Sequence record: MT446416.1
DNA: 64,000 nt
Origin: Escherichia virus TH47
Reading direction: 5' to 3' (one strand)
The translations under genes were made by a program, and so were the position numbers. Numbering within the stretch: position 1 is the first letter of the stretch; every line of letters starts with the position of its first letter. Positions 1 through 64,000 of this stretch are shown piece by piece. The notes under the pieces are model-generated. The model was not told the DNA's origin. It made no database searches and was given only the letters and a program-made list of their open reading frames with translations.

Positions 1-562
1 TCATAACGTATGGTATGATAAATCGGTCATACATTTTATGTTCTTTAGCTGGACTCCAATACAATTCTAAATCTAATAGATATGGATTTCGCTCATTCAC
101 ATGATTCAGAACACTAATAAATTCTTGTGGTATTTGCTCTTCTGGTAACGATGCCCATTCCCAGAATGTTTTTGAGTTCGGTGGTAATTCACGAACAGTT
201 ACACGTTGATATAGTTTAGATGCAGTAGTTTCTTGTTCTGCAAAGTCTCCACTATCAACCATTTCTTTAATGTAAAATTTAGCTAGTTCTATTTCCTTAT
301 CCTGTGCACCAAAAGAAATGAGCAAAGACTCCATATCTTTGCTCATATATTTTCCAGGTTGCCACCCAGTTTTTAGACTACAGTTAAAACAGTTATAAGA
401 AACAGAACCATCTGCGTTAAACATATGATTGCCTCGATTTTTAGTATCGGGGCGTGAATGACCACGGAACACACAAGCAGGACAATTGTGATGTGTCCAC
501 ATACCAATTCCTGGTACTGGGTCATTCATGATTTGTGCCATGATGTTTTGTACAGCGTTCAT
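1..562 (-). CDS. 61: DNA primase (gp61-like), partial; ATG at 562, C-terminus runs off the window start
   Basis: Own translation from ATG 562: N-terminal zinc-ribbon motif (HHNCPACVFRGHSRPDTKNRGNHMF...YNCFNCSLKTG) followed by the start of a toprim-like region, as in T4 gp61. Not in the ORF track because no stop lies within the window. Confidence 0.6.
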   Translation of the reverse strand, partial: MNAVQNIMAQIMNDPVPGIGMWTHHNCPACVFRGHSRPDTKNRGNHMFNADGSVSYNCFNCSLKTGWQPGKYMSKDMESLLISFGAQDKEIELAKFYIKEMVDSGDFAEQETTASKLYQRVTVRELPPNSKTFWEWASLPEEQIPQEFISVLNHVNERNPYLLDLELYWSPAKEHKMYDRFIIPYVM

Positions 563-617
563 AATTTAATCCTTGTTATTTCTCACAAATGATTATAGCA
601 CAAACACTTGTTTTGTC

Positions 618-1595
618 TCACCTGCGAATCAAAATTTTAGGAACTGACAGTAGTGGGTCATAGACTTTTCTTACTGCCGCATAGTCATAAGGAACTGGAA
701 CGATCTTAGGATGAATACAAACAACCAATCGCAACCACATGTAATTACCTTTAAAATTAAATGCTTGAATCCCATCTAACGCTTTAGGGAATCCATTTTC
801 ATCAATATCATTTTCGATATATTCTTTACCATCCAATTTAACAATAAACCATTTATAGTTTTCGTTATCAGTTGGTACGTTATTACACAAACATCCTTGT
901 AATTGAATTCTACCAATGAATTTATCAAAGTACATTGCAATAGTACTAAGACCATCAACTAACCCATACTGCATTTGTGCAGGAAGAGGTGATGTTGCCA
1001 TTATATCATATTCACCAATAACACCACGAGCGATTGGTTCATGATACAAGCGTTTGATAGTAGTCCATGCTGGGTTTTTATTAACAGATACTTCAATACT
1101 TGGCACAAACACAGGAGCAGCTTGGTCGGAAATGATCAATTCAGCAGATGCTTCATAGTCAAGACCAGTGTATAAGTACTGTGTTGGTTCAATCAAGGAA
1201 CCATCCATTGTTACTTTAGTAATACTCCATCTATATTTTGAACCAGGACTAGTATCCTGAATTACACCAGCAGGAACAATACATCCATAATATACTTTTT
1301 TACTATTACCTAATGTTTGTCTTGCTTGTCCACTTTCTGATAGCCATGATGGTTTTTGTTTATCCAGAACTACATCGAATAATTTAGTATTGTTTCTAGC
1401 ATCAAAAATCATGAATGTTAGATATTCGTTATCTTTTAGTAATGTATATTTTCCATCAGCGTTGTGCACTGTGAATGATAAATTGTTATTTGCACCTCTG
1501 TATATTGTAAGTTTCTCATTGCTGTATGGCATATTAAAATTGCCCAATGATACTTCTTGGTTATAAGGGTACATAAACACGCCGTGATGAGCCAT
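618..1595 (-). CDS. hypothetical protein (about 325 aa), possibly late-expressed
   Basis: Track ORF 618..1829 trimmed to the Met (MAHHGVF) preceded by AAGGA. A palindromic TATAAATTTATA element lies about 35 nt upstream. Confidence 0.5.
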   Translation of the reverse strand: MAHHGVFMYPYNQEVSLGNFNMPYSNEKLTIYRGANNNLSFTVHNADGKYTLLKDNEYLTFMIFDARNNTKLFDVVLDKQKPSWLSESGQARQTLGNSKKVYYGCIVPAGVIQDTSPGSKYRWSITKVTMDGSLIEPTQYLYTGLDYEASAELIISDQAAPVFVPSIEVSVNKNPAWTTIKRLYHEPIARGVIGEYDIMATSPLPAQMQYGLVDGLSTIAMYFDKFIGRIQLQGCLCNNVPTDNENYKWFIVKLDGKEYIENDIDENGFPKALDGIQAFNFKGNYMWLRLVVCIHPKIVPVPYDYAAVRKVYDPLLSVPKILIRR

Positions 1596-1620
1596 AGTTT
1601 TTCCTTCCATAAATAATAGG

Positions 1621-1634
1621 TATAAATTTATACT
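1621..1634. promoter_or_regulatory. perfectly palindromic GTATAAATTTATAC element between divergent genes
   Basis: 14-mer identical on both strands, presenting TATAAAT to the minus gene (start 1595) and the plus ORF (start 1653). Confidence 0.4.
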
Positions 1635-1652
1635 AATATTTATGGAACTCAT

Positions 1653-2006
1653 ATGAATCAATATAATACTATTCCACCATTTATCACGGTAGTTCAGTGT
1701 GATGGTAAAACTTTCATTGGTATTATCAAGATAAAAAGTAAACAGTATACTACTCTTTACTGCTTTGAAGATATGGATGAACCAATGCAAGATGAATTGT
1801 TGGGTATAGCACATGATTGGTGGTGGCAAAGTAACAGGTCAATTCCAGTCTGTCTATTCTTCCAAGAAGAGATGGAGAAATTTGAACCTTACACACAGAG
1901 ATTCGATACCCCTGCGGTGAATTTCGTTTGTGGTCCAGTAGTTTCTTTAAGTGATTTGCCACAAAAACGCATCAAGCGTCGTAATGTGGCTCTTAAGAAG
2001 AAGTAA
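1653..2006 (+). CDS. hypothetical small protein (117 aa)
   Basis: Plus-strand ORF diverging from the same palindromic TATAAAT element; overlaps only the spurious N-terminal extension of the 618..1829 track ORF. Confidence 0.3.
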   Translation: MNQYNTIPPFITVVQCDGKTFIGIIKIKSKQYTTLYCFEDMDEPMQDELLGIAHDWWWQSNRSIPVCLFFQEEMEKFEPYTQRFDTPAVNFVCGPVVSLSDLPQKRIKRRNVALKKK

Positions 2007-2631
2007 GATGTTCAACTAAAGCGTTAAGTTGAACTACAATCATTAAGCTGTATGCATAAGCATGTGGCTTTTTGAAATATCGTAACTTATTTCCTGCTTG
2101 GTCTGTGCCAATAGTACTGTAATCCCATATAGTGGATTCAACTTCACTCCATGTATTCATACTTTGGCACTGCCTTTTTCCAGGACGAATCATTGCAATA
2201 AACATTGCAAGTTCATCTATGGATTTAGGTTTCCACACATTTAATAATGTAACGTGTTTTTTAATCTGTGAAAGATGTTCAACTATTTCTGGTTCTAACA
2301 GAAGATCCCAATTAGGTTCCTGATTCATTAGTTCTTTTAAATGTGCTCTATCACGAACATACTGGTAAGCCGATTGTGACAGGATATCTACCTTTTGATA
2401 TCCCAAGCGTTCGGCTTCTTTATATTGTATGCTGGCTAAACCAGTGATAGGGTCAATTGGTATATTATCAAAATGAACACCACTGTTATGGGGGATTAAA
2501 CCATCCTCCGTAATTTTTTCTGTACTTCGTACACAAGGAAGCTGTGCAATCACTGACTTACTATCTTTAAAGTCAATGTCGATATCAGTTCGTGCTTTGC
2601 GGTACGAATTAGAATTTGTCGAATCCTGCAT
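1993..2631 (-). CDS. hypothetical protein (212 aa) with weak Pol III alpha finger-like motifs
   Basis: Long ORF in the dense minus-strand early cluster. Motifs YQKVDIL and ELAMFIAMIRPG, spaced about 75 aa apart, resemble the LLKMDFLGL and ALYRPGP motifs of C-family polymerase alpha subunits; this is a tentative resemblance. Confidence 0.45.
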   Translation of the reverse strand: MQDSTNSNSYRKARTDIDIDFKDSKSVIAQLPCVRSTEKITEDGLIPHNSGVHFDNIPIDPITGLASIQYKEAERLGYQKVDILSQSAYQYVRDRAHLKELMNQEPNWDLLLEPEIVEHLSQIKKHVTLLNVWKPKSIDELAMFIAMIRPGKRQCQSMNTWSEVESTIWDYSTIGTDQAGNKLRYFKKPHAYAYSLMIVVQLNALVEHLTSS

Positions 2632-2938
2632 TTTTTATTTGCTCCTGCAATTTGTTTACAGTGTTAGATAATTTGGTTACCTGATTTTCTAACATTGTAC
2701 ACTTTTGTTTAGTCTTTGACAACTCTTGACTTAGACTAAAAAAACGTTCCTCATGCCTTTCAACCATACTGATAATTTTTTCAACACGAACAGGATCGTG
2801 CACCTGAAATGTTTTACCATCAAGTGTGATTTCCGTTATAGAGCCTTGTCTAAGCAATGATAAAGATTTAGATTTATCTGCTTTAGGCACAGGTACATAC
2901 CCTTCTGGTATTTTATTATATATACTTTTTCCATTCAT
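2609..2938 (-). CDS. hypothetical protein (109 aa), predicted coiled-coil C-terminus
   Basis: ORF in the operon-like minus-strand array, overlapping its neighbours by a few codons. Confidence 0.45.
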   Translation of the reverse strand: MNGKSIYNKIPEGYVPVPKADKSKSLSLLRQGSITEITLDGKTFQVHDPVRVEKIISMVERHEERFFSLSQELSKTKQKCTMLENQVTKLSNTVNKLQEQIKNAGFDKF

Positions 2939-3645
2939 AATCCAGCCTCACGTAGCATACTTTTTATTTCATCACATTCCTTTTTGTACTTTATAGTTTT
3001 AACCTCAAAGTAACTAGGATCAATGTATTTAAGTATATACTTGATTTCAGAGTTAGAGAGATTCTTGAAAAACTTATTAGTACTTTCTTTTGGTGCTAAC
3101 CAGATAATCCAAGGTGAAATCTTACCACTCTCAATCCATGCAATTGCACGGGCAGAACTCACATTGGAAAAAAACTTATTCCACTCCAAGTTCAGATTCT
3201 GGCCCCATTCCACCATTGCAACAACACTACGGGAAACAGCGGCGGTGGGAGATTCAGAACGGATACAATCTAATATCCATTCATCCTTTGCTTTATAAGT
3301 ACTCCATTCCATAATAGGACGGTTTCTTACAATTAGACTTTTTACAAAACCATCAATATCTAAAATATCACGGTTGTTCAAATAATAAATTGCAAAATCA
3401 TAAAAATCACTAAAGTACTTTGATTTTATAAAAGCCATTAATGGTTCAACTCCCTTCTTGAAAGGGAAATGGTTTAACTCCATGAATTGCATATAAATGC
3501 GAAAAGCCTCCCTCATGGGGCGGCTATCACGATCTTCGTAACGGTCACGTTTAACACACTTATGTGTGTTAACTGTGTCTTCGCGTTTAAATTCTTTATC
3601 ACAGAACTTACATGTGTATACGGGACTACTTGATTTCTTTGCCAT
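2935..3645 (-). CDS. hypothetical protein (236 aa) with N-terminal Cys/His zinc-finger-like motif
   Basis: Long ORF; N-terminus CKFCDKEF...HKC is zinc-finger-like. Start overlaps the upstream gene. Confidence 0.5.
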   Translation of the reverse strand: MAKKSSSPVYTCKFCDKEFKREDTVNTHKCVKRDRYEDRDSRPMREAFRIYMQFMELNHFPFKKGVEPLMAFIKSKYFSDFYDFAIYYLNNRDILDIDGFVKSLIVRNRPIMEWSTYKAKDEWILDCIRSESPTAAVSRSVVAMVEWGQNLNLEWNKFFSNVSSARAIAWIESGKISPWIIWLAPKESTNKFFKNLSNSEIKYILKYIDPSYFEVKTIKYKKECDEIKSMLREAGL

Positions 3646-4471
3646 ATTTCTTACATTCTTCTTTAAATAATTTCATCATTGATTTCATTTCTTTCTCTTG
3701 CAAACCTATGTCTTCAAGGAAAGACTCGAATGTTTTTTTGTTATATTGCAACAAAACAATTTTATATTCATCTTCGTTCATTTGAGTTGCTATTGAATCT
3801 GGCTGTGTACTTTTAATGAGTTCAAATAATTCATTATTAGCACGCTTGAAACTCTTGGAAAAGTTTAACCAGTTTCGTGGCAATTCCTTACCACCCAACA
3901 TATCATGAACCGAACATAGTAGTTGATATACAAGTTCAGGGTGTTCTTTCATATCCCAGAACCCATCATTAACCATATCATTCAACATAATCAACTGATA
4001 ACGTACAACGTCACTGTCAACCAATGAGATGATCTGTCCACCAGCAATACTAAATTCAGTCATTGCTGCAATCAACTTGTTAGCATCATCATTACTTTGT
4101 ACGGCAAACTTGATACGCCAATCATAGTCACTATGACAGTACTTAGTAACTGATGTTACATTAACACCAGTACTATTGAGTTCTTTGACAAGTTCAGTGA
4201 GTGCTTCTTTACCACCAGCTTTCCACTTACCAAATACGTTTTCCACTTTACTACTAGGGAAAGTTACTTGGAGGGAGTCATCAAGTGAACTTACCCAACG
4301 AAGTACAGTATAAGGCGTAAATTCCTTACGCTCATCTTCGGTCATGTCATTATAGTATTTGTAATCTGCACGGTCAATATGTTTTAGAAATTCAGCAATA
4401 GAAAATGTATGCTGGGTTGGTTTATCGTTTTCGTCTACTGACTTAGCTTTAATATTACTGAAATCTAACAC
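3626..4471 (-). CDS. hypothetical protein (281 aa)
   Basis: Long ORF in the early minus-strand array; no recognisable catalytic motif. Confidence 0.5.
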   Translation of the reverse strand: MLDFSNIKAKSVDENDKPTQHTFSIAEFLKHIDRADYKYYNDMTEDERKEFTPYTVLRWVSSLDDSLQVTFPSSKVENVFGKWKAGGKEALTELVKELNSTGVNVTSVTKYCHSDYDWRIKFAVQSNDDANKLIAAMTEFSIAGGQIISLVDSDVVRYQLIMLNDMVNDGFWDMKEHPELVYQLLCSVHDMLGGKELPRNWLNFSKSFKRANNELFELIKSTQPDSIATQMNEDEYKIVLLQYNKKTFESFLEDIGLQEKEMKSMMKLFKEECKKYGKEIK

Positions 4472-4473
4472 TA

Positions 4474-4971
4474 TTACACTCCTAGATACAAATCTTGAAT
4501 TTTCTCGTTCTCATCTGCAAAGTAAACACAAGGTGGATTGTTACCACTGTGCAGAGGAACACATAGTAAGTTCTTCTTAGGCAGCATAGGGATCTGCCAT
4601 TTAGTAGTGAGTGCGAATACACGCAGCACTTTTACAGGTTCGAACTTAGGATACATTGAACGGATTGGATTGTAAACAAAAGCTTTAGGTTCTTTCATAT
4701 TAAGAATGTTTTCAATAGTACACATCTCAACCATACCTGTCTCTTCATCACCCAACATGATTTGCCAACCCAATGGTACTTGGATAATCTTTTCACCAAT
4801 CTGCAAATCAGCACTGATACTATTAAATGACACAGTGTTTAAAATGTGGCGAAAATAAAAGTCAGAGTCACCGTTTGGACTCAAATCTAAAACACAATAC
4901 ATTTCTGATGGAATGTGTTCAGTTACTAAATCCATATCAAATGAATTATTTTCTGGGGTTAATACGTTCAT
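4474..4971 (-). CDS. hypothetical protein (165 aa)
   Basis: ORF tightly packed between neighbours (3 nt gap upstream). Confidence 0.5.
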   Translation of the reverse strand: MNVLTPENNSFDMDLVTEHIPSEMYCVLDLSPNGDSDFYFRHILNTVSFNSISADLQIGEKIIQVPLGWQIMLGDEETGMVEMCTIENILNMKEPKAFVYNPIRSMYPKFEPVKVLRVFALTTKWQIPMLPKKNLLCVPLHSGNNPPCVYFADENEKIQDLYLGV

Positions 4972-4980
4972 CTCATCTCC

Positions 4981-5409
4981 TTAGTACTGGGAATCTTCAT
5001 CTTCATCGTAGTAATCTTCTTCATCTTCATCTGATGTACCATAGAATTCAAGACCATACGTTTCACACATTTCTTGAATCTTATCAACATCAGTATCTAA
5101 GTAAGAATCAAAATTACCACTAAGACTAACTACATCAATAAACGTTGTAGTATCAGTACTTGCATAGATGATATCATATTTTAATGATTCAACTTTCGAG
5201 TCAATTCTGGTTTGCAATTCATAGATATTAATCCATGAATTAGTGTCAATATTACATCTCCAAACATTAGTATCGTCAGTTTCTAGTTCAGGTATATAGT
5301 CAAGTGAAGATACCATGTCATCCATAATACCATCACCATTCAACAATACATCAATTACATCTAACGTTTCTTGGTCACAGATAAAAGCAATACTAGATCT
5401 TAATTCCAT
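4981..5409 (-). CDS. hypothetical acidic protein (142 aa, C-terminal DEDEEDYYDEDEDSQY tail)
   Basis: ORF preceded by AAGGAAG and by an extended -10 element (TGATATAAT) about 36 nt upstream. Confidence 0.5.
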   Translation of the reverse strand: MELRSSIAFICDQETLDVIDVLLNGDGIMDDMVSSLDYIPELETDDTNVWRCNIDTNSWINIYELQTRIDSKVESLKYDIIYASTDTTTFIDVVSLSGNFDSYLDTDVDKIQEMCETYGLEFYGTSDEDEEDYYDEDEDSQY

Positions 5410-5444
5410 TTTTATTTTACTTCCTTGTTGTTGTCATACGACAC

Positions 5445-5474
5445 ATTATATCATGTACAGCGGGATTATCCCGC
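5445..5474 (-). promoter_or_regulatory. extended -10 promoter (TGATATAAT) upstream of gene 4981..5409
   Basis: Third exact TGATATAAT in the window, about 36 nt before the ATG, adjacent to the hairpin ACAGCGGGAttaTCCCGCTGT. Confidence 0.4.
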
Positions 5475-6950
5475 TGTATTTTCCCAATCCTTAACATCTA
5501 TGATACTATGAGGATATTGTGCTTCCTTATAGTATTGTAAACGTTCACGTAAGTGTTTTGCACTATATTTGTTTGTACCACTGATATCAAAGATTTCCAC
5601 GTGGTCTTTGTCTTCTGCACGACGCAACCCACGACCAATGGACTGTATTGTACGAACGAAGCTTTTTCCTGGTTCGATTAGAACGACATTATACAAACGA
5701 GAAATACTGATACCAGTACTTGCTACCCCATAGGTTGCAATGAGTATTTTGTTATCAGCCCAGCGAATTTCACCATATGAAGATTCACGGTCTTTCTTTT
5801 TGGTTTCCCCACGAACAAATTCTGACTTAGGAATACCCAAAAATTCACAAAGCAATTCACCAGCTTCAAGTCTATCAACCAGTACTAAAGTGTTTCCAGA
5901 TTCTGCTAACGCACCTATCAGTGATGCTACATATGCCATTCTATCACGGTCAGTAACTAAGTACTTTAATTCTTCTGCATATGACGCGAACTTTAAATTA
6001 CTTTTAAGTTTAATACAGTTCACATTACATGTGCTTAGTATTTTTTTATCTTGTAATTCTTTAGCTGTGATTTTAAATATCACATCACCAACGTTACATT
6101 TAATCTTCGCAGCGACAACTTGGTCTTTAGGGATTGTACCAGTTAATCCCCAGCGAAGTGGGACGTTATTCATAACTTTAGAGAGTACTTGAACTAATGC
6201 ATCACCACCAGCACCTTGACACTCATCGACAATCACACAAACCACACCATCAATAAAGTCATGAACGTCTTGTTCAGTCAGTTCAATTTCACCTTTCTTT
6301 GTTTTCTTCCACAAAGAGTTGAATGACTGCCAGGTAGTTATTGTGTGTTGGTGACCAAAGTCTTTCTGTGCACCATAGAACACTCCAGTGTCAAGACCAC
6401 ACATAACATAGTCATCATATGTTTGCTGCACCAAATCAGTACTAGGTACGATAATCACAGAACGTCCATACTCTTGTACCTTCTTGGATAATGCCGCTGT
6501 GATGAGCGTTTTACCAGCCCCTGTAGCTGCTAATAATAAACCATGTGGGTTTGCAAGGCAAGCATTAACTGCGTTCACCTGATGCTCTCTGAGCTTGATT
6601 GACTTACCTTCCATGTGGTGTCCAGCACCAAACACAACATCACTAAAAATATCTTCATCAATTGGTTCAAAATTGAATCCATAATTGACACGATGATCTT
6701 CAAGTTCAATATCAATTTTTGCTTCATCTAAGATTGGCAACAACTTATCCAACATGTGGTAGTAAGTACTGCCACCTAAGTTCATAAACTGTACCTTACC
6801 ATCCCAACGACCAATACGACCAGCAGGGGTGAACTTAGCGTATGGAAGTACATATTCTGTTGCACGAATCATCTTCTGACGAATTGAGGGATCTAGTCCC
6901 TCAAATTTACAATTAACCTCGTCCAGTAAGGTTAGCTTACAAGTTTTCAT
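5466..6950 (-). CDS. SF2 DNA helicase, UvsW-like
   Basis: Walker A LLAATGAGKT, DExx-type box IVDECQGAGG and C-terminal helicase motifs (TGISISRLYNVVL, QSIGRGLR); 494 aa. Confidence 0.65.
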   Translation of the reverse strand: MKTCKLTLLDEVNCKFEGLDPSIRQKMIRATEYVLPYAKFTPAGRIGRWDGKVQFMNLGGSTYYHMLDKLLPILDEAKIDIELEDHRVNYGFNFEPIDEDIFSDVVFGAGHHMEGKSIKLREHQVNAVNACLANPHGLLLAATGAGKTLITAALSKKVQEYGRSVIIVPSTDLVQQTYDDYVMCGLDTGVFYGAQKDFGHQHTITTWQSFNSLWKKTKKGEIELTEQDVHDFIDGVVCVIVDECQGAGGDALVQVLSKVMNNVPLRWGLTGTIPKDQVVAAKIKCNVGDVIFKITAKELQDKKILSTCNVNCIKLKSNLKFASYAEELKYLVTDRDRMAYVASLIGALAESGNTLVLVDRLEAGELLCEFLGIPKSEFVRGETKKKDRESSYGEIRWADNKILIATYGVASTGISISRLYNVVLIEPGKSFVRTIQSIGRGLRRAEDKDHVEIFDISGTNKYSAKHLRERLQYYKEAQYPHSIIDVKDWENTAG

Positions 6951-6965
6951 CCATGAATACCTTTA

Positions 6966-7784
6966 TTAATTAGTTCGAGTATTATATTCGTACTCAAATG
7001 TATATACTAAATCTTTATCACAGTTTGGGTTACTTGCATCAAGGATATCACTATTACTAATCATCCATTCAATATAGTTCAATGGAACAGTTTCCATTGG
7101 TTCACCTTTGTGTTTACCGAATGGCATGAATTTATAACGCATTGGTGTATTACAGAATGTTACTATTTGTTCACCAATGTCACCATTAGGGTCAATATGA
7201 CCACGTTCAATAGCAACTTCAATCAATTTGATTAGAACTTGGTAACACATGAATACGTCATCTTTTGCTGCGTGAGCATTCACTGCACGATGTACGTCAC
7301 GATAGCAACCAAATTTATACCACAAATAACTTAGAGTTAAGTTTTTGAATTCAGTGTCTTCTGCAAACATCTTCTTAGCTAAACGAAGGGTACAAATCCA
7401 TTTATCTTCATCGAGCAAGTACTGCGAAACTGAGTTACGATATTTATATTCGTTATCTACCATCATTCGGCGGTCAAATTGAACGTTGTGTCCAATAAAA
7501 TAATCACGACACCCCATGAGTGCGTCGATGTTTTCTAAGTCATCTTTATAACCAATGCAGTTTGCTACATCTTCAGTACTGATAAAATGCACAGCACTTG
7601 CTTCGGGTGGTATATCTTTTAGTGGTTTATAACGCAAAGTGTAGTTATCAATAGTATCAATATTCTCATGTGCACCGTGAGGATATGAAATACTAAATTC
7701 AATAATATCATCTTCACTTTCGACACCAGTTGTTTCGGTGTCTAGTACTGCTACATTTGATAAAAACGCATCTAATTTTGTCAT
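6966..7784 (-). CDS. DnaQ-like 3'-5' exonuclease (DEDDh family)
   Basis: Exo motifs VLDTETTG, GHNVQFD and HRAVNAHAAKDDV; 272 aa. Confidence 0.65.
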   Translation of the reverse strand: MTKLDAFLSNVAVLDTETTGVESEDDIIEFSISYPHGAHENIDTIDNYTLRYKPLKDIPPEASAVHFISTEDVANCIGYKDDLENIDALMGCRDYFIGHNVQFDRRMMVDNEYKYRNSVSQYLLDEDKWICTLRLAKKMFAEDTEFKNLTLSYLWYKFGCYRDVHRAVNAHAAKDDVFMCYQVLIKLIEVAIERGHIDPNGDIGEQIVTFCNTPMRYKFMPFGKHKGEPMETVPLNYIEWMISNSDILDASNPNCDKDLVYTFEYEYNTRTN

Positions 7785-7795
7785 TTTATTCTCGC

Positions 7796-7824
7796 ATAGA
7801 AAAAGGACGCGAAATGCGTCCTTA
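7796..7824 (-). terminator. terminator downstream of the 7822..8559 endonuclease gene
   Basis: Minus-strand reading AAGGACGCatttcGCGTCCTT followed by tttctat. Confidence 0.55.
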
Positions 7825-8559
7825 TGATATATTTTCTAGAACAATTTGAATATGATCTTCATCGTATTTTATTCTCAACAATTTAATATTATTTTGATTA
7901 CAATAATCATTCTTTATTTTATCATTTTTCTGAGTTAGTTTTAGTTTTTCTTTACCACCCCAACCACATGATTCAAAATGTTGAAGACCATCATATTCAA
8001 TACACATATTAAACGTTGGAAGATAAAAATCAAATCTCAAAGGAAGTATATTTTTACAATCATCAAACGTTTTTTCCATTACACACGATACATTTTTCAT
8101 ATCCAAAATGTTACGTATGTCTTTAACTGCCTTTGACATTTTATCAGATATTGCACATTTAATACAACCCTTTCCTGATAAATGGTCATTTGCTCTTTGT
8201 AAAAAATCACCATGTATTTTACAAGTTATAGTGAGTTTTTGTTTGTTGTTTTTGCCATATACAACTTTATCATAGTTATATCTATCACTATGTATTTTAT
8301 AAGATTCCTCAATGAAGGTTTCAGTTGTATGTTTGGAACGTCTTGAACATTTAGTACATCCAGCACCTCTGTAATGGACTTTAACAAATTGCTCATAATC
8401 ACCATGTATTTTACAAGTTACAATAACTTTTGAATTTACATTCTCATATACTGTTTTATCATATAAGAATATATCACCATAAATTGATTTTGATTTTTCT
8501 ATAAATTGTTCTGTTGTTTGCTTTTTATTATTTGCACCCATAACCGTATCACCTAACAA
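7822..8559 (-). CDS. putative homing endonuclease (tandem Cys/His repeats plus C-terminal Vsr/DUF559-like nuclease fold)
   Basis: Two N-terminal repeats (TTExFIEx...YDKxVY...CKIHGDF...GxGCxKC) and C-terminal FDFYLP...CIEYDGLQHF resembling a restriction-endonuclease-like fold. Flanked by hairpin terminators on both sides. Confidence 0.5.
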   Translation of the reverse strand: MLGDTVMGANNKKQTTEQFIEKSKSIYGDIFLYDKTVYENVNSKVIVTCKIHGDYEQFVKVHYRGAGCTKCSRRSKHTTETFIEESYKIHSDRYNYDKVVYGKNNKQKLTITCKIHGDFLQRANDHLSGKGCIKCAISDKMSKAVKDIRNILDMKNVSCVMEKTFDDCKNILPLRFDFYLPTFNMCIEYDGLQHFESCGWGGKEKLKLTQKNDKIKNDYCNQNNIKLLRIKYDEDHIQIVLENIS

Positions 8560-8592
8560 AAAAGACAGTTTTATATAAAACTGTCTTTTATT
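8558..8592. terminator. hairpin terminator between the UvsY-like and endonuclease genes
   Basis: AGACAGTTTTatataAAACTGTCT flanked by A-run and T-run on both sides. Confidence 0.5.
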
Positions 8593-8601
8593 TAATTTAT
8601 A

Positions 8602-9063
8602 TTAGTCTAGTCGGCTATCTTCAATACCCGCAGCACGTAGTCTCACAATATTGTTTAACTGAAAAGCTTTCATCTCTAAGGATTTAACAATACTGGAATA
8701 TGTGTTACGGATATATGATACTTCATTTATAAGTTCAGATAATTCACAAACTTCTTTATCACCCTCAACATACTTTTTACAGTCAGAGGATGATAGTGCT
8801 CGACGATATGCTTCAAGGAAATATTTAAACTTTTCAGCTTGTAGTTGACGCATTTCAATTTCTAGCATTTCAAGTACAGCTTCAAGTTCTTGAAGCTGGC
8901 TGAGACGTGTCTCATGCCAGCCGGGAATCTCCTGTGCAATCTTCTCAATAATGCCAATCTTCTTAACTTCACGACGAGCTTCTTCAGTTTCTTTTTCGAA
9001 GTACTCAATCATGTCGATAATTTTAGATTTGTCATCTTTGATAATCCAGTGCCAAGGTTTCAT
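8602..9063 (-). CDS. UvsY-like recombination mediator (tentative)
   Basis: 153 aa; immediately downstream of and translationally coupled to uvsX. C-terminal segment IVKSLEMKAFQLNNIVRLRAAG loosely resembles the T4 UvsY C-terminus. Confidence 0.4.
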   Translation of the reverse strand: MKPWHWIIKDDKSKIIDMIEYFEKETEEARREVKKIGIIEKIAQEIPGWHETRLSQLQELEAVLEMLEIEMRQLQAEKFKYFLEAYRRALSSSDCKKYVEGDKEVCELSELINEVSYIRNTYSSIVKSLEMKAFQLNNIVRLRAAGIEDSRLD

Positions 9064-10181
9064 TATTCCTCACTAGTGTCGATATCAGTACCAAATGATT
9101 CATCACCTTTTTCTTCTTCTTTGACGTCTTCAATCAACGGGTGACGTTTGAATTGATTCATAACTAAATCAAGGCAAGAATCTTCGTTACGCATCCATTC
9201 TTTACGATATTTTAGAATCTGTTCACCAGTGTCTATATCAACGTACATTAGACGGTTACCCGATTTAACGATAAGTTCATATTTCTCAAACATATCTAGT
9301 AGACCACTGCGTGGGTCCATACCTTTATCCCAAGGAATTTTAATCTCAACATCTTCAAATGGCTTGTTGTAACGAGTCTTCATGACTTTACATTTAGAAC
9401 GAATACCACTTACATCTGAAGTCTTGTTGCCTTCTTCATCTTCTTTAAGTTTTAGTTTACCCATTGCGATAACCATAGAAGATGCATAAATCAAACCACT
9501 ACCACCAGATACTTTTGGGTCAGGGTTGAACATATCTTGGGATTCATAACTATGGTTTACACAAACCATACCAATGTTAAGTGAACCAATCGAGTTTACG
9601 CAGTTGGTGATGTAAGCTTTAAGCTGTTTAGGTTTGTGACCCATATCACCTTTCAAGTTACCAGCTTTCATCTGGTCATTAGCAACTTCAGTATTCAACA
9701 TACCAATTGAGTCGATAATGAATAATACTTTTTGACGTTCTTCTTTAGGAGTATTTTCGTATTCTTTACGATACCCTTCGATGAACTCATAGGTAAATTT
9801 AGCAACATCACCAATCATACCCATGTTTACTTTTAGTAGTTTTTCTTCTGAAGTGTCTACGCCTAGTGCTTGTAGCCAATCTGAATCCAATGCGTTCTCG
9901 GAATCAATCATAACAACAAAGATACCTTGTTGTTGTGCTTCACGGGCGATGTTTCCAGAAACGATAAATGATTTACCAGAACCAGATTCACCAGCAAACA
10001 TTGTTACTTTACCTAGTGGAATACCACGGTCAAAATAACCACTAATACGATAGTTCAAAGCAAAGTTACCAGTACTAATCCATGTATCAGGATCATGAAA
10101 GCCTACACTAACACCAGTATTCTTTTTAACACTACCAGTACTATTTTTTAGAATGTTTGCAAAACCACTTGTCATTTTCAT
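9063..10181 (-). CDS. uvsX: UvsX, RecA-like recombinase
   Basis: Walker A GESGSGKSF, Walker B-like VVMIDS and overall RecA/UvsX layout; 372 aa. Confidence 0.9.
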   Translation of the reverse strand: MKMTSGFANILKNSTGSVKKNTGVSVGFHDPDTWISTGNFALNYRISGYFDRGIPLGKVTMFAGESGSGKSFIVSGNIAREAQQQGIFVVMIDSENALDSDWLQALGVDTSEEKLLKVNMGMIGDVAKFTYEFIEGYRKEYENTPKEERQKVLFIIDSIGMLNTEVANDQMKAGNLKGDMGHKPKQLKAYITNCVNSIGSLNIGMVCVNHSYESQDMFNPDPKVSGGSGLIYASSMVIAMGKLKLKEDEEGNKTSDVSGIRSKCKVMKTRYNKPFEDVEIKIPWDKGMDPRSGLLDMFEKYELIVKSGNRLMYVDIDTGEQILKYRKEWMRNEDSCLDLVMNQFKRHPLIEDVKEEEKGDESFGTDIDTSEE

Positions 10182-10204
10182 AATTCGCTCCTTGAATTTT
10201 ATGA

Positions 10205-10233
10205 AATAAAACGGGGCAAACTCCGTTGCCCCT
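10205..10233 (-). terminator. terminator between gene 32 and uvsX
   Basis: Minus-strand reading GGGGCAAcggagtTTGCCCC followed by gttttattt. Confidence 0.55.
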
Positions 10234-10250
10234 TAACTTTTCAAATACTA

Positions 10251-11318
10251 TTACTTACCTTGTTGTTTCAAACGAGCAACTAGTGCAGATGCAGAAAGTT
10301 GTTCTTTTGGAGCTTCAGCTACTGGTGCTGGTGCAGTAGCTACTGGTTCAGCAGCAGGAGTAGGAGTAGCTACTGGTGCTTGCGGTGCAGGAGTTTGTGC
10401 AGGAGCAGGTTGTTGTACTGGAGCTTGTGGAGCAGGTTTGTTTTCACTAATAGTACCAGTTGTTGGTTTTTGTACACCTGCTGGACGGTAAGCGAAAGCC
10501 CAACGTGCAGGGTCATAAGGTTTACCATCAACAGATGCTTCGAACATTTCTTCGATAGCTTTTAGTTCTTCTGGAGTTGGTTGTTTTGGCATAAAATCAT
10601 TTAGATTATATAGACCAAACTTTTCAATCGCTGCTAGTTCTTCTTCATTGAGTGGACGCTCGGACATGGAGAATTGAGACATGTCATAGCTATTGTAACC
10701 ACCACCATTCTTAGTTTTAACAATACCAAAGTCACGACCATGAATATAGTGAGTTGGTAGTTCTTTGATGCCTGGATTTAGCAGGATAGATTTAACTTTA
10801 TCAAAGATATCTTTGTTAGCTAGGATACGACGGATTGGGTTTTCTGGAGCAATATCGTCTTTTACTGCTACGCTATCAGGAGCAACGAAACATTGCATTA
10901 GATAGGTTTTCTTTTTCCAGTAACGACCAGCCATTGCTTTCAGTTCTTCGTTTCCAGTTTCATTCGCACTTTGGAACCATTGACGTACTTCTTTAAGAAT
11001 TGGACATGATTTAGGAACCCACATTTCGTTACATGGTACTTGAACGGTAACTTTATCAGTGTGCATACCAACAATACCTTGGAACGTTAGGTTGATCATA
11101 TCACGTTCACGCCAGAAGAATGGGTTAGACTCATCAGCATCTGGTAGAAAACGTAGGTTTAGTGGTTCATTGTAAGGGACATTCCAGAAAGCTAGGAAAG
11201 AATCGGCTTTACGGTCGCCTGTAAATGTACCATTCTTCTGTGCTTCTGCTTTTTCTTGTTCAGCTTTTAGTTTTGCACGAATTTCAGCTAGAGTTTGCAT
11301 ATTGGGCTTCCTTGTCAT
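10251..11318 (-). CDS. 32: gp32-like ssDNA-binding protein with Pro/Ala-rich C-terminal tail
   Basis: N-terminal LNLRFLPDADESNPFFW resembles the T4 gp32 core (IRFLPSKNDEQAPF); His/Cys cluster HTDKVTVQVPCNEMWVPKSCP; strong AAGGAAG SD. C-terminus is a PAPQAP-type low-complexity linker. Confidence 0.75.
   Translation of the reverse strand: MTRKPNMQTLAEIRAKLKAEQEKAEAQKNGTFTGDRKADSFLAFWNVPYNEPLNLRFLPDADESNPFFWRERDMINLTFQGIVGMHTDKVTVQVPCNEMWVPKSCPILKEVRQWFQSANETGNEELKAMAGRYWKKKTYLMQCFVAPDSVAVKDDIAPENPIRRILANKDIFDKVKSILLNPGIKELPTHYIHGRDFGIVKTKNGGGYNSYDMSQFSMSERPLNEEELAAIEKFGLYNLNDFMPKQPTPEELKAIEEMFEASVDGKPYDPARWAFAYRPAGVQKPTTGTISENKPAPQAPVQQPAPAQTPAPQAPVATPTPAAEPVATAPAPVAEAPKEQLSASALVARLKQQGK
10290..10440. 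repeat. imperfect short tandem repeats (GCAGGAGNN / GCTACTGGT units) encoding the Pro/Ala-rich tail of gp32
   Basis: Repeated gctactggtgct, gcaggagtaggagta and gcaggagcaggt units on the plus strand, within the 3' end of gene 32. Confidence 0.6.
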
Positions 11319-11387
11319 TAGTTTGTTTGTTAAGTTTTAACGGGCTATTAACGTTGATTTGTCTTCATTGACTCATCAACAATTTAC

Positions 11388-11417
11388 ATTATATCATGGG
11401 ATTTTTAACCGTCCCAA
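11388..11417 (-). promoter_or_regulatory. sigma70-like promoter (TTGGGA - 18 nt - extended -10 TGATATAAT) upstream of gene 32
   Basis: Minus-strand reading ...TTGGGAcggttaaaaatcccaTGATATAAT..., about 70-95 nt before the gene 32 ATG. Confidence 0.5.
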
Positions 11418-11462
11418 GGTTTTTTACTCTGTTTGTCAAGGCTCATTGCCCTGACAAACATC

Positions 11463-16718
<5,256 letters not shown>

Positions 16719-16722
16719 GATT

Positions 16723-16806
16723 TGATAAATAATATCATAGAGATCAGGGAATATTGCCTTAAATTTAAATGTGGTTTATATTTTTTGATAAATAATATTA
16801 AGCAGG
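16723..16806 (+). promoter_or_regulatory. two GATAAATAAT boxes upstream of the Ala-rich gene pair
   Basis: ttGATAAATAATatcata at 16723-16732 and ttGATAAATAATattaag at 16797-16806, the latter about 35 nt before the ATG at 16841. Confidence 0.45.
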
Positions 16807-16840
16807 GTGTTCCTGCACAAAATTTGACAAGGAGATTTTT

Positions 16841-17440
16841 ATGAGTCTTAATTCTTTTAACCGTAACTATGGTATGTCTGCTACTGCTCGTGAATACTGG
16901 GGTGGTAACAATGGTTTCGTAACCATCGTTGTTGATCTACCAGCAGATGTTGAAGTTGGTACTACCGCTGTTACTTCTGACGGTTCCGAAATTCAAGATG
17001 AAGCACTACAAACTGCAATCAGTAATGCTCAATACAACCAATTCATGATTACCCAACTACTACAACAACGTGCAGTACTAGTTACTACTTCCGTACTAGC
17101 TCTAGACACCGCTGTTGTTATCCCTGCTGACTTTAAAACCGTTGGTGGTAACGTAATCGCGTTTGGTACTAGTGGTACTGATGTTGCAGGTGGTGCTGGT
17201 TCTGTTGCTCTAACCTTCATCTGTGAACGTCAAGACGTATTTGACAAACAAGAAGTTCGCCCAGGTGCTGCTTACTCTGTTCCAGTTGATCCAACTGTTG
17301 AACTAGCTAAAGCAATTGCACAAGCTAAATTCTTCCGTACCAAATCTTATGTTGCTCTAGGTACTGATGGTGTTGGTGATGCTGCTGCGGCTGACGCTGT
17401 TGCAATTAAAGTTCGTGCTGCTCTACCAGTACAACTATAA
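16841..17440 (+). CDS. Ala/Val/Thr-rich protein (199 aa), paralog A of a tandem pair, unknown function
   Basis: Strong SD (AAGGAGA); shares QQRAV(L/I)(V/I)(T/A)TS and (L/V)TF(I/L)(C/V)ER(Q/A)(D/N)VFDK blocks with the next gene; on the opposite strand to all flanking genes. Confidence 0.7.
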   Translation: MSLNSFNRNYGMSATAREYWGGNNGFVTIVVDLPADVEVGTTAVTSDGSEIQDEALQTAISNAQYNQFMITQLLQQRAVLVTTSVLALDTAVVIPADFKTVGGNVIAFGTSGTDVAGGAGSVALTFICERQDVFDKQEVRPGAAYSVPVDPTVELAKAIAQAKFFRTKSYVALGTDGVGDAAAADAVAIKVRAALPVQL

Positions 17441-17455
17441 TAGGGGGACTACAAT

Positions 17456-18145
17456 ATGTCTAATACTAATACTTCTTTTGAACGTATCAATGGTTATTCC
17501 TTTGATAAAATTCTAGGTTACTTCTGTGGTAAAAACGCCCTAGCATCTATCGCAATTAGTAAAATTGGTAATGTTAACGTGCGTGTTACTGGTGCAGTTG
17601 GTTCTTTCGCTGGTCTACAACGTTTCCTAAACACTGACGTAGCTGATGAAATCGTTGCATATCTAAACGAAAAAGGTATCATCCGTATCGATGGTACTCC
17701 ATTTGAAGCAGCAACTCTAGAAGCTGATTATAACGCTGCTTACGCTGCACAAACTAACGTTAAACGTATCGTTGATGTTGTTCAACAACGTGCAGTTATC
17801 ATCGCTACTTCCGAAATCGCTGGCAACGACGCTGAGCCATTTGCAGTTACTGGTTTTACCAACGCTGCTGACGGTATCCTAAGTGTTGGTGCTGTTGATA
17901 TCGCTAGTGCTTCAGTAGTTACTTTCCTCGTTGAACGTGCTAACGTATTTGATAAAGATATTCAATCTTTCCAAGGCGTTCCGAGTACTGAGATCGAAGA
18001 AGGCCGTCTACTAATTGATGACCTAACCGCAGTTCCACTACTCGCTAAAGATGGTGTTACTGAAGTTGTTCTACGTTCCCAAGCTGCTGATGCTGCTGGT
18101 GACTTCGGTATCAAACTATTCAAATTCATCCCAGCGATGGTTTAA
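17456..18145 (+). CDS. Ala/Val/Thr-rich protein (229 aa), paralog B of a tandem pair, unknown function
   Basis: SD AGGGGGA 8 nt upstream; paralogous to 16841..17440; followed by a bidirectional hairpin terminator. Confidence 0.7.
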   Translation: MSNTNTSFERINGYSFDKILGYFCGKNALASIAISKIGNVNVRVTGAVGSFAGLQRFLNTDVADEIVAYLNEKGIIRIDGTPFEAATLEADYNAAYAAQTNVKRIVDVVQQRAVIIATSEIAGNDAEPFAVTGFTNAADGILSVGAVDIASASVVTFLVERANVFDKDIQSFQGVPSTEIEEGRLLIDDLTAVPLLAKDGVTEVVLRSQAADAAGDFGIKLFKFIPAMV

Positions 18146-18162
18146 TAAATTAAAGATAAAAG

Positions 18163-18193
18163 AAAAGGAGAGCTTTTGCTCTCCTTTTTTATT
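18163..18193. terminator. bidirectional rho-independent terminator
   Basis: aaaaGGAGAGCttttGCTCTCCtttttt: 7 bp GC-rich stem flanked by an A-run and a T-run, between convergent genes ending at 18145 and 18189. Confidence 0.7.
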
Positions 18194-18914
18194 TGTATGA
18201 ACGGAACCCTTCAGGTAAACCAGGTAGATTCTCTAACCCTTCGTTCGCATTCACTAGCTTTACGTCATAATCATCACTGAAATCATCCGTAGCTAGTTTA
18301 CGCCCCATGTCTCTAACGAAGTTGTCAATAATTTCTTCTTCGTCATTACCTGGATGACCTTCCGCTTTTAACTTTTTCCAAAAGTATTCATTATAATCAA
18401 AAACAAATTCAACTTCATTTGTTTCTGGATTAAGTACTACATCCAAATCAATCCAAGGTTCTTTACGTAAAGTAAAGATTTCCTTTGAATACTCTTGTTG
18501 TGTAATCTCTTCATAACGATATGCAAACTCGATAGCTTTAAGACGTTTGTCATCACCATCAGGCATTAGTTCGATTACTTCCATATCATACTCTTTTTGA
18601 GTAATTGCACCAGTACTCAATTTGGCATCAAGTAATTTTACATTATACTCATCACGGGTAATCTTGGAATACTTCAATTGTACATCTGCCTGTGCTATTA
18701 GATAATCAAGAGTTTCTAATACATTGTATTTCTTTTTGATATCCAACTGTGCTACATCAACTTCATATGGTGTTAGATATGTAAGTTCTGCAACTAACAT
18801 ATCAGCTTCATAATCATCGTTATAGTAGTATGCTTTCGCAATCTCTTTCGCTTTTCCAGAAAGTCCCCAGTGAGCGGGGACCATCCAGAAAGGAATAAAC
18901 CTTTTTTTAGCCAT
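18189..18914 (-). CDS. hypothetical protein (about 241 aa)
   Basis: Track ORF begins at a TTG; first ATG (MAKKRF) is at 18914 and overlaps the stop of the upstream GroES-like gene by 8 nt. Confidence 0.5.
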   Translation of the reverse strand: MAKKRFIPFWMVPAHWGLSGKAKEIAKAYYYNDDYEADMLVAELTYLTPYEVDVAQLDIKKKYNVLETLDYLIAQADVQLKYSKITRDEYNVKLLDAKLSTGAITQKEYDMEVIELMPDGDDKRLKAIEFAYRYEEITQQEYSKEIFTLRKEPWIDLDVVLNPETNEVEFVFDYNEYFWKKLKAEGHPGNDEEEIIDNFVRDMGRKLATDDFSDDYDVKLVNANEGLENLPGLPEGFRSYK

Positions 18915-19209
18915 TTGATTTCTTACCAAAAATTTCTTCAATTTTCATCACATAATATGTGTCTTCACCACCACCAAGATCTTCAGTGATAGGAGTGTTT
19001 AGTGATGAACGACCGAATACAACCATATCACCAACACAAATATTATGTTCTGCAATTTGTCCATTAGGTAGTACTTTACCTTCACCAACTGAAATCACCA
19101 TACCAACACATGGTGGTTCAACGTTTCCTAGGATAATACCACCAGTACTTTTATTCTGTGCTTCAATTTGACGAACCAGTACATAATCGTTAATCATTTT
19201 AATTTTCAT
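18907..19209 (-). CDS. GroES-like co-chaperonin (Cpn10 family)
   Basis: About 100 aa with Cpn10 pattern: YVLVRQIE...STGGIILG...GMVISVGEGKVLPNGQ...VGDMVVFGR. Start MKIKM at 19209 with GGAGG SD. Confidence 0.6.
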   Translation of the reverse strand: MKIKMINDYVLVRQIEAQNKSTGGIILGNVEPPCVGMVISVGEGKVLPNGQIAEHNICVGDMVVFGRSSLNTPITEDLGGGEDTYYVMKIEEIFGKKSNG

Positions 19210-19210
19210 A

Positions 19211-19417
19211 TCAGTAACCTCCAGTGTTTGCAAACCATTTACCACGGAAATAAAGATTAGCACCTTTATCACCTGGGGTAAAAACTTCCAACTTCATAGT
19301 CTTCTCACCATTACATTGTGGACAATCATGAGGTTCTTCACGATTGGCAATTTTTACAATCTTTTCTAAACTGTGTTTACATTCTTCTTTTTCACAACGA
19401 TATGTATATAATGGCAT
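19211..19417 (-). CDS. zinc-ribbon protein (FmdB-like CxxC...CPxCxG)
   Basis: 68 aa; YTYRCEKEEC...HDCPQCNG. Preceded by a TATAAATAAT element and a hairpin. Confidence 0.5.
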   Translation of the reverse strand: MPLYTYRCEKEECKHSLEKIVKIANREEPHDCPQCNGEKTMKLEVFTPGDKGANLYFRGKWFANTGGY

Positions 19418-19449
19418 TTTTTTGTCTTCCTTTACTTATTTTTAAATCA

Positions 19450-19482
19450 AAAATTTGGGGAACTCCATGTTCCCCATTATTT
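19450..19482 (-). terminator. hairpin (terminator or attenuator) between the clamp-like and zinc-ribbon genes
   Basis: Minus-strand reading GGGGAACatggaGTTCCCC followed by aaattttt. Confidence 0.4.
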
Positions 19483-19486
19483 ATAT
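19477..19486 (-). promoter_or_regulatory. late promoter-like box TATAAATAAT upstream of the zinc-ribbon gene
   Basis: Minus-strand reading gctaaTATAAATAATgggg, immediately after the clamp-like gene stop and before a hairpin. Confidence 0.4.
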
Positions 19487-20217
19487 TAGCAACCAGTTAC
19501 GTAAATCTTGTATACCGCAATACCAGTGTCTAGAGTTACGTTTAGCATACCAGTTTTGGTAATACCTAGGGTAACAGATTCTGCGTTAGAAACGCGAGAT
19601 AGAGCTTGTAGAACACGGTCAATGTTATAACCAAAACCAAGACCTAGTTCACCTTCAGTTTTAGAGAATGCTAGTGCACCAACGTGGTTACTTTTGTTCT
19701 TCTCACCAACGTGGAAGTAAAGAGTATCACCTTCAGTGTATGGAGTTACTAGAGAACTGAAAGATTTAAACACACCAGAGAAGCTTTTTAGTTCCTGAAC
19801 TTTAGCTGCACTAGGTGTAACCTGTACGTCATATGGTTGTTCGTGGAAACGAGGCTGGGCTGGAATTAGTTTTTCTGGTTGAACCATGAAAGTAGTACTT
19901 GCATCTTCTGCTTTGAATGCTAGGCTCTTAACTGCACCATCTTTCAAATTAGAAGTGATAGTAGTTCCTTCAGTACTATAAGTTTTTAGAGACATTAGAC
20001 CCTGTAGAAGACCTAGGTTACCAAGACCAAAACGACCTTGAACTTCTGGTACGTTTTCTTTAGTGTGAGCACGCATAACTAGGGTGCGGTCATCGGTGTA
20101 TGCTTCCATGTAAACACGCTGTCCATCACCACGGTCTTCACTGCTAACTGCGATACAAGAAAAGTCGATGCCGTTGGTAGTGTTAACTAGGTCACGTAGT
20201 ACGTTGCGTAGATCCAT
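19486..20217 (-). CDS. possible sliding clamp (gp45-like), tentative
   Basis: 243 aa, similar size to T4 gp45, with loose N-terminal resemblance (VLRDLVNTTNGIDF vs LLKNFATINSGIML). Preceded by a TTGAGA-N18-TATAAT promoter and GGAG SD. Confidence 0.35.
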   Translation of the reverse strand: MDLRNVLRDLVNTTNGIDFSCIAVSSEDRGDGQRVYMEAYTDDRTLVMRAHTKENVPEVQGRFGLGNLGLLQGLMSLKTYSTEGTTITSNLKDGAVKSLAFKAEDASTTFMVQPEKLIPAQPRFHEQPYDVQVTPSAAKVQELKSFSGVFKSFSSLVTPYTEGDTLYFHVGEKNKSNHVGALAFSKTEGELGLGFGYNIDRVLQALSRVSNAESVTLGITKTGMLNVTLDTGIAVYKIYVTGC

Positions 20218-20284
20218 TATATAATTCTCCGTTTTATTTGTTAATCAAAAATGTTTTTGTATGCTTCAGATTACTACAAGCACC

Positions 20285-20314
20285 ATTATATCTCGTGAAT
20301 GATGCTTGTCTCAA
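20285..20314 (-). promoter_or_regulatory. sigma70-like promoter (TTGAGA - 18 nt - TATAAT) upstream of the clamp-like gene
   Basis: Minus-strand reading TTGAGAcaagcatcattcacgagaTATAAT, about 68 nt before the ATG at 20217. Confidence 0.45.
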
Positions 20315-20321
20315 TTTTTTA

Positions 20322-20624
20322 TCAGTATTTTGTGTTCCAACGTTTAAGGTACGGCTTATCAGAGTTTGCACCTGCACCAATGTTGAATTTGTAACGTAGA
20401 TGTTCTAAGTCTTTTAACGTGTTAACATCTTCAACAATGACAACTTTGCGTTTCTTTTCAATAGAATAGACGTCAACAATCTCACCGTCAATTTCAACAG
20501 AACCAGTTCTGGTGAAACCAGCAGACATTAGAACAACTTCATCATCATTATTGTATGCAAGTACTGAATTTACGATAGTACTATCTTCCAGTACTGCACC
20601 AACACGCTTATAGATATTTTCCAT
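20322..20624 (-). CDS. hypothetical protein (about 100 aa)
   Basis: Start moved to MENIYK (AGGAG SD 7 nt upstream); lies between polymerase and the clamp-like gene. Confidence 0.45.
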   Translation of the reverse strand: MENIYKRVGAVLEDSTIVNSVLAYNNDDEVVLMSAGFTRTGSVEIDGEIVDVYSIEKKRKVVIVEDVNTLKDLEHLRYKFNIGAGANSDKPYLKRWNTKY

Positions 20625-20625
20625 A

Positions 20626-20766
20626 TTACTCTCCTTGGGATGCACTCCATAAAACGTACTGTTCCCACGCCTCGTTAACACTGTCCTCAGACAGTGCTAG
20701 TGATTCATCAGAGAATACGTCATTTACTTCGTCATATTTTAGTTTAGTTTCGTCTGCAATAATCAT
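20626..20766 (-). CDS. hypothetical small acidic protein (about 46 aa)
   Basis: Start MIIADET at 20766 (AGGAA SD), just downstream of the polymerase stop. Confidence 0.3.
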   Translation of the reverse strand: MIIADETKLKYDEVNDVFSDESLALSEDSVNEAWEQYVLWSASQGE

Positions 20767-20776
20767 AATATTTTCC

Positions 20777-23700
20777 TTACCAGGTGAAGAATCCGTTATT
20801 AACGGCTGCTGTACTTTTCTCATGAATACCAATATCCATATCCAGAATACCAAAAATGTTTTCTAATTTTTTAGTTAGAACTATTTCTTCCATTTTCTCT
20901 GTATCAAATGGTAGTTCTAAGAACCATTCAGGTAGATATTCCACACAGTCAATTGGATAACCTACTGCTTTGATACCCATCGGGTTATCTTTTAAGTTAC
21001 ATACAATTACTTTTGTACCATCAGTTACTTCAGGTACAGATTTGTCATCATATACTTCACGTAGACGGTTCCATTGAATACCTGCTAATACGTGACCAAC
21101 TTTACATTTACCAGAAACTTCATATTCTGCTTCTAAGTTGGTATAGTTCTTAACAGTTTTTGGTGAACCCTTTTCGTGTACTGGCATGTCTTTAAATACC
21201 TCTTTAAAGTCACGTACACGCTGTTTAAGTTGAGCCTCAGACTCACCCACCAGCAATGCAATTAGAGTCTCTTCTAGGAAGTTCTGGATGTATTTTGGTG
21301 TGTCTGAACGTTTAATTTCAAGACCCATCGCTTTAATTTCACCAGGCTTACCATCAACATCTTTACGGAAACCATCTTCCCAGTACTTGAGAATTGCATA
21401 ACGCTTTTTCTTCAGGAATAGACCACGGGAACCGACCATCTCTAGGTCTGCACCAACAATCTTACCTTTCTCAATACCAGTATTGAACATTTCGTTCATG
21501 AATGAAGGGAATGATTCACCAACTTCATCACCGATTTTGATATACATGTCAACGATTTCTTCTTTAGAAAGATTATATGGAATACCTTGTTCTTTCAGGT
21601 AATGAGTTACACTGAAATAAACGGAGTCGGTATCACCGTAAATCACAGAGCCACCTTGGTGATTATAAACGCCAGTAGTGATTTCATTGATACGGCTTGC
21701 CATATGTTTAGTCATAGAACGACCAGTTAAGGTAACGGACTGACCTAAACGCTTATCAAAGAAACGTGAACCTTTGTTCAATAGTGCACCATATAGACTG
21801 TTTAGAAGAATCTTACGAATTTGCTGGTTCTGTTTCCAGAATGCACTTTGCTGTTTGAAGTAATTCTTATCTTCCGTTGCACAGAAAATACGACCATCTT
21901 TTAGTACTAAACCATTTTCAACAATGAGTCTTGCAACTTCTTCCCATTGACCTTTGCCAATAGCAATACGTAATAGATATACAGGGTCATTGTCATGTAA
22001 GTTTGTACGGAACATTGTACCACTTGTGTAGTTAGATAGCAAAGGTTCAACCTTCTCAGAACCATTGAATTCCCACCCATCACTATACATGTGTTTGTAG
22101 TCGATTACCATTTTTTGTTGTGCTTTACGCTCAGAATACCATTGAGTAAGAATATCTGGGATTACACCATACTTAGACTTATCAAAAAGTGTTCCGTTAG
22201 CACTTAGTACAATAGTACTGTCTTCAGCAAAGATAATATCATACAATTCTTTACCAGTTGCATTGAACGAACTACCATCTTCTAAATCAACAATCAAAGT
22301 TTTGTCTGATTTTTCATGAACCATTGTAAATTCTACAGCAGCAAATAAACCATGCCATGCGGCGGTCCAATCAGGTTCAAACGCTTTAGATTTGGATTTA
22401 GCTTTTTGTTCTTGTACTTTAGCAGCAAGATATGCATCAGTGTAATCTTGACGAAGTTGACCAAGAATACATTCAGTACTCATGCCAAGTGTACGTAGTA
22501 CAGTTGGATACAATGAGTTAAAGTCTGTACATCCCAAATCGCTAACAAGGCCAAGAACTGGATCTTGAACCCATGCACCAGCAGCTTTTGCACTGATTTT
22601 CTCATCTTCTTCATCACCTTCTTCACCATAGTACTCCATCTCTGGATCTAACTCAATGTCATCTTTCGGTGCTTTGTTAAAAACAACTTCACCGCGACTG
22701 TGAGCAAGGTTGATGATAGCAGTGTCGATTAGTGCAACCGAACCCATTGTAGTACTAATTAGTACACATTCTTTATGTGCAAGACGGTTATGCAGGTTGA
22801 TAAAGTCACATTTAGCATCAATTTTCTTTAGAAGAATACTATCCTGCTTAGAATAACGCAAGAATGTAATGTAATCTTCGCGGTATAATTTATCCAAAGA
22901 ACCTTCATAGGATACTTTGTTTTCTTTAGTTACCTTTTCAGCAATATAATCTAGTTTGTACGACTGTTCAACTTGACCAGCATGTTTCTTATAAAGAGCA
23001 AGATAGTCTAAGTGTACACGACCAATAAGATCATATGTTACTACAGTTTTACCAAAGTTATCAGCTTCACGAGCATTTGGTTTTTTATTCCACAAGCACC
23101 AACGAGCAGTAGTTGCTTCGTTGAAGATTTTCTTGGTACGGTTTACCATATATGGAATATCAAAGAATTCACTGTTCCAACCTGAAATTACATCAGAGTC
23201 ATCGATTAGACTAAAGAACTCCATAAACATTTCTTTCTCATCCGTATAAAGGATGACAGTACTGTTAGGGTCGTTAGTTTCTTCGTTTAACTGACGAACA
23301 ATATCTTGTGCTTCGTACATTTCCATATCAGTTGGTGGCAAAGTCAATACATAATCCTTACCAGTCCATGATTGATAGAGAGAAATTGCAGTTACACGGT
23401 TGAATGGATCTGATGGTGGAGCATAACCAAACTTCTTATGGAAGTCGGTTTCGATATCGAAAAATGCTACGTTCAAATCCGGCGATCCTTTACCCATGTA
23501 TTCTCTAGCCAACGTTTTGAAGGTAATGTTGCAATCACTTTCAAAAATACGTAGACCTTCATTTTTATGTTGCTCAACGCTTTTATTCATCTGTGATTGA
23601 GTTTCAAACTCCAAATGCTTTGCGTTGGTTCCATAAATTGTTTTGTGTTCACCAGTAGGAGATTCAACATAATATTCATATACTGGGTCCAACTGACGTA

Positions 23701-23782
23701 GAATACGTTTACCGTTTTTACGTTCTGCTACGTGCAAAATATCACCAGTACGTTTACGTTCCATATAAGCATCGATATACAT
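20777..23782 (-). CDS. 43: DNA polymerase, family B (gp43-like)
   Basis: 1001 aa; pol motif C YGDTDS (VIYGDTDSVYF), motif A-like (DFNSLYP) and an N-terminal exonuclease-like FDIETD. Confidence 0.9.
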   Translation of the reverse strand: MYIDAYMERKRTGDILHVAERKNGKRILRQLDPVYEYYVESPTGEHKTIYGTNAKHLEFETQSQMNKSVEQHKNEGLRIFESDCNITFKTLAREYMGKGSPDLNVAFFDIETDFHKKFGYAPPSDPFNRVTAISLYQSWTGKDYVLTLPPTDMEMYEAQDIVRQLNEETNDPNSTVILYTDEKEMFMEFFSLIDDSDVISGWNSEFFDIPYMVNRTKKIFNEATTARWCLWNKKPNAREADNFGKTVVTYDLIGRVHLDYLALYKKHAGQVEQSYKLDYIAEKVTKENKVSYEGSLDKLYREDYITFLRYSKQDSILLKKIDAKCDFINLHNRLAHKECVLISTTMGSVALIDTAIINLAHSRGEVVFNKAPKDDIELDPEMEYYGEEGDEEDEKISAKAAGAWVQDPVLGLVSDLGCTDFNSLYPTVLRTLGMSTECILGQLRQDYTDAYLAAKVQEQKAKSKSKAFEPDWTAAWHGLFAAVEFTMVHEKSDKTLIVDLEDGSSFNATGKELYDIIFAEDSTIVLSANGTLFDKSKYGVIPDILTQWYSERKAQQKMVIDYKHMYSDGWEFNGSEKVEPLLSNYTSGTMFRTNLHDNDPVYLLRIAIGKGQWEEVARLIVENGLVLKDGRIFCATEDKNYFKQQSAFWKQNQQIRKILLNSLYGALLNKGSRFFDKRLGQSVTLTGRSMTKHMASRINEITTGVYNHQGGSVIYGDTDSVYFSVTHYLKEQGIPYNLSKEEIVDMYIKIGDEVGESFPSFMNEMFNTGIEKGKIVGADLEMVGSRGLFLKKKRYAILKYWEDGFRKDVDGKPGEIKAMGLEIKRSDTPKYIQNFLEETLIALLVGESEAQLKQRVRDFKEVFKDMPVHEKGSPKTVKNYTNLEAEYEVSGKCKVGHVLAGIQWNRLREVYDDKSVPEVTDGTKVIVCNLKDNPMGIKAVGYPIDCVEYLPEWFLELPFDTEKMEEIVLTKKLENIFGILDMDIGIHEKSTAAVNNGFFTW

Positions 23783-23812
23783 CGTTTGTATTCCTTTACG
23801 TTTATTAAGTTA

Positions 23813-23845
23813 AAAATAAAGCCCCCATTCATTGGAGGCTATAAA
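23813..23845 (-). terminator. terminator upstream of the polymerase gene
   Basis: Minus-strand reading AGCCTCCaatgaatGGGGGCT (one G-U pair) followed by ttatttttaa. Confidence 0.5.
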
Positions 23846-23864
23846 GTTTAGTTTTTAGTACTTA

Positions 23865-24170
23865 TTAGTAATCGTCATCTGCTTGTGGCAAATTGTTAGT
23901 AACACTTAGGATAGTTTCGATGTTATCGAGTTTGTTTTGTTTATCAAAGTAATCGCCTTTGTAGATACGTTGAGCGGCTTGTTTGATATCGGATGCATCA
24001 ATACCTAGTTCATCAGAGATGGAACTAATGAAATCTGCATAGGATGCTTTGGTGTCGTCAATAAAAGTAAGTTGTACTACTGCGTTGTTTAGTGCATCAC
24101 CTAGACGTTTACGTTGTTCATCATTTAGGTCACGAATTTCAACTTTAACTTCTTTTTTAGCTTTTGCCAT
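23865..24170 (-). CDS. hypothetical protein (about 101 aa)
   Basis: Start moved to MAKAKKEV (GGAGA SD); the track's longer N-terminus overlaps a terminator hairpin. Confidence 0.45.
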   Translation of the reverse strand: MAKAKKEVKVEIRDLNDEQRKRLGDALNNAVVQLTFIDDTKASYADFISSISDELGIDASDIKQAAQRIYKGDYFDKQNKLDNIETILSVTNNLPQADDDY

Positions 24171-24193
24171 TTGTTTGCTTCTCCATGTGTTTT

Positions 24194-24229
24194 GAAAAAA
24201 TGTCATCTCACAACCGCTGTAAGATGACT
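24194..24229 (-). terminator. terminator downstream of the tail fibre / 24269..24787 pair
   Basis: Minus-strand reading GTCATCT - 13 nt loop - AGATGAC followed by attttttc. Confidence 0.45.
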
Positions 24230-24268
24230 ACATTGTATCACTACTTACGATTTTGTTCCAAAAAACTT

Positions 24269-24787
24269 TTAAACAGGTTTAACAGGGAACGAAAACTTCT
24301 TCTTACTAAATTCAGATGTTGTTAGAGATGATAGCTCAAGAACATATGCTTTCAACTTAGGAAACAGTTCTATTTCATAATCAGTTGCTACCTCAAGATC
24401 TATCGCCATCTTAATGTTATTCAACTCATTAATTGCTACAGTTCTTAATTCTTGGTGCTCAGATGATAGACGTTTGATCTTTTCATCAGTAGATTCAACA
24501 TAATCAGAAATTTTACTTCCATCATAGATTTTACCAACTACTTCATCTTCATCTCCATCATGCTCCAACTCAGAAACACTGTATCCATACGGTACTAACA
24601 ATGTTACATCATATGATGCTTGTGCAATATAACCATCGTCAGAGTACTGAACTTTTAAAGTATCTTGTCTGAATTCGTTTTGACAATCATACCAGTCAAT
24701 ACCCTCATCTGACAATAGATAAAGAACATTATCTCCATGTTTTTTTTCTACTGGTATATATTTTTTGAAATTTGTATACGTTTTCAT
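24269..24787 (-). CDS. hypothetical protein; possible tail fibre assembly chaperone by position only
   Basis: 172 aa, start overlapping the stop of the upstream tail-fibre-like gene; followed by a hairpin terminator. No diagnostic motif. Confidence 0.35.
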   Translation of the reverse strand: MKTYTNFKKYIPVEKKHGDNVLYLLSDEGIDWYDCQNEFRQDTLKVQYSDDGYIAQASYDVTLLVPYGYSVSELEHDGDEDEVVGKIYDGSKISDYVESTDEKIKRLSSEHQELRTVAINELNNIKMAIDLEVATDYEIELFPKLKAYVLELSSLTTSEFSKKKFSFPVKPV

Positions 24788-24788
24788 A

Positions 24789-26417
24789 TTAAGACTCCAC
24801 TACTACGTTAGTCCATACACCATTTACAAGTTTTTGTGTATATCTCCAACTCAAACCTTCAACGTGTGTACCTGAACTACCATTTACTGAAATAAACAAC
24901 CCATCAAGTGTAGCACCTTCAGGTACATAGTTCCAAGAAGAATCAGGAACACTTCGCGTAGTTGTTCTTTTACTTAAACGAACATCTTGTACAGCACCTA
25001 GTGTTAAAGTTACGTTACCGTTTACATCAGCGTTGTTACCGTTAATAGATCTTACGATGTTTTTACTGGCAACAGTTGCAGTGTTTCCAGAAATAGACAA
25101 TGATGCACCAGTAACTGATGGGGCATAAAGTACACCAGATGAGTTAATTGTAACTTCCGAACCACCATTACTTCTCAAACGTAATGTATTTGTTGATGAA
25201 CTATGATAAATTGCTGCACGTTCAGTAGTTCCTGCCGCGTTACGGAAGTAAAGTACCAAAGATGTGTCGTCTGAACGAATTGTTGCACTGTTAGCAATAG
25301 TCAATGAACCAGTCATTACATCACCAGTTTTCAGTACATAACGGGTGTTTGCAACTTTTTCACTCAATGCAACGTTAGACTCAGCAATGTTATATAAGTA
25401 TGCCACATTAAAGTGTGGTACGTCAATATTGCTAATTCCGTGGGTATGTGCTTGTCCACTACCAACGGTATTGGTTGAACCACTGAATCTATGCACGTGA
25501 TCAGGTGCTTCGTTAATGTTATTAATTACAGTTGGAATACCATTATCTCTACTCGATGTTATTGCATTTAGACCACTACGGTCATTACCTTTTAGTGCTT
25601 GGCTATGACCATGACGACCAGCAGCACCAGTAGTTCCACTGAAACTAAATGAGTGCGGTGGAAGTTGATCAATTGATATCGCAGTACCACTAATTGATGC
25701 ACTACTTGCAATCACACTATCAGTTTTAGTTACGCCTGATGTGGTAATGCCTTTCAAGTATGCTTCTTGGTTAAGATTTGGAACTTGTTTAGTGATTGTA
25801 CCATTTTCACCAACCCATTGCCACCACATTCCATCAGCAAAACACCAACCATCAGAAGTTTTCCACGGAGAACCTTGTGAACCATTACGACCACTTTGAC
25901 CATTAGTTGCTCCAGACATCTGTTCACGAATACTAGCAACAGTTTGTCCAGAAGTCAATGAGTACTGGGTAATTGCACCAGGCTTCATTGAAGTGTAAAG
26001 ACCTGTTGGTCCAGTACCGCTACTTGATTGAGTAGGGAATACGATATTTAAATTCGTACCACTAATGCTCGCACTTGGGACAGCACTACTACTATATGTT
26101 ACTGTTTCAACTTTTAAATTCAATTTACGGTTCACTTCATCGAGTGAAATACGGATTGGTTCAAGAATTGTATCAGTATCATATACTGCAATCCAACTTG
26201 TACCGTTGTGGTATTTTAACACCAACTCATTTCTATCAAATACCATAGCACCTTGCTCACCTGCTGGCAATGCCTGTACGGGTAAAATGACAGAAGATGA
26301 ATTAAAACGAATAGGTCTTGGATTAGTTGGTGTACCACCAAGCACTATTAGTTCTAAAGATCCATTAGCACCAGTACTAGTCATAGTATCCAGTGGGTTA
26401 TTAAAACTTATGCTCAT
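24789..26417 (-). CDS. tail fibre-like protein
   Basis: 542 aa, Gly/Ser/Thr/Asn-rich with collar-like N-terminus and His-containing segments (HGHSQ, HVHRFSGSTNTVGSGQAHTHGISN) reminiscent of T4 fibre metal-binding repeats. Confidence 0.5.
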   Translation of the reverse strand: MSISFNNPLDTMTSTGANGSLELIVLGGTPTNPRPIRFNSSSVILPVQALPAGEQGAMVFDRNELVLKYHNGTSWIAVYDTDTILEPIRISLDEVNRKLNLKVETVTYSSSAVPSASISGTNLNIVFPTQSSSGTGPTGLYTSMKPGAITQYSLTSGQTVASIREQMSGATNGQSGRNGSQGSPWKTSDGWCFADGMWWQWVGENGTITKQVPNLNQEAYLKGITTSGVTKTDSVIASSASISGTAISIDQLPPHSFSFSGTTGAAGRHGHSQALKGNDRSGLNAITSSRDNGIPTVINNINEAPDHVHRFSGSTNTVGSGQAHTHGISNIDVPHFNVAYLYNIAESNVALSEKVANTRYVLKTGDVMTGSLTIANSATIRSDDTSLVLYFRNAAGTTERAAIYHSSSTNTLRLRSNGGSEVTINSSGVLYAPSVTGASLSISGNTATVASKNIVRSINGNNADVNGNVTLTLGAVQDVRLSKRTTTRSVPDSSWNYVPEGATLDGLFISVNGSSGTHVEGLSWRYTQKLVNGVWTNVVVES

Positions 26418-26458
26418 GTATAAATCCCTTTAATGATTAATATATACTATATTTATTA

Positions 26459-26782
26459 CTATAGCAAGTCGTTTTCCATATCGTCAAGAACAGAATCGAC
26501 GATGTTCGCTGCTATCTTCTTAGGCATCTTGAACCACTCGGTGTTAGGTTGCCTTACTGCGTTCATTTGTTTTAGTCTTTTGTGAATTTCTTTCTCTGCT
26601 AAACGTGCATCTTCAAAGTGTACTTCATGGTATACCACAAAATCTCTAAAAGGTGTAGCAGTTTGATATGTCCTTAAACGTTCTGTCATTTCAGATTTAC
26701 TGGTAAATCCTATCTTAACATAATCAGGCCATGCATCATTTACTATAACATAACATATCTGTGACATAGAAAATATCTCCAT
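26459..26782 (-). CDS. T5orf172 / GIY-YIG-like domain protein (freestanding)
   Basis: ICYVIVNDAWPDYVKIGFT...ERLRTYQTATPF...EIHKRL...EWF fits the T5orf172 domain pattern. A shorter start (MSQICY, 26767) has a better SD. Confidence 0.55.
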   Translation of the reverse strand: MEIFSMSQICYVIVNDAWPDYVKIGFTSKSEMTERLRTYQTATPFRDFVVYHEVHFEDARLAEKEIHKRLKQMNAVRQPNTEWFKMPKKIAANIVDSVLDDMENDLL

Positions 26783-26806
26783 CAGTAATATGAAGATATT
26801 TATTAA

Positions 26807-27166
26807 TCAAGTAATTCGGAAATTTACCCCAGCATCAATTAGGCGTTGGAATGGGTTTTGTGGCTCGAATTCAGAAGGAGTTTTTGAAATGTTCAGTACT
26901 GGAGCATCAGCATGTAACTTTGACATACGTTCTTTGTACTTATCTAAGTATTCTTCATACAACATATCTTCAGTGTTACTATTAAGTATGTCTTCGATAA
27001 ATGAATCAATACTATAGTCCAGTCTATCATCATTATAATACAAAGTTTCACTAGCTTCATCATAACCAACTAAAGTTCCGTATGGAACATTAATCTCAAT
27101 TTTTGAGTACTGACTCTTTAAGTACTCTTCTTTCTTAAAAATGTATACAGTTAACATCCGTGTCAA
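26807..27166 (-). CDS. hypothetical protein (119 aa)
   Basis: ORF within the accessory island between the tail fibre and capsid genes. Confidence 0.45.
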   Translation of the reverse strand: MTRMLTVYIFKKEEYLKSQYSKIEINVPYGTLVGYDEASETLYYNDDRLDYSIDSFIEDILNSNTEDMLYEEYLDKYKERMSKLHADAPVLNISKTPSEFEPQNPFQRLIDAGVNFRIT

Positions 27167-27180
27167 CTCCTTATGGTTGT

Positions 27181-28179
27181 TTACTTAGTTTTCCATTCTT
27201 TTATCATGGTTAGTACTAAATCCAAATCTTCTTCATTGAAAGTTTCAGTGTATCCATCTGGAAAATCTTCTTTTTCAACAACTTTATTAGTTATAGTACC
27301 TTTTATTTTTTGTTCGAGATCTTGTGCTTCTCTTCGTGTTTCAAAGTCCTCAATTAACAAAACATCGTGTTCAGTATGAGCATAATGTTTTTGTTGACTA
27401 ATTCTACGGTTGATATCATTAGTTACACCCAATTTATAAAATACACCTTTTGTTGGGTGAGTTATTTTTTGTACATATAAAGTTGATGGCTCACGCATAG
27501 TACCTTCACTTTCGTTACATACTGGACAATGTTCTCTATCAGTTTTTCTGAAATTCGCTAGGGTTTTATGTATTTTTACATCTTTATGTAGTGTGCATCC
27601 AAAAACACATTCAGTATGGTGATAATCATAAGTTTCGTCATACTGAAAATCATCATAGGTGTACTTGTCACCATGAATTTTCTTCAACTCTTTCGTTATA
27701 TCATTAGCATCTTTTCGTTTGGAAGAAATCGTTCGTTCTTTACCACACTCATAACATCCACTAAACCTACCTAAAAATTCATCAAATGATAAGACGAAAT
27801 GCTTCTTATGTTTTTTACAATTAAATTCAACATCGGATTTTTTCTTACCTATAAATTTAACTACTTGTACGAATTCCCAAGGTTTGTTCTCATTTGCTAT
27901 CCTAGTTAAACATGCGTGTTTGTATTGGCTGGCAGTTTTTGGGACACTAGTTCCATTTTGTTGTTTCATTATACCACAATGTTGACATTTTTTTCTCGAT
28001 GAAAAGTTGTCTATACTACATGACAATATAGAAGACTTACAATCCCAGCATGTGTATGAAAAATTACTTTTGGCATTTTTAAAATTAATTATTTTATGAA
28101 ATACAATGTTTAAGTTATTAGTTTTTATTATGTTAAGTATCTTATCCACATAATGTTGTTCATCTAATTTTGAAGCCAT
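27181..28179 (-). CDS. putative homing endonuclease-like protein (Cys-rich repeats plus C-terminal T5orf172-like domain)
   Basis: 332 aa with several CxxC pairs, a KKIHGDKYTYDD repeat like that in 7822..8559, and C-terminal YKLGVTND...GYTETF as in 39092..40114. Confidence 0.5.
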   Translation of the reverse strand: MASKLDEQHYVDKILNIIKTNNLNIVFHKIINFKNAKSNFSYTCWDCKSSILSCSIDNFSSRKKCQHCGIMKQQNGTSVPKTASQYKHACLTRIANENKPWEFVQVVKFIGKKKSDVEFNCKKHKKHFVLSFDEFLGRFSGCYECGKERTISSKRKDANDITKELKKIHGDKYTYDDFQYDETYDYHHTECVFGCTLHKDVKIHKTLANFRKTDREHCPVCNESEGTMREPSTLYVQKITHPTKGVFYKLGVTNDINRRISQQKHYAHTEHDVLLIEDFETRREAQDLEQKIKGTITNKVVEKEDFPDGYTETFNEEDLDLVLTMIKEWKTK

Positions 28180-28244
28180 AATTAAAATCCTCGGTTACAA
28201 TAAAATAATAATATCACAAAATGATGCACACCACAAGTATATTT

Positions 28245-28275
28245 ACAAAAGAAAAGGGACTCCGAAGAGTCCCTA
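28245..28275 (-). terminator. rho-independent terminator downstream of the capsid gene
   Basis: Minus-strand reading GGGACTCttcgGAGTCCC followed by ttttcttttg. Confidence 0.65.
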
Positions 28276-28317
28276 TTGTTTTTAATTTCTTGATTAAATC
28301 TTTTAAATCTATTACAA

Positions 28318-29493
28318 TTACATGAAAGTAACGTTTTTGATAGCGATTTTGCTGTAGTAGTCAGCAGCATTACCAAGAGATGAAGTACTGTCGGTTAGCT
28401 GAACGTAGCCATAGCGTGTTAAAAATGTCGTGACTAGCTCACCAGTGTTAGGGTCCATTACAGTACCGGAAGCCATTAGTGGGATGTATGGGCAATAGAA
28501 CACACCAGCATCAGTTTCAGCATTACCTTTATAACCAATCAAAATGTCCTCGACATCGCTGGCATACGTGTCTACAAAAATACGCATGGTGCTGTTTAGA
28601 GTACCAACAAATTTAACGTTAGTTGGAGCTTCGAAAGTACCTTCAGTAGTACGTGCAAAACTAGAAGTAGTTGCAGACTGTAGAATGGTTAGAGCGGTTG
28701 GAGAAACAACAGCCCAGTTCGCAGCACCACGTTTGGTACGACGAGCAACTTCGTTCGCTTGACGGTTGATTAGGGTAGCTAGAGCAGCGTGCTCGTCACC
28801 AACGAAGGTCGCAACACCAGTAACTTTAGATTGGTCATAAGTTACAGCAGCAGCACCAGGTAGTGCACGTAGACGGCTTAGTAGCTCTTGGTCGATTTCA
28901 ACGGTAACTTCTTGAGCGATTGCAGCCATTAGTTCAGCTTCAACGTCGATACCATGTTGGGATTGTGCATCTTGTGCAGATTCAACAGTCCAACGTGCAG
29001 ATAGACGACGAGATTTCGCTTCAACAGTTTCACGTAGAATACGGATGTTAACGCGACGACCCATAGTACCTTCTAGTTGACTAGTAGGAGCAGCTTGTGG
29101 GTTGCTGTTGTCTGCGTTTAGGTCACCAGTATAAGACTTAGCGATTTTGTATGGAGAAAGCATTTCTTCACCAGCGATAACACCAGGAGCGTTGTCAGCA
29201 TATTGAACACGTAGGGTGTGGATCTGACCAACTGGGCCAGTCATTGGCTGAACACCGATGATTTCGTTAGCGATTACGGTTGGCATAACACGACGCATAA
29301 TTGGTAGAATCACTTTGTTTAGAGTAGCGATGTTACCAGCGGTGGTTGCACCAGAAGTAGCAGATTCGTTTAGCATTAGTTTACGATGGTTATCAAGTAC
29401 GGTTTCCATTACGGACTTACGAGTACCTTGTAGACCTTCAACTAGTTTCTCTTTAACTGCTACCCATTTGGATTCATTTAGTAGTTGTGACAT
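28318..29493 (-). CDS. 23: major capsid protein, gp23 family (compact, 391 aa)
   Basis: IANEIIGVQPMTGPVGQIHTLRVQY and VEAKSRRLSARWTVESAQDAQSQHGIDVEAEL match T4 gp23 blocks; TATAAATA about 45 nt upstream; terminator downstream. Confidence 0.9.
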   Translation of the reverse strand: MSQLLNESKWVAVKEKLVEGLQGTRKSVMETVLDNHRKLMLNESATSGATTAGNIATLNKVILPIMRRVMPTVIANEIIGVQPMTGPVGQIHTLRVQYADNAPGVIAGEEMLSPYKIAKSYTGDLNADNSNPQAAPTSQLEGTMGRRVNIRILRETVEAKSRRLSARWTVESAQDAQSQHGIDVEAELMAAIAQEVTVEIDQELLSRLRALPGAAAVTYDQSKVTGVATFVGDEHAALATLINRQANEVARRTKRGAANWAVVSPTALTILQSATTSSFARTTEGTFEAPTNVKFVGTLNSTMRIFVDTYASDVEDILIGYKGNAETDAGVFYCPYIPLMASGTVMDPNTGELVTTFLTRYGYVQLTDSTSSLGNAADYYSKIAIKNVTFM

Positions 29494-29537
29494 TATTATC
29501 TCCTTAAAGATGTTATATTCGTTTTTCAGTATGATAT

Positions 29538-29545
29538 TATTTATA
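29538..29545 (-). promoter_or_regulatory. late promoter box TATAAATA upstream of the major capsid gene
   Basis: Minus-strand reading tttttcagttcTATAAATAatatcatact, about 45 nt before the capsid ATG at 29493. Confidence 0.55.
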
Positions 29546-29583
29546 GAACTGAAAAATTTGATTATTAAAATGCTTTAAAATGT

Positions 29584-30699
29584 TTATTTTTTATTGATAC
29601 CAGAAAGAACATCGAGTTCTTTTAGGAATGCCATATCGTCAGCGGTCATTTCTTCGCTTTCAACAATAGCCTGACGGTTGCCAGTGATTACTTTACCTTC
29701 TGCAAGAGTTCTCTTAGCGGAAGACTGAACTGCTTGACGAGTGGTAGCAGATTCATTTACTTTAGTACCGTTAAGTACTGACTTATGGTACTTGCTGAAA
29801 TCGTCTTTAAGCTTTTCTGTAGGAGAAGTAGCTAGAAGGGATTCCATAATTTGTTTCTGTTGTGTAGTTAGTGGCTTAACTAGTTCAGACATAATCGCAT
29901 TACGAGCTTGTGAATCTTCCATAATACGTAGTTTGGTTTTAGCAGCTTTAACTTCACTTACAGTTTCATTTAGTTCTTTCTTAACTTGAGCAATTTCGTC
30001 TTCTTTAGACTTGATTGATTCAGTTAGGGAACGTAGTAGTGAATTCTCATTAAATTGTTTGACATTAAACTCTTGAGCAAATGCTTCAAAGATTTTACGA
30101 CCAAACATATTTTGTTTTGCTTCAACAAGATCTTCTTTCAAAGCGTATAGGTTTTTCTGAGTAGTTTCTGCAATATATTTAGCAGCACTTTCAGATGTAC
30201 GTTTGATGAAGTTGTTACGTGCTTCAGCAATTTGACGGGAGCCTTCAGCTAGTAGTTTAACGCGAGTTTCAACTAGTTGACGTTTCTCGATGTGGAATTC
30301 TTTTAGCTCTTCTGCTAGGATACCGTTAGAGAAATTAACGAATTTACCCATGCATTCTTGAAGATGCTTACGTTCTTTACGCATTTGTTTAACTTCTTCA
30401 GCCAAAACAGAGTTAGAAAACGCAGAGAAATTACTTAGGGTTTTGCGGAGAGTTACACGATCTTCTACAAGACGTTTTTTCTCTTCATATACTGCACCCA
30501 TTTCTTCAGCGATAACTTGAGTAACCATAGTATTTAGACCTTCGGTTAGCTCAGACAAATCTTGTTTGTAGCGGCCTTTCATTTCTTCACGCATTTCTGC
30601 GGCAAGTGTGTTTTTTTCTTCATTCCATGCTTCCTGAATTAGCTGTTTTGCCTCATCAGAAAGAGATGATTCTTTTAGAAGCTTTTCTAATTTAGACAT
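29584..30699 (-). CDS. 22: prohead scaffold / core protein (gp22-like)
   Basis: 371 aa, highly charged coiled-coil composition; sits between the protease and capsid genes as in T4; TATAAATA upstream. Confidence 0.7.
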   Translation of the reverse strand: MSKLEKLLKESSLSDEAKQLIQEAWNEEKNTLAAEMREEMKGRYKQDLSELTEGLNTMVTQVIAEEMGAVYEEKKRLVEDRVTLRKTLSNFSAFSNSVLAEEVKQMRKERKHLQECMGKFVNFSNGILAEELKEFHIEKRQLVETRVKLLAEGSRQIAEARNNFIKRTSESAAKYIAETTQKNLYALKEDLVEAKQNMFGRKIFEAFAQEFNVKQFNENSLLRSLTESIKSKEDEIAQVKKELNETVSEVKAAKTKLRIMEDSQARNAIMSELVKPLTTQQKQIMESLLATSPTEKLKDDFSKYHKSVLNGTKVNESATTRQAVQSSAKRTLAEGKVITGNRQAIVESEEMTADDMAFLKELDVLSGINKK

Positions 30700-30746
30700 T
30701 CGTTCTCTCCTTTAAGTACTGAAATATCTGTACTTCAACATACAAA

Positions 30747-30754
30747 TATTTATA
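30747..30754 (-). promoter_or_regulatory. late promoter box TATAAATA upstream of the scaffold gene
   Basis: Minus-strand reading aaaaaTATAAATAtttgtatg about 50 nt before the ATG at 30699. Confidence 0.5.
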
Positions 30755-30765
30755 TTTTTAAAATG

Positions 30766-31386
30766 TTAACCTTTTAATTTCTTGAAAAAATCGTAAATTT
30801 CAGAATCTACATTATTTACTGTTTTAGATTCTGTGATTTTTTTAGGACTATTACAAGGTGATCCGTACTTACTCATCAGAGATTCAAAAACCGCAGTAGG
30901 GTATGCCTCTGGAGCACTAGGTTGAGCAACAATATCAATTGTGATAATTTCAAAATCAGAAACTATTCCATTGTAATCCACGTTACCGGAACCACGAGAA
31001 CTTACACCAAGTTTCACACCAGCTTCTAGCATTTTACGAATATTAGTACCATGAGCAGTATCAAGTAGTTTGATTTCTGCCATGCCGTTAGCACCTTCCA
31101 TCCAGACCTTAGTAATCATTGCTGCTACACGGTCAAGGTTAATTGTTAGTGTTTCGGGGTGGTCACATTCAACTAGAATACTTTCACCTTTAGCCAAACG
31201 TTGAGCCATATTATTAACAGCTTTAGTAATTTCGGCTAAAGGGTAAATTCTCTCATTTAAATTTCTTTGGTCGGCTTGAATAGCAATACCACGAAGATAG
31301 CAATCACGCCCACCAAGTCCATTATCACGATGTTCCAAAACAACTTTAGAATCATTGAATGAAGACCATTCACGAATCATACTCAT
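30766..31386 (-). CDS. 21: prohead core protease (gp21-like)
   Basis: 206 aa; VECDHPETLTINLDRVAAM...DTAHGTNIRKML...GVSSRGSG pattern consistent with the gp21 family, in the T4 position. Confidence 0.8.
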   Translation of the reverse strand: MSMIREWSSFNDSKVVLEHRDNGLGGRDCYLRGIAIQADQRNLNERIYPLAEITKAVNNMAQRLAKGESILVECDHPETLTINLDRVAAMITKVWMEGANGMAEIKLLDTAHGTNIRKMLEAGVKLGVSSRGSGNVDYNGIVSDFEIITIDIVAQPSAPEAYPTAVFESLMSKYGSPCNSPKKITESKTVNNVDSEIYDFFKKLKG

Positions 31387-31417
31387 AATGATCTCCTTTC
31401 CTTTTCTTTATTTAGTG

Positions 31418-32224
31418 TTAGATTTTTGGTTGTGATTTTGGTAGTGGAGAGCGAGATTTAGAAGCAGTATTTTTTGGCTTCGCAACATCTTTCATTTCGC
31501 CACGAGCATTTTTACCTAGGTCTTCATCAGTGTGAGACATAGCATCTTCGTTTTCAAAATCATAATCTACTTGTTTTTCGGAAGCTTTAGCGAATTTCAC
31601 TGGAGCAACACCTTGAACTGGAGATTTAGCTTCTGGAGCAACTGGAGACTTGGTATTAACGCCAGCTTTTTCTTTCTTATCAACCGCAGCAACTTGCTTA
31701 AGTTTGAAAGACTCACCAACTTTCTCATCACCGAATTGTACATCAGCAAATTCGTCTTCAGATTCTTCACCATCAGCACCAACTTCAACTTCGTCTTCAG
31801 AACCTAGGTCAACTTCATCACCGCCGATTTCGTCAAACATTTGTTGTAGGCCACGGAAAGCATCTTGAATAGATTCCCATTGGTCTTCGGAAGGAACTTC
31901 TGCACCAACTTCTGCTTCAGCGTCAACTTCTTCGCCATCAGCATCAGCAGAGAATTCAACTTCTTCTTCTGCACTTTCATCTTCTTCACCTAGGGTGTAT
32001 TCGATTTCAGCATTTAGACCTGCGTCGGGTTGAACATCAAAATCTTCGTCAAGTTTTTCTTCGTCTTTGACTTCACATTCTTCTTCGTCCATGCTTTCTT
32101 CTAGTTCTTTATTGATTTCTTGAGCTTGCTCAACAAAGTACTTACGCATTTTTTTATCAGCAACATCTTGTTCGCCGTTTGCAAACGCTTCAATTGCTTC
32201 TTGTAGTAGTTTTAAATTCGCCAT
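31418..32224 (-). CDS. acidic prohead core protein candidate (gp67/68-like by position)
   Basis: Very acidic low-complexity protein between portal and protease. Start moved to MANLK (GGAGGA SD); TAAATAAT motif upstream. Confidence 0.5.
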   Translation of the reverse strand: MANLKLLQEAIEAFANGEQDVADKKMRKYFVEQAQEINKELEESMDEEECEVKDEEKLDEDFDVQPDAGLNAEIEYTLGEEDESAEEEVEFSADADGEEVDAEAEVGAEVPSEDQWESIQDAFRGLQQMFDEIGGDEVDLGSEDEVEVGADGEESEDEFADVQFGDEKVGESFKLKQVAAVDKKEKAGVNTKSPVAPEAKSPVQGVAPVKFAKASEKQVDYDFENEDAMSHTDEDLGKNARGEMKDVAKPKNTASKSRSPLPKSQPKI

Positions 32225-32324
32225 TATATCCTCCATAGATATATTACATTCATATAAAGTATGATATTATTTAGTACTGAAAAATTTCGCCATTTTTAAA
32301 AGCTTTAAAAAGTGCGATTTTTGT

Positions 32325-32555
32325 TTACATTAATCCTGAACCATCACCGGATGGTGCTGCTGCTGCATAAACAACAGCGACAACATTTTTGCGTCGTTGT
32401 TCTTCATTAGCTTTAAATTCACGGTACTTTCTTAAATTATTAAGTACTTGTAATGTTAGTTTTGGTTTTCTGGAATCAGTAATTTTATATACGTTCTGAT
32501 CATCTTCAGGGTCGTATAAAGAATCACTGCTAGATTCAAAGATGTCCTTTAACAT
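32325..32555 (-). CDS. hypothetical small protein (76 aa), possible prohead core component by position
   Basis: Small ORF just downstream of the portal gene; ATAAATAA and TATAAT elements upstream. Confidence 0.4.
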   Translation of the reverse strand: MLKDIFESSSDSLYDPEDDQNVYKITDSRKPKLTLQVLNNLRKYREFKANEEQRRKNVVAVVYAAAAPSGDGSGLM

Positions 32556-32628
32556 TTCATCTCCTTTGAATATGCATTATAATGAGGGCAACTAATGTAC
32601 CCTCATTCTTATACATTGTTATTTATGA

Positions 32629-34365
32629 TTAAAAAGAATCGCCTAAATTATTCGGGTTAAAACCTGCACTTCCTTGTTGTTCTTGGTATTCAGCATCGGC
32701 ACTTTCTAAGTTACCGTCACCATCAATACCCAAATCCATACCAGGATCGTTAGGAGCATCTATACCAACAGATTGCAACCCAGCAGCATCTTCTTCACCA
32801 CTTGACGGAGCGGAACCATCTTGTGGATTTTCTTGGAGCCACATTTGCTCATTCTTAACAATATCAGCTTTAGAGAAGCCCATTTTTTCAAGAATAGTTT
32901 GTTTTGCCATATATGGCAGATCGTTAAGTGGGAGATAGGTGTTAATTAGTTTAGCATCTAGTTCCGCTTTACGATAAGAAGCCAAGTTAATAGGTGGATT
33001 CATAATTACTTCAAAAGATGAAGTACTAATGTTATATCCATTTTTAACCATAAAACGTTTAAATTCTGCATCAAATAGTTTTGCAACCAAACGTTGATAA
33101 CGCATACATTGGTTATTAAAACGTAATTCACTTGCCATTGCTTGTGTTGCACCATCACCAAATAGTGATACACCACCATCATCTGGACCTTGCGGTAGAT
33201 ATGAAGCTGGGATTTGCAATCCACGAATCAATTTATTGTTGAAGTAACGCAAGTCATCAATCTGACCTAAGTTATCACCACCAGGAAGTGTTTGTACATC
33301 TGAACCACGACCTTCAGAAGTTTGTGGGAAGAAGTAATCTTCTAGAATACTTAATGGATTATATGCTGCATCCATTAGAGAAGTACTGCCACCTTTATTT
33401 GAAGGAATACGTCTTTGGTGAATTTCATTTTTGAATCGTTCTACGTATGCCATTGCTTGGTGAGTTTGCATATCACCAACGTCAATTTTAAATACACGAC
33501 GCTCTGGAGCACGTTGAACACGATAGATAATAATACTATCTTCAAGTAATTCTTTTTGTTTATAGACTTTGAAAACATCTTCAAGTATACTAGTACCGAA
33601 AGGCCAAACTCCATCTTGTCCTGTATTTAGGGTTAGATGAATTACGTGTTCTGCACCAACTGGAATAACATCAAGACGACCGTTAGTACTGAATGGGTCA
33701 GCAGAGTTTCCTTGGTTAGTAAAGCCAGATGCACCACCTGCTGCCACTGAACCACCGCCACCTAATGTGGTAGGGATTGCACCAGGGTATGCAGTTTTAT
33801 CAAATCCAACTTGTAAGTTACTAAACACTTTATCTTTAAGATTCAAAGATACGTCACGAATATAATAAATTACAGGGGTTTTTCCGGTTGCTTCGTTAAC
33901 GAATACTTGTTCAACGTTTTTTGGGCTTACCCAGTACCAGTCAAATGTTTCTGGGTCACGAATGAAGAATTGGTCACCGTATTTTAATAGGCCACGTACA
34001 ATTTCATACATTCGGGTTTTAAAATCATTTTGTTCAGTCCATGCATCCAAACGGTCTTCAATAGTAGAAACTTCGGTATCACCAATATCATCTTTGTATT
34101 TGATTTTATATGGAAGACCGAAATCTTCAGTACTTTGTGTACAGAAGTCAGCAATGATATTAAGTGCTGTTCTAATTTCAGGGTCTTGGTCCATCTGGTC
34201 ATACTGACTATAACGTTCAGTACGGTTAGCTAAACCATTGTATACTACTGGAAGATAGGAAGCGAAATTTGATTTCGTTCCTATTGATTTGTTGCTATTA
34301 CTGGACTGATTTGGGACGACCGATAATTTCGATCTCCCCATTGTCATATGTCGTTTCCAACTCAT
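32629..34365 (-). CDS. 20: portal vertex protein (gp20-like)
   Basis: 578 aa ORF upstream of the core/protease/scaffold/capsid genes in T4 order; size and position fit a portal. No single diagnostic motif. Confidence 0.7.
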   Translation of the reverse strand: MSWKRHMTMGRSKLSVVPNQSSNSNKSIGTKSNFASYLPVVYNGLANRTERYSQYDQMDQDPEIRTALNIIADFCTQSTEDFGLPYKIKYKDDIGDTEVSTIEDRLDAWTEQNDFKTRMYEIVRGLLKYGDQFFIRDPETFDWYWVSPKNVEQVFVNEATGKTPVIYYIRDVSLNLKDKVFSNLQVGFDKTAYPGAIPTTLGGGGSVAAGGASGFTNQGNSADPFSTNGRLDVIPVGAEHVIHLTLNTGQDGVWPFGTSILEDVFKVYKQKELLEDSIIIYRVQRAPERRVFKIDVGDMQTHQAMAYVERFKNEIHQRRIPSNKGGSTSLMDAAYNPLSILEDYFFPQTSEGRGSDVQTLPGGDNLGQIDDLRYFNNKLIRGLQIPASYLPQGPDDGGVSLFGDGATQAMASELRFNNQCMRYQRLVAKLFDAEFKRFMVKNGYNISTSSFEVIMNPPINLASYRKAELDAKLINTYLPLNDLPYMAKQTILEKMGFSKADIVKNEQMWLQENPQDGSAPSSGEEDAAGLQSVGIDAPNDPGMDLGIDGDGNLESADAEYQEQQGSAGFNPNNLGDSF

Positions 34366-34377
34366 TATTGTTCGTCC

Positions 34378-36579
34378 TTAACTGTTTCTCTCACCTTGGG
34401 TGTTTTCAGAGATAGTTCTTAGATAATTATTTGTCTGTTGTACAGCAGATAGTGATTGTTCATTAACATCGGCAAGCTTTTTGAGTATTTCTTTCATTTC
34501 ATCAGAAATCGGTGCTGGTGGACCAGTTCTCGATGTCACTGCACTACCATTATTTATCATCTTCTTAATTGCCTCTGTATCGTCAGGTTTTGGTGGAACT
34601 GGTGGTTCACCTGGTGCCCATGCAGTTTTATCAAAATCTTTACGAGATACAGTTATTTCTGGAGCAACGTTATTTGTTTTTTCAATAACAGGGCGAATGC
34701 GTTCTACACCTGGACGGTTGAATAAACTGTCAGCATAGTCAGATGGTAGTGGTGCTGGTTCTTTGTAGTTACGTGCGGTGTTCCATTTATTGAACTTATC
34801 CCACATTCCTGCAAAATAATCACTAACACTATTTACTCCATTGTCAATGATGCTGTTTACGCTTTCTGCTGGGGTTTCAGTACTGTTATTGAGTTTTATC
34901 TCATTATCAGAACCACCACCGAACCAACTTTTAACAGAATTCCATAGGTTACCAGGTAAATCCATTAAGTTATTCATAAAGGTATCAAATGCTTCTGACA
35001 CTTTAGTGTAACCTGAACCGAATATATCTGCACCCAATCCATCCAACCAAGCTGTAAATTCAGCACCAATACGATCAAGGTAAGCAATTGCATCTTTAGC
35101 AATAGGTACTAACCCAAATCCATCAAGAGCCAATTCCCCAATAAACTCCCATGCACCATCAGTTCTGTCTGCAATGTCAGAAAGATAATCCACAATTGAA
35201 TTTTGTGTATTAGCATACATTATATTAAATGGTTCAGTGAATTCTTTACTAATCCACATATTGAAGCGGTTGGTAAATTGAGTTAATTTATCAGCCGGAT
35301 TATTTTGTGCAGCATTGAATCTGGATTCTGCGGCTAGAAGTTCTTTAATTGCAGCAGCAGAAGCAGCCCCTTCAGAACCACGTTGTTGTTGATAATACAA
35401 CTCCATTTCCAATTCACTTTTATTCTTCTTGGTATATTCCATTATTTTGCGTTGTAAATCAACGGAACTGGTCCCAGATCTAACAAGTTCAGAAACGTAA
35501 TTACTAAGATCGAACAATTCAGGAGCTAATATATCATCAGGAAGTGCTCCAGTTGTGATTTTGGAGTTTACTATGCTTAGAAGTTTTGGTCCAAAGTCAC
35601 CCATTGCTGCGGAAGCTTCAACTATATTCTTTGCCGCAGTTGCTGCTGCATCAGAAGTTAGTCCACCTACATGTTCAAGTGATATTGCAATTGATTTTGC
35701 GTCAAGTGAATCATCAAGAGAACTAGTTTTATTCAACAGTGAATCTACCGACTCACCCATTGCTTTACTGAAAGTGGTTATTGTTTTTATAAATTGTTCA
35801 GTACTGCGTTCTTGGTTAGAACGCTGTAGTAATTCTTTACCACCCAATATTTTTTGAACTTTAATATTCCTAGCAGTGAGATCAATTAGTGTTTTTTGAG
35901 ATATGCCATATAAACCAAGTTCTTTCTGTGCAAGTTGGACATTACCAACTAAGTTTGCGAATGCCATTGTTCCATCGCCATACAACGCACCCAACTGGTT
36001 TACTGCTTGGGCATGAACTGACACTGCCTCAGAAAACTGATCAACACTCATCATCGCTGCACCAGCACCTTTCAGTACTGAACCATAACCTTCAGCCAAT
36101 GCAACACCAGCACTGTTAATTCTGGTGTATACTTCCAATTGTGCATTAAGGGCATTGTATACAGCAAGACCAGCACCAGTAACGAGTTTAAATGCTGCTG
36201 CCGCTGCACCAATTGGACCTGGCATCATTGCTAATGAACCAGCAAATGAGGATGCACTAACGCCTAATGAGTTTACTACAGTACTTACGTTGTTACTGGA
36301 GTTCATCATTGTTTTGCTTACATTAGAAACTTCAGAAGATAGTGATTTGAACAATTTACCAAATGCTTTCCCGTCATCGGCTTGTGCACTTCCACGAGTT
36401 CCACGATTACTGGAAGAACTGGAACTGGAACCATTCTTTTTACTATTTGAACCTGATTTTTTCTTATCATTCTTTATATTTTCAGCTAATAACTCACGGA
36501 TAGCAGTCAAACTATCATTGTTATCTTTAGTTTGATTAACCAACTGCTGTAGTAGGTAATCACTTGTATTGACAGCCAT
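34378..36579 (-). CDS. large Ala/Gly/Ser-rich predicted helical virion protein (about 733 aa); tape-measure-like or internal protein, uncertain
   Basis: Start moved to MAVNTSDY. Poly-Ser stretch, long Ala-rich helical core (GAAAAAFKLVTGAGLAVYNALNAQ...), Pro-rich C-terminal part. Confidence 0.55.
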   Translation of the reverse strand: MAVNTSDYLLQQLVNQTKDNNDSLTAIRELLAENIKNDKKKSGSNSKKNGSSSSSSSNRGTRGSAQADDGKAFGKLFKSLSSEVSNVSKTMMNSSNNVSTVVNSLGVSASSFAGSLAMMPGPIGAAAAAFKLVTGAGLAVYNALNAQLEVYTRINSAGVALAEGYGSVLKGAGAAMMSVDQFSEAVSVHAQAVNQLGALYGDGTMAFANLVGNVQLAQKELGLYGISQKTLIDLTARNIKVQKILGGKELLQRSNQERSTEQFIKTITTFSKAMGESVDSLLNKTSSLDDSLDAKSIAISLEHVGGLTSDAAATAAKNIVEASAAMGDFGPKLLSIVNSKITTGALPDDILAPELFDLSNYVSELVRSGTSSVDLQRKIMEYTKKNKSELEMELYYQQQRGSEGAASAAAIKELLAAESRFNAAQNNPADKLTQFTNRFNMWISKEFTEPFNIMYANTQNSIVDYLSDIADRTDGAWEFIGELALDGFGLVPIAKDAIAYLDRIGAEFTAWLDGLGADIFGSGYTKVSEAFDTFMNNLMDLPGNLWNSVKSWFGGGSDNEIKLNNSTETPAESVNSIIDNGVNSVSDYFAGMWDKFNKWNTARNYKEPAPLPSDYADSLFNRPGVERIRPVIEKTNNVAPEITVSRKDFDKTAWAPGEPPVPPKPDDTEAIKKMINNGSAVTSRTGPPAPISDEMKEILKKLADVNEQSLSAVQQTNNYLRTISENTQGERNS

Positions 36580-36715
36580 AACATTCCCTTTTAATAGATG
36601 TATTATAGAAATATTTATGAATCTATAACGAATAAAAAAGACCCATCTATAACATTTGTCCCATTTTTTGGTAATAAATACTACAGAGACATTTATTACA
36701 TGGAGATTTAATAAA

Positions 36716-37552
36716 ATGGCAATGAACCCACTAGCTAAGTATACTAAAATTGAAGAACTTGGTACAAAATTGGTCACAAATGGCGTGATTCCTTATAAAG
36801 AAGGAGTTCTTGGCTCTAAAGGTATCAAATGTGGCATTTGTGCTCGTAGTGCACGTGATGAAATGACACTCAATACACCAGATATGCTTCTAAATGGTGA
36901 TGCAATTGCTCGTGTTATTGAAAACTGCGTACCTAACGTACTTGATGCAGATGAACTTTATGTAAATGACGTAGAGCTACTACTTATCGCTATTAAAGTA
37001 GCTTCTAAAGAAGAATCATATGATATTAATGTGACATGCCCTGAATGTAACAAAGAAGGCCGTTTTGAGCGTAGCTTATCATATCTACTAGAAACAGCAC
37101 AAACTTTCAGTGAAGTTCCTACTGTGCAATTGGATAATGGACTAAGTTTAGAGTTTAGACCACTTACTTGGAAGGAATATTCTAACTTCGCAGAAAGAAT
37201 GTTTACAGAACAACAAAAAACTAAATTCCTTGAAACTGCCGAAATGGAGCAGGAAGAAAAAGTTAAAGTGTTTGGTGAAGTATTTGAAAGTATGGCACAA
37301 CTCAACTTTGATATGATCGCAGGAGTTATTGCTAAGGTAATTACACCTGAAGGTGATGAAGTAACTGAAAACGAATTCATTTCTGAATGGCTAGGTCAGC
37401 AGTCCAAAGGAACACTTAAAATAATTCGTGAAAAAATGGATGAAGTACTTGAAATTGGTGTTTCCCATACTATGGAAGTTGAATGCAGTGACTGTAATCA
37501 TCAATGGGAAATTAATGGACTGAAATATGACCCAAGTCATTTTTTCGCATAA
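36716..37552 (+). CDS. hypothetical Cys-rich protein (about 278 aa; CGIC, CPEC, CSDC pairs)
   Basis: Start moved to MAMNPL (GGAG SD). Three CxxC pairs suggest zinc binding. Diverges from the 733 aa gene. Confidence 0.55.
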   Translation: MAMNPLAKYTKIEELGTKLVTNGVIPYKEGVLGSKGIKCGICARSARDEMTLNTPDMLLNGDAIARVIENCVPNVLDADELYVNDVELLLIAIKVASKEESYDINVTCPECNKEGRFERSLSYLLETAQTFSEVPTVQLDNGLSLEFRPLTWKEYSNFAERMFTEQQKTKFLETAEMEQEEKVKVFGEVFESMAQLNFDMIAGVIAKVITPEGDEVTENEFISEWLGQQSKGTLKIIREKMDEVLEIGVSHTMEVECSDCNHQWEINGLKYDPSHFFA

Positions 37553-37761
37553 TGCTTCTCCACTCATCTCCTGAAGAAATACAAGAAGTACTTAAGGAAT
37601 TTGAGTTGAATAAGTCAGATATTAAAACTGCATTAATGGAGTGTTCTGTTTATATGGAAAGTGTTGATTACGGAACACTACTTAATATGCCACTAATTGA
37701 TAGAGACTTATTAGTTAAGTCTTTTAATAAGAAAATTAAAAAACAAAACGAGAAGCACTAA
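37552..37761 (+). CDS. hypothetical small protein (69 aa)
   Basis: TAATG stop/start overlap with the upstream gene; followed by a strong terminator. Confidence 0.4.
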   Translation: MLLHSSPEEIQEVLKEFELNKSDIKTALMECSVYMESVDYGTLLNMPLIDRDLLVKSFNKKIKKQNEKH

Positions 37762-38600
37762 CTCACAAGGAGCCAGCACATTGTTGCTGGTTTTTTTTTT
37801 GGTTTTAAACTACAGAATTGATTGAATTGAATTTTGAAAGGAATTAATTATTTTATAGTGAACTCATCTAACTCATTTCATTCGTTAGCTGAAGAATATT
37901 CGTTACTACGTAACTCATATTCATTTCTTATAATTAATTATAAAGAACTTTAAAAGATTTAATACTTGACGGGATTTGTTGAAGACATTTTCATCCCCCC
38001 GCAGGGGAATGAAGACAATAAAAAAGAGACAATTAAGTCTCTTAATTCTTGACGCTGATGGTTTCAGCATTTATTGTATTGCGAATTTCTTAAAATTCAT
38101 TAAGAACGAAAGCGGGTTGCTCTGTTTCTCTCTATCGCAGTCATGTGCAACGGTCGTCAGTCTTAATCATCCTGACACTCACCTGAAAGTCTATACAATC
38201 AAACTTCAGGCTGTTTATTAAATCACTTAATAAACTCCCTTAGCAAATCTGGTAAGGTGCGATCCTTATACATCTATCGAGGAACTCTCTGTATGCTTAT
38301 CGGAGTTCTTTATTGAGCCGTGTCGCCGTGAGGGGTTCAAACTATGCCCACATCTAACGGGTTTCTTCTGCTCATCGCACTGTTGAACTGCTCATCTGCC
38401 ATCTACATTTTCGATAGGATCAGGTTCTAATTTATATGCATTTCTGCATTCAACAGGATTGTCATCACTACAATTAACATTATAGCACCAAATTCAAAAG
38501 TGTCTCACTATTATGGTAAAAAATTTATAAAAAGTACATAATTCTTGTTATCTGAAGTAACGCATAAATATTTTGATAAGAATTAGTTTAGTGGGGATTT
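37762..38600. other. about 840 bp noncoding, iteron-like region with hairpins (candidate origin, regulatory region or ncRNA locus)
   Basis: No plausible ORF (only a 81-codon TTG-initiated ORF without SD). Contains AACTCAT x3, ATTCGTTA x2, TTGAATTGAATT, CTGCTCATC x2, two TTGACG boxes and strong hairpins near 37989-38012 and 38283-38307. Confidence 0.5.
37770..37802 (+). terminator. rho-independent terminator
   Basis: CCAGCAcattgtTGCTGG followed by T11, just after the stop at 37761. Confidence 0.7.
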
Positions 38601-39095
38601 ATGAAGAAAAGATTAAAAGATAGTAAAGAAGCTGCAAACTATCGAAATGAATTACTAAAGAAGCAAAAAGGAATTGATCCTATAATTAAGGAACCAATAA
38701 CTAAGCCAGTACTTGATCACTATCACTTCGAGAATCAACACTGTCGCGGGGTACTCCAGAATGAGATAAACGCCTTTGAGGGTAAGGTTTCCAACGCATG
38801 GAACCGATATGGAAAGCATTTAACTGATATGCCATTACATGAAGTACTAAGAAATCTGGCAGATTATCTTGAAAAGAACAATAACATTCCACCTGAAGAG
38901 CAAGTCATACATCACACTGCACTAACTGTGGATGTTAATAAGTTTAAAAGGCTTCCAGCAACACAGCAAAACGCGATTCTGGAAGGGTTAGGAGTTGTCC
39001 CTGGTAGTAACGTCAAGGAGAGAACTAAGCAAGCCAGAAGGCTCATTAAGGACGGTAAATTAAATATGGTAGATGTAAAAAGAGATACAAAATGA
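38601..39095 (+). CDS. 49: endonuclease VII-like protein (gp49 family), lacking the canonical zinc-ligand Cys pairs
   Basis: LDHYHFENQHCRGVLQNEINAFEGKVSNAWNRYG...LHEVLRNLADYLEK aligns with T4 endo VII HLDHDHELNG...VRGLLCNLCNAAEGQMKHKFNRSG...YLEWLENLLTYLK; 164 aa versus 157 aa. Confidence 0.65.
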   Translation: MKKRLKDSKEAANYRNELLKKQKGIDPIIKEPITKPVLDHYHFENQHCRGVLQNEINAFEGKVSNAWNRYGKHLTDMPLHEVLRNLADYLEKNNNIPPEEQVIHHTALTVDVNKFKRLPATQQNAILEGLGVVPGSNVKERTKQARRLIKDGKLNMVDVKRDTK

Positions 39096-40114
39096 AAATA
39101 TCATTACCAAACGAAATAAACTTAAAACACATAAATTACAATACAAAAATGCCACAAGAATATTTTGATGATTTAAGTAAGAGATTATCAAAATATGACA
39201 TTATTTTTAATGGATTTATAATTGAAGATGAATGGAAAGGTAATAACACGTTAACTTCTATAGAATGTGAAGGAAACCTCTACAACAACTATCGAATTAA
39301 TAAATTATACAGATATATTAAACGTATGGATACAAAAGGATATCAGAAACCTAAAGGTTTTAACTTAACCCCTGAACTATTGGTACAAAACGTCAACGAT
39401 GAATGTATAAAACGTGGTGGTAAGATTGAATTTATTGGTTATAAACAATTTAATGGTGCAAAAACATATTTGGAATTGAAATGTAATGATTTGGAATCAC
39501 ATGATGAACCATATGAGTGGTGTTCAACGATTTATGATAGTTTTGTCGGAAACAATAGACATTTGAATGGTTGTCATAAATGTTCAGGTAGATATCATTA
39601 CACTATAGAAGAACTTAACAATAATATAAATTATTTTTGTGAAACACGTGGATTCGTAAACCCAGTATTGATAACTAATGAAACTATGAATGGTGTTAAT
39701 AGTATTGTTTCATTCACCTGTCATTGTGGTGAGAAAGCAACGATGACATATGATAGTTTATCACGTGCTCGTTTTTGTATATTATGCAGCGAAGGTAGTT
39801 ATAAACAATATATTCCTGGTTCATTGTATGTATTAGAAGTATATAAAAATGATAAACATGTGGCATATAAATTTGGTATATCAAACTATGTCCCAAAACG
39901 CCTCATGGAATATGGAAAATCTCCATGTAATGTTAAGATTATTCATCAATATGATTTTGAAGATGGTTCTATTCCATATAAAATTGAAAATAAAATAAAA
40001 AACTCATTACCAATCAGATATCTTACCAAAAATGAGTTCGGTGTAGGATATACAGAAACGATAGATACAACTTTATACGAAGATTTAATTAATATTATAA
40101 AAAAGGGAGCATAA
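39092..40114 (+). CDS. putative homing endonuclease-like protein (Cys-rich N-terminal region plus C-terminal T5orf172-like domain)
   Basis: 340 aa; C-terminus YKFGISNYVPKRLMEY...GYTETI parallels 27181..28179 and the T5orf172 pattern; multiple CxxC pairs; stop lies in the loop of a bidirectional terminator. Confidence 0.5.
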   Translation: MKISLPNEINLKHINYNTKMPQEYFDDLSKRLSKYDIIFNGFIIEDEWKGNNTLTSIECEGNLYNNYRINKLYRYIKRMDTKGYQKPKGFNLTPELLVQNVNDECIKRGGKIEFIGYKQFNGAKTYLELKCNDLESHDEPYEWCSTIYDSFVGNNRHLNGCHKCSGRYHYTIEELNNNINYFCETRGFVNPVLITNETMNGVNSIVSFTCHCGEKATMTYDSLSRARFCILCSEGSYKQYIPGSLYVLEVYKNDKHVAYKFGISNYVPKRLMEYGKSPCNVKIIHQYDFEDGSIPYKIENKIKNSLPIRYLTKNEFGVGYTETIDTTLYEDLINIIKKGA

Positions 40115-40126
40115 GCTCCCTTTTCT
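40100..40126. terminator. bidirectional terminator between convergent genes
   Basis: aaaaaGGGAGCataaGCTCCCtttt; the stop codon of 39092..40114 lies in the loop; gp46-like gene ends at 40131 on the other strand. Confidence 0.6.
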
Positions 40127-40130
40127 GTTA

Positions 40131-42278
40131 TTAATAGATATCATCAATTGTACAGTAACTTATAGTACTAAAACCATCTTCTTTAGTTACTTTAAGTATA
40201 TGTTCAGTCTTAGAAACTAGTTCTTCTCTATGAGAGATGATATATACATTTTTATTTCTGATAGCAGCCATGTCATTGAAGATTGACCACACTTTAACAA
40301 CACCACTTGAATCAAGACCAACATCACAAGCTTCATCTAGTGCTATTAGATTGATACTTTGGTATAATGACTCATATGTATCACGGAAAGCACATGATAA
40401 AGCAATGTTTACCCTTGTACGCTCACCACGACTAAGCTGTTTATAGTCAAAGTACTGACCACTTTTCTCAATTTCTACACTCAAATCATTCAAGAACACA
40501 ACATTATGTTCAGAACCACACATATCAATGTAATATTGAAGACGTGTATTCAGATACGAAATGTTTTGTTCAATAATACGCTTACGGACATAAGAATCCT
40601 TGTTTAACAACAATTTAACCAAGAAATCTTGGTGATTTGCCATCTTATCAAGGTTATTATAGTCACTATAGTCGATTGGTACTAATGAATCGGTAGTAAG
40701 TGTATTAATTTGTCCAATAAATGTGTTAGTAGTTTTCAATTCACGATCTAATTGCTGTGATAATGAAGTTACTGTCATTTCTAACTCTTTTACTTCAGAT
40801 TTATTCAATGTATCTGGTACTTCTTGAAGAACATGTGCGTTCAGTTCTTCATATGATGACATAAGTTCATTAGCATAGATGTTAATTTGCTCTTCTTCAC
40901 TCTTTTTAATAAGTTCTTGAAGCTTATGCTCATGCATTTGTGCTTCAGTTAGTGTAGAATAGAATGTCACAGGCTTAGGTGGCATATCAAAAATCTCAAT
41001 ACTATCAATTTCCTGAAGTATTGTTTCAATTTCAGAAGTGGAACTATCAATTTTCGATTGAAGTTCATTAATAGTATTTTGAATTTTATCTTTAATAGAC
41101 GAAGTATGTTCATTATGTTCTAATTCGGACATACAAAGTGGACATTTACTACTCTCCACTGTTGCTAATTTGTCCACCTCAGCACGTAACGAACTCTCAT
41201 GACCATTTAAAGCCACCTTTAATGCGTTAAGTTTTTGTTCTTTGAAACGTTTTTGGTTATTATTCTCTTTTAGAATACCCTCCAATTGTTTCCATATCTC
41301 CAACTCATTGTGATTTTCTAATTCAGTACTGATATCAATAGTTTTTAGCTTATCAATACTTACATTTAATGCTAATTTTGCTGTTGCTAGTTCACGGTCA
41401 TATGCATCATACTTCAAAGCTAACTCTTGCACACGTCTTTCTATTTGATCACGAGCAGCATTATGAATAAGAGCTTTCTCTTTCACTTCTGCCAAATCAT
41501 AGAGATCGTTGAAGTCTAAAGTTTTGTAGATATTCAATTCTTCAGTCAACTTAGATACTCTATTATTTTTATCAATCTCAAATTGGTTAGCTTGTTCTTG
41601 TAATGATTCAATACTTTTTTGAATACGTTCATTACTTGCAGCCACAGTTTCAATTTTGAACTTTTCTTGTTCAGCTAAACGTTTAGAATCTTTATACATA
41701 TCCTTTAATAGTTCAGCTTTCTCTGTTAATTGTGTGATGCCCAGAAGTTCCTCAATCATATCACGTTGTTTCTGTGATGATAATGCAAGAAACGGCTCTA
41801 CGTTAGCATTAAGTACTACAATATGTTCAAATAGTAGTTGAGAAATCCCAAGAATCTCGTTTAGATCTTCTTGTGTATCTTTCTTCTCCCCTCTTGACTC
41901 ATCTTCGACCTTATTATCTTTACCTAATGTAATAAAGTTGAAATACGTGGGACTTCTCCCACGCTCGACGAGATATTGTACACCATCTTTCTCGAACTCA
42001 ACAGATACTTCACAGTTTTTAGCATTAGTTTTATTAACTAAGTTTGGAATTTTGATATCGTTACCAATACTTTTTCCAAACAAACCAAAAACTAAACCTT
42101 GAATGATGGCACTTTTACCAACACCATTACGGCGACCGGAACTATCACCACCTTCAATAACTGCATCATTGTTTTGACCAAGAACTAACGATATATCAGC
42201 ACCAGACAAATCAATTACTTGTGGTGCATTGCCAAATGAAAAGAAGTTCCTCATTGATATACGTGTAATGTTTAGCAC
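40131..42278 (-). CDS. 46: SbcC/Rad50-like recombination ATPase (gp46-like)
   Basis: N-terminal Walker A GRRNGVGKSAI, long central coiled coil with CPLC zinc hook, C-terminal signature/Walker B region (LDEACDVGLD). Confidence 0.85.
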   Translation of the reverse strand: MLNITRISMRNFFSFGNAPQVIDLSGADISLVLGQNNDAVIEGGDSSGRRNGVGKSAIIQGLVFGLFGKSIGNDIKIPNLVNKTNAKNCEVSVEFEKDGVQYLVERGRSPTYFNFITLGKDNKVEDESRGEKKDTQEDLNEILGISQLLFEHIVVLNANVEPFLALSSQKQRDMIEELLGITQLTEKAELLKDMYKDSKRLAEQEKFKIETVAASNERIQKSIESLQEQANQFEIDKNNRVSKLTEELNIYKTLDFNDLYDLAEVKEKALIHNAARDQIERRVQELALKYDAYDRELATAKLALNVSIDKLKTIDISTELENHNELEIWKQLEGILKENNNQKRFKEQKLNALKVALNGHESSLRAEVDKLATVESSKCPLCMSELEHNEHTSSIKDKIQNTINELQSKIDSSTSEIETILQEIDSIEIFDMPPKPVTFYSTLTEAQMHEHKLQELIKKSEEEQINIYANELMSSYEELNAHVLQEVPDTLNKSEVKELEMTVTSLSQQLDRELKTTNTFIGQINTLTTDSLVPIDYSDYNNLDKMANHQDFLVKLLLNKDSYVRKRIIEQNISYLNTRLQYYIDMCGSEHNVVFLNDLSVEIEKSGQYFDYKQLSRGERTRVNIALSCAFRDTYESLYQSINLIALDEACDVGLDSSGVVKVWSIFNDMAAIRNKNVYIISHREELVSKTEHILKVTKEDGFSTISYCTIDDIY

Positions 42279-42290
42279 AATAAATTTCCC

Positions 42291-43322
42291 TTATAGTGAT
42301 CTGTAAATTTGGATTAGAAGATTTTTATCGAACATAGGTGAATCAATTTCCATGATTTGTTGTAACACAATCTCATCAACTGACTCAGTACTTTCAAAGC
42401 TTTCACCATCTTCAATAAGTTCTTTGATACTTTGCTTGCTAGTAACAACGTTAAACTCACGAATGTTATAAAGTTTAGTAAAAGTATCACGAATAAAACT
42501 AATCTCATCAGTAGTGATAGCAATATCAACTTGAACCTTTGAAATAGTATTGTCTTGAAGATAGTAACTTGGATCTGTTAATAGTTCTGAAAGTGTAAAT
42601 GTTCTATATTTTGGTGCTTCTGACCAAGAATGGAAAGTTGGTTCTTTACCATGTTCTAAAATCATCACACCTCTTGCATCATCCCATGTATCAGAAAAGT
42701 TATGTGGGAAACAGTTACCTGTGTAAATTACACGAGTTCCTTTAGATGTTGTTTTTGCTTGTCTCTTGTGGAAATGTCCACTAAAAACATACTCACAACC
42801 ACCAAAAGAACCTTCAGTCTCTTTACCATGATCTGGCATCTCAACCATTTTATTGAGCAAGTATCCAGGTAACTCTAAGTGACCAAAAACATACTTACTT
42901 TTAAGTTGAGGTAGAACTTTGTATTCATCTTCAATCATAAATGGAATGAAAGTACAATCATCAAATGTTGTGATTTCATTAATGAACTCGATGTTCTCAT
43001 AAACTTGTGCCATATTAATACTAGTAATGTCACGTTTATTTTTATGATACATGTCATGGTTCCCAACTAAGAAGTAAACCTTATCGAAGTTGTCATTTAG
43101 TAATTGTAGAATTTGTAAACCATAGTTTAATGTTTGAATGTTAATATTACTGCGGTTATGGAAGTAATCTCCCATAAACACGCATACAGTAATACCATTT
43201 TTCTTAGCAAGTTCAATCATAAACTTGATGAAGTTCAAACAATCTTCGTTGTGCTGCTTGCTGTTATTCTTTAATCCTAAATGAATATCAGTAAATGTAA
43301 TTGCTTTATCAAATAGAGCCAT
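42291..43322 (-). CDS. 47: SbcD/Mre11-like nuclease (gp47-like)
   Basis: Phosphoesterase motifs DIHLG, GDYFH, GNHDM and GHFH. Start moved to MALFDK (AAGGA SD); the track ORF begins at a TTG. Confidence 0.85.
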   Translation of the reverse strand: MALFDKAITFTDIHLGLKNNSKQHNEDCLNFIKFMIELAKKNGITVCVFMGDYFHNRSNINIQTLNYGLQILQLLNDNFDKVYFLVGNHDMYHKNKRDITSINMAQVYENIEFINEITTFDDCTFIPFMIEDEYKVLPQLKSKYVFGHLELPGYLLNKMVEMPDHGKETEGSFGGCEYVFSGHFHKRQAKTTSKGTRVIYTGNCFPHNFSDTWDDARGVMILEHGKEPTFHSWSEAPKYRTFTLSELLTDPSYYLQDNTISKVQVDIAITTDEISFIRDTFTKLYNIREFNVVTSKQSIKELIEDGESFESTESVDEIVLQQIMEIDSPMFDKNLLIQIYRSL

Positions 43323-44148
43323 CTTCGTTTTTCCTTTCAATCATGTTCATTTCAATTTCGATTTGACGAGTGTGTGATGGTGTAAAACCATGCATCTCAA
43401 GTAAATCGTCTCGGATGTTACGAACATTTTTCTCACTATTAAGAATCGAACGGAAACTATTGTTAACGAACGAAGTATAGTAAGAGAAAGGATTCAACTG
43501 TACTGCTGGTTTATCTTTTTTGTAAAGAATACTCTCTTTAAAGAGAAGTGCGTTTTTAACTAATTGTATTCTGGCATCACCCATCATTTCATCCAAATAT
43601 GTATAGTTTCTATAGTTGGATTTGTGTGAGATTTCCTCTGCCAGTTTAATGAACATTTTACCTAGTTCATTAGTGATTTTACCATGAACAGTACTGAATT
43701 CTCCGTCTTCAAGATCACCTTTCCAGTGAGAACGAACAACTTCGTACAGAATACCTTCTTCATCTACAATGTAATGTTTGAATGGTTCAAAATTAACTCT
43801 TGTATCTGCTGGGATATGATCATCGGTAATTACACGAATAACCACCTCATCGATAGGTACATCAGTCAGTACTAAATTGTGCTCATCTGCGTATTCCTTC
43901 GCTTTCTTCGCACTCATACCTTCTTTTTCACGAATTGCATCAAGCATTTCATTGTTGAGACGTTTAATACGTGCTGCTTTAGCTTTATCTAAAAGTTCTG
44001 CTGTAATTTCGGATTCATCAAAAACTATATAATCATACATACTGTAGCACTTATCAAGTAACCAGCAATATGAGATTTTACTTTTTTGTATCTCACGAAG
44101 TAAATCAGCATTGTTAAGATACTTTTTACGCTTCGGCCTATTTGTCAT
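43309..44148 (-). CDS. 55: gp55-like late sigma factor with C-terminal extension
   Basis: N-terminus KRKKYLNNADLLREIQKSK resembles T4 gp55 [20 protein letters not shown]; sits after 46/47 as in T4. Start moved to MTNRPK (GGAGAG SD). About 280 aa versus 185 aa in T4. Confidence 0.5.
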   Translation of the reverse strand: MTNRPKRKKYLNNADLLREIQKSKISYCWLLDKCYSMYDYIVFDESEITAELLDKAKAARIKRLNNEMLDAIREKEGMSAKKAKEYADEHNLVLTDVPIDEVVIRVITDDHIPADTRVNFEPFKHYIVDEEGILYEVVRSHWKGDLEDGEFSTVHGKITNELGKMFIKLAEEISHKSNYRNYTYLDEMMGDARIQLVKNALLFKESILYKKDKPAVQLNPFSYYTSFVNNSFRSILNSEKNVRNIRDDLLEMHGFTPSHTRQIEIEMNMIERKNEDGSI

Positions 44149-44235
44149 TATTTCAACTCTCCATGTTTTAAATCCAATAGGTACATTCCTTGTACCATCA
44201 ATGTTATTATAGCACCAAAAACGTCTTTGTCCCAC

Positions 44236-44243
44236 GTATAAAT
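44236..44243 (+). promoter_or_regulatory. T4-type late promoter box TATAAATA
   Basis: Exact TATAAATA about 37 nt upstream of the ATG at 44280, in the divergent region next to the gp55-like gene. Confidence 0.55.
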
Positions 44244-44279
44244 ACATCAAATGTTCCCTTCTTATGGAGAATCAAAAAG

Positions 44280-45011
44280 ATGATTGATCGTAGAATCCGA
44301 TTAAGACCTAAAACCGCAGGTGCTAACTATGTGTATGGTGATTTTGGCAACAGTTCAGAACCAACATTGCTATCGTTTCTGCGTCCAACAAATGGTTTGG
44401 TTTGGACTGTAACCCCAACTGTAACTGAACAAAGGTCTGTTCAATATGAAACACAGTCCCCTATACATACTAACAGTAACTATAACAACTACAAGAATAC
44501 AACAAACACTGTTTTCACTATCCAAGGTGAGTTTTATGCGAACACTGCTGCTGAAGCAATGTATGCATTGGCTTGTGTTCATTTTATTCGTTCCGTGTCC
44601 TTAATGGACTTTGGTCGTCAAGCAGCATCTGCTAATAATCCCGAACTAGCAATTGCAGGTGCACCACCACCAATTTTACTATTAAGTGGGTATGGTCGTT
44701 ATACATATAATGATATTCCTGTTATTTTGAAAGCATATAATTTTACATATCCAAATGATGTGTCTTACATTCAGGTTCCATTGGATAGTAGTGATAGTAC
44801 TTTTAATTTATCTGATATGGATAGTCGTAAATTCTTCGAACAGCTTAGAAGTACTGGATATATGAATCCACAAGATGAGGTATGGGTTCCACAGAAAATA
44901 TCGGTAACGCTTCAACTTGAAGAACAACCAACATCTGATTACATGACTAAAAAGTTCAACCTAAATGCATTTAAGCGTGGTGAACTATTACGTAATGGAG
45001 GATTTATCTAA
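44280..45011 (+). CDS. putative virion/baseplate structural protein (243 aa)
   Basis: Start moved to MIDRRIR (GGAGA SD); perfect TATAAATA about 37 nt upstream; first gene of the plus-strand baseplate cluster. Confidence 0.5.
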   Translation: MIDRRIRLRPKTAGANYVYGDFGNSSEPTLLSFLRPTNGLVWTVTPTVTEQRSVQYETQSPIHTNSNYNNYKNTTNTVFTIQGEFYANTAAEAMYALACVHFIRSVSLMDFGRQAASANNPELAIAGAPPPILLLSGYGRYTYNDIPVILKAYNFTYPNDVSYIQVPLDSSDSTFNLSDMDSRKFFEQLRSTGYMNPQDEVWVPQKISVTLQLEEQPTSDYMTKKFNLNAFKRGELLRNGGFI

Positions 45012-45325
45012 TGTCCAATTATAGTCAATACTCTCCTTATGCAAAGGTTAAACAAACGTGGTATCTTGGTTACAATTTACCACGTGATATGGTTCCTGCT
45101 GATACTGACGACTTCTATGTAATTCCATTGAAGTATGAGCATCAACCTTGGCGTTTAGCATACGAAATGTATGGTAATGAACGTCTGTATTATGTATTTG
45201 CCCTATTGAATCCTGATATATTAGGAGAAGACCCAATATACAATTTTAATAGTGGTATCACAATTCGTGTTCCCTCAAATCAACGAGTGCAAAACTATTT
45301 GAACGGTACTCGTAACATAGGTTAA
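45011..45325 (+). CDS. LysM-like baseplate protein (gp53 / P2 gpX-like), tentative
   Basis: 104 aa; WRLAYEMYGNERLYYVFALLNPDI...GITIRVP resembles the tail protein X / LysM-like pattern; translationally coupled to the upstream gene. Confidence 0.4.
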   Translation: MSNYSQYSPYAKVKQTWYLGYNLPRDMVPADTDDFYVIPLKYEHQPWRLAYEMYGNERLYYVFALLNPDILGEDPIYNFNSGITIRVPSNQRVQNYLNGTRNIG

Positions 45326-45336
45326 TGGAGTAAAGT

Positions 45337-47592
45337 ATGGCAGATTTACAAAGTTCTGTTGATAATTTTAAAAATGATATTTCAAACATCACAAGTTCTG
45401 CAAAGGCAGCAAAAGAAACTGCAACAAGTACTATTGAAAGCTTAAAAGCCACTGCTAATACTTTGCAAAATGATCTTGAAAAAGTAAAAAACAATTTTAA
45501 AGCTAAGGTTAGTAACGTACAGTCTTTACCAAAGCAAAGTGCAAGCGTTGACCAAGTGTATGAAGACTTGGATCTAAGTGAGTTTGTTATTCCTTATGAC
45601 AATAAATTGTTAAAGTATGACAATCCAACTTGGCACTTTTCCCTTTTCGCATTAGACAAGGATGATTTCAAAAACTTCTGGCTTTACCCAGATGCTGAAG
45701 TTCAACGTCATGTCATCTCTGAAAGTGGTGTAACTGGAAAGTATAATATCACAAGTGTTCAGATGACGCAAGCTGGTCCTTCAACTCCAGGGATGACAAC
45801 CAACTATTGCTTCAACACAGCAGTACTGAACCTTTCAGAAAACAATAGTATGAGTTTATATGATGAACTAATTTCTTTAAGTAATAAACTAAGGTATCAT
45901 AAGTTCATGGACTTACCTTTAATATTAGAATTGAAATTTATTGGATTCAATACTAATGGTGTACCTGAAACTATACCAGAAACAACTCGTAAATGGTCCG
46001 TGAAGATTAACAGTGTTACCGCTAGTGCATCACAAAGTGGTAGTACTATGATGTATTCTATGAGTCTTGTTCATAACCGTACTGCTCTAGTGGATAACGT
46101 TGAATGGACTCTTAAAGAACCATTTAACTGCACAGCAGAAAACTTTGGTGATTTTTGTTTTGATTTGGAAGATAAATTGAATCAAATGGCAGACCAACAA
46201 TATGGTTATTTGCGTTATAAATTTGGTGAGTTAGCAGAAGGGAAGTTCTTTGAATTTAAAGTTGCACCAGATTTACAGGATTTGTTTATAAACTATGATT
46301 CTAAACAGATGGCAGAAGCTGGAGCTACAAAAAGTGGTGCACAGGGTTCTAAAAACTTTTCATGGAATCCAAGTACTCCAATTTCTCGAATTATCGATGA
46401 CGTAATAGATACCTGTACTGTACAGGCTGATGATAGTACTAGTGTTCGTCAATTTGTTAATATAATCCCACTTAAACAGTATGTTGGATTTGATAATTAC
46501 CGAAACACGTCAGTTTATAAAGTTGTTTTCTATATAGTTCGTTTTAAAATTGGTGATATTGTTCATGAATCCGATTTACAGCCAGAAAACTTTACATTTG
46601 AGTATTTCTTTGAAAATGCCGAGAAATATGTAGACCCAAATGACCAAAAACCAAAGATTAACATGAAAACTTACAATTATCAGTTTAGTGGACTCAATAG
46701 TGAGATTCTAGACCTTGATTTGAAGTTTGACCAGCAATTCTTTGTGGCTACAACTCGTAACCCTGGGCCAATACAGGATGTTGCTAACCACGCTGGTACT
46801 CATACCTCCCAAGAATTGAATATACAAGGGGTTCAGTACAACAGTATACCAGATGCATGGGCAAAAACAAGTGATTTACGCGTTACACGTGATCTTGGTG
46901 GTATGTTAACACAGGCTCAGGAACAACTACTCAATCAAGTTGAAACTTTAGCAAAAGAACAAATGCAAGTTGGTAATGCTGAAGAACAGGATCGTTATAA
47001 TAACTATCAAGTAAACGTTCTACCACAGTATATTGAAGATTATCTAACCACATATGAAGAAAATGACGGTGGAACCGATGGAATTGGTCATCGATATGGT
47101 GAAGTATTCACAATGCCAACTGAAGCAACCAATAATGAAACAACATTATCTGCATCATTGAACGATAACAGTAGTACATATGAAATGGACCGCCGTAAAA
47201 TTCGTGACAACTATTACAATCGTCCATTCTTGTGTAAATTGGATATGCGTGTAGTTGGTGACCCATATTGGTTAGGTTGGAGTGATTATCCATATATCCA
47301 ATATCTTGAACAGGTAATTAATGGAGAAGATATGGAAATTAATCCAGAAGATTACCATGTAGCAAACTACATTACATCTGAAGCATATCTTTTATTGAAA
47401 TTACAACCTGTAGTTTCTATAAATGATAACACTGGTGTTCTTGATATTAATACCCCAACTACATTTAACCAAACTGTTTATCGTGTAAACAAAATTGTTC
47501 ATGATTTTGGTGCAGGTGGTTCATTTACACAACAAATTCAGGCTGCAATTGTAATTCGTGCACTCAAACGTCACGATAGTATAATTGAATAA
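45337..47592 (+). CDS. putative baseplate/tail structural protein (751 aa)
   Basis: Long ORF with GGAG SD, N-terminal coiled-coil-like segment, immediately upstream of the gp5-like spike gene. Confidence 0.5.
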   Translation: MADLQSSVDNFKNDISNITSSAKAAKETATSTIESLKATANTLQNDLEKVKNNFKAKVSNVQSLPKQSASVDQVYEDLDLSEFVIPYDNKLLKYDNPTWHFSLFALDKDDFKNFWLYPDAEVQRHVISESGVTGKYNITSVQMTQAGPSTPGMTTNYCFNTAVLNLSENNSMSLYDELISLSNKLRYHKFMDLPLILELKFIGFNTNGVPETIPETTRKWSVKINSVTASASQSGSTMMYSMSLVHNRTALVDNVEWTLKEPFNCTAENFGDFCFDLEDKLNQMADQQYGYLRYKFGELAEGKFFEFKVAPDLQDLFINYDSKQMAEAGATKSGAQGSKNFSWNPSTPISRIIDDVIDTCTVQADDSTSVRQFVNIIPLKQYVGFDNYRNTSVYKVVFYIVRFKIGDIVHESDLQPENFTFEYFFENAEKYVDPNDQKPKINMKTYNYQFSGLNSEILDLDLKFDQQFFVATTRNPGPIQDVANHAGTHTSQELNIQGVQYNSIPDAWAKTSDLRVTRDLGGMLTQAQEQLLNQVETLAKEQMQVGNAEEQDRYNNYQVNVLPQYIEDYLTTYEENDGGTDGIGHRYGEVFTMPTEATNNETTLSASLNDNSSTYEMDRRKIRDNYYNRPFLCKLDMRVVGDPYWLGWSDYPYIQYLEQVINGEDMEINPEDYHVANYITSEAYLLLKLQPVVSINDNTGVLDINTPTTFNQTVYRVNKIVHDFGAGGSFTQQIQAAIVIRALKRHDSIIE

Positions 47593-47605
47593 GGAATAAT
47601 TTAAG

Positions 47606-50272
47606 ATGGCAGATACAAGTAAGAAATATGCCCAACAACAGTTGGGTCGTTTTGACCCTTCGTATCCACAACTAGCAACCGTGATGGATAACCGTGACCC
47701 AACTAAATCCGGTAAGCTAAAAGTGTGGATTCAAGGTTCACAAAGTGATAAAAATTCAAAAGAGTCATGGATTGAAGCATCATACATGTCTCCATTCGCT
47801 GGTAAAACTCCAGGGATACCAAGTGCTGATGCTTATGGTCAATATCCAAAGGGATATGGTTTTTGGGCGGTTCCACCTGATGTCGGATGTACTGTTGTTG
47901 TTATATTTGCACAAGCAAGAACATTCCAAGCGTATTGGATTGGTTGTGTTTATGACCAACGTATGAATACGATGGTTCCTGGAATGGCTACTGAAATAAG
48001 CAACTATGCTGGTACTGATATGCCATTACCCGTAACTGATTATGACCGTAATACAATTTCTACCAGTACACAAGACAAATATGCAAACGTTCCAATTATT
48101 GCAGGTCTGAAAAAACAAAACTTACTTTATGATGAGGAAGCGGGTGTTGCTAACCGTAGCAGTACTCGCCAAACTACCAGTACGGTTTATGGTCTTTCAT
48201 CACCTCGTGGTAACAGTTTTATTATTGATGATGGTTACACAGAAGAAGAATTAACAGCACCTACATGGGATCAAGATCCAGATGGTTATCAGGATACACA
48301 ATTCAATAACCCAGTAAACGATACTCGCGTTGGTTCTCGTAAAAATGAAGGCGTTGTAATTAAAACACGTAGTGGTGCACAGTTGTTGTTATCTGAAGCC
48401 TCTGGTGATGTTCTTTTAATTAACCGTGATGGTACTGCACGTATTAAATTCACTGGTGAAGGTGACATTGAAATGCACTGTGATAAGAATATTAACATTC
48501 GTGCAGGACAAGATATTAACATGGTTGCTGGTCGCTCATATAATATTGAAAGTGGAGCAGACTTCAATGCTCGTGTTGGTGCAAACACTAAACTAGATTT
48601 GGTTGGTGCATTGGATGCTAAAGTTGGTGGTCAGGTTGTTATTAACGCTGGGGCAGATTTACGTTTAGTAACAGCAGCTTCATTACGTATGCAAAGTGGT
48701 AGCAGTACTGATATAACTGCTGGTTCTAATGCGTCAATCTCTGCTGCTACCAGTGCTAATCTTATTGGTTCTTCATCAGCTATTATTAGTGGTGGTGGTC
48801 AAACTCTTACTGTTAACAGTGGTGGTAATAGTGGTACTGCTGAATTTAATGCACCAAACTTCCGCACCCCATCTGCTGGCTTGAATGAACATATACATGA
48901 TATATCGGCTTGGGTTGATGCAGAGAATCACGGCAGTACTGTTGAACCTCCACGTCAAGGTGGTGGTAGTGGGAATAGTGAATCCCCAGTTCAACCTGAA
49001 CCTGCTAATGATGTAGCTCCAACTTTAGCTCCAGTACAGGACACTGAAGCAATTCAATATGTAAATTATACAACAGAAACAGAACAAGTTCAAACACAAG
49101 ATTTAATGACTTCTGATCCTGGCATGGCTGGTTATAGCATTACGTATGAAGGTCTTCATATGTTCATGCCGTGTAGTGGAACCATTCGCCAATACGGTTA
49201 TTGGGGGAAAGGTGTCCCGACTAGTGGTGGTGGTAAAGCTGATAGAAGTGGCTGGGAAATACAGTGCAAGGGTGATGTTGTAGCTCCAGATGGTGGTGTA
49301 GTTGTTATCACGAATGGTGCTTTATTGGTTCAACATAAGTCTGGATATAAATCTGTATTTTATAATATTCAATCAGATTTGCTCAATAAAGACGTTGTTC
49401 AAAAAGGACAAGTACTGGGGAAAGCTAATGGTGTTATTCAATTTGAAATAAGAGTTACCTCTGCCAACGTACTGGGATTTAGTGGTTCAGTTGACCCTGG
49501 ATTATTCTATGCATCGCAGACTGGTACAGGTTCTGAAGCGGGAAATAAAACATTAATTGCAGGACAAGCAACGAACCAAGCAGCACCGAAAGCTGTTGTT
49601 CAACCTTCTGTTGATAGTGATGAATTAGTTGTCTCCACTAAAATTAAAACCATCGGTACTGGATATTCACAACGTGGTTCTAGGCATGTCCCTCGTCGTA
49701 GAAGAACACAACGTTCAGGTGGTAGTACCGCAGCACCAACTGCACAAGAATCATACAATGTTGGTAATGTTGACAAGACGGCAATTGACTGGAAAGTTGT
49801 TCCTGGTGATTCACAATTTATTTCCGAATTGAAAGAATATGAAGGGACAATGGCGTATCAACAAGCTAAAGGATATTACCGAAATGGTAAATTCTGGAGA
49901 TATTTAGACAGTCGTGGGTTCCCAACCATTGGTTACGGACACTTGATTGTTGGTGGAGAAAACTTCTCTGGTGGTATTACCGAACAGGAAGCCAATGATA
50001 TGTTAGTTCGTGATAGTAGTAAAGCTATATATGATGCCAAATCAATCTACGCTTCTTATAAGATGAAAACACCTTACATGGCACAACAAGTCCTATGTCA
50101 AATGGTCTTCCAGATGGGTAAAGGTGGAGTAATGAAATTCAAGTCAATGCTATCTGAAATGGCGAAAGGAAACTATAAGCAAGCTGCTGCTCAAATCCGA
50201 AATTCTGCTTGGTATCGCCAAACAACTCGTCGTGCTGAATTAATGGCACGAAGATTAGAGGCATGTCAATAA
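47606..50272 (+). CDS. 5: baseplate central spike (gp5-like): OB-fold N-terminus, beta-helix-like repeats, degenerate M23-like segment, C-terminal GH24 lysozyme
   Basis: N-terminus GKLKVWIQGS...GFWAVPPDVGCTVVVIFAQARTFQAYWIGCVYD (gp5/VgrG-type OB fold); repetitive Gly/Ser/Ala middle; M23-like segment with HxH replaced; C-terminal EYEGT...PTIGYGHL...FQMG...WYRQT lysozyme. Confidence 0.75.
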   Translation: MADTSKKYAQQQLGRFDPSYPQLATVMDNRDPTKSGKLKVWIQGSQSDKNSKESWIEASYMSPFAGKTPGIPSADAYGQYPKGYGFWAVPPDVGCTVVVIFAQARTFQAYWIGCVYDQRMNTMVPGMATEISNYAGTDMPLPVTDYDRNTISTSTQDKYANVPIIAGLKKQNLLYDEEAGVANRSSTRQTTSTVYGLSSPRGNSFIIDDGYTEEELTAPTWDQDPDGYQDTQFNNPVNDTRVGSRKNEGVVIKTRSGAQLLLSEASGDVLLINRDGTARIKFTGEGDIEMHCDKNINIRAGQDINMVAGRSYNIESGADFNARVGANTKLDLVGALDAKVGGQVVINAGADLRLVTAASLRMQSGSSTDITAGSNASISAATSANLIGSSSAIISGGGQTLTVNSGGNSGTAEFNAPNFRTPSAGLNEHIHDISAWVDAENHGSTVEPPRQGGGSGNSESPVQPEPANDVAPTLAPVQDTEAIQYVNYTTETEQVQTQDLMTSDPGMAGYSITYEGLHMFMPCSGTIRQYGYWGKGVPTSGGGKADRSGWEIQCKGDVVAPDGGVVVITNGALLVQHKSGYKSVFYNIQSDLLNKDVVQKGQVLGKANGVIQFEIRVTSANVLGFSGSVDPGLFYASQTGTGSEAGNKTLIAGQATNQAAPKAVVQPSVDSDELVVSTKIKTIGTGYSQRGSRHVPRRRRTQRSGGSTAAPTAQESYNVGNVDKTAIDWKVVPGDSQFISELKEYEGTMAYQQAKGYYRNGKFWRYLDSRGFPTIGYGHLIVGGENFSGGITEQEANDMLVRDSSKAIYDAKSIYASYKMKTPYMAQQVLCQMVFQMGKGGVMKFKSMLSEMAKGNYKQAAAQIRNSAWYRQTTRRAELMARRLEACQ

Positions 50273-50284
50273 ATATTTCAGTAC

Positions 50285-50292
50285 TATAAATA
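50285..50292 (+). promoter_or_regulatory. late promoter box TATAAATA (tttcagtacTATAAATAata) upstream of lysozyme
   Basis: Exact TATAAATA embedded in the cagtaCTATAAATAAT context shared with the capsid and core-protein upstream regions. Confidence 0.5.
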
Positions 50293-50309
50293 ATAATGAG
50301 GAAATCTTT

Positions 50310-50798
50310 ATGAGTAAATGGGAAATCAAAAATACCGACGAACAATTTTTTAAAGAAATTAAAGAATTTGAAGGTACTATTGCGTATCAGAAAAAACTTG
50401 GTTATTTTAAAAATGATAAGTTTTGGGTATATAAAGACAGTCTAGGTCTTGATACCATTGGTTACGGTCACCTTGTACTTAAGGGTGAAAGTTTCAAAAA
50501 TGGACTCACTGAAGCAGAAGCTGATGCTCTCCTTATAAAAGATGCTCAGACCGCTTACAATGACGCAAAATCAATCTATGATCAATTTGGAATGACTGCT
50601 CCAGTACAGGTTCAGCGTGTATTGTGGTTTATGGTGTTCCAAATGGGTAAATCAAAAGTTTTAAATTTCAAAAAAGCGATGGCTGCTCTTGGTCGTGGTG
50701 ATTATAAAACTGCTGGTAAAGAAATGCGTGATAGTACGTGGTACAAACAAACCACATCCAGAGCGGAGAAGATGGCTCGAATCGTCGAATCCGTATAA
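50310..50798 (+). CDS. e: T4-type lysozyme (GH24, gene e-like endolysin)
   Basis: EFEGT...YKDSLGLDTIGYGHL...FQMG...WYKQT matches T4 lysozyme catalytic Glu/Asp/Thr positions; TATAAATA about 20 nt upstream. Confidence 0.85.
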   Translation: MSKWEIKNTDEQFFKEIKEFEGTIAYQKKLGYFKNDKFWVYKDSLGLDTIGYGHLVLKGESFKNGLTEAEADALLIKDAQTAYNDAKSIYDQFGMTAPVQVQRVLWFMVFQMGKSKVLNFKKAMAALGRGDYKTAGKEMRDSTWYKQTTSRAEKMARIVESV

Positions 50799-50813
50799 TA
50801 AAGGAAACACATA

Positions 50814-51209
50814 ATGGCAATTGTTTTTAAAGGTTTTTCAACTCCAGTAGTTGGAAGAACTGAAACATTGTATGACAGTGAATTGGTTCGTCAGGATTTA
50901 ATGAATCATTTCAATACAAAAAAAGGTGAACGTGCATTTGATGCTGATTATGGGTTCATTGCGTGGGATTTGCTATTTGAATTGGATGGTTATAATACAA
51001 TCAACCTTTTGGAAGCAGATGCCCGTAGAATTATTAGCTTGGACCCACGTTTAAGCTTAAAGAAACTTCAAATATCAAGAATTGAGTACGGTTATCAGAT
51101 GGATATAGTACTTGAATATGTTGTTCTCAATACTCTTGAAGAATTAACTATAGTTTTTGATGCAAGAAGTAACAACAGAATGGCTACCTATTCTGTATCA
51201 TCTTTGTAA
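50814..51209 (+). CDS. 25: baseplate wedge protein (gp25 / gpW-like)
   Basis: 131 aa; KGERAFDADYGFIAWDLLFE resembles T4 gp25 KGSRPFDPEFGCDLSDQLFE; followed by a UUCG-loop terminator. Confidence 0.7.
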   Translation: MAIVFKGFSTPVVGRTETLYDSELVRQDLMNHFNTKKGERAFDADYGFIAWDLLFELDGYNTINLLEADARRIISLDPRLSLKKLQISRIEYGYQMDIVLEYVVLNTLEELTIVFDARSNNRMATYSVSSL

Positions 51210-51215
51210 ATTATA

Positions 51216-51246
51216 AAAGCACTCTTCGGGGTGCTTTTCTTTTTGG
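51216..51246 (+). terminator. rho-independent terminator with UUCG tetraloop
   Basis: AGCACTCttcgGGGTGCT followed by ttttcttttt, after the gp25-like gene. Confidence 0.65.
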
Positions 51247-51279
51247 ATAAATATTTCTATATAATTCATGGAGTGATGT

Positions 51280-51987
51280 ATGAAAAGTTATTATGGTTTC
51301 ATTTATCAATGGGAAGATAGCACCAATGGTATAAAATACATAGGTTCTCATTATGGAGCAACAGATGACAATTATGTGTCATCTAATGTTATAGTTAATA
51401 GAATTTATAAGGGAAGACCACAGGATTTATCAAGAACAGTTTTAGAATATATTATAGTTGATGATAAGAAATTTTTATTGGAGAGAGAACAAAAATACTT
51501 AGATTTGATATTACCCTCTGAATTGTACACGAGTTTAAACAGAAAAAATAAAACCGTGAAATATTACAACATGAAAAGGAATGCATGTGGTGGTAACGGT
51601 GGTGTAGGAAGTAATGGTATGTTGAAAAATAAAATAAAATATTTTAACAAACATACATTTGAACAAAAATTCTTTAGTAGTACTGACATTATACCAGATG
51701 ATTGGGTTAAAGGTGTACCATCCTCAAAGGTTAGCTGTACTGGAAGCACTTGGTATCTGAATATCAAAACTGGGGAAAATAAAAGATTTAAGAATAATCC
51801 AGGTATTGAATGGATTGAAGGTAAACGTAATATTTCAACAACACCAAAAAAAGTAAACACTCCGTATGGAATTTTTGAAAGTGCATCTGAATGTGGTAGA
51901 CAGACTGGGATAAAACAAGCAACTGTAACGTTTAGGTGTCGTTCAAAATCATCTAATATGGCAAATTGGTTTTATATAGAGGAATAA
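51280..51987 (+). CDS. GIY-YIG homing endonuclease (Seg-like)
   Basis: N-terminal YGFIYQWEDSTNGIKYIGSH...EREQKYL is a GIY-YIG module; freestanding gene between gp25-like and gp6-like genes. Confidence 0.7.
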   Translation: MKSYYGFIYQWEDSTNGIKYIGSHYGATDDNYVSSNVIVNRIYKGRPQDLSRTVLEYIIVDDKKFLLEREQKYLDLILPSELYTSLNRKNKTVKYYNMKRNACGGNGGVGSNGMLKNKIKYFNKHTFEQKFFSSTDIIPDDWVKGVPSSKVSCTGSTWYLNIKTGENKRFKNNPGIEWIEGKRNISTTPKKVNTPYGIFESASECGRQTGIKQATVTFRCRSKSSNMANWFYIEE

Positions 51988-51990
51988 ATT

Positions 51991-54900
51991 ATGTCACAAC
52001 AAAAAAGACAATCCAATTTATACGCGGGGGAAGATTGGACCCAGGTATATGAAAGCTTTTACAAAATCAATCTCACGGCATTTGATTACGATACCATTCG
52101 TCAAAGTATGATAGACTATCTCCGAACTACATATCCAGATTCGTTTAACGACTGGATTGAGAACGACCAGTTTATTTTTATTCTAGATACAATATCTATG
52201 CTGGGGCAGAACTTAGCGTTTCGTATGGATCTTAATACACGCGAAAACTTTTTAGATACTGCAACTCGTCGTGCATCCGTACTGAAACTCGCAAAAATGA
52301 TTTCTTACTTTCCACGCCGTTCATATCCAGGTCGTGCAGTTGCTAAATTAACAGAAATAAAAACCAACCAAGACGTTCGTAATAGTTTTAACGAATCACT
52401 TAAGGATAAAATCATTCGTTGGAATGACCCAATGGACACAAACTGGTATGAGAACTTCATTCTAGTTATGAACAGTTCATTTGTCAGTACTAACCAATTT
52501 GGTAATCCGGTTAAACGTATCGATATCAATGGTGTTTCTCGTCATCTATATCGCATGAATACAATTCCAATGTCAGCCCCAAGTCTCCCATTCACTGCTA
52601 CAGTTAATGGTGAATCGATGACATTTGAAGTTGTCAACCCTGATATTACGGCAGTTGGTGTTGAAGAGCGTCACCCCGAACCACAAGAGCAAAAATATAT
52701 AGTTTATCAGAATGATGGTAATGGATTTAGTTCACCAAATACTGGTTTCTTTGTTTATTTTGTTCAAGGGACATTGACATACCAAGATTTCCAATATAAT
52801 ATTCGAGAAGAAAACCGAATTCAAGATATCAATGTTGATAATATCAACGAAACTGATGTTTGGGTTCAGGAAATCAACGAAGATGGTATTGTTCGTACTA
52901 AATGGACCAAAGTTCCATCTATGGAAAGTATCGCATACAATACTGTTAACCGTCAACTAAAAACAATCTTTGCTGTCACAACTCGTGATAAAGACCAGAT
53001 TACTATTAAGTATCCTGATTCTCGTAGTGGTGTTGTTCCTCGTGGGACGTATCGTGTATGGTATCGTGTTAGTAATGGTGAAACATACAACATTAAAACC
53101 TCTGAAATCCAGAACAAAAGTGTAAAATACACCTATAGAACCAAAACACAATCAAGCTACGAATCCAGTACTTTGGATATTCGTTTCACATTGCAATATG
53201 AGTCAGATCGTGCACAAAGTGCAGAAACAATTGAACAAATTAAGGCTCGTGCTCCACAAATGTATTATACTCAAAACCGTTTTGTTAACGGAGAAGACTA
53301 TAACATTGCTCCGTTGAGTTTGGGTAACACAGTTCTTAAATCTAAAGCAATTAACCGTTTATATAGTGGTCAGTCACGATTTATTGATATTAATGACCCA
53401 ACTGGTAAGTATCAAAACACTGATGTGTTTAGTGATGATGGTTCAATGTATCAAGAAAAAACACAATTTAATAAATCATTACAATTACCAACTACCAAAA
53501 CAAATGCTAGTATTGCAATTGATAATATTCAGCCATTGATTGGTGAGAATGCTGTAATACAACGTTATCAAGCATATCCACCGAATACAATTGGTATTGA
53601 AATTCAACAAAAATGGACACCTGAATACAATTCTAATTACGCAACTAATACGTATGGTCGTATTATGGGGGCAACAGGTAACGTATTCGTAAATTATCAA
53701 GTTGGTACGTTGATTAAGTTTTCAAATGCTGGAACTACTGTGTGGGCTAGTATTGTTAGTGTTCTTGATAATGGATATTACGTTCTAAGTACTTCAGTTT
53801 CATCAAATATGCAAGCACAAGAGTACATTTTACAATACAGAACACGTTTTAATAGTGTCGAAGTACAAGCAATCTCTGCAATGCTTGATAAAAAGACAGA
53901 TTTTGTTATTATTCATGATAAAGAAACAACTTCTTGGCTTCCATTAGAAATCAGTACTGATGAAGATACTATTTCTTATAATGGAAATGAAGTTCTTGTT
54001 ATGATTAACATCAAATATACTGCTGAAACATGGGAATTTTATGCGAATGGCGTTGAATATGTGTTCGTTGGTGGTGATAAAGTTCGTTTTTACTTCGTTT
54101 CTTCTAAAAAGATAACTGATATTAGTACTGGTAGTGTTCAGAGTGACAAAATTGAAATTTTATCATCAAATACCACAAGTAATAGTAATGCTGGGTTGAC
54201 AAGTAACATAGATTTCCAAATTTATGACACAATTCAACAAGAAAACGGGTATCTTGATGGTTCTCGTGTGGTTATCACCTCTGAAAACGTTGATAGTAAT
54301 GGAATCCCACTAGAACCTAATCAATTCAGAGAAATTGTACCAAATTGGACTGGTGAAGATTCAGTTAAATATGGTGGTATATTGGTTTTCCAAGAAAATG
54401 ATGATTTCACTATATCAGTACTGTCATTACCGAACGATACTTTCACTATTCTTGATTCTTCATGGGCTTATACAATGGAACAGGCACTTGCAGAAACTAA
54501 TGCGTATAAGAGAAGTGAATTTGTTCGCAACAATGCTATTCGCTCAACAACATTGAGTGGTATCTATAGTAAAGGTTCAGGCTTTATGGTTGGCTTTAAA
54601 TACGATGGTAAATATTACTTTATAGAACAAACTGTTGGTAATAATAATGATCGTTTAAACCAATTAATTGAGAACTTGACCTATTCTGATGACACAACTG
54701 CTGCAACTCCTGAACTTGCGTTTTATCGTGCTATTGTTAATATCGGAACTAATGCTGATGCTAACCAAAAGTTAGATTATTATGGTTATAAAGATGTAAC
54801 TTCACAATATACAGTAAAAACGAATGCAAGAACTGGTATTGATTTCCACTGGAAACATTATGCACCAGATGATAATCGCATTGACCCAAGTAGAACAAAC

Positions 54901-55452
54901 TTGATTGACATGTATGTATTAACCAATTCATACAAAACTGAAGTTGATGTATGGTTGAAGAATGGAACACAAGGTAATATGCCTAAGCCTCCAACATCTG
55001 TTGAATTGAAAGACATTTTTAAAGAAGTTGAACAAAAAATAGTCATCAGTGACAGTATTATTTGGCATAGTGCAGAATATCTACCATTATTTGGTGCGAG
55101 TGCTGATGAAGATTATAAAGCAGATTTCAAAGTCGTCAAATTGCCTAACAGTACAATGAGTGATGATGAAATTCGTCAAAATGTCGTAGCACTAACTAAC
55201 GAGTATTTTAATGTTGACAACTGGGATTTTGGTGAAAGTTTCTATTACACAGACTTGTGTACATACATTCACTCCCAATTAGGACGACATATTAGTACTA
55301 TTGTTATCGTAGCTCAAAACCCTAACTCTAAATTTGGCTCACTATTTGAAATCCCTTCACGTTCTGACCAGATTTTCTTAAGTACTGCATCAGTTGATAA
55401 CGTACAGATAGTCAATTCCTTGGCTAAGAGTAACATTAACATTGGTTCATAA
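51991..55452 (+). CDS. baseplate wedge protein, gp6 / gpJ-like (1153 aa)
   Basis: N-terminal FDYDTIRQSMIDYLRTTYPDSFNDW...ISMLGQNLAFRMD...FLDTATRRAS resembles the Baseplate_J pattern; followed by a UUCG-loop terminator. Confidence 0.6.
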   Translation: MSQQKRQSNLYAGEDWTQVYESFYKINLTAFDYDTIRQSMIDYLRTTYPDSFNDWIENDQFIFILDTISMLGQNLAFRMDLNTRENFLDTATRRASVLKLAKMISYFPRRSYPGRAVAKLTEIKTNQDVRNSFNESLKDKIIRWNDPMDTNWYENFILVMNSSFVSTNQFGNPVKRIDINGVSRHLYRMNTIPMSAPSLPFTATVNGESMTFEVVNPDITAVGVEERHPEPQEQKYIVYQNDGNGFSSPNTGFFVYFVQGTLTYQDFQYNIREENRIQDINVDNINETDVWVQEINEDGIVRTKWTKVPSMESIAYNTVNRQLKTIFAVTTRDKDQITIKYPDSRSGVVPRGTYRVWYRVSNGETYNIKTSEIQNKSVKYTYRTKTQSSYESSTLDIRFTLQYESDRAQSAETIEQIKARAPQMYYTQNRFVNGEDYNIAPLSLGNTVLKSKAINRLYSGQSRFIDINDPTGKYQNTDVFSDDGSMYQEKTQFNKSLQLPTTKTNASIAIDNIQPLIGENAVIQRYQAYPPNTIGIEIQQKWTPEYNSNYATNTYGRIMGATGNVFVNYQVGTLIKFSNAGTTVWASIVSVLDNGYYVLSTSVSSNMQAQEYILQYRTRFNSVEVQAISAMLDKKTDFVIIHDKETTSWLPLEISTDEDTISYNGNEVLVMINIKYTAETWEFYANGVEYVFVGGDKVRFYFVSSKKITDISTGSVQSDKIEILSSNTTSNSNAGLTSNIDFQIYDTIQQENGYLDGSRVVITSENVDSNGIPLEPNQFREIVPNWTGEDSVKYGGILVFQENDDFTISVLSLPNDTFTILDSSWAYTMEQALAETNAYKRSEFVRNNAIRSTTLSGIYSKGSGFMVGFKYDGKYYFIEQTVGNNNDRLNQLIENLTYSDDTTAATPELAFYRAIVNIGTNADANQKLDYYGYKDVTSQYTVKTNARTGIDFHWKHYAPDDNRIDPSRTNLIDMYVLTNSYKTEVDVWLKNGTQGNMPKPPTSVELKDIFKEVEQKIVISDSIIWHSAEYLPLFGASADEDYKADFKVVKLPNSTMSDDEIRQNVVALTNEYFNVDNWDFGESFYYTDLCTYIHSQLGRHISTIVIVAQNPNSKFGSLFEIPSRSDQIFLSTASVDNVQIVNSLAKSNINIGS

Positions 55453-55458
55453 CACATT

Positions 55459-55486
55459 AAGGCGTTCTTCGGAACGTCTTTTTTAT
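55459..55486 (+). terminator. rho-independent terminator with UUCG tetraloop
   Basis: GGCGTTCttcgGAACGTC followed by tttttt, after the gp6-like gene. Confidence 0.65.
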
Positions 55487-55532
55487 ATCATAAATAAATC
55501 AAATGAATGAACGAATTATATGGAGTCCAAAA

Positions 55533-58500
55533 ATGACTAATAATTTTAAGTTTCAACCTACACAGATGGCTGAAGCAGTACAGAAGAAGCTTTTCATAAA
55601 AAGATTGCCTGAGTGGATGCAAGGCTTAGAAGATATTCAGAAAGTCAGTGATGATGTTATCCAACAATGGTTTAATCCGGCTGAAAACGAATTAGTTGAC
55701 GGCTACATTGGTGACATGGGTTCTCCGGCAGCAGCAGGGAACATCTTCTTACACGAGTCAACAGTCGCACGTCAACTATATCAGTTGTCCACTGCGTATG
55801 TCTCAAGAAATAATGACTCCAGCATTCGTTCAATTCAATTTTATGATGATCTAGTTGGCTATATGAATCATTACGGTGCACTAACCGAAAATGAAAGCCG
55901 TTTGTTTAATGGTAAGTTCTATTCATGGACCCCACCAATTAACCCAAATAAAATGAACAACTACAGTTCATACCTATGGGATTCCAAGAATAGCTATAAT
56001 ATCACAACTCCAGATTATATTGTTATGGAACGTGGTGCAGAAAATGGTAACACTTGGTCACTACAAAACTTCTGGTACACATTAGGTGAAACTTTAGAAG
56101 ATGGTACTATCCTAACTGAAGAACTAATGCAAGATTCCCGTTTTGTTCGTGCTCGTGCACCAATTATCGAATACAATAAAAATATCGAACTAATGAACTA
56201 CGGTACTAAATTCCGTGGAACAGTTGATTTGTTCTCTGATATTATTAAACCAGAAGATATCGTACAAAAAGATATTAACAGCGGTATACGTATCGATGGT
56301 ATTATTCCACAAGATGGTATGCGTATACTTTTCACCAGTATTGGTAACAATGGTGAAAACAACAGAATTTATAAAGTATATGTTAAACGTATGCAAGATG
56401 GAACACGTGTGTATGGTCTAGCATTAGATCCAGACGAAGAATCTGAAAGCCGTCCGAGTGGTGAACCACAAGATGGTGACGTAGTTCTTATTATCAAAGG
56501 TAATGAATTTGGTAACAGTTCCATGTATTGGAACGGTTCTCATTGGATTCAAGCACAGTCTAAAACTTCTGTGAACGTATTTCCACAATTCCAATTGTAT
56601 GACCGTAATGGTGTTAAACTAAACAACACTACTACCTATCCATCAAGTACTTTTACTGGTTCTTCACTATTTGGTTTTAAAATTAACTATAATTATGCAA
56701 CTGATAGCGTTTATGGTTATAACATTGAACTAGGTGATTACAATTATTACACATATGAGAATTTCCTACAATCAACTCGTTATACTTACGAGCATTTGGG
56801 TGTGGAAGTTGAAATTGATGGACTATATTACTATAACGTAATTGGTGAAGGTAATACAATGAACCTAGAAACTGATTGGGTTCGTAGTACTGAATACTCC
56901 AAACAATATGTTAAACAAACTCCACAGGTTGAACGTACAGTAATGTTTCGCGTGTTCAGTACTGTTTATGACATGGAAAGTTTCAAAGATCCAGTTGAAG
57001 GAATGTATGCTTATGTAATTGAAGTTGATAGAACATATCAATATTACAAAGCAGAACGTGAAACATATCTTGATTGGCATGTTATCGTTGGTGATGGTGT
57101 ACAAAGCGTTAAGTACAATCACACATTTGAATTGGCACAAAAAGTACTAGATAATTCTGATGATATTATTGAACTAGTTGTTGATGGTGTGGAAATAAAA
57201 GAATACACCAAAACTGTAGTTAATAATCAAGTACAAAGTATTACAATTGATAGCTCTGTTGATTTGGATGAAGATTCTGTTGTACAAATCAGAACTTATA
57301 GTAGCACTATCACTCCAAATAAAGAATTGGGTGCATATGAAGTTCCAATTAACCTACAAAATAACCCATATAATTCAAACATTGAATACATCAACCAAGG
57401 TGATTACACCCAGCACTTCCAAGATATTATTCAAAAGAATATTACATCTGGTTCTGCTGATGACTTTAACAATTACGAAGAACGTTTGGCTTCTGGTTTG
57501 GTTAATAATGGTGTAGGCACTAAAATTATTCAAAACGAAGCGTCCATGTTACCACTAATGGCACATACCGCTAATGAAGATATTGATTTGTTTGAATCAA
57601 TCATGTTTATGCAAGCAGAATACTTCCGCTTCATTAACAAGTTCAACACTCAAATGCTTCGTTTGTATGAAGAAGATCCAAGTGCTTTTCTTGGTAATAG
57701 TGCATCAAACATCGTAGATGCGATTCTAACAGCTATTAATATGGGACGTGATAGTACATTCCCATTCTACTATGACAACGTTGCAAGCACTGCTGGGTTT
57801 ATTCGTGCATTTGTCCCACCAACTCCACAGTTCTTGGGTATTTTGCAAGCTTATACACCACAAAAAGCAACATTCTTAACTGCTGGTAGTAAATCTAGCT
57901 GGTATAATATCAGTCATACTGGTATTATTTCAAAAGCATACCGTGTTATCAATGGTGTTGATAAAATGGATGACGTTGTTTTCGAATTGGAGAATCGTAT
58001 CTTTAATAGTATCGATCTTACTTTCAAGGATATTGATTATAAACCAGTACTAAACAGTGAAGATCTATTCCCAACTCCATATTTCACTGGTACTGATTAT
58101 AGTGCAGAAGAAAAGAAAACTCTATTGCTACGTGGTTACATTAACTTCACAGCAACCAATGGTATTAGTAACAGTACTCATGATTATGATGCAAATAACT
58201 GGAGAACTTGGAACTATACTGGTAGTTATTATGTTGTTGATGGTCAACGTACTGAAATTCCTGCTCGTGGTTCATGGCGTGCAATCTATACTGACCAATA
58301 CGGCACATATCGTCCAGCAACCCATCCGTGGGAAATGATGGGCTTCTCTCAACGTCCTACTTGGTGGAACCAAGAATACGAACCAACCGCAGTTCAAGTT
58401 GGTGAACGTGAAGGTGATGTTGTTTATGTGTATGAAGCACTAGTAATGAATGAAAGTGGTGATTTGGTCCCAAGTGGTTTGTGGGATATTGATGGTACTA

Positions 58501-61500
58501 TCGGTGACAGCAGTACTGGTACTATTTTGTCAGGTGAACGCCGTGGTCAATATGACAAATACAAGCGTTTCGGTGTACAGCCATTTAAAATCACTAAGAC
58601 TGGCGAGAAAACCAGCACTGGTATTGATATTTGTGAAGTTGAGTATATTGCACCTGAAGTTTTAGGTCTTGTTAGTGGTAATTTGGATCATCGTGCAGAA
58701 CCGTGGGCTTATGGTGACATGGGTGACATGGAATTCACTTACATGAACACTGCGATGTTTGCTTATGACCAAATGCTTCTTCTATACAAAGCAAAACCAG
58801 CACAGTTTGCAAACTATTACTGGGATACCCGTAATGATAACCTTAAACCAGTTTATACTGATGGTTCACAGTTCCTTTATGGTGAAACCCGTAAGCGTCT
58901 AAACTTTGACAGTACTACATTAGTACATGGTGAGAAAAATACCCGTACTATCGGTTATCAAATGTTTGTTAGTGACTATTTGATGTATCAGAACAAGAAC
59001 ATTACCACCAAATACGGTGACGTTGTTCGTTCTTCTTATGTCAATGTCGCTCACAAAATTGGTGGCTTTACTAAAGCAGACCAATTGACATTCACTGCTA
59101 AATCTTTCGGTTTGATTTCACAAGAAAACCAAACTATCGGTCTAGTTCGTTCCAATAACATTCTCGATGAGCAAATGAGTGCAGTAAAAATTACTTGGAA
59201 TGGTAGTGCATATCAAATTGATGGTTATGATTTAGTTGGTGCTAAATTTAAATATAAAATTCCAGTTAAAAATGGAAGAAAAGTAACTCTTAAATTGGAA
59301 GACAGAACTGTTGTTCATTACAATGAATGGAAATCTGAAGGTACATTAGAATATGGTAAAATATTCAATACATACCAAGAAGTTTATACTTTCATTTGTG
59401 GATATGGTGAATATCTAAAAGAACATGGCTGGATTTTTGAAGATGTAAATGATAGTGGTGCTCAACAAGACTGGACAACTATTGCTAAAGACTTTGTTAT
59501 TTGGAGTCAGAATAGTTTAAGTACTGGCGAGTTCATCTCCTGTACTCCAAGTGCAGCTAATGCTAAATTTGGTGCAGATTTTGGTTCAGTTCAATCTGTT
59601 ACACAGAACAGTGGTGGTGTTTGGTCATTACTTGATGATGAAAACCAAGGTATCCGTCAATATGAAATCGAAACTTCGCGTATCGGTAACGTATTCACAG
59701 TGAGAACTACATCCGAATCACAAAAACGTATGGCGTTGATTCGTTTGAGCCTAAGTTCATATGAACACGCAGTTGTTTTTGATGATAAAACTATCTTTGG
59801 TGATTTCATTTACCAACCAACTTATGGTGCTATTCAAGAATTGATTAAAATGTATGGTTACATTACTGGGTCATGGACTGGTCGCCTACAAGCACCTGGT
59901 TTCATTATCCTAGAAGCAGGAACTTTACCATCATTTGAAAAATTAGTAACTGATTTTGATTTATATTATAATAGTGAAACTCCTGTGAGTGATGTTCAGC
60001 TTCAAGAGTTATCAAATCACTTGATTGGCTATCAAACTCGTGATTATCTACAACGTATGATTAGTAGTGATGTTAGTCGTGTTGATTTCTATAAAGGATT
60101 CATTCATGACAAAGGTACTAACCAAGTAATGGAAAAAGTACTACGTGTTTCTAAATCTTACGACACTGATGAATATAAAGCACTTCAGGAATGGGCATTT
60201 AAGATTGGTACTTATGGTAATATCAATGGTAAGAAAAATCTACAATTTAAACTAATCAATGACCAATTTAAACAACAACCACAGATGGTTTCGTTTGATG
60301 TTAATGCTACATCAAATGGTACTGGTAATGGTATTGTTTATTACGGTGAACAAGGGGTTGACCCACGCTGGATTACTCGCCCAAATGGTAAGTTTTCATT
60401 CCCAATGCGTAGTGGAAGAAGTGAGAACATTCAACTTCCAGACATTGGCCCTGTAACACTAGATGAAATTTCATATGTTACTAAAGATTTCAGTACTGCA
60501 TATAATGATCGTATCAATTATATGAATAACAGTGGTGAAATCCCAGATTCTGTATGGATGTTTAAAGATGGTAATGATTTGTGGAATATTTTCGAACTAG
60601 TAGACACTGAAGTTGAGATGCTCTCTATCGTTCCAATTGAAAATACCGATGTATATGCAGAACAATTCTGTAAAGTAACTCTAAGTGATGATATCCCACT
60701 AAATGATGGTGATTATTATTACTTTGTTGATGAAACTAACTTTATGCCAGATACATTGACTATAGAAAGTCAATATTATACTGCGGGTAATGACCCTAGA
60801 GTTATGGTAGTTCCGTTTGACACTTCAATCACTATTGACTTCACTGATCCTGATACTCGCCCACGCTTGTATCGTTATGTTTCACGATTCAGTACTGAAG
60901 AGATGCGTCAGGAATACATTGACAGAAAATATAGTTTTAAAGCTCCACAAAGTACTTTGTTTGACCGCCCAACCACATATGATGAGCGTACTAACATTAC
61001 TGCGTTGTACCTAAACGTGTTTGACCCAATCAACGGTGTTATTCCTGGTGCAGCGATGCAGAACGTTACCTACACATCTCCAGTTGACCCAGCACAATAC
61101 AACAGCAATGGTGAATTGATTCAAGCATGGGGTGCTGATAAAGTTGGTCAGGTTTGGTGGAACACCAGCACTGCTTTCTACTTAGATTACACTCGTGCAA
61201 TCTATGATGCTGATGGTAATGTGGATGTTGATGCAACAAATGAATATAAACGTTATAACTGGGGCAGATTGCTACCGCACAGTACTGTTGATGTTCTTGA
61301 ATGGGTATGTTCGCCAGTTGAACCATATAACTGGGACAAATACTGCAAAGACGTTGCTAACAAAAATAAAAACAACACTATGTACCTACCAAGCGGAACC
61401 GCATTGGAAGATAATTATAGTACGTTCTTAGAATATGATAGCACAACTGATACTTATGTTACAAAATACTATTTCTGGGTGCGTGATACAATCTATGTGC

Positions 61501-64000
61501 CACCATTGCATTCCAGAACTAAATCTTGTACTGATATTGCTCGTATTATTAAAGAACCAGCACAGCTTAACATTCCTTGGTTTGCACCAATCAATGAAAG
61601 CTCGTTCATTCTAAGTAATATGCAATTTGAAGTCAACGATGACACAAGTATTTTAACTGTTTCTTATTACATGGATAATACTGAAGTTATTAAACATGAC
61701 CAGTATCAATTATGTAAAGAAGGTGATAGCTATAACTTCAATCCATCAATCTGGACTTCTATGTGGAATTCTATGATTGGTCAAGAAACTACTGAATCAG
61801 GAACTGTTATTGATTTACTATATCCTTTAGTACCAAACGGTTTAGGTTCTAATAAGACTTGGTTCCAAGATGTAATTGAAGCTCGTAGAAACTTTGTAGA
61901 AAGTGCAAATAACTATTATCGCTCACAGAATATAACAACTAACACTGTTCTAATGGACGAAGTGTTTAATGTTAAAACTACTGAAGTTAACCCGAATGAA
62001 GTATCATATCGTGTACTAACTTACAATAGTGAATTAGTCATTGCACCTGAAAGTGACAAGTTCAAAGAAAACGACGCAGTACTAGTAAGTACTAGTGGTG
62101 TATTACCTAACCCACTATCAACTAGCTCTGTATATTTTGTGCATATTGATGCTAATGGTTATATTCATCTAATGAATAGCCCATCAAGTGCTGGTAGTGT
62201 GGTTACCATTACATTGGAAAACCGTGGTGAAGGTCAACAGAAAATGATTAAACAATCAGACTATGTTGAAGCACTAGGAACTTCATTGGACATGACCCAG
62301 TACTGGTCACTAGCAGATTGGTATGATATTGGCTACGATAAAAATACTGCATATACACAAGAATCCAGCCTAGAAGATGCAAACACTAAGAACTATCAAG
62401 TTGGTGACATTATCAGAATTACAGATGTTGATGGCATCTGGACATTGTACATTAAAGCACAATCACGTGATTCAGTTTACTGGAAAGCAATTGGTCGTGA
62501 AAATAGTACAGTTGAATTGAATGATATGTTATACGCTGACTATACAGTTCGTGATGCTAATGGTTCGTTGAGTAATCGTGAGATTAACGTTCGTAAAGCA
62601 CTAGCTTTATTGAAGAACTCATTCGATTTACATCAGAGTGAAATTGTGTTTGATATGGTTAAGTATGTTCACGTAGAACAAAGCGTTGTTGATTGGGTAT
62701 TCAAAACATCTTACATTTATATTGTAGGTTTAGAACAATCATTAGTACAGAACTATTCCAACGACAACTTGATTAATCAAATCGTTGAGTACTTTGAAGA
62801 AGTTAAACCATATAGAACTAAGATTCGTTCCCAGATTGAACAGAAAACTTCAGATGATGATTTAATTAAAGGTTTGTGTAATGATTTAGATCCTAATGGC
62901 TATATATTTGCAGATGGGACTTGGGTTAAAACGGAAAAAGACATTTGGGATTATGAATATGCTCAATTCAATGAGGTAACTCAACGTTGGGAGCAAGTTG
63001 GTGAATTGCCAAGTGATTTCGTAACACCTAATCGCCGTTTCCAAGAAATTGATGTTATCATGCACTACGACAACACTCAATGTAAACCAAATGATAATTT
63101 GGCAAGTGTTGATGTATTGGAAGAAGTGAATAAAAAATATCAATCTAATGCACAAGATGTTGTTAGTGATTTTGAATTACAACGTTACAAATATACATTC
63201 CCAGAATACAGTGATGAAGATTTCGACCTATTGGTTGCTTATCAGATGCAATTGTATTACCCAGAATTGAACGTAACTCTAGGGATTGCTTATGGTGTTA
63301 ACCAATGGTATGCAGAACATGCAGATGATTTGGTAGCAACCGCAGAATTCACAGAAACGTTGAATCGTGTATATAAAGAATCAACACAGAATGAAATGTT
63401 TAATGACGTAAATCATTATGTTCAGTATAACACACTCTCTAACCGTTTGAAATTGTACACAGGTGCAGATGATGAAGTAATTCATGATGAGGTTGGATGT
63501 GGATTTAGTGGGTTAACTTACGATGATAATCCAAGCACCAGACTACCGTTTGGTTACGCATCCAGTACTGATTATAACTTTGGTTACTTTGAAGTTAGTA
63601 GTGAGTTGTATAATAAGTATGTTTCTTTAATTAAAGAAAACAATACTACTGCAACTGATGATGAAGTTAGAATTATACTTGAAGTTGAATATGGTGTTTA
63701 TTCATATCGCCATGTAGATGAAGATGGAAATCAACGATTCTACAATGACGCAATTCATGTATTGTCCGGTATGCGTGGTTTGTATGACAAAGATGCTACC
63801 GACCATTATGAAAAGGCTGAAGAAATACTAAGTAGAATGCCTATTGATATTCATGCATTTACTATGATGCCACGAAAATATGTTTATGTTAATGTTAATG
63901 GTGTATACGAGAGTATCCCAGATGACCAAAGCATTGATGATTTCATGGAAGACAAATTCATAACTGACGGTCAACTAGTTCAATTGGCAGAAATAAATCT
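55533..64000 (+). CDS. giant virion-associated protein (at least 2822 aa, C-terminus beyond window), function unknown
   Basis: ATG at 55533 with GGAG SD; frame spot-checked open at 56193, 57000, 60000 and 63000. No in-frame stop through 64000 and no competing plus-strand ORFs in the track across about 8.5 kb. Confidence 0.6.
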   Translation, partial: MTNNFKFQPTQMAEAVQKKLFIKRLPEWMQGLEDIQKVSDDVIQQWFNPAENELVDGYIGDMGSPAAAGNIFLHESTVARQLYQLSTAYVSRNNDSSIRSIQFYDDLVGYMNHYGALTENESRLFNGKFYSWTPPINPNKMNNYSSYLWDSKNSYNITTPDYIVMERGAENGNTWSLQNFWYTLGETLEDGTILTEELMQDSRFVRARAPIIEYNKNIELMNYGTKFRGTVDLFSDIIKPEDIVQKDINSGIRIDGIIPQDGMRILFTSIGNNGENNRIYKVYVKRMQDGTRVYGLALDPDEESESRPSGEPQDGDVVLIIKGNEFGNSSMYWNGSHWIQAQSKTSVNVFPQFQLYDRNGVKLNNTTTYPSSTFTGSSLFGFKINYNYATDSVYGYNIELGDYNYYTYENFLQSTRYTYEHLGVEVEIDGLYYYNVIGEGNTMNLETDWVRSTEYSKQYVKQTPQVERTVMFRVFSTVYDMESFKDPVEGMYAYVIEVDRTYQYYKAERETYLDWHVIVGDGVQSVKYNHTFELAQKVLDNSDDIIELVVDGVEIKEYTKTVVNNQVQSITIDSSVDLDEDSVVQIRTYSSTITPNKELGAYEVPINLQNNPYNSNIEYINQGDYTQHFQDIIQKNITSGSADDFNNYEERLASGLVNNGVGTKIIQNEASMLPLMAHTANEDIDLFESIMFMQAEYFRFINKFNTQMLRLYEEDPSAFLGNSASNIVDAILTAINMGRDSTFPFYYDNVASTAGFIRAFVPPTPQFLGILQAYTPQKATFLTAGSKSSWYNISHTGIISKAYRVINGVDKMDDVVFELENRIFNSIDLTFKDIDYKPVLNSEDLFPTPYFTGTDYSAEEKKTLLLRGYINFTATNGISNSTHDYDANNWRTWNYTGSYYVVDGQRTEIPARGSWRAIYTDQYGTYRPATHPWEMMGFSQRPTWWNQEYEPTAVQVGEREGDVVYVYEALVMNESGDLVPSGLWDIDGTIGDSSTGTILSGERRGQYDKYKRFGVQPFKITKTGEKTSTGIDICEVEYIAPEVLGLVSGNLDHRAEPWAYGDMGDMEFTYMNTAMFAYDQMLLLYKAKPAQFANYYWDTRNDNLKPVYTDGSQFLYGETRKRLNFDSTTLVHGEKNTRTIGYQMFVSDYLMYQNKNITTKYGDVVRSSYVNVAHKIGGFTKADQLTFTAKSFGLISQENQTIGLVRSNNILDEQMSAVKITWNGSAYQIDGYDLVGAKFKYKIPVKNGRKVTLKLEDRTVVHYNEWKSEGTLEYGKIFNTYQEVYTFICGYGEYLKEHGWIFEDVNDSGAQQDWTTIAKDFVIWSQNSLSTGEFISCTPSAANAKFGADFGSVQSVTQNSGGVWSLLDDENQGIRQYEIETSRIGNVFTVRTTSESQKRMALIRLSLSSYEHAVVFDDKTIFGDFIYQPTYGAIQELIKMYGYITGSWTGRLQAPGFIILEAGTLPSFEKLVTDFDLYYNSETPVSDVQLQELSNHLIGYQTRDYLQRMISSDVSRVDFYKGFIHDKGTNQVMEKVLRVSKSYDTDEYKALQEWAFKIGTYGNINGKKNLQFKLINDQFKQQPQMVSFDVNATSNGTGNGIVYYGEQGVDPRWITRPNGKFSFPMRSGRSENIQLPDIGPVTLDEISYVTKDFSTAYNDRINYMNNSGEIPDSVWMFKDGNDLWNIFELVDTEVEMLSIVPIENTDVYAEQFCKVTLSDDIPLNDGDYYYFVDETNFMPDTLTIESQYYTAGNDPRVMVVPFDTSITIDFTDPDTRPRLYRYVSRFSTEEMRQEYIDRKYSFKAPQSTLFDRPTTYDERTNITALYLNVFDPINGVIPGAAMQNVTYTSPVDPAQYNSNGELIQAWGADKVGQVWWNTSTAFYLDYTRAIYDADGNVDVDATNEYKRYNWGRLLPHSTVDVLEWVCSPVEPYNWDKYCKDVANKNKNNTMYLPSGTALEDNYSTFLEYDSTTDTYVTKYYFWVRDTIYVPPLHSRTKSCTDIARIIKEPAQLNIPWFAPINESSFILSNMQFEVNDDTSILTVSYYMDNTEVIKHDQYQLCKEGDSYNFNPSIWTSMWNSMIGQETTESGTVIDLLYPLVPNGLGSNKTWFQDVIEARRNFVESANNYYRSQNITTNTVLMDEVFNVKTTEVNPNEVSYRVLTYNSELVIAPESDKFKENDAVLVSTSGVLPNPLSTSSVYFVHIDANGYIHLMNSPSSAGSVVTITLENRGEGQQKMIKQSDYVEALGTSLDMTQYWSLADWYDIGYDKNTAYTQESSLEDANTKNYQVGDIIRITDVDGIWTLYIKAQSRDSVYWKAIGRENSTVELNDMLYADYTVRDANGSLSNREINVRKALALLKNSFDLHQSEIVFDMVKYVHVEQSVVDWVFKTSYIYIVGLEQSLVQNYSNDNLINQIVEYFEEVKPYRTKIRSQIEQKTSDDDLIKGLCNDLDPNGYIFADGTWVKTEKDIWDYEYAQFNEVTQRWEQVGELPSDFVTPNRRFQEIDVIMHYDNTQCKPNDNLASVDVLEEVNKKYQSNAQDVVSDFELQRYKYTFPEYSDEDFDLLVAYQMQLYYPELNVTLGIAYGVNQWYAEHADDLVATAEFTETLNRVYKESTQNEMFNDVNHYVQYNTLSNRLKLYTGADDEVIHDEVGCGFSGLTYDDNPSTRLPFGYASSTDYNFGYFEVSSELYNKYVSLIKENNTTATDDEVRIILEVEYGVYSYRHVDEDGNQRFYNDAIHVLSGMRGLYDKDATDHYEKAEEILSRMPIDIHAFTMMPRKYVYVNVNGVYESIPDDQSIDDFMEDKFITDGQLVQLAEIN

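What the first reader, a model, noticed from the sequence alone, without database searches (positions are those of the whole stretch)
37762..38600. About 840 bp gene-free region with iteron-like direct repeats and strong hairpins
Coding density is very high elsewhere, yet this stretch has no credible ORF. It carries AACTCAT x3 (37861-37918), ATTCGTTA x2, tandem TTGAATTGAATT, CTGCTCATC x2 (38368-38396), two TTGACG boxes and a GC-rich hairpin flanked by GAAGAC direct repeats (37981-38016). It sits between a strong terminator and the endonuclease VII-like gene. This architecture fits a replication origin or packaging-related site, or a structured ncRNA; I could not fold a canonical tRNA by eye.
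Basis: seen in the sequence. Interest (0 to 1): 0.55.

Follow-up and report, generated by a model that had tools for sequence, protein, structure and literature searches.

The report
New multi-copy structured RNA gene
The "empty" stretch holds a gene for a roughly 450-base, intricately folded non-coding RNA of an undescribed family; jumbo phages carry four or five copies, and small bacterial anti-phage islands carry one.

Summary
The gene-free gap is real. The short "iteron-like" repeats are all present but are no more frequent than chance. What matters is on the minus strand. A conserved promoter (TGAGACA-N15-TGcTATAAT, 38508-38479) drives a ~452-nt RNA (38471->38020). The RNA ends at a covarying hairpin plus U-run (38043-38020). 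Conserved elements follow: a GC hairpin and a repeated box.

The window belongs to an Asteriusvirus (Rak2-like jumbo phage, 99% identical to fEgEco12). Each related genome has 4-5 copies of this cassette, all on the same strand and 45-110 kb apart. They fall into five orthologous lineages shared across genera.

On 24 copies, 94.8% of cells in 108 proposed pairs are paired, against 36-47% in slid controls. 68 pairs show compensatory double changes, and one helix is a pseudoknot. There is no tRNA, no Rfam family and no conserved ORF.

The same cassette is a backbone part of rare integrative defence islands in E. coli, Citrobacter and other Enterobacteriaceae.

Function is inferred only. I favour an RNA that works through its fold, binding a conserved partner. 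Rivals are a transcription-primed replication origin and a cis-acting read-through or antitermination leader. I found no description of it in the searchable literature.

The parts
38501..38508 (-). -35-like element GTGAGACA of the phage promoter class TG[AG][AG]AC[AG]
   Evidence: The consensus scan finds GAGACA-16-TATAAT with TG (10 of 12) on the minus strand. Every copy examined elsewhere that reached this far has TGGAACA, TGGGACA, TGAAACA or a close variant (TGGATCG, CGGGACA) at the same distance. The class has 4 hits in the window, all on the minus strand. It resembles the TGAAACG/TATA promoter reported for CBB and GAP32 (PMC5259590).
38479..38487 (-). Extended -10 element TGCTATAAT
   Evidence: TATAAT is invariant in all copies; the preceding TGn is present in most and varies in some, e.g. 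TCC, ATG, TTG. Also found by the scan.
38020..38471 (-). Predicted ~452-nt structured non-coding RNA. The 5' end is inferred at about 7 nt after the -10 element; the 3' end is at the U-run.
   Evidence: Alignment A2 of 24 copies. 108 pairs in 20 helices, 94.8% of cells paired against 36-47% when slid, 68 pairs with double changes, and 0 of 500 shuffles reach the observed values on four of five measures, 2 of 500 on the fifth. No ORF. No Rfam or tRNA match.
38279..38425 (-). 5' domain of the RNA (helices H3, H5-H8).
   Evidence: Covariance model R2 hits it at 158.7 bits, the only hit in the window. Helices are listed.
38071..38213 (-). 3' core domain (helices H13-H19). It holds the most conserved stretch, GAUAGAGAGAAACAGAGCAACCCGCUUUCG.
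   Evidence: Covariance model R1 hits it at 131.4 bits, the only hit in the window. The 21-mer from this stretch recovers copies in IMG/VR, genomes and metagenomes.
38073..38199 (-). Pseudoknot helix H14. The loop of hairpin H13 (AUUGUAU, 38199-38193) pairs with AUACAAU (38079-38073).
   Evidence: 7 pairs, 4 of them with double changes, 99.4% of cells paired.
38049..38061 (-). Box 1 (RNA sense CCAUCAGCGUCAA), the 3' arm of a covarying hairpin just before the terminator.
   Evidence: Conserved in all copies. It changes together with Box 2.
38018..38043 (-). Intrinsic terminator: hairpin AAGAGAC-UUAAUU-GUCUCUU followed by a U-run.
   Evidence: Found by the scan. Helix 20 has 6 pairs, 5 with double changes, and the U6-7 run is invariant.
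37990..38013 (-). Conserved GC hairpin (RNA sense UUCAUUCCCC-UGC-GGGGGGAUGAA) directly after the U-run. No U-run follows it on either strand.
Evidence: Present in every copy aligned and in the representative copies of each paralog group and the E. coli island shown.
37966..37979 (-). Box 2 (RNA sense CAAAUCCCGUCAA), a direct repeat of Box 1.
   Evidence: It covaries with Box 1 as a direct repeat. Its role is unexplained.
37860..37925 (-). Degenerate remnant of the distal part of the cassette (GAGUU and AACGAA repeats).
   Evidence: In paralog loci this part continues into a covarying hairpin (TTGACATTC-GAA-GAATGGCAA) next to the ribosome-binding site of a downstream gene. At the window locus no downstream gene exists and the hairpin is lost.
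37767..37806 (+). Terminator of the convergent 69-codon ORF. It marks the boundary of the cassette and is not part of it.
   Evidence: Found by the scan on both strands. G17 and UE-S1 annotate a terminator here.

Best explanation
The gap holds an independent gene, on the minus strand, for a ~450-nt highly structured non-coding RNA of a family not yet described.

Shown or directly read from the sequence:
- A promoter of a phage-wide class: a TGAGACA -35-like element plus the extended -10 element TGcTATAAT.
- An RNA body of about 20 helices, including a pseudoknot, kept by compensatory changes.
- An intrinsic terminator.
- Conserved 3' elements after the terminator: a GC hairpin and a second copy of a CGUCA box.
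- The cassette is one of 4-5 ancient paralogs per Rak2-like jumbo phage genome.
- It is also a backbone part of small integrative defence islands of Enterobacteriaceae.

Inferred:
- Host sigma-70 RNA polymerase transcribes it without phage factors, because the extended -10 element is perfect.
- The RNA acts through its three-dimensional fold. I think it most likely acts as a scaffold or ribozyme-like RNA that binds one conserved partner, a protein complex or a small ligand. All paralogs and the island copies share the same invariant cores (about 0.45 for this mechanism).
- The Box1-terminator-GC hairpin-Box2 part sets 3'-end formation and how much transcription reads through into the next gene.
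For: Strand and gene limits:
- The promoter is conserved in every copy examined.
- The terminator hairpin covaries and its U-run is invariant.
- At pairs with compensatory changes, G-U pairs favour the minus sense 64 to 32.

Structure:
- 94.8% of cells are paired against 36-47% in slid controls.
- 68 of 108 pairs show double changes against 15-28 in slid controls.
- The covariation score is 0.44 against 0.05-0.08.
- The pseudoknot has 4 covarying pairs.

Family:
- 70 phage records match, all about 310-390 kb and Rak2-like, with 4-5 places each.
- 50 IMG/VR loci match.
- The copies form five orthologous lineages across genera.

Selection outside the phage:
- Island copies score 104-124 bits with both models.
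- They keep 86-92% of pairs, with 13-18 double changes relative to the window copy.

The RNA is needed for its own sake:
- The lineage at the window locus is kept in all genera although most members have no downstream gene.

Not coding. Not a known RNA.
Against: - There is no expression data for any Rak2-like coliphage, so the 5' and 3' ends and the very existence of the transcript are predictions.
- Single-sequence folding is only modestly better than shuffles (z = -2.2) and is equal on both strands.
- The consensus energy is similar for both strands. Strand choice therefore rests on the promoter, the terminator and a 2:1 G-U bias.
- A simple trans-acting RNA does not explain three things: the conserved sequence after the terminator, the co-varying direct repeats Box1 and Box2, and the even, co-oriented spacing of the copies.
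- No partner has been identified.
Confidence: 0.72

Rival explanations
1. Transcription-primed replication origin. The promoter fires and the structured RNA acts as a pre-primer or R-loop former. The analogy is with ColE1 RNA II, T4 oriF/oriG or the mitochondrial LSP-CSB primer (my knowledge of those systems). The U-run, the G-rich hairpin, Box 2 and the AT-rich stretch downstream would be where the RNA-DNA hybrid forms and DNA opens. The islands would carry one copy so that the jumbo phage replisome replicates them.
For: - There are 4-5 copies per ~350-kb genome, all on the same strand and 44-112 kb apart. Examples: Yen9-04 at 24.7, 93.4, 174.4, 260.6 and 334.9 kb; 121Q at 90, 193, 248 and 327 kb. 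By my calculation, the chance that 5 random points on a circle have a smallest gap this large is about 0.02.
- Conserved DNA continues past the terminator, with an AT-rich stretch.
- The cassette is the only jumbo-phage-like piece in islands that have an integrase and a cI/cro pair but no recognisable replication genes.
Against: - GC skew does not change sign across the cassette in 15 loci; the mean is +0.09 upstream and +0.12 downstream in RNA sense.
- An efficient-looking intrinsic terminator sits before the supposed hybrid zone.
- Short repeats are not above chance in the window, and no initiator gene is adjacent.
- Invariant junctions with covarying stems are what is expected of an RNA that binds a partner. 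A primer would only need to pair with DNA.
- Nearly all genes in these genomes are on one strand, so shared orientation is weak evidence.
Confidence: 0.18
2. Cis-acting leader. The RNA is the 5' part of a promoter-RNA-terminator-leader cassette and decides whether RNA polymerase stops at the U-run or reads on into the downstream gene(s). It could be a very large attenuator or riboswitch. It could also be a processive antitermination RNA in the manner of HK022 put or EAR (my knowledge of those systems). The five co-oriented cassettes would then act as loading stations for long transcription units.
For: - In four of the five paralog lineages and in the islands, a co-oriented gene starts about 150-200 nt after the terminator.
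- The intervening leader is conserved although the genes are unrelated. It ends in a covarying hairpin 10-20 nt before the ribosome-binding site.
- Box 2 can replace Box 1 in pairing with the 5' arm of the pre-terminator hairpin in most copies. Mean energies are -4.4 against -4.9 kcal/mol, with -2.4 for shuffled Box 2.
- All copies have the genome's main transcription direction.
Against: - At the window locus, and in its orthologs in GAP32, CBB and Munch, the cassette points at a convergent terminator with no gene to control. Yet the RNA is fully conserved there.
- In the window copy, Box 2 cannot replace Box 1 (-1.2 against -9.2 kcal/mol).
- Downstream genes share no function: ADP-ribosylglycohydrolase and several unknowns.
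- 450 nt is far larger than any known attenuator or antitermination RNA.
Confidence: 0.17
3. Iteron-type origin or packaging (pac) site made of the short direct repeats.
For: The repeats exist at the stated coordinates. The region is AT-rich and gene-free.
Against: - The repeats are at chance level, 7-9 nt long and irregularly spaced.
- AACTCAT and ATTCGTTA lie in the part of the cassette that is decaying at this locus.
- No initiator or terminase gene is adjacent.
- 4-5 dispersed copies do not fit the fixed genome ends with ~20-kb terminal repeats reported for these phages (PMC13070987; PMC5259590).
Confidence: 0.02
4. Small protein-coding genes, as annotated in some relatives (fEgEco12 g340 and g341; 'hypothetical protein' x2-5 in others).
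For: Several GenBank records call short CDSs here. The window has an 81-codon TTG-initiated ORF at 37976-38221 on the plus strand.
Against: No ORF is conserved in position or frame among 24 copies. 85% of indel runs break the frame. Substitutions follow base-pairing.
Confidence: 0.01

Closest known systems
Large 'ornate' bacterial and phage ncRNAs of unknown function (GOLLD, ROOL, OLE, raiA classes). What these classes are is from my own knowledge; the comparison itself was the Rfam scan.
   Same: Several hundred nucleotides long. Many covarying helices with invariant junctions and a pseudoknot. Carried by phages or mobile elements. An independent transcription unit. No known partner.
   Different: No match to any of 4227 Rfam models, even at E <= 10 on the 571-nt stretch. 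4-5 diverged paralogs per genome rather than one copy. Found in virulent enterobacterial jumbo phages and in defence islands. Has conserved elements after the terminator.
Transcript-primed origins: ColE1 RNA II, T4 oriF/oriG, T7 primary origin (own knowledge)
   Same: A promoter followed by a structured transcript several hundred nt long, then a G/C-rich element and AT-rich DNA. Several such sites per phage genome in T4.
   Different: A strong intrinsic terminator precedes the putative hybrid zone. Loops are invariant among paralogs, whereas in ColE1-type plasmids the loops diverge. No skew switch. No experimental origin data.
Processive antitermination RNAs (HK022 put, EAR) and terminator-based riboswitches or attenuators (own knowledge)
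   Same: Promoter-proximal structured RNA followed by a terminator and co-oriented genes. Possible alternative pairing (Box1/Box2).
   Different: 3-6 times larger. One conserved lineage has no downstream gene. Downstream genes are unrelated. No demonstrated antiterminator helix.
RNA-seq-defined lncRNAs of the related jumbo phage PA5oct (ncRNA001-004; PMC7318152)
   Same: ORF-free, actively transcribed regions of 236-619 nt in a phage related to the Rak2 group. ncRNA002 is 451 nt. Function unknown.
   Different: Neither covariance model (3' core R1, 5' domain R2) hits the three PA5oct ncRNA loci tested (ncRNA001, 002 and 004; ncRNA003 was not fetched) at E <= 1. No visible sequence similarity.
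Phage satellites and minimalist inducible islands that copy cis- or trans-acting elements of their helper (P4, PICI, PLE, PICMI; own knowledge)
   Same: The islands have an integrase, a cI/cro-like switch, variable defence cargo (retron II-A, SIR2, PDC-M45), no structural genes, and one element shared with a virulent phage group.
   Different: Nothing shows that these islands are induced, replicated or packaged by a jumbo phage. The shared element is an RNA cassette, not a known pac/cos site or origin.

Membership tests
tRNA / tmRNA | Cloverleaf or tmRNA fold detectable by ARAGORN | tested here: not met
   0 genes in the whole window and 0 in 24 related loci.
Any Rfam 15 family (including RNase P, 6S, group I/II introns, hammerhead, GOLLD, ROOL, HEARO, riboswitches) | Covariance-model score at or above the family's gathering score | tested here: not met
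   The best hits score 13-37 bits against thresholds of 39-99. They lie on terminator-like hairpins. The by-eye resemblances I noted to RNase P motifs and to CUGANGA hammerhead cores are not colinear and were not recovered.
Evolutionarily conserved structured RNA | Base pairs maintained by compensatory substitutions beyond controls | tested here: met
   94.8% paired against 36-47% slid. 68 pairs with double changes against 15-28. 0 of 500 shuffles reach the observed value on four of five measures, 2 of 500 on the fifth.
Independent sRNA-type transcription unit | Own promoter and own intrinsic terminator, conserved in homologs | tested here: met
   Promoter in every copy examined. Terminator helix covaries with an invariant U-run. 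In some paralog groups the pre-terminator hairpin plus U-run takes the terminator's place. Transcription itself was not testable.
Iteron-type replication origin | Three or more regularly spaced direct repeats of about 17-22 bp | tested here: not met
   Only 7-9-nt repeats with irregular spacing, and their number is at chance level.
Iteron-type replication origin | Adjacent initiator (Rep) gene | tested here: not met
   Neighbours are a baseplate protein (PF12322), a 69-codon ORF and endonuclease VII.
Transcript-primed (R-loop) origin | Promoter directing a transcript into an unwinding region | tested here: inconclusive
   A promoter and an AT-rich downstream stretch are present, but a terminator intervenes.
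Transcript-primed (R-loop) origin | Strand-composition switch or replication start at the site | tested here: not met
   GC skew has the same sign on both sides in 15 loci. This is a weak test for phages. Actual initiation is not testable here.
Packaging (pac/cos) site | A unique site tied to the genome ends and the terminase | tested here: not met
   4-5 dispersed copies per genome, while the ends are fixed ~20-kb direct terminal repeats. Cleavage is not testable.
Riboswitch / attenuator leader | Co-oriented downstream gene under the terminator's control | tested here: not met
   At the window locus the cassette faces a convergent ORF and terminator. The feature is met in four other paralog lineages and in the islands.
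Riboswitch / attenuator leader | Mutually exclusive terminator and antiterminator pairing | tested here: inconclusive
   Box 2 can replace Box 1 in most copies, but not in the window copy. No antiterminator that covaries with the terminator stem was found.
PA5oct lncRNAs | Detectable homology | tested here: not met
   No R1 or R2 hit at E <= 1 in loci L037-L039.
Protein-coding gene | ORF conserved in frame among homologs | tested here: not met

The most novel reading that the evidence does not exclude
This is a new class of large RNA that is a working part of the jumbo phage's own DNA replication or transcription machinery. For example, it could be an origin-specifying pre-primer or an RNA cofactor of a phage enzyme complex. 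Five dispersed, co-oriented genes would then be needed in cis. The small integrative defence islands would have copied it either to be replicated by the infecting jumbo phage (a satellite of a jumbo phage) or to jam the phage (an RNA decoy used as defence).
Probability: 0.25. Interest if true: 0.92.

Novelty: categorically new. Interest (0 to 1): 0.82.

Why it matters
Few large, complex-folded RNA classes are known, and each new one has opened new biochemistry. This one is as conserved as the phage's core genes. It is kept in five ancient copies in every Rak2-like jumbo phage examined, across phages of Escherichia, Salmonella, Klebsiella, Cronobacter, Erwinia, Pectobacterium, Serratia, Yersinia and Xanthomonas. 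Genome annotations have missed it or mislabelled it as 'hypothetical protein' or 'repeat_region'.

The same cassette is a backbone element of rare integrative islands that carry retrons, SIR2 proteins and other defence cargo. This links a virulent jumbo phage group to chromosomal islands through an RNA. It makes two open questions directly testable: how 350-kb phage genomes organise replication or transcription, and whether jumbo phages have satellites or RNA-based antagonists. The host is E. coli and the phages are in culture, so experiments are easy to set up.

Tried and rejected
- **tRNA/tmRNA**: none found.
- **Rfam**, at E <= 1 on 3.5 kb and E <= 10 on 571 nt: only noise. This rejected the by-eye resemblances I had noted to RNase P (ACAGAGCAACCCGC, CGACCGUUGCA) and to hammerhead CUGANGA cores, which are not colinear with those families.
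- **Homology to the PA5oct RNA-seq ncRNAs**: none detected.
- **Other copies in the window**: only one copy. None in the first 50 kb of fEgEco12.
- **Iteron significance**: chance level.
- **Coding potential**: none.
- **Strand from consensus folding energy alone**: undecided. It was settled by the promoter, the terminator and the G-U bias.
- **GC-skew test for an origin**: no switch.
- **'AAATTCTTTGACA' as a generic early promoter**: rejected. In the six sources scanned (L004, the window and four module loci of 12-14 kb) it occurs only next to the cassettes, and it is absent from the 50-kb early region of fEgEco12. Its spacing to the ribosome-binding site does not fit a -35 element.
- **Plasmids**: no copy.
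- **Island proteins orf118 and orf303 against 50,697 phages**: no match. The RNA cassette is therefore the only detectable link to phages among the island parts tested; the other backbone ORFs were not searched.
- **L067 and L068** from the genome scan: chance 21-mer matches.
- **Literature**: genome papers on CBB, phAPEC6, fEgEco12 and UE-S1 do not mention the element, and no transcriptome of a Rak2-like enterobacterial phage was found. The GAP32 and RaK2 genome papers could not be read.
Full report
**What the window is.** The region 37500-38900 matches 56 phage records. All are jumbo phages of the Rak2-like group: Asteriusvirus such as 121Q, PBECO4 and G17, plus Salmonella, Erwinia, Serratia, Cronobacter, Pectobacterium, Klebsiella and Xanthomonas phages. 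The closest is Escherichia phage fEgEco12, at 99.2% identity over the gap. In all of them the gap lies between a baseplate-hub gene plus a short ORF and the endonuclease VII gene (Pfam).

**Checking the observation.** The gap has no credible ORF. Their number is not unusual, however. There are 19 identical 8-mer pairs against 13.5 +/- 5.9 in simulated sequence of the same composition (p about 0.18), and the left 200 nt gives p about 0.07. There is no tRNA. No Rfam family comes near its threshold. The 'strong terminator' at 37767-37796 is real and works on both strands by the consensus scan.

**The decisive lead was conservation.** A sensitive search with the gap alone matched 70 records. In distant genera only a ~480-nt core (window 37947-38442) aligned, at 68-76% identity, and every genome had 4-5 matching places.
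- In some genomes the best match lay at a different locus, for example between an ADP-ribosylglycohydrolase gene and a hypothetical gene in Serratia phage BF, Xanthomonas phage XbC2 and Yersinia phage fHe-Yen9-04. It was again in a ~740-nt gene-free gap.
- A 21-mer from the most conserved stretch (window 38110-38130) gave 24 loci in IMG/VR.
- A second, independent pattern from the other half of the element gave 50 loci.
- From the contig coordinates, 121Q has copies near 90, 193, 248 and 327 kb. fHe-Yen9-04 has copies near 25, 93, 174, 261 and 335 kb. GAP32, CBB and BF have copies at equivalent places.
- All copies are on the same strand of their genome.
- The window itself holds exactly one copy.

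**Which strand, and where the gene starts and ends.** Read on the window's minus strand, every copy examined has TG[GA][GA]AC[AG], or a close variant, followed after 14-15 nt by TATAAT, which is usually preceded by TGn.
- In the window this is GTGAGACA at 38508-38501 and TGCTATAAT at 38487-38479. The consensus scan also finds it.
- The same promoter class occurs four times in the window, always on the minus strand.
- It resembles the 'divergent RpoD-like' TGAAACG/TATA promoter described for CBB and GAP32 (PMC5259590).
- About 450 nt downstream, the copies aligned in A2 have a hairpin whose stem covaries (GAGAC/GUCUC, GUAC.../...GUAC and others), followed by six or seven invariant U residues. 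In some paralog groups this hairpin is absent and the preceding hairpin plus U-run takes its place.
- At base pairs that show compensatory changes, G-U pairs favour the minus sense 64 to 32.
- Folding energies alone do not discriminate between the strands.
- I therefore place the RNA at 38471->38020 on the minus strand. The ends are inferred.

**Structure.** I tested a structure of 108 pairs in 20 helices on an alignment of 24 distinct copies (A2). The structure is the RNAalifold consensus plus one pseudoknot found by a covariation scan.
- 94.8% of cells are paired, against 35.5-47.4% when the 3' partners are slid by 1-3 columns.
- 68 pairs have changes on both sides, against 15-28 in the slid controls.
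- The covariation score is 0.44, against 0.05-0.08.
- None of 500 column shuffles reaches the observed values on four of the five measures; 2 of 500 reach it on the fifth.
- The pseudoknot pairs the loop of hairpin H13 (AUUGUAU, 38199-38193) with AUACAAU (38079-38073). It switches between UUGUAU/AUACAA, UCGAAU/AUUCGA, UCGCAU/AUGCGA and UCAUAU/AUAUGA.
- Unpaired columns are as conserved as paired ones: 45% against 41% are at least 95% conserved.
- No reading frame is conserved.
- The RNA is as conserved at the nucleotide level as the neighbouring core genes: 66-73%, against 67-71% for endonuclease VII and 62-65% for the hub gene.
- Optional hairpin modules are inserted at two points in some paralogs.

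**The cassette continues past the terminator.** In RNA sense, four elements follow in order:
1. Box 1 (A[U/C]C-NN-CGUCA[G/A]) lies just before the terminator. It is the 3' arm of a covarying hairpin.
2. After the U-run comes an always-present GC hairpin (UUCAUUCCCC-UGC-GGGGGGAUGAA, window 38013-37990).
3. Then comes Box 2, a direct repeat of Box 1 (window 37979-37966).
4. Then comes an AT-rich stretch with GAGUU and AACGAA repeats.

In most paralog loci a further covarying hairpin (UUGACAUUC-GAA-GAAUGGCAA, or UUAGACAAUC...GAUUGGCUAA) sits 10-20 nt before the ribosome-binding site of a co-oriented gene.

At this locus the cassette faces a convergent ORF, so there is no downstream gene.

Box 1 and Box 2 change together among paralogs. 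AUC/AUC switches to ACC/ACC in at least three lineages, and CGUCA becomes GUGUCA in both boxes in one lineage. In most copies Box 2 could replace Box 1 in its hairpin, but not in the window copy. I cannot explain this (notebook, 'unexplained').

**Evolution.** A neighbour-joining tree of 43 cassettes groups them by genomic position across genera. This gives five orthologous lineages, near 24-35, 93, 174, 259 and 335 kb. The window copy lies at the 174-kb (hub/endonuclease VII) position by synteny, although in the tree it groups with the Munch-like copies of that position rather than with the GAP32/CBB/BF copies. The paralogs therefore predate the split of these genera and have each been kept since. 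Downstream genes differ between lineages and have no common function.

**Copies outside phages.** A search of 5,426 complete E. coli genomes found the whole cassette in two chromosomes: promoter, RNA, terminator, GC hairpin and Box 2.
- It lies in a ~10.7-kb island between ffs and ybaA. The island has a tyrosine integrase split by IS3, hypothetical genes, a PDC-M45-type candidate defence system (DuOB, DUF488, mSLOG-DUF4326) and a resolvase.
- A scan of one genome per species found it in Citrobacter amalonaticus. Metagenomes and a protein-neighbour look-up found the same island type in other Enterobacteriaceae.
- The backbone of that island type is: large serine integrase, RNA cassette, orf165, cI-like S24 repressor, HTH_35 protein, orf186, orf118.
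- The cargo is variable: a type II-A retron and a SIR2 protein.
- These islands show no structural or recognisable replication genes.
- orf118 and orf303 have no match in 50,697 phage genomes.
- No plasmid carries the cassette.
- The island RNAs score 104-124 bits with both half-models. They keep 86-92% of the pairs, with 13-18 double compensatory changes relative to the window copy. The fold is therefore under selection there too.
- The E. coli island copy groups with the Asteriusvirus paralog at 248 kb.

**What it most likely does.**
- *Shown:* an RNA-level structure under strong selection, a conserved promoter and terminator, an ancient multi-copy family, and sharing with defence islands.
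- *Inferred:* the RNA works through its fold. All paralogs and the island copies share the same invariant cores, so I favour a scaffold or ribozyme-like RNA that binds one conserved partner. The 3' cassette would set end formation and read-through. I put this at about 0.45.
- *Rival 1, transcript-primed origin (about 0.18).* In favour: even, co-oriented spacing (smallest gap 44 kb among five copies in 354 kb, about 0.02 by chance by my calculation), conserved DNA after the terminator, and the islands' lack of replication genes. Against: no skew switch and a terminator in front of the supposed hybrid zone.
- *Rival 2, cis-acting read-through or antitermination leader (about 0.17).* In favour: the conserved leader up to the ribosome-binding site and the Box1/Box2 alternative pairing. 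Against: the fully conserved lineage without a downstream gene, which includes this window.
- Iterons, a pac site and small proteins are essentially excluded.

**Known or new.**
- No Rfam 15 family matches.
- The three RNA-seq-defined lncRNA loci tested in the related phage PA5oct (PMC7318152; ncRNA003 was not fetched) are not detectably homologous.
- Genome papers on CBB, phAPEC6, fEgEco12 and UE-S1 do not mention the element.
- No transcriptome of a Rak2-like enterobacterial phage turned up.
- GenBank records label parts of it 'hypothetical protein' or 'repeat_region'.
- Within the limits of the searchable library (the GAP32 and RaK2 genome papers could not be read), this is an undescribed RNA class.

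Noticed in passing
window 39092-40114 (+): A 340-codon ORF with a MUG113/T5orf172-type domain lies between endonuclease VII and the SbcC-like gene. It is absent from that position in fEgEco12, G17 and UE-S1. It looks like a homing-endonuclease-type insertion.
   Followed up: partly
L066 4958-15302 (E. coli NZ_AP027515.1), L070, L069, L091, L098/L099: A rare family of ~11-12-kb integrative islands in Enterobacteriaceae. The backbone is integrase, this RNA cassette, orf165, cI-like repressor, HTH_35 protein, orf186 and orf118. The defence cargo varies (retron II-A, SIR2 protein, PDC-M45). Integration sites differ (ffs/ybaA, ppdD/nadC, next to modC). orf165 has only 12 clusters among 5.8 billion proteins.
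   Followed up: partly
window 38049-38061 and 37966-37979; all cassettes: Box 1 and Box 2 are direct repeats flanking the terminator and the GC hairpin. They mutate together among paralogs. In some paralog groups the separate terminator hairpin is missing and the box spacing drops from 75-87 nt to 47-57 nt. I have no explanation.
   Followed up: partly
Alignment A2 columns ~326-370 and ~503-531 (e.g. L005, L007, L001): A recurring optional hairpin module (…UACAAUAUNGAUCCGUCYAAAAUU) is inserted at two different points of the RNA in different paralogs. UE-S1 has it where the window copy has none. It may be a small mobile or modular RNA element.
   Followed up: no
window 44234, 38507, 11416, 620 (all minus strand): Four matches to the promoter class TG[AG][AG]AC[AG]-N13-16-T[AG]nTATAAT, all on the genome's main coding strand. 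It is probably the phage's own class of host-RNAP promoters.
   Followed up: partly
window ~38564-38571 (+): CATAAATA, similar to the T4 late promoter TATAAATA and to the ATAAATA motif reported for CBB. It lies about 30 nt before the endonuclease VII start codon and is a possible late promoter.
   Followed up: no
L001 2322-2479 (UE-S1) and L003 1835-2222 (fEgEco12): Public records annotate a 'repeat_region' inside the RNA's 5' domain and two short hypothetical CDSs over the cassette. Both look like annotation artefacts.
   Followed up: partly
L037-L039 (Pseudomonas phage PA5oct): The RNA-seq-defined lncRNAs of this related jumbo phage are a separate, unexplained set. ncRNA002 is 451 nt with its own promoter-like and terminator-like ends. 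The three loci tested (ncRNA001, 002, 004) are not homologous to the family described here.
   Followed up: partly
L066 9960-10030: Three ATCGATCGTT-type repeats lie upstream of the island's 257-codon ORF. They may be an operator or an island origin.
   Followed up: no

What the first reader, a model, noticed from the sequence alone, without database searches (positions are those of the whole stretch)
38601..39095. Endonuclease VII homolog that has lost the zinc-ligand cysteines
The protein aligns with T4 endonuclease VII across the catalytic region and the following helix, but the N-terminal CxxC is absent and the second pair is replaced by QNEIN. It may be a zinc-independent variant of the Holliday junction resolvase, or it may have changed function. 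It is translationally coupled to a homing-endonuclease-like gene.
Basis: partly seen in the sequence, partly recalled or inferred. Interest (0 to 1): 0.45.

Follow-up and report, generated by a model that had tools for sequence, protein, structure and literature searches.

The report
Zinc-site-free endonuclease VII of a jumbo phage
This gene encodes a jumbo phage's version of the T4 DNA-junction-cutting enzyme endonuclease VII; it keeps every catalytic residue and the whole fold but has replaced all four zinc-holding cysteines, as does a large and previously unremarked branch of the family.

Summary
ORF 38601..39095 (+, 164 aa) is a full-length homologue of T4 endonuclease VII. It matches PHROG 423, T4 gp49's own family, at E=1e-35, and the AF2 model (pLDDT 95) matches only T4 endo VII, over 157 columns at TM 0.67-0.69. 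The catalytic D39, H40, H42, R49, N57 and E60 are kept. The zinc ligands C23/C26/C58/C61 are D26/I29/Q53/I56, and the protein has one cysteine in total. This is not a one-off: about 116 of 119 close clusters, and about 125 of the 150 best 50%-identity representatives, lack a complete site. The gene is single-copy, under purifying selection, and the only recognisable junction resolvase in a closely related, fully sequenced genome. It is most likely a working, zinc-independent resolvase. That makes it a new variant of a known kind, of moderate interest.

The downstream gene is an optional homing-endonuclease-like insertion. It sits in the middle of a roughly 1.65-kb gene-conversion tract that includes the 3' two thirds of the endo VII gene.

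In passing, directly upstream on the minus strand lies a roughly 450-490-nt structured RNA with very strong covariation. It has no Rfam match and occurs in 4-5 copies per Rak2-like jumbo phage genome. It probably deserves more attention than the finding itself.

The parts
38601..39095 (+). Endonuclease VII-type (DHHRN / beta-beta-alpha-Me) nuclease gene, 164 aa, lacking all four zinc-ligand cysteines
   Evidence: ORF. PHROG 423 E=1e-35. AF2 pLDDT 95.2. Foldseek 1e7l_A TM 0.67/0.69 over 157 columns. 119 homologous clusters.
38593..38597 (+). Shine-Dalgarno-like GGGGA, 3 nt before the ATG
   Evidence: Read from the sequence. Conserved as GTGGGGA/GTGAGGA in fEgEco12, 121Q and ph0011.
38563..38570 (+). 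CATAAATA, one mismatch from the T4 late-promoter consensus TATAAATA (121Q has the exact TATAAATA here). A possible late promoter; weak evidence.
   Evidence: Conserved block in the alignment. TATAAATA is not enriched in the window overall. A gp55-like late sigma factor gene lies three genes away in relatives. This is inference only.
38676..38687 (+). Codons D26-P27-I28-I29, which replace the N-terminal CxxC (T4 C23, C26)
   Evidence: Alignments. D is invariant at the first position in the close clade.
38715..38747 (+). Catalytic D39-H40-Y41-H42 ... R49 (T4 D40, H41, H43, R54). Also contains the only cysteine, C48.
   Evidence: D39, H40, H42 and R49 are invariant columns in 71 sequences and 98-100% conserved in 152 representatives.
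38757..38780 (+). Q53-N54-E55-I56-N57-A58-F59-E60. Q53 and I56 replace the second CxxC (T4 C58, C61). N57 = metal-binding N62 and E60 = E65.
39092..40114 (+). Optional homing-endonuclease-like gene (340 aa) with a T5orf172/MUG113 domain in its C-terminal part. Its start overlaps the endo VII stop (ATGA). Its last codons (KKGA*) and its terminator are the former 3' end of the endo VII gene.
   Evidence: Pfam MUG113 at 24.0 bits (cut-off 22.3) and PHROG 681 at E=3e-41. Absent in 121Q and fEgEco12. A roughly 110-bp remnant remains in ph0011. The same arrangement occurs in RaK2, at 48% aa identity.
40101..40124 (+). Terminator-like hairpin shared with the convergent SbcC/gp46-like gene (40131..42278, minus strand)
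   Evidence: The homologous hairpin directly follows the endo VII stop in 121Q and fEgEco12.
38747..40400 (.). Gene-conversion (mosaic) tract around the homing-endonuclease-like gene. Identity to fEgEco12 is 63-78% inside it and 99-100% on both sides. Within the tract, 40199-40398 is 97-100% identical to ph0011.
   Evidence: Sliding identity and mismatch positions.

Best explanation
The gene encodes the phage's Holliday-junction resolvase and DNA-debranching nuclease, an orthologue of T4 gp49 (endonuclease VII). By analogy with T4, it should act as a homodimer of beta-beta-alpha-Me (His-Me finger) subunits. D39 and N57 would hold the catalytic Mg2+. H40 would act as general base, assisted by H42, R49 and E60. 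The enzyme would cut branched recombination and replication intermediates so that the roughly 350-kb genome can be packaged. The fold no longer depends on the structural Zn(Cys)4 knuckle that ties the N-terminal loop to the start of the long helix in T4 endo VII. The first ligand of each pair has become polar (D26; Q53, which is H, D, N, E or S in relatives). The second has become aliphatic or small (I29; I56, which is V, T, S or A in relatives). I infer that a direct polar contact or helix cap, plus hydrophobic packing, substitutes for the metal. Shown here: homology, the residue replacements, the confident full-length fold prediction, purifying selection, single-copy status, and the breadth of the cysteine-less subfamily. 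Inferred: zinc independence, the dimeric state, junction cleavage, and the structural way the site is replaced.
For: - **Family.** PHROG 423 at E=1e-35, and T4 gp49 itself belongs to PHROG 423.
- **Fold.** The AF2 model has pLDDT 95.2, with the blocks holding the former zinc site at 98. Its only significant PDB matches are T4 endo VII chains, over 157-162 columns, that is the full length including the C-terminal domain.
- **Catalytic residues.** D39, H40, H42, R49 and N57 are invariant in 71 homologues and 98-100% conserved in 152 diverse representatives.
- **Zinc ligands.** They are absent in about 116 of 119 close clusters. Only 25 of about 150 best 50%-identity representatives have CCCC or CCHC. 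The zinc-ligand-less and zinc-containing groups differ most sharply at the four ligand columns; only a few other columns shift, among them T4 E65.
- **Selection.** dN/dS is 0.06-0.18 among Asteriusvirus alleles.
- **Copy number.** There is one hit per genome with a family HMM over all six-frame ORFs of the window and of the complete fEgEco12 genome.
- **No rival resolvase.** No RuvC, RusA, Rap or endo I is annotated among the 670 genes of fEgEco12, whereas UvsX, UvsY, gp32, gp46, gp47 and helicases are present.
- **Literature.** Iyer et al. 2021 (PMC7824862) report the endo VII-like resolvase in their jumbo-phage subgroup 2.2 and part of group 4, in a pattern nearly complementary to RuvC. I did not confirm that the Rak2/121Q phages belong to that subgroup.
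- **Position.** The gene sits next to gp46/gp47/gp55-like genes in 121Q, fEgEco12, ph0011 and RaK2, and the same gene is found in GAP32 and CBB.
Against: - There is no biochemical or metal-content evidence for any cysteine-less member. The solved structures matched by sequence or fold search are all T4 endo VII.
- In T4 endo VII, C23S and C61S abolish DNA binding and activity (Giraud-Panis et al. 1995, as summarised in PMC6083498). Loss of the site therefore needs compensation, and that compensation is inferred, not seen.
- I could not inspect model coordinates, so the D26-Q53 contact is untested.
- The Pfam score is below the gathering threshold.
- E65 is replaced by L or I in about half of the cysteine-less representatives, though not in this protein. 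The subfamily may therefore not be mechanistically uniform.
- The 'only resolvase' argument rests on annotation of a 92%-identical relative and on one family HMM. It is not an exhaustive profile search.
Confidence: 0.8

Rival explanations
1. The protein still binds a structural metal, but through a non-cysteine or partly new ligand set. Candidates are D26 with Q53, H47, H73 or C48, or ligands contributed across the dimer. In that case it would be 'cysteine-less' but not metal-independent.
For: Position 1 is always D or C, and position 3 is almost always a potential ligand (H, D, Q, N, E or S) across about 125 representatives. C48, H73 and H104 are well conserved. Vequintavirinae homologues such as FFH2 carry four cysteines at other positions.
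Against: Two oxygen or nitrogen ligands at best remain at the old site, while positions 2 and 4 are aliphatic or small. That pattern fits packing better than coordination. D/D, D/Q and D/S pairs are poor zinc sites. The query has a single Cys. AF2 predicts the region with pLDDT 98 without any metal, although AF2 also does that for genuine zinc sites.
Confidence: 0.1
2. The protein has changed function. It might be a sequence-specific or homing-type nuclease using the endo VII motif, like F-CphI, or a nicking or mismatch enzyme, with junction resolution done by something else.
For: The endo VII catalytic motif is used by a homing endonuclease (F-CphI) and a restriction enzyme (Hpy99I) (PMC6083498; PMC5714182). 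The gene sits next to mobile endonuclease genes.
Against: - F-CphI and Hpy99I share only the catalytic domain and have other DNA-binding modules. This protein matches T4 endo VII over its whole length, with no extra domain.
- It is a single-copy gene kept at the same place in six related jumbo phage genomes examined, not an optional one.
- No alternative resolvase is annotated in the related genome.
Confidence: 0.06
3. It is a decaying or inactive remnant (a pseudo-enzyme) that lost its zinc site and its activity.
For: Loss of all four ligands that are needed in T4. A sub-threshold Pfam score.
Against: Catalytic residues are invariant over more than 100 clusters, and lengths are conserved at 157-168 aa in most of those clusters. 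dN/dS is 0.06-0.18. The fold prediction is very confident. The subfamily is large and old, spanning Asteriusvirus, Alcyoneusvirus, Mimasvirus, Eneladusvirus and Vequintavirinae.
Confidence: 0.03

Closest known systems
Bacteriophage T4 endonuclease VII (gp49; PDB 1EN7, 1E7L, 2QNC; Pfam PF02945; PHROG 423)
   Same: Same PHROG. Same length class (164 vs 157 aa). The same catalytic D-H-x-H...R...N...E residues. The same predicted full-length architecture: N-terminal beta-beta-alpha-Me domain, long helix and C-terminal helical domain. The same genomic company (gp46/gp47, gp55, UvsX/UvsY, gp32). Presumably the same role, debranching DNA before packaging.
   Different: About 20% identity. All four zinc-ligand cysteines are replaced (D, I, Q, I). 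D42 is Y. There is a 4-5-residue deletion in the beta-hairpin loop and a 4-residue insertion (IPPE) after the long helix. The Pfam score is below threshold.
Endo VII of phiKMV-like Autographiviridae (e.g. Pectobacterium phage PhiM1 gp25, Pseudomonas phage phi-2 SBWP25_0021)
   Same: Homologous; found by tblastn with the query at 30-37% identity. Same catalytic residues.
   Different: These keep a complete metal site of the CCHC type (C-x2-C ... H-x2-C).
Endo VII of Vequintavirinae (rV5-like; e.g. phage FFH2 ORF90)
   Same: The closest cultured relatives outside the jumbo phages (47% identity over residues 5-117). They also lack the canonical ligands (D..L / S..T at the four positions).
   Different: They carry four cysteines at other, non-homologous positions, and their C-terminal part is different and longer.
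DHHRN nucleases using the endo VII motif for other jobs: homing endonuclease F-CphI, restriction enzyme Hpy99I
   Same: The same catalytic motif (D, H, H, R, N).
   Different: Those proteins share only the catalytic domain, keep the CX2-4C...CX2C zinc site, and carry other DNA-recognition modules (PMC6083498; PMC2699513).
Families that lost a structural zinc site yet kept fold and function: the 'zincless finger' of human NEIL1 in the Fpg/Nei family, and the Cys-less (C-) forms of zinc-ribbon ribosomal proteins. These come from my own knowledge; PMC3188539 discusses zinc-finger gain and loss in Fpg/Nei.
   Same: The same evolutionary phenomenon: the metal knuckle is replaced by side-chain contacts while the fold and activity persist.
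   Different: Unrelated folds and enzymes. For endo VII this replacement has, as far as my searches show, not been described or tested.

Membership tests
T4 endonuclease VII family (PHROG 423 / Pfam PF02945 / 'DHHRN') | Significant profile match to the family model | tested here: met
   PHROG 423 at E=1e-35 over residues 1-147, and T4 gp49 hits the same PHROG at 5e-61. Pfam PF02945, by contrast, gives only 17.7 bits against a 23.6-bit cut-off, which is not met.
T4 endonuclease VII family (PHROG 423 / Pfam PF02945 / 'DHHRN') | Conserved catalytic residues D40, H41, H43, R54, N62 (the DHHRN motif of Fang et al. 2018) | tested here: met
   D39, H40, H42, R49 and N57 are present and invariant in 71 homologues. 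E65 = E60 is also present.
T4 endonuclease VII family (PHROG 423 / Pfam PF02945 / 'DHHRN') | Structural zinc site CX2-4C ... CX2C (C23, C26, C58, C61) | tested here: not met
   The four positions are D26, I29, Q53 and I56, and the whole protein has one Cys. The feature is described as highly conserved in the family (PMC6083498), but it is not part of the five residues that name the family. I therefore file the protein as a zinc-ligand-less subfamily, not as a canonical member.
T4 endonuclease VII family (PHROG 423 / Pfam PF02945 / 'DHHRN') | Full-length fold: beta-beta-alpha-Me domain, long helix and C-terminal helical domain | tested here: met
   The AF2 model (pLDDT 95.2) aligns to 1e7l_A over 157 columns at TM 0.67/0.69 and to 2qnf_A at TM 0.63/0.65. 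No other significant PDB match. This is a prediction, not an experiment.
T4 endonuclease VII family (PHROG 423 / Pfam PF02945 / 'DHHRN') | Domain-swapped homodimer | not tested
   Only a monomer could be modelled. The extended shape of the model matches the T4 protomer, which is only suggestive.
T4 endonuclease VII family (PHROG 423 / Pfam PF02945 / 'DHHRN') | Mg2+-dependent, structure-selective cleavage of four-way junctions and other branched DNA | not testable with these tools
   Needs enzyme assays.
Free-standing homing endonuclease gene (for the downstream ORF 39092..40114) | Nuclease domain of a family used by mobile endonucleases | tested here: met
   MUG113 (PF13455) at 24.0 bits against a 22.3-bit cut-off. 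T5orf172 scores 17.4 bits, below its cut-off of 20. PHROG 681 'endonuclease' at E=3e-41.
Free-standing homing endonuclease gene (for the downstream ORF 39092..40114) | Optional presence between conserved genes, with empty and decayed sites in close relatives | tested here: met
   Empty site in 121Q and fEgEco12, a roughly 110-bp remnant in ph0011, and an intact copy here and in RaK2-like phages.
Free-standing homing endonuclease gene (for the downstream ORF 39092..40114) | Co-conversion of flanking sequence | tested here: met
   The divergent patch at about 38747-40400 is embedded in sequence 99-100% identical to fEgEco12.
Free-standing homing endonuclease gene (for the downstream ORF 39092..40114) | Site-specific cleavage of the empty allele | not testable with these tools
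   Needs cleavage assays or co-infection crosses.

The most novel reading that the evidence does not exclude
The cysteine-less endo VII subfamily would be an adaptive, truly metal-knuckle-free redesign of the resolvase, not mere drift. The invariant Asp at ligand position 1 would cap the long helix or bridge to position 3. That would make DNA debranching and packaging independent of cellular zinc, for example under host zinc limitation, or resistant to thiol oxidation. The design would have arisen, or spread, repeatedly across unrelated phage groups: Rak2-like jumbo phages, Vequintavirinae and many uncultured lineages.
Probability: 0.12. Interest if true: 0.55.

Novelty: new variant of a known kind. 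Interest (0 to 1): 0.35.

Why it matters
**What it would change.** T4 endonuclease VII is the textbook phage junction resolvase. Its zinc site is treated as a hallmark of the family: the family pattern is described as DHDH flanked by CX2-4C and CX2C, and in T4 the C23S and C61S mutants are inactive. A large natural subfamily that has dispensed with all four ligands has three consequences.
- **A natural experiment.** It shows how a structural zinc knuckle can be replaced.
- **A testable pattern.** Position 1 is D or C, position 3 is polar, and positions 2 and 4 are aliphatic or small.
- **A practical warning.** Pfam-based annotation misses these proteins, and many copies are labelled 'hypothetical protein'.

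**Limits.** The enzyme's role itself is ordinary, and loss of structural zinc sites is known in other families. The interest is moderate and mainly for structural enzymologists.

**Other value in the locus.** It is a clean example of homing-endonuclease spread: intact, decayed and empty sites, plus a mapped conversion tract. It also lies next to an apparently undescribed large structured RNA.

Tried and rejected
- **Pfam alone.** PF02945 is below its cut-off. It would have wrongly suggested 'not endo VII'; PHROG and fold evidence overrule it.
- **PDB sequence search.** phmmer gives only E=0.08 to T4 endo VII, which is too weak alone. A weak hit to a designed repeat protein (8fje) was dismissed as low-complexity helical similarity.
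- **Misalignment hiding cysteines.** Rejected, because the protein has a single Cys.
- **A second, cysteine-containing endo VII paralogue.** None found in the window or in the complete fEgEco12 genome.
- **T4-type late promoter.** TATAAATA is not enriched in the window: 6 found against 7.9 expected. The CATAAATA upstream of the gene is therefore only a weak lead. The sigma-70 scan near the gene is at chance level.
- **Reading 670 annotation rows of fEgEco12 for other resolvases**. This gave a negative result limited by annotation quality. I did not run profile searches on all proteins.
- **The upstream RNA.** Rfam E-value scans of the window region and of four other copies found no family. The MFE z-score is uninformative, at -2.8 on both strands. 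nhmmer found no similarity to the four RNA-seq-defined lncRNAs of the related phage PA5oct. No covariance model was built, because the alignment exceeds the size and time limits.
- **Model coordinates.** They could not be accessed, so the predicted D26-Q53 contact could not be measured.

Full report
**What the window is.** The region around the finding is about 92% identical in DNA to Escherichia phage fEgEco12 and relatives (BF17, Ecwhy_1) and about 86% identical to 121Q, the type of Asteriusvirus. These are roughly 350-kb 'Rak2-like' jumbo myoviruses with a T4-type replication and recombination gene set. In all of them the matching gene is annotated 'endonuclease VII' or left as 'hypothetical protein'.

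**The observation.** ORF 38601..39095 (+) encodes 164 aa and is preceded by GGGGA.
- Pfam gives only a sub-threshold PF02945 hit: 17.7 bits against a 23.6-bit cut-off.
- PHROG 423 'endonuclease VII' matches at E=1e-35 over residues 1-147. T4 gp49 itself is a PHROG 423 member, at 5e-61.
- In MAFFT alignments with T4 endo VII and with 119 database homologues, the catalytic residues are all present: D39, H40, H42, R49, N57 and E60 correspond to T4 D40, H41, H43, R54, N62 and E65.
- The four zinc ligands C23, C26, C58 and C61 are D26, I29, Q53 and I56.
- The N-terminal placement is unambiguous. A canonical relative reads QKGICPICTNKITRPVLDHQH where the query reads QKGIDPIIKEPITKPVLDHYH, with no gap.
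- The protein has one cysteine in all (C48), so no alignment could restore a Cys4 site.

**Fold.** An AlphaFold2 model built on 71 homologues has mean pLDDT 95.2, with the 10-residue blocks containing the former zinc site at 98. Foldseek against the PDB returns only T4 endo VII chains as significant. 1e7l_A scores E=5e-7 at TM 0.67/0.69 over 157 columns, and 2qnf_A scores TM 0.63/0.65. The match therefore covers the whole protein, including the C-terminal helical domain. I could not read the coordinates, so how D26, I29, Q53 and I56 pack remains an inference.

**Cysteine loss is a subfamily trait.**
- Of the 119 clusters found with the query, only one keeps all four cysteines. D at position 1 is invariant in the close clade. 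Position 3 is Q, D, E or N. Positions 2 and 4 are I, T, L, V, S or C.
- A profile search of 1.84 billion 50%-identity representatives gives 1,643 hits at E<=1e-3. Among the best 150, 15 are CCCC and 10 CCHC, and about 125 have at most two possible ligands.
- D, H, H, R and N are 98-100% conserved in both groups. The columns that most sharply separate zinc-ligand-less from zinc-containing sequences are the four ligand columns. A few other columns also shift, among them T4 E65, where zinc-ligand-less sequences have L most often.
- The ranking is biased towards the query's own type, so this shows breadth, not the proportion in the whole family.
- Among cultured phages, tblastn finds homologues in 515 records. 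Full-length cysteine-less forms occur in Asteriusvirus, Alcyoneusvirus (RaK2, K64-1) and Erwinia jumbo phages, and the gene is also annotated in Mimasvirus (GAP32, CBB).
- Vequintavirinae (FFH2) also lack the canonical ligands but have cysteines elsewhere. phiKMV-like podoviruses (PhiM1, phi-2) keep a CCHC site.

**Is it functional, and as what?**
- dN/dS among the window, fEgEco12 and 121Q alleles is 0.06-0.18. The window allele is mosaic (see below), so the values that involve it mix two histories.
- A family HMM run over every six-frame ORF of the window and of the complete fEgEco12 genome finds exactly one member in each.
- The 670 annotated genes of fEgEco12 include UvsX/RecA, UvsY-like, gp32, gp46/gp47, helicases, topoisomerase II and ligase. 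They include no RuvC, RusA, Rap or T7-type endo I.
- Iyer et al. 2021 likewise list the endo VII-like enzyme as the resolvase of one jumbo-phage subgroup (their 2.2) and part of another, in a pattern nearly complementary to RuvC (PMC7824862). I did not check that this subgroup is the Rak2/121Q clade.
- The gene keeps its place between the baseplate-hub operon and the convergent gp46/gp47/gp55 genes in 121Q, fEgEco12, ph0011 and RaK2. In GAP32 and CBB it likewise follows the gene and small ORF that sit downstream of the baseplate hub in the other phages.

Together these points make a working junction resolvase and debranching enzyme the best reading (confidence 0.8).

The literature I could search describes the family as DHDH flanked by CX2-4C and CX2C. 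It reports that T4 C23S and C61S are inactive and no longer bind DNA (PMC6083498). I found no mention of natural cysteine-less members. The proposed mechanism of replacement is an inference from the substitution pattern alone: a polar pair at positions 1 and 3 and packing at positions 2 and 4. It is analogous to the 'zincless finger' of NEIL1, which I cite from my own knowledge.

**The downstream gene and the mosaic.** ORF 39092..40114 (340 aa) starts inside the endo VII stop (ATGA).
- It carries a MUG113/T5orf172-type nuclease domain and matches PHROG 681 at E=3e-41.
- It is absent from 121Q and fEgEco12. There the endo VII gene ends ...DIKKGS* and is followed 18 bp later by the convergent gp46-like gene.
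- In the window the endo VII tail is ...DVKRDTK*, and the inserted ORF ends ...IIKKGA* just before the old terminator. The insertion therefore sits within an ATAAAAA repeat and borrows the resident stop and terminator.
- RaK2-like Klebsiella phages have the same arrangement, with a 48%-identical protein.
- ph0011 retains only a roughly 110-bp remnant, with the ATG mutated to ATA.
- The window is 99-100% identical to fEgEco12 on both sides but only 63-78% identical from about 38747 to about 40400. That patch is the last 350 nt of endo VII, the insertion and the last roughly 270 nt of the gp46-like gene. Within 40199-40398 the window is 97-100% identical to ph0011.

This is the signature of homing with co-conversion from a ph0011-like donor. 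The left boundary falls at codon 49, so residues 50-164 of this endo VII, including Q53 and I56, came in with the mobile gene. Both donor and recipient alleles were already cysteine-less. 'Translational coupling' is supported only in the sense of overlapping stop and start codons.

**Noticed in passing: a structured RNA upstream.** The 840-bp 'intergenic' stretch before endo VII has no conserved ORF. Yet it is better conserved than the flanking genes: 95-99% identical to 121Q, against 72-89% for the coding flanks.
- blastn finds it at 68-75% identity in Salmonella, Erwinia, Serratia, Cronobacter, Pectobacterium and Yersinia jumbo phages, in 4-5 places per genome. fEgEco12 has four copies, all in gene-free gaps and all in one orientation.
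- On the window's minus strand there is an extended -10 promoter (TGnTATAAT, 38508->38479) and a terminator hairpin (38043->38024).
- An alignment of 24 copies supports a 114-pair, 20-helix structure. In it, 94.4% of cells are paired against about 41% when partners are slid. 71 pairs show changes on both sides. The covariation score is 0.433 against 0.06-0.08 for slid controls, and 0 of 500 shuffles reach it.
- No Rfam family matches.
- A 21-nt core motif occurs almost only in IMG/VR contigs from this clade, most of them 170-380 kb, plus one Citrobacter contig.
- It shows no sequence similarity to the four lncRNAs defined by RNA-seq in phage PA5oct.

This looks like an undescribed large ncRNA family. 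Its function is unknown, and it is probably the most interesting thing in this stretch.

**Verdict.** The finding is real and correctly described. The gene is a zinc-ligand-less member of the endo VII family and most likely still the phage's resolvase. It is a new variant of a known kind and of moderate interest (0.35).

Noticed in passing
window 37983-38475, minus strand (promoter-like -10 at 38484->38479; terminator hairpin 38043->38024; conserved palindrome about 38010-37985): A candidate new large structured ncRNA of about 450-490 nt lies directly upstream of, and divergent from, the endo VII gene. It contains no conserved ORF, yet it is better conserved than the neighbouring genes. It occurs in 4-5 paralogous copies per Rak2-like jumbo phage genome. 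The consensus structure has 114 pairs in 20 helices with very strong covariation: 71 pairs with double changes, 94% of cells paired against 41% in slid controls, and 0 of 500 shuffles reaching it. There is no Rfam match. Its core motif is found almost only in viral contigs of this clade, most of them 170-380 kb.
   Followed up: partly
window ~38747-40400: This is a gene-conversion tract. The window is 99-100% identical to phage fEgEco12 on both sides but only 63-78% identical across the 3' 350 nt of endo VII, the inserted endonuclease gene and the last roughly 270 nt of the SbcC/gp46-like gene. Part of the tract is 97-100% identical to phage ph0011, which carries a decayed remnant of the insertion.
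   Followed up: yes
window 39060-39100 and 40085-40124: The inserted ORF has no stop codon or terminator of its own. Its last codons (KKGA*) and the hairpin that follows are the original 3' end of the endo VII gene (DIKKGS* in 121Q). A 7-bp ATAAAAA repeat flanks the insertion. RaK2 shows the same structure.
   Followed up: yes
L038 (Citrobacter amalonaticus NZ_JBALIF010000001.1) 3532-4096: A full-length copy of the jumbo-phage RNA element (nhmmer E=2.5e-89) lies on a 620-kb contig labelled as a bacterial genome. This could be a resident or contaminating jumbo phage, or a mis-binned contig.
   Followed up: no
window 39092-40114 (protein residues ~60-235): The N-terminal two thirds of the homing-endonuclease-like protein contain repeated Cys-containing segments (for example CHKCSGRY and CILCSEG). 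These may be zinc-binding DNA-recognition modules. No Pfam family matched that part.
   Followed up: no
fEgEco12 record 330398-348732 (L014 30398-48732): This close relative has a run of about 14 tandem paralogous minus-strand genes of about 370-400 aa, annotated 'chromosome condensation regulator' or 'DNA condensation protein'. It lies outside the window and was seen only while reading the annotation.
   Followed up: no

What the first reader, a model, noticed from the sequence alone, without database searches (positions are those of the whole stretch)
47606..50798. gp5-like spike with unusual domain order carrying M23-like and GH24 domains, followed by a paralogous free-standing lysozyme
The 888 aa spike has a gp5/VgrG-type OB-fold N-terminus, a repetitive beta-helix-like middle, an M23-like segment where IQFEIR replaces the usual HxH, and a complete T4-lysozyme-like domain at the extreme C-terminus. 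T4 gp5 has the lysozyme in the middle and the beta-helix at the end. The next gene (50310..50798) is a second complete GH24 lysozyme about half identical to the fused one, with its own TATAAATA box, suggesting duplication with division of labour between entry lysin and endolysin.
Basis: partly seen in the sequence, partly recalled or inferred. Interest (0 to 1): 0.55.

Follow-up and report, generated by a model that had tools for sequence, protein, structure and literature searches.

The report
Jumbo-phage tail spike with tethered lysozyme
This is the cell-puncturing tail spike of a Rak2/121Q-like giant coliphage, carrying a catalytically dead M23 domain and a lysozyme after its needle, followed by a duplicated free lysozyme gene; the architecture is real but was already described in 2013 and 2017.

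Summary

It is not new. The window is 97.6% identical to Escherichia phage Ecwhy_1. The RaK2 (2013) and CBB (2017) papers describe this domain order, the central M23 domain and the adjacent lysozyme. An orthologue of the free lysozyme (LysUE1) has been shown to be muralytic.

What I add:
- The M23 domain lacks the complete catalytic set in 16/16 family members (no His at either HxH position or at the third His) yet is under strong purifying selection, so it is a non-catalytic LytM-type module.
- An invariant HxH after the beta-helix marks a probable P2 gpV-like iron Apex that is internal, with 457 residues hanging beyond it.
- The free lysozyme derives from the fused copy by a lineage-specific duplication independent of T4's e/gp5 pair.
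- A third paralogue in relatives (TM + LysM + GH24) is the literature's predicted endolysin, so 'entry lysin versus endolysin' is plausible but unproven.

The parts
44237..44244 (+). TATAAATA late-promoter-like box ahead of the first gene of the baseplate block (structural protein, gp53-like, 751-aa protein, spike)
   Evidence: It lies about 35 nt upstream of the 44277/44280 start. No terminator lies between here and the spike.
47606..50272 (+). Central spike gene, 888 aa. Orthologue of RaK2 gp078, CBB_240, phAPEC6 gp241 and 121Q gp587.
   Evidence: PHROG 13211 matches full length at 1766 bits. 97.6% nt identity to Ecwhy_1. Orthologues aligned. Orthologues detected in virions by mass spectrometry.
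47645..47926 (+). N-terminal OB-fold (residues 14-107), the presumed hub-docking domain
   Evidence: Pfam Phage_base_V, E 7.8e-7. 73% mean identity among orthologues, dN/dS 0.00-0.05.
47927..48370 (+). Conserved 'neck' (residues 108-255) with no detectable relative
   Evidence: Many invariant residues. No Pfam or PDB match in this stretch.
48371..48865 (+). VgrG/gp5-type triple beta-helix region (residues about 256-420)
   Evidence: Pfam DUF2345. The profile hits VgrG1 4mtk at 2.1e-4, other VgrGs, and T4-like gp5 9f4a at 0.028.
48866..48937 (+). Apex-like segment (residues 421-444) with invariant HxH (H429, H431; codons 48890-48898)
   Evidence: HxH is present in 16/16 family members. HxH after the beta-helix is the accepted Apex/histidine-cage signature. 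It aligns colinearly but weakly with P2 gpV H197/H199.
48938..49120 (+). Linker 1 (residues 445-505), rich in T, P, Q, V and E, poorly conserved
   Evidence: Composition. 47% mean identity and higher dN/dS.
49121..49525 (+). Degenerate M23/LytM domain (residues 506-640). The M23 catalytic positions read R547...E551, N587 and V610-I611-Q612.
   Evidence: for homology; for the missing residues in 16/16 members; dN/dS 0.03-0.10; the domain is found only in this spike family among 1.84 billion representatives.
49526..49813 (+). Linker 2 (residues 641-736) with a conserved strand-like segment and a basic stretch RHVPRRRRTQRS (693-704)
49814..50269 (+). C-terminal GH24 lysozyme domain (residues 737-888). 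Catalytic E746, D768 and T774 are present.
   Evidence: Pfam Phage_lysozyme. PDB hits to gp5 lysozyme and T4 lysozyme. Residues mapped.
50269..50292 (+). Intergenic late-promoter-like boxes: ATAAATA overlapping the spike stop codon (50269-50275) and TATAAATA (50285-50292)
   Evidence: The first box is conserved in all 8 directly adjacent orthologues; the second only in the 121Q-like lineage. Association with gene starts. The same motif is reported as the late promoter in CBB and GAP32.
50310..50798 (+). Free-standing GH24 lysozyme, 162 aa (E21, D43, T49), with no signal peptide or TM segment. Orthologue of LysUE1, CBB_239 and RaK2 gp073.
   Evidence: Orthologue shown to be muralytic in vitro. 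Not found in virion proteomes.
50814..51209 (+). gp25-like baseplate wedge gene, co-transcribed with the free lysozyme
   Evidence: Pfam GPW_gp25, E 1.5e-8. 15-nt gap. Adjacent to the free lysozyme in the nine relatives that have one.
51215..51238 (+). Intrinsic terminator closing the lysozyme + gp25 unit
   Evidence: 10-bp stem followed by a T-run.

Best explanation
The 888-aa protein is the trimeric central spike of a Rak2/121Q-like jumbo myophage. Its N-terminal OB-fold docks it under the tail tube and hub. A conserved neck and a VgrG/gp5-type triple beta-helix form the needle. An invariant HxH closes the needle, most likely as a P2 gpV-like metal-binding Apex. Unlike T4 gp5 or P2 gpV, the chain then continues for 457 residues: a flexible linker, a catalytically dead but strongly conserved M23/LytM domain, a second linker, and an intact GH24 lysozyme. 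On sheath contraction the needle crosses the outer membrane and carries three tethered lysozymes into the periplasm, where they cut peptidoglycan locally for the tube (inferred by analogy with T4 gp5 and with evolved VgrGs). The dead LytM domain cannot cleave peptides. It most likely binds peptidoglycan, or docks or regulates the lysozyme (inferred). The next gene is a duplicate of the spike's own lysozyme domain, made within the enterobacterial branch of this phage group and independently of T4's e/gp5 pair. It is soluble, has an intact catalytic triad, is expressed late from its own promoter together with gp25, has not been detected in virions, and is muralytic in vitro. It is therefore most likely a lysis-phase enzyme that shares that job with a third, membrane-anchored LysM-GH24 paralogue.
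For: Identity and architecture. Orthologues of the spike are virion proteins by mass spectrometry (CBB_240; phAPEC6 gp241). M23 homology: with CBB's own CDD hit. Dead active site in 16/16 members. Purifying selection on the dead domain (dN/dS 0.03-0.10, similar to GH24). HxH invariant in 16/16 and its meaning. GH24 catalytic E/D/T present in both window copies. Duplication history: the free clade has 96% bootstrap and nests among fused copies; the T-even e/gp5 split has 100% bootstrap; the 13-residue insertion is shared only within the Rak2-like group. The Vibrio relative has only the fused copy. Late promoter and terminator: with the gp55-like sigma gene next door annotated in relatives. The free lysozyme is not in virion proteomes, its orthologue is active, and it has no TM segment. 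Third paralogue.
Against: There is no structure. The Apex assignment rests on motif position and invariance; the profile did not reach gpV or gp138 and the direct gpV comparison is colinear but weak. Where the C-terminal 457 residues sit in the virion, and whether they are cleaved, is unknown. The hub partner is not identified: the 751-aa neighbour has no match. The free lysozyme's tight synteny with gp25 could instead mean a baseplate role, and low-copy proteins are easily missed by mass spectrometry (RaK2 gp078 itself was missed). The dN/dS values rest on near-saturated dS.
Confidence: 0.7

Rival explanations
1. The free 162-aa lysozyme is not a lysis enzyme but a low-copy baseplate component or assembly factor that works with gp25 and the spike. 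The real endolysin would be the TM-LysM-GH24 paralogue.
For: It is always immediately upstream of the gp25-like gene, even in RaK2 where four ORFs separate it from the spike. It shares a transcription unit with gp25, closed by a terminator. A separate predicted endolysin exists. Low-copy baseplate proteins are missed by mass spectrometry.
Against: It was not detected in the CBB or phAPEC6 virions, whereas the three-copy spike was. It has no domain other than GH24 that could attach it to a baseplate. The distant Vibrio relative does without it.
Confidence: 0.22
2. The dead LytM domain is a regulator rather than a passive binder. Either it acts in cis, covering or positioning the GH24 active site until the spike is deployed, or in trans, engaging host amidases in the periplasm as EnvC, NlpD and DipM do.
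For: The best solved-structure matches are non-catalytic LytM regulators or interaction modules: DipM, SpoIIQ and also EnvC. The domain is as constrained as the enzyme it accompanies. It is always found together with GH24 in this family. Phage 812 shows dead hydrolase folds and lids controlling baseplate hydrolases.
Against: There is no structural or interaction evidence. The groove residues could not be examined without a model. Simple peptidoglycan binding explains the same conservation.
Confidence: 0.25
3. The region after the HxH is removed or rearranged during maturation (as T4 gp5 is cleaved), so the mature needle ends in a normal Apex and the enzymes are packed elsewhere or released.
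For: T4 gp5 is cleaved during assembly (established knowledge: Kanamaru et al. 2002). The linkers are long, flexible and fast-evolving. A conserved basic stretch RHVPRRRR sits just before GH24.
Against: No data on the processed size. The phAPEC6 and CBB mass spectrometry reports give only peptide counts. No known protease site was identified.
Confidence: 0.15
4. The M23-like domain is an active peptidase that uses a non-canonical metal site.
For: M23 homology is real, and the CBB paper lists it simply as an M23 peptidase domain.
Against: No His at either HxH position or at the third catalytic His in any of 16 members. At the HxxxD positions, His occurs in two members and Asp in a third, never together, and no alternative conserved His/Asp/Glu set replaces them. 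The one invariant His (H577) corresponds to a conserved His of the M23 consensus that is not one of the five catalytic or metal positions (visible in the and 55 alignments).
Confidence: 0.03

Closest known systems
[quoted passage not shown]
   Same: Direct orthologues with the same length, domain order and gene neighbourhood. The unusual order, the central M23 domain and the adjacent T4-type lysozyme are described in PMC3622015 and PMC5259590. LysUE1 activity is reported in PMC12805682.
   Different: Nothing of substance. Those papers do not note that the M23 domain is catalytically dead, that an HxH Apex motif sits mid-protein, or the duplication history.
T4 gp5 (tail-associated lysozyme) together with T4 e
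   Same: An OB-fold, a triple beta-helix and a GH24 lysozyme in one spike protein, plus a paralogous free GH24 lysozyme elsewhere in the genome.
   Different: In gp5 the lysozyme sits between the OB-fold and the beta-helix, and the helix ends the protein and is capped by the PAAR protein gp5.4. Here the lysozyme is last, after an HxH and a LytM domain. The fused/free pair arose independently: 100% bootstrap split and different indels.
P2 gpV and phi92 gp138 spikes with an iron-loaded Apex
   Same: An OB-fold, then a beta-helix, then HxH. The order is colinear and HxH aligns to H197/H199.
   Different: In gpV only 12 residues follow the HxH; here 457 do. Similarity beyond the motif is not significant. 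Metal binding is untested.
Evolved VgrG proteins of type VI secretion, for example Vibrio cholerae VgrG-3 with a C-terminal peptidoglycan hydrolase (from my own knowledge)
   Same: Enzymatic cargo fused after the beta-helix needle and delivered into the target periplasm. The beta-helix is detectably VgrG-like.
   Different: VgrG carries an N-terminal gp27-like module that this protein lacks, and this protein is a virion component.
Degenerate LytM factors: EnvC, NlpD, DipM, SpoIIQ
   Same: An M23 fold without the zinc and catalytic residues, retained for binding or regulation. DipM and SpoIIQ are the top solved-structure hits.
   Different: Those are bacterial division or sporulation proteins. 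None is part of a phage spike, and a partner for this domain is unknown.
phi29 gp13 tail-tip protein (lysozyme-like plus M23 domains; from my own knowledge)
   Same: A lysozyme-type domain and an M23-type domain combined in a phage tail-tip protein.
   Different: The gp13 M23 domain is an active endopeptidase, the domain order differs, and gp13 is not an OB/beta-helix spike.

Membership tests
T4 gp5-type tail lysozyme spike | N-terminal gp5/VgrG OB-fold | tested here: met
   Pfam Phage_base_V at residues 23-116, 29.8 bits against a 23.8 cut-off.
T4 gp5-type tail lysozyme spike | Lysozyme domain inserted between the OB-fold and the beta-helix | tested here: not met
   GH24 is at 737-888, after the beta-helix. 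Residues 108-255 have no lysozyme similarity.
T4 gp5-type tail lysozyme spike | Beta-helix forms the C-terminus and is capped by a separate PAAR protein (no HxH) | tested here: not met
   The beta-helix ends near residue 420 and is followed by an invariant HxH and 457 more residues. A PAAR gene was not searched for.
P2 gpV / phi92 gp138 Apex spikes | OB-fold followed by an intertwined beta-helix | tested here: met
P2 gpV / phi92 gp138 Apex spikes | Conserved HxH motif directly after the beta-helix | tested here: met
   H429-x-H431, invariant in 16/16 members. It aligns with gpV H197/H199, though weakly.
P2 gpV / phi92 gp138 Apex spikes | HxH lies near the C-terminus, so the Apex is the end of the chain | tested here: not met
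   457 residues follow the motif.
P2 gpV / phi92 gp138 Apex spikes | Fe ion held in an inter-chain histidine cage | not testable with these tools
   This needs a trimer structure or metal analysis.
Peptidase family M23 (LytM) | Sequence and fold homology to M23 domains | tested here: met
   Profile against PDB: DipM 2.1e-7, SpoIIQ 2.3e-7, LasA 4.8e-7, with more than 25 further M23 chains. Pfam PF01551 matches 10/10 orthologues, best 8e-7. The window's own domain scores 21.8 bits, below the 28.7 gathering score.
Peptidase family M23 (LytM) | HxxxD and HxH zinc ligands plus the catalytic His | tested here: not met
   The window has R547...E551, N587 and V610-I-Q612. No member of 16 has the set. 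It is a non-peptidase homologue (degenerate LytM).
Glycoside hydrolase family 24 (T4-type lysozyme), fused and free copies | Pfam PF00959 above the gathering score | tested here: met
   41.7 and 37.5 bits against a 22.3 cut-off.
Glycoside hydrolase family 24 (T4-type lysozyme), fused and free copies | Catalytic Glu, Asp and Thr equivalent to T4L E11, D20 and T26 | tested here: met
   Fused E746, D768, T774; free E21, D43, T49.
Glycoside hydrolase family 24 (T4-type lysozyme), fused and free copies | Muralytic activity | not testable with these tools
   The literature reports the free copy's orthologue LysUE1 as active with EDTA. The fused copy is untested.
Endolysin (functional class), free lysozyme only | Required for lysis from within, and works with a holin | not testable with these tools
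   There is no export signal, so it would need a holin, and none was identified. It is absent from virion proteomes. A competing predicted endolysin exists.
Evolved VgrG (T6SS) | N-terminal gp27-like module fused to the gp5-like part | tested here: not met
   The OB-fold starts at residue 14, and VgrG hits cover only the beta-helix.

The most novel reading that the evidence does not exclude
The spike is a cargo-bearing Apex needle. The metal-capped tip is not the end of the protein but the anchor for a delivered two-domain payload. In that payload the dead LytM domain acts as a regulator: it either gates the tethered lysozyme or hijacks host periplasmic amidases in the manner of EnvC, NlpD or DipM. 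Entry-phase cell-wall opening would then be controlled by a degenerate-enzyme switch, which has not been described for any phage spike.
Probability: 0.12. Interest if true: 0.7.

Novelty: already known. Interest (0 to 1): 0.25.

Why it matters
As annotation it matters little. More than 70 GenBank phage records carry this gene pair, and two papers already flag the odd domain order and the M23 domain.

The residual value is in three details that those papers do not state:
- The M23 domain is a conserved pseudo-enzyme.
- The needle seems to end in an internal gpV-type HxH Apex with enzymes tethered beyond it. This raises a concrete structural question: how does a sharp, metal-capped tip coexist with about 150 kDa of trimeric cargo?
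- One GH24 subfamily has been deployed three ways in these genomes: on the spike, free and soluble, and membrane-anchored with LysM. This is a clean natural example of repeated re-use of a lysin module, parallel to but independent of T4 e/gp5.

It also gives a caution for phage-lysin engineering. The 'M23 peptidase' label on these spikes should not be read as an activity.

Tried and rejected
(1) The search for homologous proteins with the middle domain, alone and as a 12-sequence profile, returned nothing and then only an 84-aa fragment. That collection lacks the family, so no alignment could be supplied to AlphaFold.

(2) The AlphaFold2 single-sequence model of residues 503-651 had pLDDT 39.9. 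It is unusable, so no fold search was run and the second structure job was not spent.

(3) The profile of the N-terminal 450 residues against PDB found VgrG and gp5 beta-helices but not gpV or gp138. The best hit (4uhv, 1.1e-6) is inflated because the query's HxH aligns to the target's His-tag.

(4) The direct gpV comparison is colinear but not significant.

(5) The 751-aa upstream protein has no PDB match, so its hub role is not shown.

(6) The raw count of TATAAATA is not enriched. I rejected this as evidence against a promoter once positions relative to gene starts were examined.

(7) The WIN-RaK2 dN/dS for the free lysozyme (1.44) is an artefact of an unaligned one-codon offset and was discarded.

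(8) I considered that the fused/free pair is orthologous to T4 gp5/e and rejected it.

(9) I considered an active non-canonical M23 site and rejected it.
Full report
**What is there**

The window encodes an 888-aa protein at 47606-50272 (+). After a 37-nt gap comes a 162-aa protein at 50310-50798 (+), exactly as reported.

The DNA is 97.6% identical to Escherichia phage Ecwhy_1 and about 83% identical to the Asteriusvirus phages 121Q, PBECO4 and phAPEC6. The window therefore comes from a Rak2/121Q-like jumbo myophage.

The neighbourhood is a baseplate block:
- a virion structural protein (about 44277-45011)
- a gp53-like wedge protein (45011-45325)
- a 751-aa structural protein (45337-47592)
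- the spike
- the small lysozyme
- a gp25-like wedge protein (50814-51209)
- a GIY-YIG homing endonuclease (51280-51987)
- a gp6-like wedge protein (51991-55452)

**Checking each claim**

- **OB-fold:** Pfam Phage_base_V at residues 23-116, above the gathering score.
- **Beta-helix:** Pfam DUF2345. A 10-orthologue profile hits solved VgrG spikes (4mtk at 2.1e-4) and a T4-like gp5 (0.028). The stronger 4uhv score is partly an artefact of its His-tag aligning with the query's HxH.
- **C-terminal lysozyme:** PF00959 at 766-883. The best solved matches are gp5 lysozyme domains and T4 lysozyme.
- **Middle region:** Pfam reported no M23 on the full protein. The isolated domain scores E 2.2e-4, and all ten orthologues hit PF01551, best 8e-7.
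  - A profile of ten orthologues hits LasA, zoocin A, DipM, TagE and SpoIIQ.
  - A broader 12-sequence profile gives DipM 2.1e-7, SpoIIQ 2.3e-7 and LasA 4.8e-7, followed by more than 25 further M23/LytM chains including EnvC.
  - The M23 relationship is therefore real.
- **Two lysozymes:** 50% identical over 159 residues with no gaps, E 1e-62.
- **TATAAATA box:** at 50285-50292.
  - The motif is not over-represented (6 against 7.9 expected).
  - Four of the 6 copies, and 13 of 21 ATAAATA copies, lie within 60 nt upstream of a same-strand gene start, against 0.17 and 0.58 expected.
  - The CBB paper reports the same ATAAATA motif as the late promoter of CBB and GAP32.
  - Relatives annotate the divergent neighbour gene as a gp55-like late sigma factor.

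**It is already in the literature**

- The RaK2 paper (PMC3622015) calls gp078 one of the largest baseplate lysozymes, with 'a very unusual domain composition'. It describes a beta-helix flanked by unmatched regions plus a C-terminal lysozyme, and lists ORF073 as a related lysozyme.
- The CBB paper (PMC5259590) describes the N-terminal gp5 OB domain and the C-terminal lysozyme, and contrasts the order with T4 gp5.
  - It notes that only the spike and gp25 were confirmed as structural.
- phAPEC6 virion mass spectrometry found the 95.9-kDa spike and the three upstream products, but not the small lysozyme.
- LysUE1 of the Asteriusvirus phage UE-S1 is a 162-aa protein whose cloning primer encodes MSKWEIK. 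It was expressed and shown to be muralytic with EDTA (PMC12805682).

**What the comparison adds**

I aligned ten orthologues from GenBank phages with six more distant full-length relatives. Those six were the only other full-length proteins carrying this domain among 1.84 billion representatives.

1. **The M23 domain is catalytically dead throughout the family.**
   - The HxxxD positions read R547...E551 in the window. Across the 16 members, His occurs there in two and Asp in a third, never together.
   - The third catalytic His is N, D, G, Y or S.
   - The HxH is V-I-Q in the window and never His in any member.
   - Yet dN/dS is 0.03-0.10, like the GH24 domain (0.02-0.08), while the linkers evolve several-fold faster (dS is near saturation, so these are rough figures).
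   - It is therefore a conserved non-catalytic LytM module, like its best structural matches DipM and SpoIIQ.

2. **An HxH (H429, H431) directly after the beta-helix is invariant in 16/16 members.**
   - According to the P2 Apex study (bioRxiv 10.1101/2023.02.25.529910), such a motif is the signature of the iron-binding histidine-cage Apex of gpV-type spikes. Spikes without it, such as T4 gp5, use a PAAR protein.
   - The family aligns colinearly with gpV, with HxH on H197/H199, but the score is weak.
   - This assignment is inference from motif, position and invariance.
   - If it is right, the Apex here is internal, with 457 residues following it.

3. **History of the lysozymes.**
   - In a neighbour-joining tree the free copies form one clade (96% bootstrap) nested among the fused copies, though the exact placement is weakly supported.
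   - All Rak2-like copies separate from T-even e and gp5 at 100%.
   - They share a 13-residue insertion between the catalytic Glu and Asp, and lack the T-even insertion.
   - The distant Vibrio phage 2.275.O has only the fused copy in its whole record.
   - The free gene therefore derives from the spike's C-terminal domain, within the enterobacterial branch and independently of T4's pair.

4. **Enterobacterial relatives have three copies of this GH24 subfamily.**
   - The third lies outside the window.
   - In 121Q it is gp532: an N-terminal transmembrane segment, LysM and GH24, 35% identical to the free lysozyme and carrying the same insertion.
   - The CBB paper predicts this gene to be the endolysin.

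**Transcription**

- No terminator separates the spike from the small lysozyme.
- An ATAAATA box overlapping the spike's stop codon is conserved in all eight directly adjacent orthologues.
- The second TATAAATA is specific to the 121Q-like lineage.
- A strong terminator (51215-51238) follows the gp25-like gene.
- The small lysozyme and gp25 therefore form a late unit. The two stay adjacent in all nine relatives that have the free gene, including RaK2, where four small ORFs separate them from the spike.

**Most likely mechanism**

Shown here: the protein's identity as the virion spike, its domain map, the intact GH24 triads, the dead M23 site, the duplication history and the late-promoter context.

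Inferred:
- The trimer's OB domains dock under the hub, and the beta-helix needle with its HxH cap breaches the outer membrane.
- Three linker-tethered lysozymes then digest peptidoglycan locally, as in T4 gp5 or evolved VgrGs.
- The LytM module binds peptidoglycan or regulates or docks the lysozyme. Phage 812 offers a precedent for dead hydrolase folds and lids in baseplates.
- The free lysozyme acts late from the cytoplasm, once a holin opens the membrane, alongside the membrane-anchored paralogue.

The main rival is that the free lysozyme is a low-copy baseplate factor.

**Limits**

- No usable structure model could be made.
- No cryo-EM of a Rak2-like baseplate was found in the library.
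- The hub partner is unidentified.
- Processing of the spike is unknown.

**Verdict**

- The feature is already known and annotated.
- The pseudo-enzyme status of the M23 domain, the internal Apex motif and the three-way deployment of one GH24 subfamily are modest new details.

Noticed in passing
window 51280-51987 (+): A free-standing GIY-YIG homing endonuclease (PHROG 314, E 1.9e-14; weak I-TevI DNA-binding domain hit) sits between the gp25-like and gp6-like baseplate genes, just after the terminator. 121Q has a gene at the same position, annotated 'protein associated with group I intron'. GAP32, XbC2, BF, fHe-Yen9-04, PHA46 and Hallingskeid have none.
   Followed up: partly
window 47927-48370 (spike residues 108-255): The 'neck' between the OB-fold and the beta-helix is among the most conserved parts of the spike (72% mean identity, many invariant residues). 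It has no Pfam or PDB relative. It occupies the position where T4 gp5 has its lysozyme domain.
   Followed up: partly
window 45337-47592 (+): The 751-aa virion protein just upstream of the spike has no Pfam or PDB match. It is detected in the phAPEC6 and CBB virions. The gene is absent from this position in Vibrio phage 2.275.O, where the gp53-like gene abuts the spike. Its role as hub is unproven.
   Followed up: partly
window 49682-49717 (spike residues 693-704): A basic stretch, RHVPRRRRTQRS, is preceded by a conserved 'GYSQRGS' in linker 2. It is conserved in the enterobacterial orthologues and could be a processing or interaction site.
   Followed up: no
L001 (RaK2) 6345-7838: Four small ORFs, two on the opposite strand, are inserted between the spike and the free lysozyme in RaK2. 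The lysozyme remains immediately upstream of gp25.
   Followed up: no
L007 (PHA46) and L008 (Hallingskeid), fused GH24 domains: The Thr equivalent to T4L T26 is replaced by Asp ('DIGYGH'), and there is a 4-6 residue insertion after the GYGH motif. Their free copies keep Thr.
   Followed up: no
P0008 (917-aa metagenomic relative): Its C-terminal GH24 domain appears degenerate ('VGDESSEF' in place of the ExEG motif, Val in place of the catalytic Thr), while the HxH and the dead LytM domain are retained.
   Followed up: no
MH494197.1 (phage CMSTMSU) 302741-305914: The spike gene is split into several annotated ORFs ('VgrG protein', 'baseplate hub subunit / tail lysozyme' and hypothetical proteins), and the record is flagged UNVERIFIED. 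This is probably sequencing or assembly error rather than biology.
   Followed up: no
window 43309-44250 (-): The divergently oriented gene next to the baseplate block corresponds to the gene annotated as an RNA polymerase sigma factor or late sigma factor in 121Q and Hallingskeid. This fits the T4-late-like ATAAATA boxes found upstream of 12 genes in the window.
   Followed up: partly
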